From Catajapyx aquilonaris (Eukaryota), in the NCBI GenBank assembly GCA_000934665.2, contig KZ538094.1, positions 124,001 to 153,514 on the forward strand: a stretch of 29,514 nt of DNA, given 5' to 3'. Shown here one piece after another: positions 1-29,514 of the stretch. The notes under the pieces were generated by a model. The model saw only the letters and a program-made list of their open reading frames with translations. It did not search any database and had not been told where the DNA came from. The position numbers were made by a program, and so were the translations under genes. Numbering within the stretch: the stretch's first letter is position 1; every line of letters starts with the position of its first letter.

Positions 1-737
1 GATATCGACCTAGAATTTCTGCCACTCATATACGACATATTGCGAAAGTAAGTGGACAGAAATAGCACCTTGGGAAAGCATCCAGTAGAGGTGAACATTG
101 GCTTATTCTTGACCATTTTGCAGCATAGAGAAGGATCCTTCGGATAATTCGCACAAGAACCGGGACTTCCTCGAGGCCAGCCAGAAGACATTGGAGCTGC
201 AGAGGAAGTTGGAGCAGGCACGAGAGCAGGTATGTGCCAGTTTTGTTGGAATGATGAAATGGTTGCATGATATTGAGAGGGTTATCTGAAGGAGTGCAGT
301 TCATACCTATGTTCTAAATGGCAGTGGATGATGCTTCGTAAGGGTATTGGTACTGCCTGACTAACATGTAGTGAGCACTGGTAAAATGGCACTGTATCAC
401 ATCAGGGCAATCAAAATTGGTTAGTTCTACATTATCTTTGATCTATTACTGTGGATAACATGATTTGTGATGATGTTTTCCCTAATCGCACTAATGCAAG
501 AGGGTGAGCAGCATTATTGCTTGTAATTAAGATATGACCTAGATGTTATAGTGCAGCCCTAGTCTGATTGGTGCATGTTGCTGATAATTACAGGTGCAAA
601 AGCTGCCTGGGATTGAGTACAGCAGGGAGCGTCAGCTGAACAGGCTTGATAATTTGCGCAAGCAGCTGGTGGTGAAGCGAGAATTGCTGTTGAAGTACAA
701 GAACATGTGCAGCTTTGCTCTCCCCAAGCCCAATTAG
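1..737 (+). CDS. MED9: Mediator complex subunit 9 (5'-partial; exons <1-47, 124-229, 594-737)
   Basis: Manual splicing gives DIDLEFLPLIYDILRN|IEKDPSDNSHKNRDFLEASQKTLELQRKLEQAREQ|VQKLPGIEYSRERQLNRLDNLRKQLVVKRELLLKYKNMCSFALPKPN*. This matches the MED9 signature (FLPLIY..I...EKD; LPGI...Q...L..QL..K..LL.KYK). Donors GTAAGT (48) and GTATGT (230) and acceptors CAG (121-123, 591-593) give consistent phases. Stop TAG at 735-737. Absent from the ORF track. Confidence 0.93.
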
Positions 738-740
738 AGG

Positions 741-1001
741 ATGGTTCTACGCTTTGTCTTGCGCTACTTGTTGAACAACGAGCAGCTGATTGAGCGATTG
801 TCCCAGTCATACCCAATCAGACGAGCAGCGCAGTTGGTGTTCTACTTTTACTCTAAAGGACGATCTATTGGTGCTGAAGGAATCAGTAAGAGTGCTGAGG
901 AAAGCAATAGACAGATACAGGACATAGCATCTCGCTTCAAGGAAGAGCTGAAGAAGGGTGTTCAGGAATTCCATGAGGAGATGAAAAAGAAGTCAAAGTA
1001 G
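741..1001 (+). CDS. NCBP2AS2: NCBP2-AS2 family small protein (86 aa), intronless
   Basis: MVLRFVLRYLLNNEQLIERLSQSYPIRRAAQL matches the recalled N-terminal motif of human NCBP2AS2 (MVLRRLL...QLVERLSESRPIRRAAQL), and a C-terminal F.EEL..G motif is present. Good start context AGGATGG. Confidence 0.9.
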   Translation: MVLRFVLRYLLNNEQLIERLSQSYPIRRAAQLVFYFYSKGRSIGAEGISKSAEESNRQIQDIASRFKEELKKGVQEFHEEMKKKSK

Positions 1002-1003
1002 AC

Positions 1004-1684
1004 ATGGTGGGTCGCAACTCAATGGCCGTGATTTTTGTGGGCGATGAGGGCTACTCTATGCTGGATAATCCAAGGCTGCGCAAATCATGGCGGGGGATTC
1101 TTCGTGCACTTCTCCATGTGCCGATGGAAGATGTTCCAGGCCGCCTTCTTCTCTCGCTGGCCCCACCCGTGGTGAGGCTACGTTTTAAGAAGATTCATGT
1201 TGACTTGGTGGGCCCAATGATAGTCCTCATGTTGCTCGCCACGGTCCTTGCCTTTGGCCAGCTCACTTCTGGGAAGTGCAGGTCTCCCGTGACTGCTTTC
1301 GGAGGGGCGATCATTGTGGGCACGTCCTACCTGACCATTGCTCCCACTGTTGCTTTCGCTGTCTGCAGGCTGTGTAAAACTGCAATCAATTTCCCTCAGC
1401 TCATCTCGCTCTTTGGATATGGCCTGTTTGGTCATGTGCTAAGTCTAGCGTTGGGGCTGGTGTTCCGAGGCGAGGATGACCATGGGTCATTTTTTCTGTT
1501 CATGACCATTTTTGGTGGAGCTGCCACTGCCAGACTGGCTCTTGTGCTCCTGGCTCGAACACCAAAACCAGCTGCCAGACTTCTTTTGTGTGCTTCTGTA
1601 GCAGTAGCACACCTTCTCTTTCTCCTCCATTTGTACATCTCATGTTTGAGACGGACGGTCCGCAAATCGACGATGGAGGAGTAA
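1004..1684 (+). CDS. YIPF3: YIP1-family Golgi membrane protein, YIPF3-like (226 aa), intronless
   Basis: The motifs ILRALLHV..EDV..RLLLSLAP, DLVGPMIVLMLLATVL, QLISLFGYGLFGHVL, FGGAATARLALVLLART and RLLLCASVAVAHLLFLLHL are collinear with YIPF3 (ILRPYFDVEP..V..RLLES, ELYGPLMLV, LLGYGLFGH, GGLSTLRM..VL.SRT, RLLLC....LHMLFLLYL). About five hydrophobic segments. Confidence 0.88.
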   Translation: MVGRNSMAVIFVGDEGYSMLDNPRLRKSWRGILRALLHVPMEDVPGRLLLSLAPPVVRLRFKKIHVDLVGPMIVLMLLATVLAFGQLTSGKCRSPVTAFGGAIIVGTSYLTIAPTVAFAVCRLCKTAINFPQLISLFGYGLFGHVLSLALGLVFRGEDDHGSFFLFMTIFGGAATARLALVLLARTPKPAARLLLCASVAVAHLLFLLHLYISCLRRTVRKSTMEE

Positions 1685-2100
1685 CCTAGTCATCTTCCTC
1701 ACTTTATTCGCCGGTGTTTTGCAATGGCGGTCTGTAACAATGTTGTCATTCAGCGTGATGTGAGGGTGTTCCAATATGGTAGCGGTTGAAGACCTGAGTT
1801 CCCAAATTTTCTGAAGTTCTCTTGTGCTTGTGATAAGATTACAGCAAAATTTCACCCAAACATCCCTGCACATAATACCTAACAGACATGCCTTGATATG
1901 GTTCATGAAAATGAATTGTACACAGGTTTCTGTAGAATATTCTGGAACTCATGCCTTCAACAGGTGTTTATAAGTGTTACTAGGAAAATAAGTGTTGCCA
2001 TGTTATAGGAAGCAATAGGAGTATGTAAGTTGTTAAAATCATTTCACTGTCGAGGAATACATTTGTGCCTTATTTCAAAGGCGAGTTGGCAATACTCTAA

Positions 2101-2129
2101 CACACACATACACACACACACACACACAC
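2101..2129. repeat. (CA)n microsatellite
   Basis: Visible CA run with one interruption. Confidence 0.9.
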
Positions 2130-2195
2130 CCTTAGAAAGTGATAAGAGATTGCCACTTCACACCAGAGGGATTTTAAAAATTTAGCGGCTGTGGC

Positions 2196-2201
2196 AATAA
2201 A
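2196..2201 (+). terminator. Candidate polyadenylation signal for the MED9-NCBP2AS2-YIPF3 unit (alternative at 2641)
   Basis: First AATAAA I found downstream of MED9 exon 3; none seen between 594 and 1684. A second AATAAA lies at 2641-2646. Confidence 0.35.
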
Positions 2202-2985
2202 TTTATGTGGGTGCACCATTACATCACTGTCATAACTTGGAGCAGAGAACTGATTACCTCTTGTGTTGATCATGTATTTCTTATGATGCACCTTGTTGGC
2301 TCAATCTTAACCTGGTAATTCAAAACTTTTTCTACATCTTCTGTGTTGTGTTGTGGAATGATTTATGTATTGAGTAGATTACTTATTGTGTTGCTATGAA
2401 ATTTCATCCCAAATCACCAGCATAATTATGTTGTCATTCCCCTGATCTAATTAGATGATCTTGTTGAGATTCTGGATCCTTACTCCCAAAGTGTGATGAT
2501 GGAATTTTGGAGACATATCTTAACCTACAGATGCATTTGAGAAATTGTCATGAAGTCACTTCATAAGGTGTACTCACTGCAATTTGTTCTATTATAGATG
2601 TGAGGCAGTTATGCTTCCTTCAGTGTACTTTCTATGACGTAATAAACTGATTTCCAGGAGAATCGTATATCTTGAATTGGGGGAAAGAGCTGTCCCTAGT
2701 ATAATAACAATGTCTTGAGATACTGTAGCTATTTCACACCATGTGTTTCAATGCACTGCATCCAATATATGCACAAAAATTTTTGGTGGCAAGGGGCATG
2801 CAGCATGGAAGCATCTTAGTCCATGAATCCCACCTTGCAGTTTCCCTTGCTTTACTACACCTACTCCTTGCAACTTGGTGAACACTACAATTTCTCTAAA
2901 TTGTGCATCTACAGAGTACAGACACAGCGAAGGGGGTGAGGAGTGTGGACGTGTGGCCTAAATGGCAGACCCTGGACTGGATGCT

Positions 2986-3090
2986 CCAAGGGGTAAATCA
3001 CTCGTCAAGTCCGTTGTACGGTATAAGGCGCCAAGCTCAGCTTTTTACAAGTCCGTTGTACACTCACCTGCCGAGTGATTTACCCCTTGG
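2986..3090. mobile_element. Small foldback element/MITE
   Basis: Perfect 19-bp inverted repeat CCAAGGGGTAAATCACTCG (2986-3004 / 3072-3090) enclosing two copies of CAAGTCCGTTGTAC. No clear TSD. Confidence 0.6.
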
Positions 3091-3125
3091 GGTGCGCAAC
3101 ATGTGACCTGAAACAGCCTTTAGGG

Positions 3126-3379
3126 CAGCGCTTCCCAATTTCGTTCGTTGGTGACCCCAAAATAAGTATTGTAAAATATTTGTGACCCCCTATATGTGCC
3201 CATTTCGATCCGCCGACATGAAAAGACAGGTCAACAGTGAAATGACCTTACCATATGGTCATAATTTTCAAGAAATTTAGTATCATTTTGTGAAAATAAT
3301 TTGTAACCCTCCCTCGCGACCCCAAATTTTATTTTTGCGACCCCATTTGGGGTCGCGACGCACAGTTTGGGAAGCACTG
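3126..3379. mobile_element. hAT-type MITE (254 bp)
   Basis: TIRs CAGCGCTTCCCAA / TTGGGAAGCACTG, perfect 8-bp TSD CTTTAGGG (3118-3125, 3380-3387), internal GACCCC repeats. Confidence 0.9.
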
Positions 3380-3887
3380 CTTTAGGGGATCATCTTTATA
3401 TGCTAGGCTTGATTTAATCATATATCTCCTGGTGGATTCTGAGTAGTAGGAAATGGGAGACCACTGGAGAAAACTCATTGATGTTCTTTTTGCATGAGAA
3501 CATCCTTCACCTTCACCCAACTTGGGAATCAAACTCGTGGCCTCAAGAGTTTGCAATATGTTGCCTTCACTACTGATGCCTGAAAGTTACGCAATAATAC
3601 TGGAAGTGAGGGTGAAGGGAAATTCAAATGACAGTCTGATGCACATTACATTCACATTGTAAAGGCTTGTGGATTTGCCAGGATGTATTCAGACTTCTGA
3701 TTACAAACTAGACTAATGTATCTATGTATGCAAACACAAGCAAAAGTGAGGCTTGTGTGGGCACTGACATGACTCAACTGGTGAACTATTCCAGATGACA
3801 ATCTCCATAGCTGGTTCATGGGGAAAGTGCATTTACAGAGAGCCAAAAAGCTTGCAAAATGTGGTCACTATGACACATTTAGGTGAC

Positions 3888-4050
3888 GGGCCTATGTGAT
3901 GTAGTGGCTTCTGCTACAGCCTTGCACCTCTGAGGTCCCACTTTTAATCCCTAGGTCCAACAGATAATTTTCGCACATGTTTGCATAGGTTTTCTTGAGA
4001 TTCTCCTGCTTCCTCCCACACTCCATAAAAATCATCCCTCTCACCCTGTC
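3888..4050 (+). mobile_element. Degenerate tRNA-derived SINE with V/Meta-like central domain
   Basis: Decayed tRNA-like head followed by GTTTGCATAGGTTTTCTTGAGATTCTCCTGCTTCCTCCCACACTCC, which resembles the conserved SINE core GTGGGTTTCCTCCGGGTGCTCCGGTTTCCTCCCAC. Confidence 0.5.
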
Positions 4051-5185
4051 CTGTGCCTCGTGGCTCCCCGAATACACCAAAACAAATCATGTAAATGTTT
4101 CTTGGCATTATTAGGGAGTGAACCAAGTATATGCCATTGCAACTGCATCATGAATGCATTTGGCCCTTTATTGTAGCTACACTCTAAATGGCGCAATGAA
4201 ACTGACAGCAAATACTGGTACATATGCTATGAGGACGAGTGGGGGCTGAACAAGAGTGAGTGATGCAAGCCCATTTCAATACTATCAGTGCCAAATTTCA
4301 GCAAACAAATACTGAACTTAAGAAAGAAACAGCAATAAGTTCTGCAGAATTACCAGTATGCAAAGAACTCTTCCATTGCAGCCTGTTTCAGGATTCAGCT
4401 CACATCCACATGGACAGAAACTTATTGATGGCTTTTCTGTAAGTCATCTCAAGATGGCAGAGACAATTTGAAATGTCTGGTACCCTGTCAGAAGGCATGT
4501 GTTGATGTGTTGTCAACCTACCAGTACTTGGCCTGCGAATAGCAGTGGAGCAATTTCCCTCCGTGATTCCTGAAGTACCGTCACAACGAGTGTTTATTTT
4601 CATGTGGATGGCCTTTGCTTCCCTGATGGCCACAGAATACAAAACCAAACATACGATATGACATTCTGACTTTTCCAGAAAAGGAAACGGTACTGATCAC
4701 AATGCAAGAGTTGCAGGATTCGGATTACAACGTGGTCATTCAGCTTCAACTCTACCTATAGGGTTGATATTGTATTAGGACCCCTCCCTGAAAAGTATAG
4801 AGAATTTTTTGGTTAAAATGGTTCCACATCGCGACTTGATCGAATGCAGTAAACATCTCCTGTTCTCCAGCAGCTACCTATACTCTTAAGATAATCAGGA
4901 AAAATATACGGCTAGGTTGGCAGTAGCAAGACTGAAGAGATAAATAATTTGTATTTATCTGGGAACTTGAGAGATGAATGTTACTAATATTATACGTAAA
5001 CACAAGTATTGTCCTTATTTGTCAATACTGCAAAATATGGAGGACTTTGAATCACCAGATTAATGGGACATGGTAACTTCTCCAATAACATTTTATTAAC
5101 ATTCACATTGCCATGAATAACATTACTTTTGGCTCTGTATGAACCTATTACTGACAGTAACAGGGATTGGAGAAGGATTAAAGAC

Positions 5186-5859
5186 TAGGGTGGATCGCGC
5201 TTGTATGGAGAAAAAATATATCTTATTAATCAAAACCTAAGTGGGAAAATGTGACTGAGCCCCCACTGGCTGAACAATTTAATGATGACACGATTTCAGA
5301 AACAATGGTAAGCCCAGTAATAATTCAGGCGGTCATCCTACCTACCATCAAGGAGTTTCCCTGCCTCATTCAAGCTACAGAACGAGTAGTCAAAATTGAC
5401 ATGGAAGCAGATGGAAGTATCTGCTGATGTCTGCGGCCCATGCAGAAGAGATGAATTTATTAAAAAATTGCCTGGAATCACGAAAACTCATGCCATCAGT
5501 TTTCAACACCAAACATGATTACATCCACTGTAATTTCGATGTCTTTTTAGGTTTTTCTTAATTTAATGCTAAAGAAACAGTTCAATTATGTATGTTTTTT
5601 TTCTTGTAACCATTTAGTATGTGTCTTCGGTTTGCAATAAGCATTAAAAATACTAAAATGCATTTTTCACTGTAACAAAAATCACTTTCAATACTGCCAT
5701 AAAAATGCTCAAATACCTAAACTTCAACCCCTTTGCGGCAGTGTTTAACCTTAAAATTAAATTTTCATTTTATTTTTCCCTTAATCTGCATACCATAGAA
5801 CATCTTTTCCGCATAGGTAGGTTTTGAAATCTTGAAAAAAATATTTTCGATCCACCCTA
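5186..5859 (+). mobile_element. Non-autonomous hAT (hATm-like) element with transposase C-terminal remnant
   Basis: TIR TAGGGTGGATCG / CGATCCACCCTA. 8-bp TSD TTAAAGAC / TTAAACAC (1 mismatch). Internal frameshifted peptide EFPCLIQATERVVK...RDEFI...LESRKLMP..FNTKHDY resembles the FPCHTQAVER.VK transposase tail. Confidence 0.8.
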
Positions 5860-6028
5860 TTAAACACATCCGTACATCACGTACGTATGAAAAAACGAGA
5901 ATGGTAACAGCATTGAATGGAACTCAACACGGATAACTAATTGGGCTAATCCCTTCTAGAGGTCCTACTGACTGAGGGATCCAAAACAACAAGGAGGGAT
6001 CTAATGAGGAGATCCAGTCAGAGCATCA

Positions 6029-8943
6029 TCAGAGGAAGTAGAGGGTGTCGCTGAGGTGTTCGTGCACGTTGGAGTGGATGTACTCCCCGACGAGGTAGGC
6101 CAGCTTGTGGGCGTACTGGCAGGGGGCAGGGACACGGACGGTGCTGCTCCAGTTGAAATAGAGGTGGCACATCTTGTAGGTGAGGCGCTGGATCTTGTCA
6201 GGCCCCAGGTTCAAGGTGTCGTGGATGATGGAGTAGCTGGTGGGGGCCACCGTGCCCTGCCTGACAGACTGGGAGATGAGATAGAAGTCAAACCTCTCTG
6301 GAAGCGTGATGTCGTCGTCCACTATGGTCCCTGGAAAGGGGTTGCCTGCCTGGGCTGTCATGATCCTCGTGTTCAGCCTCTTGTTCACTATCACGAAGCC
6401 AAACTTGCACTCTTGCTCAGAGGGGCCGTACATCCTGCTCAGGGCTGCCAGGATCTGGGCCAGCTCGTTGTCGCGGACGTAGCCAACCTGAAACACCAAA
6501 CAGAAAGAAGTAAGCCTCTGTAACCTCAGAGAGACATGCAAAACTGGTGGTCAGCATATACTGTACCTGGCCTTCTCCAACGCCACTCCTGTATAAGATG
6601 ACATGGCTGGGTAGCCTTCCGTTGGCCTGCTTGTACTTCTGGAGGGCCTGGACCATGTTGTTGGAGATAAAGTTGGGGACTTCCTCTTGGTGCGAGTGGA
6701 TGGCCACTATGCTGCAGTAGCGGGTGAAGATGGTGTTCATGGAGGCCACCAGGGCTCCCACCGAGGTCCCCTTCTGGGCCGTGTTGTGGTAGACGTCGAA
6801 GCCCACCATCATGCAGTTCTTCAGGGGGATGTCTGCGGACCAGGGCTCCCCTCCCAGCTTGCAGTTGATCTGGATGGCAATCTTGGTGGCGATGGACACC
6901 AGGCCCTTAGAGGAGAGGGTCCGGGCCACCACCACCTGGGAGGCTATCCCCTGCTCCACGTAGCACCTCTTCTTGACCGCCCCGTACACGTCCTTCCTGT
7001 TGGTGGCCAGCACCACCATCACCATCTGGGGGTTGCACTGGACGCAGGCCTCGTCTATGGCCCTGATATAGTTCTGCGGCCTCACATCCGGAAGGAACTC
7101 CACCAGAGGGTAGGCCATGGGCATGCTCATCCCGGAGGCCGCGTCGTGCAAGGTCCTGAGGAAGGGGACCAGCTCTGCCGTGTTGCGGGCAGGGGCGATG
7201 ACGACCCAGTTGTGCAGGTTGACCACCTTGAGCATGGAGCTCCTCCTTAGGGTGCTGGTCCAGTCCGCCTGGATCCCTCCGTTGACCCTCCTGTCCTGTC
7301 CCAGCACGATGGTCTCTGGTTCCAGCTGGCGACCACTGAGCTTCATCAGGTGGTCTCCAAAGTCTAGATCCAGCTTGGCCAGCTCCTCCATGCAACGGGG
7401 CTCGCTGTGAATGCGGCTCATGAACCTCTGGAGAACCCGGACCTTCTTGTCCGGGGTCTGGTGGGTGTGCTGCCCCATGGCCCTCATCAGCTTGGAGTTC
7501 TCCCTCATGGACTGGTCCAGCCCCGTCATGAAGCACAGCTCGGGCACCAGGTAGACGCACTCCACCTCCCCCCTGTGGACGTCCTTCTTCCTCGGCCTGG
7601 ACACCAGCAGGGGCTGCCCCATCTCCGTCACCCTCTCGTTGTAGCGGCTGAAGTAATAGTCCACGTACGTGGTGGCCTTGTTGTCCCTCATCATGAACAT
7701 GTCCGCGGGGCACTTTTCCCAGTCGATGTCGTCAATTCTGTACGTCTTGGAGTTGTACTTGGTCATGACGATGGTCCCCAAGAGGGCCTCTGCCGCCAGC
7801 TTCTGGTAGTTGTTCCTGTCCCTGTTGTACAGGGTGTGCAGCTGCTTGAGGACCGTGTCCCTCCTGAGCACCTTGTGGTGGATCTCTGCGCAGAGCAAGA
7901 GCTGGTTCTCGTGCTGGCGGATGGAGGTCAGGTATCCGGGCCATATCTCCAGGTCGAACTCTGGTATGGAGATGGAGGCGTGCCGGTCGTAGTAGTGCCT
8001 CTGGACCATCTCCAGCTGGAGGTGGGACATGGTCTTCCGCAGGAGGATGTTGAACACCTGCAGGTACATGTGGTCCGAGGGCTTGACCTCCCCTACCAGG
8101 CGGACCTTCACCTTCACCTTGGCCTTGTCCATGGCCCTCTCCACCGTGGTCTCCAGCTTCCCTCCCTCCAGCCTGCGGGTCATGTACAGCATGCTGCTCC
8201 CGTCATAGATGAAGTGCCCTCCAATCACTTCCTCGAAGTTGTGCAGCAGCCCCTTCCGGATACCCACCCTGTCCTCGTCCGGCTCAAAGTCCACTCGGTA
8301 CTGGATCAGGGTCCATTCTGCCCTCTTGGTCACCTCGAAGTAGTTGGCGATCAGGTTGGTGGGTCTCCCAGCCGTCCCCTTCTTGGTGTTGGCCGCGCTC
8401 TCTGGCCTGGTGCACACCACTGTCTCCTCTCTCTGCTGGATGTCCCTGCTCCTGCGGGCCAGGGCTGATGACCGGCTCCCACCTCGACCCACCAGGACCT
8501 CCTCTCCAGGGGCATGAAGACCCTCATCTGCAACAAACAACAACATTTATTGTCTTGTTATAAATTATTCTGTCTCTAGCTGCAATGTCCAAAAGGGACT
8601 GACCTTCGGGAACATCATCTCCACCATTTCCCTTCTTGAGCTCCATCCTACGGAGTGATTCGGTGACTGCCTCCACTCCACCAGGGTTAATATGGTCCTT
8701 GGAGGGCACCAACAGTGACCTCCCCCTTCCCATGATGAAGCCAGGAGTCACGGTGTCCCGCTGCACACCACTGGATGGTACTGGAGCACCTCCTCCTCCA
8801 AGTGGTGGTGGGGGGCAAGCAGCACCAGCACCAGAAGCACCAGGCCGCCGTGAAGGACCCTCCTCCAAGAAGGGACGGCCCCTGCACCTGCCCCTGGCCC
8901 TGCCCAAGGCTCGAGCTGTCTCAGCGGGAGGGTTATTGTCCAT
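6029..8943 (-). CDS. piwi: PIWI-clade Argonaute (Piwi/Aubergine-like), about 919 aa; coding exons 8943-8604, 8527-6567, 6487-6029
   Basis: N-terminal GRARGRCRGR / GRGR repeats, PAZ (TKYNSKTYRIDDIDW...YVDYY...QPLLVS...LVPELC), MID (Y..VKK...SQ...KIAIQINCKLGG) and PIWI (VGFDVYH...HQEE...YRSGVGEGQ...FYLISQSVRQGTVAPTSY...CHLYFNW..TVRVPAPCQYAHKLA...LYFL*). Introns of 76 nt (GTCAGT..CAG) and 79 nt (GTACAG..CAG) keep the frame. A probable acceptor at 8962-8960 implies an upstream non-coding exon. piwi versus aub orthology is not resolved. Confidence 0.96.
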
Positions 8944-9849
8944 CGTGCTGCCAACCTTTCTGCAACATGATAAATGCAATTTGTCAACCAAGATGCTAAG
9001 CATTGGTGGAGGGAGACACTAGAACCATCCAAGTTGTCATAGTCAATGCAATTTTATCATAAAATCTGAACCCACCTATCTTCATGAAAATAATATTCAT
9101 TGCGCCTTTTGTCTGATGTGATTAATGTGCATAATCTGTATTGTGTTAATATATTTTATTTATTTTATTTCGTACCCCATTGGGCTGTACAAGCCTTTAG
9201 GGGGTATTGTGTTAATATAAAGAATGTGACACTCCACCTACATGCCTCAAATCAAAATAACAGACACATTTCCCGACAACCATTATATTGGCACTGTGAT
9301 TCCGAGTAAACAAACTGTTCCACAGTAGTCGGCGGGATAAACAAATTCTCCCCATTCCAGCAACTAATAACCCACAAGTCCTCCTCCCAATAAAAAAAAT
9401 GCCCCAAATTTCACAACACTCGCCCATTGAAATGCAGTGATGCAAAGCCTACTTCGAATACAAAACAAATCATATACCTTTCGTGAATAACTACAATGGA
9501 CGCTTGGCCTCCTCCAGACACTCTGATGTCGACCTCCCTCCTAGTGTAATTTGGGATGTCGTGGGCCAATAATTCCCCCCCCCCNCCCCCCCCCTCCCAC
9601 TCCCACCTTGGTTGAGAAACCAATGACAATGTAGCCAACCTCCATTGTTTGGAACACTCCCCCCGTTGCCAAGGGAGACCGTTGCAACGAACAGGATGGA
9701 TCAACAAACAATGGTTCCATTTTTGACAATGATGGCCACGACTCGTCTCCCTTTGTCACGTAGGAAACCTAACCAGGACCACACAATAGTCGACGACACC
9801 AGTCGGTCGGCCTGGCCCCGAAATAATTGGCATTAAATCATACGTCCAA

Positions 9850-10400
9850 CAATCTGGGAGACACTGCAACTATAGAACCCAGAAAGTGGACCTATTTCGT
9901 AACCGGTTTCCTACAGGTCCTGCGTAATCGTTCCCCATGTTTTGAGATCGTTCGAACGCTCCAAACATACACAGTTTCCCCTCCTCTCCGAGGGAGATAA
10001 TTTAAAAATAAAAATAAAACGCGATTAAAATGAGTGGGAAGCACGCACCTTTTTTATATATTTATGCAGACCACGTAGGCTGGGCACGAGTATGGAGGGC
10101 ACCGAAGTTTTCACAATTTAGCTTCCTCGACACTCAGACCACGACTGCTGCCAAACTGTTCCACTGTCGGGCTGATGTCGATGGAGGAGGCCCTCCCATT
10201 GGTCCTCCCGTCTCCTGCCCCACCCATCCACCATCGCGATCGGCCAATCAAAAAGTTTGTTTGGAACGGAACAGGGTGGCCAACCTCTGGAGACGTTCGA
10301 ATTGTTTGTTTACAACAGTGGGCAGGGTTGCCATGACAAACGGACGATGGGAACCGAATTTTTACAATGGTTTGAAACTGAGAATAATATTATTAAGAAT
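9850..10400 (-). promoter_or_regulatory. CpG-rich candidate promoter / 5' UTR region of the piwi gene
   Basis: CpG-rich relative to its flanks. ATTGG at 10198 and CCAAT at 10244, TTTGAA near 10371, possible minus-strand donor GTATGA near 9844. Positional inference only. Confidence 0.3.
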
Positions 10401-10924
10401 GTCGAATAATTGTTGGGGTGTGCGTGTCACATTGCGTAAAACAATTGAGACACGCAGCACATTCATTGCAGCACCGTTACTGTAGCACCGTGGCAGCACT
10501 ATAGTAGTAAATTCATGGCTGGAATCGATGGAATCGTGCATATCGACATGAGGCGGCACCAGAGAGGAAATACACATCCTCCGTTTGAAAGGCAACAGTA
10601 CTTACTCCAAGTGCGACATGATGGCATCGACATCCGACATGACACGTGTAAAACAGGACAATTAGGCTGAGACAATGACAAATGCACAATGCAGTGCCAG
10701 TGAAGCAAGAAGTTGCTTCTCTTGGCTCTACTGCTCTACTGAATTCCAATAATGACTTCTAGCACAGTGTCTTACCTGGCCTGGTGGCCAACGTGAATAG
10801 AATCATTTCTGACAAATAGAGCAAATAGAATAATAGACCTAATTTAACAGATTTTATTTATTATGTTTAGATGTATGAAAGGCACCATCTTATTGTACAG
10901 TACACACGCTGAATGATTATTTGG

Positions 10925-12130
10925 TCAGTTCAGGTCCATTTTTCGAAGAGTACCCATCACAGCCTGCAACTGCTCCCTCATTCCACTGATGTTCTCCACC
11001 AGTTGAGCCACAGAGTTCTCCAGCACTTGCACCCTGACAGCCACCAGTTCTCCACCAGTATGGACCTCCCCTTGGGTGTCCTGCTTCTGCCTGTCCAAAC
11101 AGGCTCTGAGTCAGCCTCCAAGGGAAGCCATGAATAGCTCCTGTGGATATGTCCACCAGCACTCTTGCCCTCCTCAGCTTCGGAAAGAGAACGACCATGT
11201 TGGCCATCCAGTCCCACTGCCTTCTGAATTTGGGCAGAATCAATCTCTTCAGCTGCTTCCAGGGTCTCGTCCAGGTGTCCAGCACCACCATCAGCTGGAG
11301 ACGAAGTGGGACAGACGGGCACGTGCAGCTCATGCAACTGAACATTTCATGTTAGTGTATAGAATGTAGCCTACAGCAATATATTGCAATATTTTGCCTT
11401 GTTTTTTGACAAAAGTGATCTTCTTTCATCGTGAAGGTTCTGGGCCAAAATATCGACTCCACCAGACAAATATAAGTTGAACAAATTAATGACCTTAGGC
11501 AGTACAGCTCAGCCTCGTCAACAATGACTTGTGTCTCGCTCACAGCCAGTGCGTTCATAAGGTTCATGATGACCAGGACAACCAAAAAGAGGAACAAGAA
11601 GAACACAGCTGGCTGATTGGAGGCTGGAATCCTACAGGGAAAGCGTCAAAGTTCATGTCACCGAACATGATCACGTCTTCATCACAGTTCCGTTCATGGA
11701 CTTGAAGAAGGAGTTGCACTGACTGAACTTGGCATCGTCACAGAAATGGAAAGTGAGGTAGAAGCTAAGCACGAATCCGGCGATCATGAAGAAGACGAAC
11801 ATCACCTTCAAATAGTTCTTCAGCACTGCCGAAAACATCTGGACGTAGTTGAAGCTGGTGCGGGATTCGACCCAACATTAGAACCAGTTCTAGCCAGCTG
11901 AATGCTGATCAGAGTTGCTATGACAAAAGTTTGTCTCTTGAGTGGTACATCTGAGGAGAAGAAGGCGAGTCCGCAGGATAGGAGCATCACCATCTCCATA
12001 ATGTTTTCAAAGTCGCATAGGTACGTCCTAGGACCCCGTACCTATCTGAAATGACACTCGACCACACACGATCAGCCAGAATACGACAGATATATGCCAC
12101 ATTAGTAAGTACAGCACTTCAGTTTCAGCC
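10925..12130 (-). pseudogene. TRPA-family (painless/pyrexia-like) channel remnant: transmembrane S2-S6 region and C-terminal coiled coil
   Basis: Manual translation across several frameshifts: GPRTYLCDFENIMEM; FSWLELVLMLGRIP; YVQMFSAVLKNYLKV..FMIAGFVLSFYLTF; FFKSMNGTVMKT.IMFGDMNF; FFLFLFLVVLVIMNLMNALAVSETQVIVDEAEL; terminal VRVQVLENSVAQLVENISGMREQLQAVMGTLRKMDLN* (TGA 10927-10925). Minus-strand AATAAA at 10858-10853. No introns seen. Confidence 0.85.
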
Positions 12131-12339
12131 GTAAAGTCGTTTCGTCAGAAAAAGGAGGGACTCACACAAACACGTCTCAATTTGAGTAACCATAGTAACC
12201 ACACCACGTATTACAAAAGTAGTTTTCATGCATCCCAGGAGCAACACAAACCCTCTTTCTTGATGGAAGACTGCCGTAAAATGGTTACCATGGTGGTCAA
12301 TATAGTTACTCAGAATTTGACGCGTGTATGACGAGCCAC

Positions 12340-13688
12340 AAATCCTCGTTTTCTGGTGGAACGACGCATCTACGGCGCTAAGTGTATTGGCAAACTTCTG
12401 GAGAGAAACGCAAATGTCAGCACGTCAGGAAAGGACAAGAACGCACCATTGCACGTGGCTGTGGAGAAAGACAACGAACCCATGGTGCAGCTCCTGGTGT
12501 CCTTCGGAGCTGATGTGAACGCCAAGAACAAGTTCGGACACACCAGTTTGCATCTGGCTGGACACTCTTCATCAATCGCTTTGAAGCTGATCTGGGCTGA
12601 AGGGAACGTCCACTCGCTGGACAAGTTCGGACGAACTCCGTTGCACCACGCCAAAGATATTGAGATGGTGTTGACGTTGGTCAGAAACGGAGCAGTAGTC
12701 AACGCAAAGGACGGTAAGAAGAGGACACCACTGCATCTGGCGGACAATGCAGAAGGGACGAAAGCACTGATTGAGTCCAAAGCGGACGTTGCTGCATGGG
12801 ACGACAATGGGAGGACACCACTGCATATCACCAAAAGTGACGGTAGCCTACTGTACTGTAAGCACACAGCTGAACTGCCAGAAATTGTTTCAAAATAATT
12901 TACAGGTGTGGCCAAGGTTCTGATTGTCAGCAGTGCAGACATCCACTCGTGTAACGACCGTGGAAGGATGCCTCTGGACATAGCAAGTCTGGAGGACACG
13001 ACTCCGTGGTCAGGTACCTGGTTCCAAACCGGTGCGGAGGGTCAACTGCAGAGATGGAGACAGATGCACTCCGCTGCATCTGGCTAAGAATAAGTCAACT
13101 GCAGAGATCCTAATTTGCAGAGGGGCTTCGGTCAACGCACAGGACAGAAAAAGTGCGACTCCTTTAATCCATGTGGTCATGTCCAACAATAAGGAGACTC
13201 GTCCACAGTACCTCCTCAGAGAAGGTGATCTGAGAGGTATCAAGTGTAGCGACAATGGAACCACCGCGATACACGAGGCGGTCGAGAACAAGGATGCCGA
13301 CATGCTGAGGATGCTCATGTCCCACGGAGGTACCAGTCTGATTCAGAATACCGGTTCACATGGCGGCCAAGTCCGGCGAGAATGCGTTGTTGCAGGGTCT
13401 TCTGAACAACAGACACAACAGCCAGTCGCTGAACATGGTCAACGAAATGGGGAGGGCACCTTTTCATCTGGTTGTTATGGGAGGACATCGAGACAGCTTC
13501 GAAACACTGGCTGATCGAGAGAGGTATACATGGTGAAAGACCATGAGGGAAACACACCACTGCATCTGGCATCAAAGAACAACCAGCTAGAGACTGTTCG
13601 GGATCTGCTCATTAGAGGTGTAAAGGACGTGCCAAACGATGACGGCTACACTGCTTTGCACTTAGCTGTACAGGCAGGACACCAGGTT
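12340..13688 (+). pseudogene. Disrupted ankyrin-repeat array (more than 10 repeats)
   Basis: Repeated ANK consensus (KNAPLHVAV, GADVNAKNKFGHTSLHLA, GRTPLHHA, KRTPLHLA, RCTPLHLA, GTTAIHEAV, GNTPLHLAS, GYTALHLAV) split over ORFs 12356-12898, 13032-13514 and 13530-13733 by stops and frameshifts. Confidence 0.85.
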
Positions 13689-13689
13689 A

Positions 13690-13825
13690 GGTTGCCAGAC
13701 ACCTCCTTGGTGCAGGTCAGAGACCCCTCCTGACACAGGTGAAAGGAAAGTTCCCCAGGCGGGGATCGAACCTGGAGCCTTTCACTCAGCAAGCCGAGAC
13801 GTTACCATCTCGGCCATCTACACCT
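13690..13825 (-). mobile_element. tRNA-derived SINE fragment
   Basis: Minus strand carries an A box TGGCCGAGATGG and a B box GGTTCGATCCC at tRNA spacing, but has no convincing acceptor or anticodon stem. It abuts the end of the ankyrin array. Confidence 0.6.
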
Positions 13826-14418
13826 CCCTCACTCTATAAGTACATGATGAATGGTGAACTCAGTCAAGGGAACTCCCATATTACAGAGCAAACAGGACTC
13901 AGATGAGGAGAAGTTAATCTACTCATAGATTCCTTTAAACCAGAACCATGCACTTAGAATATATTGTTCCTTAAGTTGCTAATTAACCTGATATCTGCCA
14001 AAGGTAAATTCCAACTTAAGTATCCCGACATTTCCTCACTTTCTTTTATTTCGATATACTGTCTGTAGTGATCCACATTACCAATTCTTTGGATAAGCCT
14101 ATTACAAATGTAAATGTTGTTGTCAATACAGGAAATCTAAAATGTTCCCCATTCTATGAAAATGTTAAAGAGTATTTGGCATTAGCCATTTGGGTGGTTT
14201 CTATCACTTATTTATTATCTTGGTTGGAATTCTAGGATCTTAAAACATTGGAATAGCCTCTTAAATTAACTTTCTGTGTTGCAAAGTCCTGCTTATTTGC
14301 CAGGTGTATTTGCAGGCATGTGTCAGTGTACTTACCATTGGATGTTAGATACAGTACCATAATGGAAGCTCACAATTTTGATGAGAGGCAAAAGGTCAAA
14401 GAAAAACAAACCTCATCA

Positions 14419-14570
14419 AGGTGAGTTTGCAAGCTTGCAATAACTGGTAGTCCCAAGCAAATCCAGGCTGTGAGAAGTCTCACAACCTATCCACTCATTA
14501 CATGTTTGCCCCAGGCTTAAAGGCCTGAATGCTCGCTAGCCGAGGTTCTCACAAGCTTGCAAACCTACCT
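14419..14570. mobile_element. MITE, possibly PIF/Harbinger-like (152 bp)
   Basis: Imperfect TIR AGGTGAGTTTGCAAGCTTG / CAAGCTTGCAAACCTACCT, flanked by 3-bp TCA on both sides. Confidence 0.6.
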
Positions 14571-15087
14571 TCAGTCACTTGCCTCTGGTGATGGGACTTG
14601 TGTGCTCCAACTACCCAAGGAGCTGTATCAGAGGTAGCCTTGTCTACTGGCAGGGTTACCTAAACCAGAAATGGGGTGGGAGAGAGGAAAAGCGAGATGC
14701 CCCAAACTTTCTCATTGTCTTTCTCTATTTGTTTCTATCTCGTCCATCTACCATTCTTTGTATCTTTTAGCTTTGGCTCCTTCCCATTCAAATAAACAAA
14801 CTGAAAACCTTTTGACTGCAAGCCATGACTGGACAAAACTTGAAGTATCCCCGGCGTAAAACACGTAGTACCAGCTGCACTCTACCAATACATTCTCCTG
14901 AACCAATCCCGGTGTAAAGGATGGCAGGGTGGGTTGGTGAGATGTCTACTTAACCCAGTTATGCCAGGAAAGGTTTTTGTTGAATTTGTGAACTTTTTTT
15001 GCTTCTATTAGTTCATATTAGTTCCCGAAACACAAAAATCGAGAGAAAACATTTTTCTGAATGCTTGTTTGCGATAAAATGGTCGTT

Positions 15088-15771
15088 CCCTATAATGGGG
15101 AACTAGCCTTCATTTTGGAAACTACATAATAAATTCGCCCATATTTTTTGGATTTTTTTGGCATATTCCGTTTTAAGATATCAGTTTCAGTTCGGGAGTA
15201 ATTGGGGTTTTTATGTAGGCTGCTGGTGACGTCACTGTCAGCCTAGAAAAGGTTGACGTCACGCGAAGTGAAATGAACGCAAAAAGGGTGTTATAGAACG
15301 CGCCCCGTCATTGTCGTAACATGCTTCGCTGTTGTTAGCAACCGTCCCATTCCGTGAGCAAGATAGCGGCCGGGGCGCGTATTTATTCCAGGTCGCTCAA
15401 GCCGCTTTGTACATGGCAGTGATGCCACCAGGTCGGAATTATCTGTCACCCGAATTCGGCACATGAAGGCCCCCCTTCTCCACCTCGATGGCCTACAGCT
15501 GCCTTCCGAATGCTTTCCGTCGTGTCCGCGGTTAATTCAAAGTCAAATTCCTCATATCTCGCAGTCATTTCAGAGTACCCTTTCGATTGGCACCACTTTG
15601 TTGCGCCTTTTTTCCCGCCAATTTTGAAGGCACTTTTAAATGTGCCGTAATTTATCCAGTAATGTCATTTTGATGCAACAGAGTGATGGAATGTATGCTT
15701 ACAGGCATGGGCTAGCTAGTTATGAACAAAAATCCCAAATCCCAGACCAAGGCTAGTTCCCCATTATGGGA
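15088..15771. repeat. Inverted repeat pair enclosing a CpG-rich core (probable DNA transposon relic)
   Basis: ATAATGGGGAACTAGCCTT (near 15092-15110) is mirrored by AAGGCTAGTTCCCCATTAT (near 15749-15767). The core has two TGACGTCA motifs and TTTCCCGCC. Termini and TSD not defined. Confidence 0.55.
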
Positions 15772-16076
15772 TGCTAGAAAAAATAATGTAACCTAGTATG
15801 GCTATAACAGTTGTTGATTACATGACCATGGCAACAGTGACATTCAGCAACATCCATAGTTTCATAATATCACCTATAGATGATTGATTGTTGTCGATTG
15901 CATTACCATGGAAACAGGCTGTGCAAAGAAGGGATTGTAATTTAGTCAAAATCAACAACAATCAAGGATTGTTGCAACAGTTGCCATGTTAACCAATTGC
16001 CATGCAATCTCGTTTAATTGTATGGATTCATTACGGAGGGTTTATGAGCTCTTATGGGTTAGTCAATCCACCTTAA

Positions 16077-16328
16077 CCCTGGAACTGTGCCGTGGGGTCT
16101 TTTTGGACCCCAAGGAATTAAAATGCATTAAAATGATAATTACAATGAACTTTTTGCCATTTTTTTACAGTATCGTATAACAGGAAGTGCATGTTTATTT
16201 TGAATTAGCGATCATTTTAGGCATTGTTCAAAGAATGATTGTATATACATTGAAAGGTATTATATAAAAATTAATAAAAATTAAAATACGGATGGGGTCC
16301 GAAAAGACCCCACAGCACGGTTCCAGGG
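16077..16328. mobile_element. piggyBac-type MITE (252 bp)
   Basis: TTAA on both sides (16073-16076, 16329-16332), CCC...GGG ends, and a TIR of about 35 bp CCCTGGAACTGTGCCGTGGGGTCTTTTTGGACCCC with few mismatches. Confidence 0.9.
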
Positions 16329-16375
16329 TTAAAACCATCTGACCCTGTATGGATTCGTTAAAATACAGTTCAACA

Positions 16376-16801
16376 CCGAAGCAGCAGTAGCTAAGGGGAT
16401 TTGGTATCCGGCTGCAAATCGGGAGGTCCAGGGATCAAATCCCCAGGCCGGCAACTCTGACCGTGGTTTTCTGTGGTTTCCCACGGTCACCCCAGGTAAA
16501 TACCGGAGTTGTTTCCTAATCGTAGGCCACAGCCGCTTCCTGCCTTCCCTATCCCTGCCCCGTACTGGAGGAGGTGCGGCGTTTGTGGGAGGCCTCTTAC
16601 CCGCACCTAGAGGGTCGTCTTTCAACCTAGCCCTCTGGGGGACTGCACACGGCCTCCGCCATGAGACATTGCACTTGCACCACTGTCCCCCCCTCCATTC
16701 CAGCACTGGAGAGTTAGAAAATGGCAGAAAAACCTCCCCCCTACATAAGCCAGAAGGCTTCAAGGGTGTAATTTAAAAAATATATATATATATATATATA
16801 T
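16376..16801 (+). mobile_element. Full-length tRNA-derived SINE with (TA)n tail
   Basis: 13-bp TSD ATACAGTTCAACA (16363-16375, 16802-16814). tRNA-like head with CCGGCTGCAAATCGG loop and B-box-like GGATCAAATCC. Central GTGGTTTTCTGTGGTTTCCC...CAGGTAAATACCGG...GGCCACAGCCGCTTCC domain resembles insect SINE bodies. A/(TA)n tail. Confidence 0.85.
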
Positions 16802-17346
16802 ATACAGTTCAACAAAGTGTACAAAATCCACACACATACTTTACTTGTCCAAATGTGGGTGCATTTGCCTCTTGTGTTCTCCCGAGGGGACACCAGATTT
16901 CAACACTACTCTTAGACAAGAAAAGTAAAAAAATATGCCTATATTTCCCTGTCGACATCATCATTCATAAGTTTTCTAAGTATTACAAACAATAAATAAC
17001 TCATAACATTAATCAATATACGAGAATTAATTACTAATCATATTCGGAACATGAAGGTGCAGCCATTATTTCCTGAGTTAAAATTCAAACACCTGTGTCT
17101 TAAAAAGCTGAAGCAATATTTGAGCAGGTTTGAACTTGCATCGTTAGCTGGGACTCTCCTGAAGCCCCCGTAACGACTGCCAGCGCTTTAGCAGAAGAAG
17201 AACCACTGCAAAAATATTAAATATAACAACTGTGCAGGTGTCCTCTATAGGGACACTCGGCATATCTGGATTAATCTGGAGTCCTGGAAGGTCACTGTTT
17301 TTGATAATGTGCTTTGCAGTCTTGTCTTCTTGGGACAGGCCTAGTG

Positions 17347-17648
17347 CAGCATTCTTCAACAGTTTTGGTGTTGTGAAACCCTCTCTTTTTTTTCTATTAG
17401 AAAACCCTTCTGTAAACGTTACAATAAAACCCAGGGGCACTTAAAAAATCCCAAGTGTTCCTTTGGTAGTGACTTGTTAATAGTTTTCTTGCCCGAGAAT
17501 AATGGACCTAAAAATAAATCTGCCCTTCTGGCTATTGGAATATTGACCAGAGCACTCAATCAGCCATTGCTACAAATATCTTGGCAGAAGCCTTCAGGTA
17601 AACCACCAGAACCTTGCGGTTCCAAGGAACTCACGTTGAACATGACTG
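17347..17648. mobile_element. Old hAT-type MITE
   Basis: Degenerate TIR CAGCATTCTTCAAC / GTTGAACATGACTG. Flanks GCCTAGTG / CCCTAGTC match at 6 of 8 positions. Internal AAACCC/GAACC repeats. Confidence 0.55.
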
Positions 17649-17697
17649 CCCTAGTCTGATCAGATAAAACAGCCCCGCAAACTAGTCAACAGCCTTA

Positions 17698-18459
17698 GGC
17701 CGGAATCGTGGTGGCTCGCGTAAGCCTACAGGGGCATAAGTTGTGACGCTACTGCGCACGTACGAGGGTTGCTATCGCGCTGGAAAGTTATCAGAGGCGC
17801 AGAATTCAAACCATCCCATAAATCTAGGGGACGTCTCGAGTTCCCAAAGGAGTTATGGGAGGGTTGGCGCTCGGCTTTTCAGGCCCCTAGGGAGTTTTGG
17901 TGGGGCCGGGGTTTGCTTCAGGTTGGTGGGGGGGAGTGCCCGGGGGCGGCCTGAGGCTTGGGGGCCTCTTTGGATGTGCGTTCCGTCAGGTCGGATTTTT
18001 CATCACCTCCCAAAACCAAATGCAATGAAATCGTGTGGAGTGAGGACGGGGGCGGACCGTGGCTAGGGGCGGCCCCGGGGCCACTTTGAATGCGCGTTCT
18101 CAGTTCTGTAATGTCGGATTTATTATCACATCCCCAACCGAATGCAATGCAATGGTGTGGGGTGCACCCAGGGCAGGCCGATGGCCCAACCTTGCCCCCA
18201 CCTACACACCCCACACCCAACCCGCGTGAGAAGCATGTTCCGGGATTGGCTGTTAGAGCCCATTGCGTCACGGATGCCGACCGTTTACATGTACNGGGGG
18301 GGGGGGGGGGGGGGGGGGGGTGAGTCCAGCTGATTAAAGCGCCGATAAGGGACGTCACCAAGATGGACTTCTCCTTTAAATATATGGCCCATTTACTGGC
18401 CGCCATGATTACAGGTCACTTGCGTGACCACACATGTGGGAGCCACAGCTATTCCGGCC
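17698..18459. mobile_element. PIF/Harbinger-like non-autonomous element (about 760 bp, GC-rich)
   Basis: TIR GGCCGGAAT.{4}GTGGCTC at both ends, TTA TSD (17695-17697, 18460-18462), internal direct repeat of about 55 bp (near 17990 and 18113). Contains an N next to a poly-G run. Confidence 0.7.
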
Positions 18460-18943
18460 TTAGTATCTGGATGAAAGAAGGTGGAAAAAGTCAACCAGTA
18501 CCAGACCCCAAATGGAAAAATGAATTATACACAGGACACTCTCTCTTAAATACATTTATACAAACTTGAATGACATCAATATAGTTTATACACAAAGATG
18601 CAAACAGGTGTTTCGGAAACGTATGGTATCAAGGCAAAATTAGATATGACATTAATCCTGCTTGAGTAATAGCCGCAAGGAGGGTAAGTTGTGCCTTGCC
18701 ACTGATTTATTTTTGATTGGGCATCGGAAAATGATTAACACTATTCACCCTGGTTCGCTGGGTGACTGGAAGTAAGCAATGCCTATCATAACATTTTTGC
18801 TGTGGTTGAGAACAGCTTCCCTCTACTCAGCTGAACTACAGCAGTGATTCAAGTACATTGCACGATAGGTAGACTCTAAATTGTTCAACAATAAGGGTAG
18901 CATACAGACGAAGGTCTGAATTGCAAACTCAGACGCTAATCTC

Positions 18944-21900
18944 TCACAGCCCTGTGTACTGTGGTGAAGAACTGCTCCAACTGCTAGAATTGGATGATGA
19001 TGCAAACCTAGAAAATGGGTTGCGTGGGCTTGTCCTCCTCCTGTTAATACTACCATCCTTCGTATGTGCCACCTCCCTGCGAAGAAATCCATTTTCCAAT
19101 GTCAGAGGTGGGGAAAAAAAAAATGCTGCAGGGGCATTTATACCGTTAATAATAATTAAAGACATTCCAAATATGCATGCCATGTACTGCACCCACATTT
19201 TTGGCCTACTGTGCAATTTCAGGATTTCTTGTTATTATTAACATTGTAGATGTGACCCTTATGATAGTGATTGTGTCCGACTTATGATCTGGTTCATTGT
19301 GTTCATAAAGTCTGCCTCCTTCATGCTGGCAGAGGGGACATGGGTCTCACTATCAAAATCAAAGGCTAGAAAAACAAATTGTGAGCAGGTTGGTCGTCGA
19401 GGTGGTTTAGCCATCAACCACGTTTAAATATACTCTACAGAAACTTCTGACCTCTCATTTATACCATGTAATGAATTTTGATGCAAGCATTGTAATGCTG
19501 CTGGGCTTACCCAAAAAAGGGGAGACATGTGATAAGCAACTCCTTGCTGGGGTTGCTCACCAACTCGGAATTATTCTGAACTAGATGGTTCACAATGCAG
19601 CGGATATAGTGCTGTAACCTCTTGCGCCGCTCTTCCACAAATCGAGCGTCCTGCAGGTTAAAGTGTTCAACAGTTATATGATGTTGACTTCATGCACCAG
19701 CCTATAACAAGCAGCCAAGTGGCTCAGAATTCCTCACAAAGGCAGGTAAATTGGAACACCATGCATATTATTTTTCAAGGAGAAGCTCGCTGACTCAAGC
19801 AAAGTTGAGTCAATGATGAGGGTAATGTTGCATCGCATGAAATAATTATGGTAACTGTACCCATCATCTCTCTCTCTCTCTCCCTCTCTCCCCCTCCCTC
19901 TCTATATCTCTCTCTATGCATACTCTATCTGAGGTATGGTGTGTTGGTTGGTTGGGTTGTGTGGGAGCAAGTCAGGGCCCAAGACTGCAGTGACAGATGG
20001 GTAGAAATAGAATGGAGAAAATAGTTCCCTGCACATGAAAGGTGACAGTATTGAGCCAGATGGTCTGACTGAACAATGTCAGACATGATTCTAACCACAC
20101 TCTGAATGCTTTACGATGTAACAGGACCCAGAGTTTCACAATTCCTCTGTGTATATGCATCAACTGCTTTTGTTATATCAGTCATCATGTGCCCATACAT
20201 TAAGGTTTACCACACCCATGTTTACATACATTATGAATAGCAATTCAGGGGGGGTCAGGCTAGGAAGGGAAAAGGTGTGGGGGTTGATGTTTGCGGACGA
20301 TATGGTGGTGGTGGCAGAAGAAAGAGAACAGTTAAGTGTTATGGTGAAACAGATAGAAGCATATTTGAAGAAAAACGATTTAGAGTTGAATGCGGGAAAG
20401 ACGAAAATCATGGTATTTAGGAATGGAGGGAAAAGGTCCAAAAGGGACGGATGGTTTTGGAAAGGGGAAGAGATAGAAGTGGTCAACAAATACAAATACT
20501 TAGGATATTGGTTTACAACAAAGGGGGGGATACAGGAACATATCAAGGCACAAAGACAGAAGGCATGGAGAGGGTTGCACAGGGTCAGGAGGATATGCAG
20601 GCAACAAAAAATTGAACAGTGGGGTTTGGTGAAGGCATTATATGGAAGCATGGTGAGAACAATCATACTGCTGGGAGCCGAGGTGTGGGCGTGGAAGGTG
20701 GGACGAGCAATGGAGAGTGTGCAGTTGGGGTTCCTCAAGAGGTGGCTCGGAGTGGCCCAGAATACTCCGGGGTACATTGTGCTGACAGAGACAGGGATGA
20801 TGGAGGTGGAAGTGGCGGCATTAGAAAGGGCAGTTAGGTGGATCATGAAGATGGAAAGGTTAGGGGAAGACAGACTGTTGCGAAGGATATGGGATGAGAT
20901 GAAGAAGGAAAGGGAGGGAGGTAGTAAAAATGGCTGGTGGGAAGACGTGAGGAAGAAGGAACAAGAATGGGAGGTGGAGCATGATGAGGAGTGGCAAAGG
21001 CAAACTTGGGAAGAACGATGGGACTCGTGGGGGAAGGAACTGAGGGAGAGGATGATCAAGGAGAGGGAGGAGAGAATTGCCAACACGACCAACTGGCCCG
21101 ACTACAGATCTGTAAAGATAGAGAGAGAAGAAGACCGATATTTGGACAGAGAGAACATAAAATTTCTGAAGGTGTTGGCGAAACTAAGATGTGGGACACT
21201 GTGCAGGGCTAGCTGGTCGTGGCTGTCAGAAACGGAGAGGAACTGTTTATTGTGTGATGAGGGGGAGGAGAATATGGGGCATATTGTGAGGGATTGTAGG
21301 GTAATGAAGGAGGAGAGGAGGAAATGGATACCGGCGGTGGAGGAGATGGAGGACGAGGAGGTGTATAGCTTTGTAAAGAATGTAAGAAAAAGGGGTGCGC
21401 TGTGTAAGTATTTGTATGGTGTGGTGAAAAAGAGGAGGGATGCAATTTTGGAGAGACAGGGGGAGGGAGTGAGAGAAAATGGAATTATGTAAAAAAATGT
21501 AAATGTAGAATGTAGAATGTCGATAAATGTAAATGTAATCATGTGAGGAAGGAGGAGGGTCGGCCAAGCGGCATTAGCTGCAGGCCGACAGACTAAATAA
21601 AGCACAAAACAAACAAACAAAAACACACCCATGTTTTCATCCCATCTATAAATGTACCCTTATCATTAATAGCAATGATGTTAGTGGAGTATTATCACTT
21701 CTAAATGAAGGTAGCAGGTACTTCACCTTACCTTATTTCCAATAGTTTTCTTTGGCGGGAAATCAAATGTGTTGACCACTGGATCTTTCTTCTTCAGTTC
21801 TTTGTGCAGTGAATAAAATTGCGAATATCGCCTATAGACATTCCATTCATCGTCACGTATCCTCACAAAGACCTGCAGAATTACACAAAGTTACGAAGCG

Positions 21901-24900
21901 TAGTGGATATTTCATGTAAAGATTCTGCTCACTTGGTACACGTGGTGCACATCAGAGGAGCCTCCAGTCAAAAATGCAGATGGTATCCACAGGTTAATGA
22001 GGGCTCTGGTGGATATGGCTAGTGAACTTGTGTCGTAGTCACTGGTTACACTGACAGCATCATCATCTGATGTTTGGCCTTCGTCTGGCAGAGGCCCTCG
22101 AAGATCCACTAGTTCCTCACGAAGACGACGCAGGGCACCATCCTTTGCTTGTAGAAGACGCTGCAGCCTCTCATTAAATTCCATCAATTCACCGTGCATC
22201 TCGGCCACCTGTATCAGCTTCTTCTCATACTCAGTGGCTTCATAGTGGTAGTCAATGAATGCACCATCTCCATGCCTGTTAGCTTGCTCTAAGGATGCCA
22301 AAGTTTCATGTGCCTGACTTCCATCCCGGCGGAGCATTTGCACTGCACCCACATACTTCCTCAACTGATGCTTCAAAAGTTCGTTTTCCCTGCAGTGCAA
22401 CACAAGGATACATTTTAGATATTTTTTCCCATGAAAATTGTGTGTAAATATGGCCTAGTGTTGTGCAACTGCAAAGAAAGAAATCACTGATTCTGTCAGA
22501 TTGTGTACAGTGGCGGAAATTAATGTCTGCCCCTGGCAGAGATTATTCTTTGCTTCATCTGGCACCCCATGGCGCAGCACCAGTTCAAACAGGCAAAAGT
22601 CCAGATAAGACAGCTGCTGCTGGATTAATGACAATTATTGCGGTCGTACATTTGAACAAGTACATGGATGTTGAGTCTGCCAATTATTATTAATATAGAT
22701 AATGCCTCGTTGTAAGGGTGTTTAGGAGATTGTTTAAAACCTCTCTAAATGTCACTTTATTCATCACGTCACTTCTTCATTGAGAACAAAATTACCTAAT
22801 GATGGGGAAGAAGTTGGGTGAGTGGGTGAGGATAATTGCTAGGCACTAAATCCCGGTTCTAAGAAGGGTTATCAAACGATTCTCACTGGAATTGTTGCGG
22901 CAGAGTTTCAGTGCGAAAGGCAGTCGTGAGCGAGAATTGTCGTGCAAGAAAAACACCCCAAGAACGCAACATACCACAACGTTTCTTTTGAATGGCCAGC
23001 CTCAACTTCTGTAATGCCTCACAATAAACCTTTGGGTTGAAAAAATGTAGTGGCATGTTGAGTTCTGTGGTGTTTTTCTTGTGCAACAATTCTTGCCCCC
23101 CACTGCCTTTCGCACTGAAACTCTGCCACAACAATTCAAGTGAGAATTGTTCAATCACCCTTCTTAGGCTATTTTCACAAGAGGCTGCCATGGCAGCATT
23201 GCCAAGGCAGCGCTGCCAGGTCTTTGCATTGCTGTAAGTGGAGCCTTTCACACGTGGTGGTTGGCAGCGTTTCTTCTATTACTTGCCCAACACCAGTGAA
23301 GTTCGCCTAGCACGAAAATCACCTGCATGTCGATGTTACAAATATGAATTACTTGAGAATGAATCATGTTTTAATCGCACAACTTATATGCTAATGAGCC
23401 TCATGGAAGAGCAATGTTGGGGCGAGATATCAATGCATTTGTCAGTGGAACAAGAAGAATAGGACAGAATTTATTTAGCGCGCCAGGGGCAATGGAGTTC
23501 GCCCAGAGCGCTAAACGCGCCACAAAGTTCGCCCACTGTTAAATACAGACTTTTACGGTGCCAGATGAAAAAAAAGTGCAGGTCTTTTGCCCTGCACCAT
23601 AATGCCATTACTCATTGCACTTGGTGTCTGAAAATAACAATCACAGGAGGTGGTAAGCCCATTCCTCCAGAGGTACACAAGGTGAAATGGAAGAGCTCTG
23701 AAGAAGGAAAGTCTGCTTATGTGGTTGCTCAAGAAGGGCATGTGCCATGCTCAATGGCTAGGGGCATCACATGAAGTAACAAAACTACAAGAATCATTCA
23801 GAAAAACCTTATTATGGACGTCACCAGGCAACAGCAGCAAGGAAAAACCGAGAGATGAGAAAAATGTGTCGCAATATCAGCGAAAGGAGCAGCGACCATC
23901 AATTTCAAAATGGTCAGATGAGACCCAAAAGGTGGTCCACACAACCTGTCGACTCTGCATCCATGACATGAAGTTGAACTTTTATGTGTAACTTCTCAAA
24001 GACTAACGGGGAATTCATGAAATCAGGACCTGCCCTCTAGACAATAGGCCAAGAAGAAACCACCCTTAAAGAGTTAAAGGTACTGGAACAGGAAAAAGAC
24101 TTGCTTGGGAGAAGGGATGGAAGCATTGGGCACATCAGATGTGGTATAGTCATGTTTCACGATGAATGAGTCAGTACAGGGACATCCATAATCGAGTACT
24201 GCAAACAAAGAAGAGGCGTGCCATCCCAATGTCTCACTAGAACCGTCAAACATGCACACAGCATTATGGTGCGGGGATGCATGGGTAGTGTTGGCCTTGG
24301 AAACTTTCCCAGCATCAATGGCACCATCGATACAAGCATGTTTCAGGAGATTTTGAGAGTCCATCCGCTGTGTGCGTCCTCAACAGCAACCTTACATCCG
24401 AATATCAACGCAATATTTCAACAGGACTTTGCATCTGACCAAAACAGCAGAAGCAAGTGGCTGGCAGACAAGGGGATTGACATTTTACGTGGCCATCGAG
24501 CAGCCTGGACCTCAATCCGATTGAGACAGACTGGAAAATCATGAAGAAGGTACTTTAGAGGAATCATCTTTGCACCAAGGCATCCCTTGAGGGCCAAACT
24601 ACGGGAGGTTCGGGACACCATCACTCCAGCCGAGTGCCAGAGCTCATTCAACACATGTCGTGTTGTGTGGAGGCCGTCATTGCTGCCCATGGCGATGCCA
24701 CCTGCTTCTAGGCAAACTTTGTGGCGCGTTTAGCGCTCTGGGCGAACTTCATTGCCCCTGGCGCACTAAATAAATACTGTCCTATTCATCTTGTTCCACT
24801 GACAAATGCATTGATATCTCGCCCCAACATTGCTCTTCCATGAGTCTCATTAGCATATAAGTTGTGCGATTAAAACATGATTCATTCTCAAGTAATTCGT

Positions 24901-27620
24901 ATTTGTAACATCGACATCCAGGTGATTTTCGTGCTAGGCGAACTTCACTGGTGTTGGGCAAGTACAATGATTCTTATCATTGTAAGTAGAAAATAACTCA
25001 TTTGCAATATGTCACTATTTACAAAGCAACTTATTCTGCACCTGTTGAGCCCTTGTAGTTTGGCATCTGCCCTCTCTAATCTCTCTTGGTCCTTACTCCT
25101 CATGTCTTCCACTTCTCGCCTAGCTCGTGCATTAGCTTCTGCTTCATGATTTAACATGGTACGCAATGTTTGGTTCTGCTGTGCCAAATCTTCCTTCTGG
25201 GATAAGACTGTCAGCAATGCCTGCTTCAAATCACCTGTGAATATCACACAATGAGTTGGCATTCCCAATATTGCGATCAAGAAACCAACCTGCACTCAAG
25301 TTTACAGTCTCAAGCTTCTCCACCCTCTGATTTGTACTCTGCTCTGAAGTAGGAAGGGCAGATGATTGTGACTGAAGAACTCTTTGTACTACTGCTAGTG
25401 CGGAAGCTGCAGTGTCCATTTCCTGTAATCAAATGCATGAGTTATGTAGAAGCCAAGATGAACAACAATCATTAAAATACAAGGGTCAGTCAAATGAACA
25501 TGGTACAGTTAATCAGATGTGGACATGGCTGTTAATAAATCAAGGAACAAGGAAGGAAGGAACAAATTCTTCCCCTGTATTACTGCACCAGTTCTACACA
25601 CCTATTAAGAATTCCTACATCACACAGCACACACCTATGGCTCAAGCCTGCCAAGTACCACCCAATTCTGCTTCAGCTGTGTTCATAATCTACATCAGCT
25701 AACAATTGAGTCTCACCTCTGAGTAACTTGGCACAGAAATGGAATCCTCTTCCGATTGTGGTTCCTCACTCCCTAAGGGAAGAGGAATGAGTTCACCCAC
25801 ATGTGCATTGTTCACTGGAGTGAGTGTCTGAGCTGAGCTGAGATTCCCATCATCAGATCTGGAAGACAATGCAAAATGCAACTTGGCTCCCAGACTACAT
25901 GCAGTCAGTTTTACCCATCTGCTGCTGAAACCGACTGGTTCAGAGCATCCCCCGTGATAGATGACACACTGCAACTCTGAGATTCATTGTTCGGCACTGG
26001 TTCCAAGCTTGCTTCCTTCCTCGCCATCTCACTGGGGGGCTCCACATTTATAGATTCAAGCAGGAGTTGTACACCACTTAGAACTTCCTTCATGCCTTCG
26101 GTTTCCTTTTCAAGTCCATTTCTGGCCTCCTCTGATTTGGCTTCTGTTGCTTTAACATTCCAGGAGCACACTTGATTGGCCTCACTTGTTACGGCAGTGG
26201 GGGAATTGAGGCATGTGGCTGGAGCACTGCTACACACTGGACTCTGGGTCTTACTGCAGCTTGAGCCATCATCATCAAAAGAAACCACATGGGGAAGCAC
26301 TTTGCGTTTCTTCTTCTTCTCCTTTATGGGCTTGGCTGAAAATACATATACAGTAGTATAACACAACTTGCACAAAGTGCAGATCCTTAATGAGTTGTAC
26401 AAAGAGTGTTCAAAAGATCCAGAAAAAAATGCAAGTCGCCTGTTCAGCATTACTTCGCACTTCCCACATCTAGTAATCAGGCATTTGACAATTCAAGTTT
26501 TCTTTTGTTGTTATTGATGGCATACTTCCCTCCCTGCGTTTGGAGGCAGGGAGGAAAATAAATATAATAATAATAATATATTATTATTGATGGCATACTG
26601 ATGAGATTATGTACACTTATGGAAAAAATAGCCTTGTACCCCAGCAAGAAGCAGCCAGGCAAGTGGACACGGGTGGAAGCATGCGTGCATGCATGCTTCC
26701 ACCTGCTTGCTTTGCCGCTTGGCACTGCTTGTGGAGATACACAAGGCTATTTTTTCAGTAGTGCACATAGATTGATCATGTGAAGACGAAAATTGTATCA
26801 TAAAATTGTTAAAAACCAGCCATTTGGGATGCTGCTCCATAGGGACAGTTACCTGGGCATCATAGATATGGCCCTCTCTTGCTCCAAAAGCCATGCAAAT
26901 TTGTGAATAAAACCAATATAAGACTTTTAAACATACAGTATGTTTAACTACGACTCCTGTGAATATCAGAAAACATGGATTTTTTGGGGCACCCCTGATA
27001 CATGAATCCTGTACAAATGGCACATGACTACAGTAACAAAAAATGTAAAGTCACGGTAGCCGGAGTCTTTCCTCCTGTTTCTTTTTACCTTTCATGGGTT
27101 TCACAAATCACAGGCATTTTAAAAAGTGAATAGTACTCCTTTTACATATCTGGTAAGTAGTAACCAAATCCAATTATTAATGAAAAATTGTAATATATAT
27201 GTACAGTAGGTTAGCTGATATTCAAGTAAACTTCTTGTTAGGATGACCTACTTGAGGATGGAGGAACTGGAGGAGGATCACTTTCCATCTGCCAGCTGGA
27301 AGCCAGCAGTTCCGAGGAATCGCCTTTGAGCAAATGGGTTTGGTTGAGATCAGGATTATTAATGCTGATGGCAAAAAGAATGGATCCTAGACCTGCGAAG
27401 CAAAATATGACATGTCAGTGCTAAGCATAATTATGTAGACTGGTTAACATCAGGTATCAATATCAGGCAGAAGAAAAACACATTGAATAAGTGAAACAGC
27501 ACACAAGCATGCCTGACCTTCAGTCAATAATATGGTAAGTAAGCCAAGATCATATTGCAAGGTTATTGCAATGTCATTAAATGTGCCCTACCTGGCAGGT
27601 TATTATTATTATTATTATTA

Positions 27621-27688
<68 letters not shown>

Positions 27689-29027
27689 AACAAGAAAGTA
27701 TGCTGTCAAATTACATTTGATCTTCGTACCAGCAATAAACCAGACTAAGTGATGGATTAATGCACAGTGATTGGAAAACCATCTGGCAGAACTTCACAAC
27801 AGCAACCCAAAATGCCCTTGTGATTGCATGCATGTTCACCAAGTTCTTACCAGCAGTCATCATAACACATTCCATATGCATGGTGTTTCAAGTATGCAAG
27901 TATGAAGGTCGCTTTATTATAGGAAATTTTGCTTCAAACTGTTATTTTTAGCAGCTTTTTGCACCCCAATCAAGATGCCCAACAAGGTACACAAAAATAA
28001 CTACTTCAGGCAATATTAGCAATATCTAAAAATGACCTTGACATTTGGAACACCTTGTATGTCAATGACAAGACTAAAACCACACCCATATAAAAAGTTA
28101 CAAGATTGTGACTAATTTTGTGTCGACTTTCTCACAGTAAGAACCAGGCCTTTAAAATTGTAATACTTTTAGAAACCCTGTCAAATCACAATTAAAAGTA
28201 ATAAGCACTAATGGATGGTTAAAATTACTGCTAACTCACATATTACATAACATGCCCTAGCAGGCAGGCATGATCATATTACAGGTGCACAATAAAATGT
28301 GAATTCTCACTGTGAATTGCCCACTTCCTTACTGCTCTATTCTCAACATCAAGGACATGAGAGTACAATTTTAAATCACACCTGCAGCCATAACTGGAAG
28401 CATGCTACTCCTCTCTTGATCCATCAGGAATGCCCAATCTTCATAAAACTGAGACAATGTGTTGGGATCAGCTACTAGCATATGCATGTAGCGCTCCAAG
28501 GAATGCTCATTTAATGCGGAACGAAGCCATGCTCTTCCTCTCCCAATATCGGTACTAATGTTGTTCAGCAACAAGTACCTCTCATACTCATGCCTTGTCA
28601 AGTGTTCCCTCACATAGTGCCAGAACACTGAAACAAGATAAGAAATTTTAAGAAATCTTTCACATAAAATCTAACACAACAACCAACCTGGAAATTCCAT
28701 ATTCGGCCCCAAATTTAAATTGAGGCTGTTGGACACAATTTCGGTAACCTGCCTGCAATGGGGAAAAAATATGAATGAACAACATGTAAAGGGCACATTT
28801 TTACATGTAAAACAATGATTACCTAAAAGCAGCCATGCCCCTGTTTGTACTTCTAGGACGCAACCCATGTTGCAGTACTACCTCGAACTGATGGCAGAGA
28901 TGACTGACACGATGATCAGTCTCAGTCGCAAGTTCTTTTCGCCCACCAAATCGGATCTGGCATTGTTTCACTGCATCAAGTAGATTGCCTAGCTGTGCCT
29001 GGCGTTGTTGTATGTACACGTCATCAT
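18944..29027 (-). CDS. SNX29: Sorting nexin-29 (RUN, coiled coil, PX), 5'-partial; exons 29027-28823, 28752-28688, 28627-28382, 27392-27252, 26335-25915, 25858-25717, 25422-25290, 25234-25042, 22389-21933, 21872-21732, 19650-19511, 19076-18944
   Basis: LLDAVKQCQIRFGGRKELAT, RUN core GRGRAWLRSALNEHSLERY...FYEDWAFLMDQERSSMLPVMAAGLGSILFAI, RENELLKHQLRKYVGAVQML, YEKKLIQVAEMHGELMEFNERL, and PX (INLWIPSAFL...HHVYQVFVRIRDDEWNVYRRYSQF...FPPKKTIGNKDARFVEERR). All junctions are GT-AG with consistent phase, about 805 codons in total. Start exon not found in the window; last exon (...PQYTGL*) is less certain. Confidence 0.95.
19867..19916. repeat. (TC)n-rich microsatellite
   Basis: Visible imperfect TC run in an SNX29 intron. 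Confidence 0.85.
20224..21623 (+). mobile_element. 5'-truncated non-LTR retrotransposon (LINE), 1.4 kb, antisense within an SNX29 intron
   Basis: 13-bp TSD CACACCCATGTTT (20211-20223, 21624-21636). Uninterrupted frame with RT motifs LMFADD, LELNAGKTKIM, YKYLGY, TPGYIVLTETG and C-terminal CLLC..E...H...C, stop at 21492. The 3' UTR has a stem-loop (GTCGGCC...GGCCGAC), AATAAA and a (CAAA)n tail. Confidence 0.95.
22750..23045 (-). mobile_element. mariner transposase relic
   Basis: YCEALQKLRLAIQKKRCGML..GV.L, then decayed HDNA..HTA and FD.P....DLVPSNY equivalents of the mariner YSPDLAPSD motif, with stops and frameshifts. Confidence 0.75.
23282..24962 (+). mobile_element. Tc1-family transposon with 252-bp TIRs (IR/DR type) and decayed transposase
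   Basis: TA on both sides. TIRs 23282-23533 and 24711-24962, each with three AGTTCGCC-type direct repeats. Internal RTVKHAHSIMVRGCM..G.G, IFQQD and WPSSSLDLNPIETDW (DD34E-type motifs) broken by frameshifts. Confidence 0.93.
26527..26583 (+). mobile_element. Tiny retroelement 3'-end insertion
   Basis: 16-bp direct repeat TTATTGATGGCATACT (26511-26526, 26584-26599) flanks the stem-loop CCTCCCTGC...GCAGGGAGG, AATAAA and a (TAA)n tail. Confidence 0.7.
26614..26763. mobile_element. Palindromic MITE with CACT...AGTG ends (CACTA-like)
   Basis: Outer arms GAAAAAATAGCCTTGT / ACAAGGCTATTTTTTC and a central 32-bp palindrome GGTGGAAGCATGCGTGCATGCATGCTTCCACC (26672-26703, one mismatch). Confidence 0.65.
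27600..27686. repeat. (TTA)n microsatellite
   Basis: About 28 units with one interruption, in an SNX29 intron. Confidence 0.95.
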
Positions 29028-29159
29028 CTGAAGCATCAGAGTCAATCAATATTAATACTTGGCCTTATAGATTCCTTGATAGTATGATTAACATGTTTGA
29101 CAGACTTAATTGCATAAACAATAAAAAACAAAATTCCATGTGTAACAGAATTCAGTTGT

Positions 29160-29425
29160 TTTTTTTATTATTTAAAAAATACCCTGTGATAGGGCCAGGG
29201 GCCCTCTTAGTGGGGAAGGGGAGATTCCCAAGGGAGGGCGCTCTTAAGTAGTCATTTCTGACCCTCTTAAATACCAGAATTTCTCTCTTGGCCCTGGGCA
29301 GAGACGGGAGTGCAATTCTGCCCTGACATGTCGGGTGAAAAGCGGAAAAAGACCCGACAAGGTGATGGGGACGCGATTTCAACCCCGGACCTGCCGCTTG
29401 GCTGGCCAGTAGCATAGTAGCCCAG
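29160..29425 (-). mobile_element. Probable tRNA-derived SINE
   Basis: Minus strand shows a B-box-like GGTCCGGGGTTGAAATC, a GC-rich body, a 3' stem-loop and an AATAATAAAAAAAA tail. No TSD found. Confidence 0.45.
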
Positions 29426-29514
29426 TCATTTTAGATTAAATTTTGGTCGAACCTTAAAAAAATTAGTGTAAAGCTGGAAATTGGTACAGAGGTACTCTTT
29501 GACCCCCTGAACAA

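Follow-up and report, generated by a model that had tools for sequence, protein, structure and literature searches.

A probable tricistronic MED9 mRNA with NCBP2AS2-like and YIPF3-like downstream cistrons in an arthropod

Here, we describe an arthropod MED9 gene that is covered in its 3' part and the mature, spliced, and polyadenylated mRNA of which is probably tricistronic. The gene lies at the start of the window, by which we mean the whole 29,514-nt stretch of DNA that was analyzed. Immediately downstream of MED9, two further open reading frames follow in the same orientation, one for a microprotein of a conserved family that is best compared with NCBP2AS2 (ORF2) and one for a short YIPF3-like membrane protein (ORF3). 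A spliced, RNA-type contig covers all three coding sequences, and the same three genes recur on a contig from a distant, arthropod-type species (L001). The animal multi-gene transcript is real but not unprecedented: it belongs to a known class, to which it adds a new conserved trio.

Structure of the MED9 locus and its transcript

All features are on the forward strand. The window cuts into a MED9 coding exon (1 to 47), and approximately 10 MED9 codons, together with the 5' UTR, are located upstream. This exon is followed by a 76-nt intron (48 to 123), a second coding exon (124 to 229), a 364-nt intron (230 to 593), and the last exon of the transcript (594 to 2661), which comprises the C-terminal coding part of MED9 (594 to 737), ORF2 (741 to 1001), ORF3 (1004 to 1684), and the 3' UTR. 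Read directly from the sequence, the MED9 stop codon TAG (735 to 737) is followed by AGG (738 to 740) and the ATG of ORF2 at 741; similarly, the ORF2 stop codon TAG (999 to 1001) is followed by AC (1002 to 1003) and the ATG of ORF3 at 1004. MED9 and ORF2 share a frame, and ORF3 is read in the −1 frame relative to ORF2. The start codon of ORF2 has an A at −3 and a G at +4, and that of ORF3 has a G at both positions. The spacers of 3 and 2 nt reported in the initial annotation are exact, and its placement of ORF2 and ORF3 within the last MED9 exon is borne out by the spliced contig from which the borders of this exon derive.

This contig of 2326 nt (record 17) stems from run X5, which belongs to a different study than the whole-genome runs X1 and X3 of the same organism. 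It lacks both MED9 introns, with joints at 47>124 and 229>594 that are both of the GT..AG type; the latter corresponds to the aligner's joint 226>591 moved by 'cut +3'. The first intron is skipped in one X5 contig and the second in X5 only, and neither joint is present in any contig of X1 and X3. The contig reaches 105 nt beyond window position 1, covers the second exon, and matches 591 to 2661 with no other letters and no gaps, the match being perfect over 2221 nt. X5 depth is zero over intron 2 (bins 269 to 536) and again in bins 2681 to 2948, where the DNA runs go on; the contig itself stops at 2661. Because the MED9 introns are missing, we take X5, the library type of which is not on record, to be RNA-derived. 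Thus, at the contig level, a processed transcript spans all three coding sequences, which is what FlyBase refers to as a polycistronic mRNA (SO:0000690); X5 contigs were assembled from short words, and a contig over two genes does not prove a single molecule.

The 3' UTR spans 977 nt (1685 to 2661), based on X5 contig coverage and sequence, and includes a (CA)n run at approximately 2097 to 2130. Scanning positions 1 to 3000, we found AATAAA at 2196 to 2201 and 2641 to 2646 only and no ATTAAA, AGTAAA, or TATAAA. The absence of AATAAA before 2196, which had been remarked on at the outset, is therefore correct. The first AATAAA lies 3' of all three ORFs and may be an alternative poly(A) signal, although the X5 contig reads through it; the second, 15 nt short of the contig end, is probably the poly(A) signal that is used.

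The proteins encoded by the three cistrons

The product of the first cistron, of approximately 108 aa, is firmly identified as MED9, a subunit of the Mediator middle module. The part encoded in the last exon (594 to 734) matches the Pfam model Med9 (PF07544) at profile positions 42 to 80 of 80 with an E value of 4e-10 and 40.1 bits, compared with a cut-off of 26.9, and exon 2 by itself gives a weak match to the same model (15.8 bits; E value, 0.015). Among 33 candidate homologues, 28 had E values of ≤0.01, and 22 of these 28 carry names from their source, mostly MED9 or Mediator subunit 9. The best named match is a MED9-like protein of Limulus (63% identity over 95 aligned residues). Over the last exon, identity is 78% to the Limulus protein and 87% to P0137, the MED9 protein of a close relative, which is encoded by an unbroken ORF of 108 aa.

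ORF2 encodes a microprotein of 86 aa for which all 11 candidate homologues had E values of ≤0.001. Members of the family have approximately 60 to 100 aa, and homologues of 58 to 145 aa occur as free-standing proteins. Ten columns are invariant in all 13 sequences of the family (M1, R4, S23, Y24, I26, R27, R28, A29, A30, and Q31), and among them is the N-terminal motif S-Y-x-I-R-R-A-A-Q, which human NCBP2AS2 presumably has as well. The Atlas cluster 'protein NCBP2AS2' ranked second for the window ORF2 (score, 0.91; 206 of 256 features) and third for the ORF2 of L001 (score, 0.92; 205 of 256 features). Pfam models gave no credible match in any of the 13 family members, and no relatives were found in the PDB (best E value, 0.071). 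Similarly, scans for the family in prokaryote genome contigs and viral contigs gave 18 and 8 pattern matches, respectively, none of which was confirmed. Altogether, ORF2 belongs to a conserved microprotein family, the nearest named cluster of which is, by language-model features only, NCBP2AS2. Of the initial identification of ORF2 as NCBP2AS2, the conserved microprotein family stood; the name itself is suggested by the Atlas features and the presumed shared motif only.

ORF3 encodes a protein of 226 aa with 93 relatives at E values of ≤0.001. Half of the 20 clusters of relatives that were checked are named, and 9 of these 10 names are YIPF3, YIPF3-like, or YIPF; the odd one is P0023, with the automatic JGI name 'tryptophan-rich sensory protein'. 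In phmmer searches, ORF3 matched a YIPF3-like protein of Cephus (E value, 1.4e-29) and a cluster with a YIPF3-like protein of Panulirus (2.9e-28) as well as proteins named YIPF3 from Octopus (7.8e-24), Biomphalaria (1.4e-17), and a snake (8e-18). The match to the Pfam model Yip1 (PF04893) is below the gathering score (18.6 bits versus 28.6; E value, 0.0018) and extends over residues 62 to 208 of ORF3 and positions 15 to 170 of the 173 in the profile. Kyte-Doolittle analysis gave five hydrophobic segments (residues 63 to 90, 102 to 121, 133 to 154, 163 to 184, and 189 to 216), and proteins of the Yip1 family pass the membrane five times. In a quick tree, ORF3 and the L001 protein are in one clade (SH-aLRT, 99) that includes all five named arthropod rows, with the molluscan, snake, and cnidarian proteins outside. 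ORF3 aligns with vertebrate and molluscan YIPF3 over residues ~31 to 218; however, those proteins have 340 to 380 aa, whereas ORF3 is without most of their long N-terminal part and sits in a separate, fast-evolving arthropod clade. Homologues of 200 to 250 aa occur as free-standing proteins. Based on these sequence comparisons, we firmly predict that ORF3 is a YIPF3-like member of the Yip1 family in a short arthropod form. All three ORFs are conserved protein-coding genes, and the proposed family names hold firmly for MED9 and the YIPF3-like protein.

Conservation, translation, and alternative explanations

L001, a contig of 1390 nt, was recovered in a metagenome scan with a single protein, P0132. 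It carries MED9 at 23 to 343, an ORF2-like gene at 363 to 614, and a YIPF3-like gene at 626 to 1276, i.e., in the same order as in the window and with spacers of 19 and 11 nt. Because the three ORFs recur in identical order in this distant species, we argue that the arrangement did not arise by chance. As in the window, the third ORF of L001 is in the −1 frame of the second, and the starts of both downstream ORFs have a purine at −3 and a G at +4 and keep an initial Met-Val; in contrast to the window, MED9 and ORF2 do not share a frame, and the first two cistrons end in TAA and TGA rather than TAG. The ORF2 and YIPF3-like proteins of L001 were also found on Logan contigs of 1414 nt. In the close relative, MED9 (P0137), the ORF2-like protein (P0002), and the YIPF3-like protein (P0001) are each encoded on a contig of 1945 nt, and this common size suggests that the three genes are co-located. 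Among the homologues of ORF2, ORF3, and MED9, the lists of which are sparse, there were no shared contig sizes beyond 1945 and 1414.

We suggest that the tricistronic unit is old within arthropods and that the MED9-CG42518 dicistron of Drosophila is a two-cistron form of it. The initial annotation proposed that an old bicistronic mRNA gained a third cistron; an ancestor that already had all three cistrons, one of which flies lost, fits as well and is at least as likely. Loss in flies is plausible because the trio is present in two members of the arthropod YIPF3-like clade that have diverged very far. A far-reaching version would have the trio ancestral to arthropods, and hence hundreds of millions of years old; YIPF3 would have been shortened in arthropods (to ~226 aa, compared with 340 to 380 aa) upon its capture as a downstream cistron, each of the three proteins would be made solely from this mRNA by obligate termination-reinitiation over spacers of 2 to 19 nt, and the Drosophila dicistron would be a reduced remnant. 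We regard this version as speculative and rather doubtful. If true, it would couple three products in dosage: a Mediator subunit, a microprotein, and a Golgi membrane protein.

How might the downstream cistrons be translated? All three proteins would come from a single, putatively capped mRNA on which termination-reinitiation may carry ribosomes to cistrons 2 and 3. We favor this mechanism because the spacers are only 2 to 19 nt and the upstream ORFs are short (~108 and ~86 codons). Leaky scanning could add to reinitiation because the upstream cistrons are AUG-poor and their out-of-frame AUGs open ORFs of three codons only; there is a single non-start ATG in the 297 nt of MED9 in the window compared with 17 in the 681 nt of ORF3. 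However, upon codon shuffling, the depletion is significant neither in MED9 of the window (P = 0.13) and ORF2 (P = 0.92) nor in L001 (P = 0.41 and 0.47), where overall densities are not low, and the strong start context of ORF2 argues against leaky scanning to ORF3. At the junctions, we detected no stable structure, such as an IRES or a reinitiation hairpin, beyond that of shuffled sequences (z scores of +0.36 and −1.59 in the window and +0.85 and −0.01 in L001). A TGGGA pentamer at approximately 608 to 612 was considered as a calicivirus-type reinitiation motif and rejected: it comprises 5 nt only, lies 130 nt upstream, and has no counterpart before ORF3.

Alternatively, ORF2 and ORF3 could be untranslated 3' UTR of the MED9 mRNA, and their proteins could be made from separate, shorter transcripts that start at an internal promoter, e.g., in intron 2, or arise when alternative splicing deletes the MED9 coding sequence or disrupts it. 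Flies provide precedents: only 45 of 159 dicistronic loci seem to be exclusively dicistronic (PMC4528330), and CG42518 has an alternative monocistronic transcript generated by a splice variant with a disrupted 5' coding sequence (PMC4528330, File S1). Similar isoforms may exist here. Overlapping isoforms are not separable in a contig, and there is a pyrimidine-rich run ahead of the AG at 736 to 737. Still, we consider separate transcripts unlikely. There is no pyrimidine tract before ORF3, and the spacers of 2 to 19 nt in three species, including the relative with its suggested linkage, leave no room for promoters or UTRs. L001 has all three ORFs, and the 1414-nt contigs carry its two downstream proteins. 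Moreover, X5 contigs across the region contain no splice joints beyond those of the two MED9 introns, which is a weak argument because contigs drop rare forms; the same caveat applies to the lack of loose ends at 738 and 1002 in these contigs.

The vicinity of the reading frames also invites explanations in which fusion proteins are made by recoding, i.e., by read-through of the MED9 TAG (MED9-ORF2) and by a −1 frameshift late in ORF2 (ORF2-ORF3). In the window, the first two ORFs are in-frame and parted only by TAG AGG, the frame of ORF3 is the appropriate one here and in L001, and a G-AAA-AAG run is located at 983 to 989. However, neither the shared frame nor the TAG is found in L001, and the ORF3 frame of L001 opens just 13 nt before the ORF2 stop codon, without a slippery run; together with the conserved Met-Val starts in good context, the free-standing homologues, and the lack of stable structure at the junctions of both loci, this makes recoding highly improbable. 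Spliced leaders are used by some crustacean groups, and both stop codons in the window end in AG and are separated from the next ATG by 3 and 2 nt, as might be expected of an operon whose precursor is cut into three monocistronic mRNAs by trans-splicing at these sites. This idea is hardly credible given that positions 1 to 2195 contain no AATAAA or ATTAAA for the upstream cistrons, the sequence before 1001 is purine-rich without a pyrimidine tract, L001 does not keep the TAG stops, and the intron-free X5 contig still joins all three ORFs. In addition, the best named MED9 match is from Limulus, a chelicerate, and we know of no description of spliced leaders in chelicerates. Finally, the unrecorded library type of X5 leaves room for an assembly chimera or a retroposed, processed DNA copy as the source of the intron-free contig. 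However, the joined form is in none of the contigs of X1 and X3; moreover, the perfect match over 2221 nt, the nil depth over intron 2 and past 2680, and the same gene order on independent contigs from other species make an artefact extremely unlikely. We favor a tricistronic MED9 mRNA.

Significance and comparison with known polycistronic mRNAs

Polycistronic mRNAs of arthropods are an accepted minority class, the mechanism of which is unexplained, and the tricistron opens no new category. Rather, it contributes three unrelated genes, each well conserved by itself, the order and near-zero spacing of which persist in very divergent arthropods. The unit is a clean natural substrate for analyzing the translation of a second and a third ORF 2 to 3 nt past a stop codon by a eukaryotic ribosome. 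For annotation, it is also a practical warning: where only one coding sequence per mRNA is allowed, pipelines drop the microprotein and miss the YIPF3-like gene or give it a spurious long 5' UTR. In full-text literature searches, none of the papers listed describes, as far as titles and abstracts show, a MED9-NCBP2AS2-YIPF3 or MED9-YIPF3 transcript, and the main text of the Tribolium smORF paper does not mention MED9, NCBP2, YIPF, Mediator, bicistronic, or tricistronic (PMC13670568).

The closest known relative is the Drosophila MED9 locus, which FlyBase lists as 'di/polycistronic only' with CG42518 at a stop-to-start distance of 28 nt (Crosby et al. 2015; PMC4528330, File S1); Table 3 of PMC4978919 names a P-element insertion for both genes. 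Here as there, MED9 is the 5' cistron and is followed after a short spacer by a partner unrelated in sequence; in contrast to the two fly cistrons, the window and L001 add the YIPF3-like third, and the window has far shorter spacers. The 1154-bp fly locus, with a MED9 that we take to have approximately 144 aa, is too small for a YIPF3-like coding sequence, suggesting that CG42518 is NCBP2AS2-like. Thus, the statement in the initial annotation that fly MED9 is dicistronic with an NCBP2AS2 homologue is accurate as to the dicistron, and the kinship of CG42518 with NCBP2AS2 may hold on grounds of size.

The arrangement is less exceptional than initially held because FlyBase has many di-, tri-, and tetracistronic loci with minimal spacers, i.e., 159 dicistronic pairs and 7 tricistronic and 2 tetracistronic loci, some with spacers down to 1 to 2 nt or with overlaps (PMC4528330). 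Approximately 2.5% of the protein-coding genes of the fly are counted as polycistronic by FlyBase (PMC4528330). Like the transcript described here, the tetracistronic CG42381/CG42379/CG42380/CG9865 as well as Rad1/CG34314 and tectonic/CG42730 are processed mRNAs with two to four unrelated coding sequences. In the green algae treated in PMC7896298, i.e., in another kingdom, capped and polyadenylated mRNAs encode two, three, or more unrelated proteins. In the model proposed for stoned and Snapin of Drosophila, scanning continues or resumes to allow translation of the second cistron (Wall et al. 2005, as cited in PMC4528330). The upstream cistrons in the window are AUG-poor too; however, this depletion is not significant and is absent from the densities in L001, and there are three cistrons rather than two. 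In FlyBase loci with minimal spacers, the gaps are 1 to 22 nt, or there is a 1-nt overlap, and small proteins are over-represented (PMC4528330). These loci were curated within Drosophila, whereas here one and the same trio is kept across very divergent arthropods.

Layout of the window and identity of the three cistrons

MED9, the microprotein gene ORF2, and the YIPF3-like gene ORF3 lie on the + strand at the start of the window. The MED9 reading frame is split into three segments (1-47, 124-229, and 594-737), the last of which closes with a TAG stop codon (735-737). A 3-nt spacer (AGG, 738-740) leads to ORF2 (86 codons; ATG at 741, TAG at 999-1001), and a 2-nt spacer (AC, 1002-1003) leads to ORF3 (226 codons; ATG at 1004, end at 1684), both ORFs being read from the sequence. 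ORF2 is in frame with MED9, while ORF3 is in the −1 frame relative to ORF2. The sequence thus confirms the one-strand arrangement with 3-nt and 2-nt spacers described in the initial annotation. A hexamer scan of 1-3000 also bears out its statement that no AATAAA precedes 2196: this motif occurs only at 2196 and 2641, and ATTAAA, AGTAAA, and TATAAA are absent. Because no poly(A) hexamer precedes 2196, ORF2 and ORF3 must be part of every MED9 mRNA.

Pfam Med9 (PF07544) matches 594-734 (E 4e-10; 40.1 bits versus a cut-off of 26.9). With the 47-aa MED9 piece as a query among longer proteins, 28 of 33 candidates had E ≤ 0.01; the named matches are mostly MED9, headed by a Limulus MED9-like protein (78% identity). 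ORF3 scores below threshold against Pfam Yip1 (18.6 versus 28.6 bits). A word-indexed search with ORF3 returned one relative, and an exhaustive phmmer search returned 93 (E ≤ 0.001), of which 50 reached ≤1e-10. Names were checked for 20 clusters of these relatives, 10 of which were named; nine are YIPF3, YIPF3-like, or YIPF (Cephus, Panulirus, Schistocerca, Ignelater, Allacma, Octopus, Biomphalaria, reptiles, and Xenia), and one (JGI) bears automatic names that are unrelated, such as "tryptophan-rich sensory protein". The ORF3 protein contains five hydrophobic segments; its arthropod relatives have 200-250 aa versus 340-380 aa for the mollusc, vertebrate, and cnidarian proteins. A quick maximum-likelihood tree of 81 rows (15 of 96 sequences, all <180 aa, were left out) splits into a 34-row clade (SH-aLRT 99), which holds ORF3, its counterparts from a close relative (P0001) and from a distant arthropod-type contig (L001), and all five named arthropod rows, and a 47-row clade with the named molluscs, snake, and cnidarian.

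ORF2 has no relative in Pfam or PDB searches. Its 11 homologues measure 58-145 aa, and one of them is a Strigamia protein (52% identity); 10 alignment columns, among them S-Y-x-I-R-R-A-A-Q, are invariant in all 13 aligned sequences. In the protein Atlas, a chordate cluster named "protein NCBP2AS2" adjoins ORF2 of the window (score 0.91; 206 of 256 features in common) and of L001 (score 0.92; 205 of 256); this feature likeness, which is not an alignment, provides a lead that ORF2 is NCBP2AS2-like.

Elsewhere in the window, a high-copy repeat lies at 2949-3484, where summed contig depth of the DNA runs rises from ~24 to 700-6800 and variant joints and loose ends are numerous. An intron-poor Piwi/Argonaute-type gene (6029-8546, − strand) has a GC content of 57-60% versus ~43% in its flanks. 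Its 709-aa ORF encodes ArgoN and PAZ together with the first half of Piwi, and an overlapping 173-aa ORF in another frame encodes the second half (profile 2-168, then 165-302). The split indicates a frameshift or, alternatively, a tiny intron near 6420-6550, and the gene may be a retroposed Piwi copy. Two ankyrin-repeat open frames at 12332-13514 (+ strand; Ank_2, E 4.7e-35 and 2.7e-13) are likely exons of one gene. The 456-aa open frame at 20122-21492 (+ strand) contains the terminal part of a reverse-transcriptase domain (RVT_1, E 1.3e-9) and lies in a region of very strong GC skew (+0.33 to +0.46); it probably represents a truncated non-LTR retroelement. A RUN-domain exon (E 6.1e-20) is located at 28374-28670 (− strand); long open frames at 21915-22454, 24948-25295, and 25914-26492 (− strand) match no Pfam family and may be additional exons of this gene. 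Translations of − strand frames at ~9411-9755 and 17918-18415, beside Gly-/Pro-rich low-complexity runs, contain X, and the window therefore has at least two ambiguous bases.

Transcript evidence and conservation of the trio

Five sequencing runs contain the stretch. Four are from the sample that may be the source of the window; in the fifth, X5, which comes from a separate study and has no recorded library type, 0.76 of the sampled words were present. X5 and two whole-genome DNA runs were compared over 1-4000. X5 gave one 2326-nt contig (record 17) with no mismatches over 1-47, 124-226, and 591-2661. Both of its joints are GT..AG, the second, given as "cut +3", being 229>594, and neither is present in the two DNA runs over 1-4000. 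X5 has no depth in bins 269-536 and 2681-2948, whereas the DNA runs are flat there at ~20-24. At its 5' end, record 17 reaches 105 nt beyond the window; because MED9 of the close relative has 108 aa versus 98 aa encoded in the window, these nucleotides fit 10 more codons and ~75 nt of 5' UTR. It ends at 2661, 15 nt past the AATAAA at 2641-2646. From the missing introns, we infer that X5 is RNA-derived. Record 17 matches the expectation for a mature tricistronic mRNA whose 3' UTR is 977 nt long; contigs, being assembled from short words, cannot establish that it is one capped and tailed molecule or that minor isoforms are lacking.

In the close relative, the YIPF3-like (P0001), ORF2-like (P0002), and MED9 (P0137) proteins are 86%, 77%, and 83% (over 98 residues) identical to those of the window, MED9 being an unbroken 108-aa ORF. 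Each is recorded on one contig of 1945 nt, and these equal sizes suggest that all three share one intron-free contig. L001 (1390 nt), obtained from a metagenome collection with the YIPF3-family protein P0132 as a query, carries MED9 (106 aa; 23-343), an ORF2-like gene (83 aa; 363-614), and a YIPF3-like gene (216 aa; 626-1276), with spacers of 19 and 11 nt; the proteins are 46%, 48%, and 37% identical to those of the window over the aligned parts. Logan contigs of 1414 nt carry the L001 ORF2 protein and P0027, which represents the cluster of the L001 YIPF3-like protein. In the L001 5' leader (1-22), ATGs at 6 and 16 each open an upstream ORF of 6 codons, and between a cluster of five ATGs within 23-47 and the ORF2 start there are 317 nt without ATG. 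Judged from these sequences, gene order and close spacing persist over a large divergence within the arthropod YIPF3-like clade, but the stop codons (TAA and TGA in L001), the precise spacers, and the frame of ORF2 relative to MED9 differ. The proposal of a tricistronic MED9-NCBP2AS2-YIPF3 unit is supported by the spliced record 17, at the contig level, and by conservation of the trio.

Proposed translation of the second and third cistrons

Three conserved coding sequences lie on one processed RNA-type contig, and their spacers are 2-19 nt in the window and L001; we infer that cistrons 2 and 3 would be translated from the tricistronic mRNA. Termination-reinitiation at ORF2 and ORF3 would be favored by the minimal spacers, by the short upstream ORFs (~108 and ~86 codons), and by the purine at −3 and G at +4 at both starts in the window and L001. 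The strong context of the ORF2 start would also make bypass by ribosomes scanning to ORF3 hard, which argues for reinitiation. Leaky scanning may contribute because few ATGs lie upstream of ORF3: non-start ATGs number one in the 297 nt of the MED9 part, two in the 261 nt of ORF2, and 17 in the 681 nt of ORF3, and the out-of-frame ATGs 5' of ORF3 open only 3-codon ORFs. However, the ATG depletion is not significant by codon shuffle (P 0.13, 0.92, 0.41, and 0.47), and L001 has no difference in ATG density, both of which count against leaky scanning. No stable RNA structure was found at either junction in the window or L001.

The serious alternative is that shorter additional isoforms supply ORF2 and ORF3; as a precedent, FlyBase records such an isoform for CG42518, the Drosophila partner of MED9. 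Three other readings (read-through fusion, frameshift fusion, and spliced-leader resolution) are contradicted, each either by L001 or by missing signals. The MED9-ORF2-ORF3 unit would make a good model for studying reinitiation downstream of full-length ORFs, and it is a warning for genome annotation.

Relation to known polycistronic loci

For D. melanogaster, Crosby et al. 2015 (PMC4528330) report 159 dicistronic pairs, seven tricistronic loci, and two tetracistronic loci, with stop-to-start distances from overlap to >1 kilobase. The dicistronic Drosophila MED9 mentioned in the initial annotation is found in their File S1, where MED9 is "di/polycistronic only" with CG42518 (2R:18167227..18168380; "28 nt bet. 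stop/start") and CG42518 has an alternative monocistronic splice variant. The MED9-CG42518 locus comprises 1154 bp, and CG42518 is not flagged there as <60 aa; because a YIPF3-like coding sequence would not fit beside MED9, these entries suggest that CG42518 is probably the microprotein. Table 3 of PMC4978919 names a single P insertion for both genes. We found no description of a MED9-YIPF3 or MED9-NCBP2AS2-YIPF3 transcript in full-text searches of open-access articles, largely limited to their main text. The Drosophila MED9-CG42518 locus is an annotated dicistron, which the tricistron of the window extends; the trio is a deeply conserved addition to a known class, the polycistronic mRNAs of arthropods, rather than a new kind of system.

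Follow-up and report, generated by a model that had tools for sequence, protein, structure and literature searches.

In a PIWI gene of the hexapod Catajapyx aquilonaris, serine stands where the third residue of the catalytic tetrad should be aspartate. Is this a working gene whose protein binds guide RNA and no longer slices, a copy on its way to decay, or an error of the assembly? The window analysed here, 29,514 nucleotides of contig KZ538094.1, had been described from its letters alone in a first-pass annotation as holding an intact, guide-binding and slicer-dead PIWI paralogue. We confirmed the observation itself, and the interpretation built on it was partly supported.

Gene structure and family placement

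The gene lies at 8943-6029 on the minus strand and consists of three exons with 919 codons. Its parts are as follows.

8604..8943, minus strand: coding exon 1, with ATG at 8943-8941 and a phase 1 end before the GT, spliced frame checked; disordered N-terminus with RG/GR/AR motifs
8528..8603, minus strand: intron 1, 76 nt, GT..AG; spanned by an alignment with a related contig that has non-triplet indels
6567..8527, minus strand: coding exon 2, 1961 nt, open frame; ArgoN, PAZ, MID and the first half of the PIWI domain
8366-8061, minus strand: ArgoN (Pfam 2.9e-11)
7841-7458, minus strand: PAZ (Pfam 3.1e-32)
7022-6567, minus strand: first half of the PIWI domain (Pfam Piwi 1.5e-35, exon 2)
6488..6566, minus strand: intron 2, 79 nt, GT..AG, directly 3' of GVGEGQ; with 6567 joined to 6487 the frame continues and the Piwi profile is complete
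6029..6487, minus strand: coding exon 3, with stop TGA at 6031-6029; second half of the PIWI domain at 6475-6074 (Pfam Piwi 5.4e-41, profile positions 167-302)

The domain order is N, PAZ, MID, PIWI, with Pfam ArgoN, PAZ and Piwi found on exon 2 and the rest of Piwi on exon 3; a Pfam search of exon 1 gave no family. The RG/GR/AR motifs lie at residues 10-22, 72-75 and 127, and the protein ends in LYFL, so that the PAZ domain, RG motifs and C-terminus named in the first-pass annotation were all found. After splicing, the 919 codons contain zero stops and zero frameshifts, and the start, the stop and both splice-site pairs are intact. The open reading frame had also been called intact; this is true once introns 8603-8528 and 6566-6488 are removed, and the span given for it, 6029-6800, is only the C-terminal quarter of the gene.

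A processed retrocopy or pseudogene was rejected on the two GT..AG introns, the lack of any stop or frameshift, and a search for direct or inverted flanking repeats of at least 18 nt marking a transposon or retrocopy, which found none around the gene. Partial intron loss through a cDNA intermediate may have taken place; among the titles listed in a search of the literature on insect Piwi retrogenes, none was relevant. The GC3 of the gene is 0.83. Long antisense ORFs lie inside it on the plus strand (7368-8468, 6615-7250 and 6008-6523) and match no Pfam family; we took them as a by-product of the high G+C content. An SNX29 exon neighbours the gene in the window and assigns the host to the hexapods, single N's occur within homopolymer runs at 9585 and 18295, and Rfam and tRNA scans of the window gave no matches.

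Among solved structures, the best relative is the slicing Aub/Siwi-type protein Siwi of Bombyx mori (PDB 5GUH; 576 bits over residues 15-653 of exon 2), with fly Piwi at 434 bits, PIWIL1 at 428 and human AGO2 at about 60. By these similarity scores the gene is placed in the PIWI clade (Aub/Siwi/Piwi subclade), closer to it than to the AGO clade. Proteins of this subclade are characterised by germline expression and by piRNAs of 24-31 nt as guides. The named proteins among the best 120 database matches are all from insects, and most bear the names Siwi, Aub or Piwi. The window protein shares only 41-48% identity with insect Siwi/Aub proteins, which among each other reach 44-71%. In a tree of 33 rows, made of the window protein and 32 of the best 120 homologues picked for taxon spread, the window protein has the longest terminal branch (0.97 versus a median of 0.27) and no well-supported partner among these rows, which contained no dipteran Piwi. 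An exact 24-base scan of metagenome contigs gave no match.

The catalytic tetrad and the guide pocket

We read the tetrad and pocket positions from an alignment of the best 120 full-length homologues. Siwi equivalents of the Asp, Glu and Ser positions were counted by hand along the PDB alignment, with the Siwi tetrad residues as named in the available portion of PMC7015924.

6795..6797, minus strand: codon 691, GAC, Asp, first tetrad residue (GFDVYH; Siwi D670); D in 120 of 120
6681..6683, minus strand: codon 729, GAA, Glu, glutamate finger, second Glu of HQEE (Siwi E708); E in 119 of 120
6585..6587, minus strand: codon 761, AGT, Ser, third tetrad position (Siwi D740); D in 119 of 119 aligned homologues, with 1 gap
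6107..6109, minus strand: codon 894, CAC, His in QYAHKL, fourth tetrad residue (Siwi H874); H in 114, Q in 1 and a gap in 5 of 120
6858..6986, minus strand: 5'-phosphate pocket, Y628 (6986-6984), K632 (6974-6972), Q644 (6938-6936) and K670 (6860-6858); each in 120 of 120

The tetrad is therefore D691, E729, S761 and H894 (DESH) and differs from the DEDH of slicing-competent PIWI proteins, and the Asp, Ser and His codons agree with those first reported. YRSG of the window protein stands opposite YRDG in the PDB alignments with Siwi (5guh), fly Piwi (6kr6) and PIWIL1 (9s0z). H694 and S702, the His and Ser with a supporting role for the glutamate finger (PMC7015924, in part), are retained. A fragment search with the 184 residues around the Ser site gave 33 matches among 67 candidates; the best was 65% identical along 54% of the query sequence, and no near-identical protein was among the 33. 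Seven aligned fragments cover the third tetrad column, and six have Asp and one (P0127) Gly.

The window protein departs from the consensus at 7 of the 130 columns conserved at 95% or more. The six departures other than Asp to Ser are conservative (F/Y, R/H, R/K, W/L, K/R and D/N). The median for the homologues is 1, and this control is biased because the same homologues define the consensus. Since a rate of 7/130 gives a chance of about 1 in 5 of striking one of the four tetrad residues (our own arithmetic), the change, real as it is in the assembly, would not be improbable by itself in a protein this divergent.

The site-B metal depends on the third catalytic residue, according to the sections of PMC10772731 at hand, and the earlier designation of the protein as slicer-dead can be kept as a prediction from such established work. 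Likewise, the pocket residues listed by the first-pass annotation are intact, and together with the domains they suggest that the Ser copy could still bind a guide. An N-terminal nuclear localisation signal is a feature of nuclear, slicer-independent PIWI proteins like that of the fly. Simple patterns, a crude test, picked out no NLS-like basic clusters in the N-terminal 140 residues and only KKVR at residue 474. This result and the signs of relaxed constraint given below lend no support to a role in transcriptional silencing or as a piRNA receiver, as had been proposed.

Related copies in the same organism and constraint on the gene

We compared the gene region with five sequencing runs of the same organism from two studies, as contigs rather than raw reads. 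In run X1, 58 contigs aligned to it, 15 of them at least 99% alike, 16 at 95-99% and 27 at 90-95%; up to 4 (X1) or 6 (X2) distinct contigs lie over place 7495. Contigs identical to the window were found at 8684-8878 and 8857-9029. Contig depth is about 25 for the window-identical pieces and about 100 for the variant, values not taken as copy number. Asp is found in one related form, some 96-97% alike, whose loose end reads LYRDGVGEGQ (GAT) on the minus strand and which is the only form seen bridging 6489-6597. The several related forms bear out the term paralogue; the Asp form itself may be a paralogue or a commoner allele of the same locus, and the contigs fit either. Its differences from the window are concentrated in one short stretch.

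6490..6596, minus strand: divergent patch, made up of intron 2 and the final 30 nt of exon 2 (with the Ser codon); the Asp-bearing contig has 108 other letters between 6489 and 6597

Within this patch, 8 of the 30 exon bases differ, compared with about 3.5% elsewhere and no listed difference in the adjoining 72 nt (6597-6668); the cluster has P = 1.4e-5, or 1.3e-3 after 92 windows. The intron is 79 nt long in the window versus about 78 nt in the Asp form. The window's own letters at 6490-6596 were not seen in any aligned contig, and such a coverage hole proves nothing. Over 6542-6648, X2 and X3 have bin depths of 51.0 and 34.2, which equal the expectation from the variant contig starting at 6597 alone (our own arithmetic), and X5 has zero depth over 6435-6755. 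The only contig form joining 6490-6596 carries GAT, and the AGT codon, neither confirmed nor refuted by the contigs, is thus given by the assembly only.

The comparison of the window copy with the Asp form lists 40 differences, 37 of them coding, and 97 more are unlisted. Among the 37, 17 are synonymous and 20 are not (pN/pS 0.35; neutrality rejected at P = 0.002). For 6597-7342, with 22 of the 24 differences known, 11 are synonymous and 11 are not (pN/pS 0.30, P = 0.005). The neutral evolution that the first-pass annotation had set against its own reading is not what these counts show. Moreover, all six indel events in exons are net multiples of three, and the four non-coding ones are +4, +3, +3 and +1. 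The silent sites have drifted: in 12 of the 17 listed synonymous differences the codon of the window copy ends in A/T and that of the Asp form in G/C, with 0 in the reverse direction (P = 5e-4). At polarisable non-synonymous sites, the derived state is in the window copy at 7 (G882S, S731P, Y718C, M657V, F458S, N650T and R563T) versus 2 in the Asp form (K662Q and R377S). About 3.4% of random changes create a stop, and since a frame would survive 50-97 neutral changes with a chance of 0.17-0.03, its intactness alone is weak evidence. Taken together, the substitution patterns indicate that the frame of the Ser copy is still under purifying selection, relaxed relative to the Asp form.

Explanations of the serine codon and its meaning

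We favour, at a probability of roughly one half, a real PIWI paralogue with an intact pocket, under relaxed constraint and predicted to be inactive as a slicer. A tentative competitor, which we consider possible on less than even terms, is loss of function under way in a young duplicate or a segregating allele, with Asp to Ser as one of several slightly deleterious changes gathered under relaxed constraint; such a copy would have no specific role and be on the way to pseudogenisation. The A/T-ward silent drift, the surplus of derived states, the seven departures at conserved columns and the long terminal branch all agree with decay, and the intact frame says little against it; but pN/pS below neutrality, exon indels kept in frame, intact start, stop and splice sites and the conservative nature of the other six departures speak for a protein that is still maintained. 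It is unlikely, though a multi-copy family of near-identical members invites chimeric assembly, that no single gene has this exact sequence and that the 107-nt Ser patch was misjoined from a more distant family member or is a consensus error. The abrupt cluster of differences in the patch, the Asp version in the bridging contig and the N's in homopolymer runs would fit such an artefact. However, the patch keeps the frame, the GT/AG, the intron length class and the LYR-GVGEGQ residues, and so it is genuine PIWI-family sequence; AGT is two base changes from GAT and therefore not a single miscall; and even a chimera would imply some Ser-bearing family member.

Gene conversion might also have brought in the patch, its donor being a separate and older lineage of Ser-bearing members, a long-lived non-slicing class of Aub/Siwi type beside the slicing ones, which we regard as rather more doubtful. 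We give very little credence to the notion that the protein still slices, with Ser plus water or a nearby carboxylate doing the work of Asp at site B. Retention of H694/S702 and of the other three tetrad residues would agree with it, and the Argonaute literature examined contained no assay of a Ser variant; but D is invariant in the 119 aligned relatives, the site-B metal is lost in the laboratory mutants HsAGO2 D669A and AtAGO10 D795A, and HsAGO4, whose third and fourth tetrad residues are Gly and Arg, is inactive (portions of PMC10772731). These three are AGO-clade or engineered proteins with Gly or Ala at the site, whereas the window protein is PIWI-clade with Ser.

Several known systems resemble the favoured slicer-inactive paralogue. 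The window protein shares with Siwi the N-PAZ-MID-PIWI order, the pocket, the equivalents of D670, E708 and H874, the RG-rich N-terminal tail and the LYFL-type end, and differs in Ser for D740. Drosophila melanogaster Piwi (PDB 6KR6) is likewise of the PIWI clade and naturally lacks an intact tetrad, and it binds piRNA without slicing; its tetrad is DVDK in the available text of PMC7015924, and the DEDK previously given for it was a misstatement. Fly Piwi is changed at residues 2 and 4 and at the support His/Ser (K617 and A625), whereas only residue 3 is changed in the window protein, which keeps H694/S702 and has no NLS-like cluster in its N-terminus by the crude pattern test. Api-Piwi8 of the pea aphid (DDR), a member of a lineage-specific Piwi expansion with predicted slicing loss, has the fourth residue changed from His to Arg after a duplication described as ancient (PMC3230593, in part), whereas the change in the window protein is at residue 3, and Asp persists in a copy that is some 96-97% alike. 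In Acari, PIWI-family duplicates have the non-canonical catalytic residues SRG, SRS or NDH/NDY in place of DDH (PMC7659050, in part). Those chelicerate proteins are changed at several residues and not close in sequence, and none is among the best 120 matches. Slicer-dead Piwi duplicates are already known from flies, aphids and mites, and the Ser copy would be another such case.

We suggest that the hexapod genome carries a lineage-specific family of fast-evolving, intron-poor and very GC3-rich PIWI genes of Aub/Siwi type, in one of which Ser would replace the Asp ligand of the site-B magnesium. The protein is predicted to load a piRNA-like guide and bind targets but, lacking this ligand, not to cleave them. 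As Asp is retained in one or more very similar copies of the same organism, the loss was probably recent or accompanied the replacement of a short stretch of about 107 nt; since selection is relaxed relative to the Asp form, the Ser copy may be an early-stage non-slicing specialist or a duplicate beginning to drift.

We regard the finding as no more than a lead. If the patch did come by conversion, a binder-only PIWI would have arisen outside Diptera, independently of fly Piwi and analogous to it, with only the ligand of the site-B metal lost. Should the Ser copy prove to be expressed and retained, nature would have separated guide binding from slicing by one residue, with a near-identical slicing copy alongside. 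Such a pair could be used to test whether a PIWI that does not cut serves as a platform for target binding, as a piRNA sink or as a ping-pong receiver, and retention would also show how fast duplicated genes of the piRNA pathway can specialise.

Gene structure and catalytic residues

The PIWI-clade Argonaute gene is located on the minus strand from 8943 to 6029, and the span 6029-6800 given by the first-pass annotation covers only its last quarter. The coding exons are as follows.

8943-8604, minus strand: exon 1, without a Pfam family, with GR/RG/AR motifs
8527-6567, minus strand: exon 2, a single 1961-nt exon with Pfam ArgoN, PAZ and Piwi
6487-6029, minus strand: exon 3, stop codon included, with the remaining Piwi profile (Pfam positions 167-302)

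Both introns (76 and 79 nt) are GT..AG, and the spliced exons give 919 codons with no internal stops. The gene forms an island of 57-60% G+C between flanks of 36-45%. GC3 amounts to 0.83 over the whole gene, reaches about 0.95 in the core and drops locally at codons 21-60, 101-130, 501-530 and 751-770; the Ser codon falls in this last stretch. No Pfam family was found in the long antisense ORFs within the gene, and no repeats were found flanking it. Single N's at 9585 and 18295, inside G-rich or C-rich homopolymer-like runs, indicate local assembly uncertainty.

We aligned the spliced protein with its best 120 full-length database homologues and scored the tetrad columns. The third column holds D in 119 of the 120 homologues and a gap in the remaining one; in the assembly the window has Ser761 there (AGT, 6587-6585), as the first-pass annotation had proposed. 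Its other readings of the active site were also borne out: the first Asp (GAC, 6797-6795; D in 120/120), the HQEE glutamate (E in 119/120), the final His (CAC, 6109-6107; H in 114/120, with five gaps and one Q) and the 5'-phosphate pocket Y628, K632, Q644 and K670, each identical in 120/120. In HMMER alignments to solved structures, ILYRSGVGEGQ stands opposite YRDGVG(D)GQ of silkworm Siwi, and YRSG also opposite YRDG of fly Piwi and PIWIL1. Counted along the alignment, the GFDVYH Asp, the second Glu of HQEE and the Ser correspond to D670, E708 and D740, which are named among the Siwi tetrad residues (PMC7015924). The same source describes a His and a Ser that keep the glutamate finger in position in slicing Argonautes (PMC7015924); these support residues are retained as H694 and S702. 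The third position is thus the sole altered catalytic residue.

In P0127, a 224-residue PIWI fragment of a public assembly, the motif is YRGG and the third tetrad residue Gly, which would make it another natural loss of this Asp.

Divergence and family placement

BLASTP identity of the window Piwi to its best 120 matches is just 38-46%, in contrast to a nearby sorting nexin-29 exon (21912-22454, minus strand), which reaches 77-81% to cockroach, termite, stick-insect and orthopteran orthologues. In our own alignment this exon is 74-80% identical to proteins themselves 83-97% alike, with identity dropping to 61-65% for an ostracod and Limulus. This places the host among the hexapods but outside the orders sampled. 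The named proteins among the 120 Piwi matches are all from insects, mostly called Siwi, Aub or Piwi. When aligned with 15 insect proteins, mutually 44-71% alike, the window Piwi shows 41-48% identity. A quick maximum-likelihood tree was built from the window protein and 32 of the 120 homologues, picked for taxon spread (88 left out). In this 33-row tree no end branch is longer than that of the window Piwi (0.97; median 0.27), which pairs with no other sequence at good support. Together with the low identity, this argues that the gene is not the canonical orthologue but an offshoot of the Aub/Siwi group that is lineage-specific and evolves fast.

Some contigs depart from the window at 8040, 8072 and 8195 and carry on as PIWI coding sequence that is recognisably homologous yet further diverged, which therefore represents more distant family members in the same organism; one contig still has Phe, the ancestral residue, at the position of the window's Y221. 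A 960-nt contig of public sequencing run X5 matches the window only at 6836-6872 (37 bases, the IQINCKLGG motif), with other PIWI-like coding sequence on one side and non-coding-looking sequence on the other. The contig appears to carry an exon of a different PIWI-family gene of this organism, one richer in introns, and so hints at intron loss in the window Piwi family.

Other features of the neighbourhood are listed here.

977-1684, plus strand: open frame matching the Yip1 domain weakly (18.4 bits, short of the cut-off)
12332-13514, plus strand: ankyrin repeats in two exons
20122-21492, plus strand: 456-residue open frame in strongly G-over-C-skewed sequence (0.33-0.46), with a reverse-transcriptase domain end and a zf-RVT match; probably a non-LTR retrotransposon truncated at its 5' end

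The ankyrin, Yip1-like and SNX29 neighbours have no evident link to the piRNA pathway.

Related copies and the tract around the Ser codon

Parts of the gene occur in five sequencing runs from two studies under the same organism label, and Logan contigs of four runs were aligned to 5900-9100. Among 58 aligned contigs of run X1, 15 are at least 99% alike to the window, 16 are 95-99% and 27 are 90-95%, and place 7495 has another letter in four X1 and six X2 contigs; several related sequences therefore occur in one sample. Window-identical contigs cover 8684-8878 and 8857-9029. Longer contigs are about 3.3-3.6% off (17 differences/509 nt, 32/897 nt); because their alignment continues through the 3' flank and intron 1, the gene structure of this related form matches that of the window copy.

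In one contig, 6489 and 6597 are linked by 108 letters of other sequence. At the loose end at 6597 the minus-strand reading is LYRDGVGEGQ, with GAT; the contigs fit a paralogue and a commoner allele equally for this Asp form. Eight of 30 exon bases there differ from the window, and the adjoining 72 nt (6597-6668) have no listed differences. With 3.5% as the background rate, the probability of this clustering is P = 1.4e-5 (1.3e-3 once corrected for 92 windows). The Ser codon therefore lies in a short tract, 6490-6596 (intron 2 included), whose history is unlike that of the remaining gene sequence. Possible origins of the tract are gene conversion by a less closely related family member, a burst of changes confined to this place, or a chimera produced by the assembler. 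The window's own letters in 6490-6596 were not seen in the aligned contigs; since a contig gap is no proof of absence, they neither bear out nor contradict the AGT codon.

Selection and interpretation

The substitution test used the 40 listed of 137 single-letter differences between the window and related contigs. The 37 coding ones comprise 17 synonymous and 20 non-synonymous, giving for these listed differences pN/pS = 0.35 over 633 synonymous and 2127 non-synonymous sites; neutrality is rejected at P = 0.002. For 6597-7342, with 22 of 24 differences known, 11 are synonymous and 11 non-synonymous (pN/pS = 0.30, P = 0.005). Each of the six indel events in exons has a net length divisible by three; the four outside coding sequence measure +4, +3, +3 and +1. 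The reading frame has therefore been under purifying selection, which speaks against a duplicate or allele heading for decay. Decay is nevertheless a possible, if secondary, reading, as the window copy looks relaxed relative to the other form. Synonymous differences are A/T-ending in the window and G/C-ending in the other form at 12 of 17, with five neutral and none reversed (P = 5e-4). When the 20 non-synonymous differences were polarised against the 120 homologues, the window was derived at seven conserved sites and the other form at two, the rest being ambiguous. At columns at least 95% conserved the window deviates at 7 of 130 (F221Y, R469H, R475K, W499L, K634R, D695N, D761S); the homologue median is 1, a control biased because the same homologues set the consensus. 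At this rate the odds of striking one of the four tetrad residues are about 1 in 5.

That the Ser-bearing patch is chimeric or erroneous in the assembly we consider unlikely; it would fit the tract's separate history, as would conversion or a local burst. Continued slicing by the window protein is very improbable. The rest of the tetrad and the finger supports are kept, but the third residue coordinates the magnesium at site B, and HsAGO2 D669A and AtAGO10 D795A are described as lacking the site-B metal; HsAGO4 has Gly at this position (PMC10772731). Ser761 would abolish or greatly weaken slicing, and guide loading and target binding may still be possible. The first-pass interpretation of a guide-binding, slicer-dead paralogue is partly supported, by the related copies and the intact pocket, with slicing loss still a prediction.

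The window Piwi is of the same kind as recorded naturally slicer-inactive PIWI duplicates. Fly Piwi, with tetrad DVDK (not DEDK, as first annotated), has been shown to be non-slicing (PMC7015924); pea aphid Api-Piwi8 has DDR (PMC3230593), and several mite and tick Piwi proteins have SRG, SRS or NDH (PMC7659050). Unlike these, the window Piwi has another residue altered and a near-identical Asp-bearing sister form. Our literature search, not designed to prove absence and not covering supplementary alignments, found no report of Ser at the third position. Dipteran Piwi/Aub duplicates are reported to evolve faster directly after duplication (PMC4824172). A crude scan with simple patterns found no basic cluster of nuclear-localisation type in the N-terminal region, and a role in transcriptional silencing or as a piRNA receiver is speculation. 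Our leading reading, with a probability of about 0.5, is that this gene is real, belongs to a Piwi family that is multi-copy and evolves fast, is predicted not to slice, and is itself under constraint that would be relaxed and not absent.
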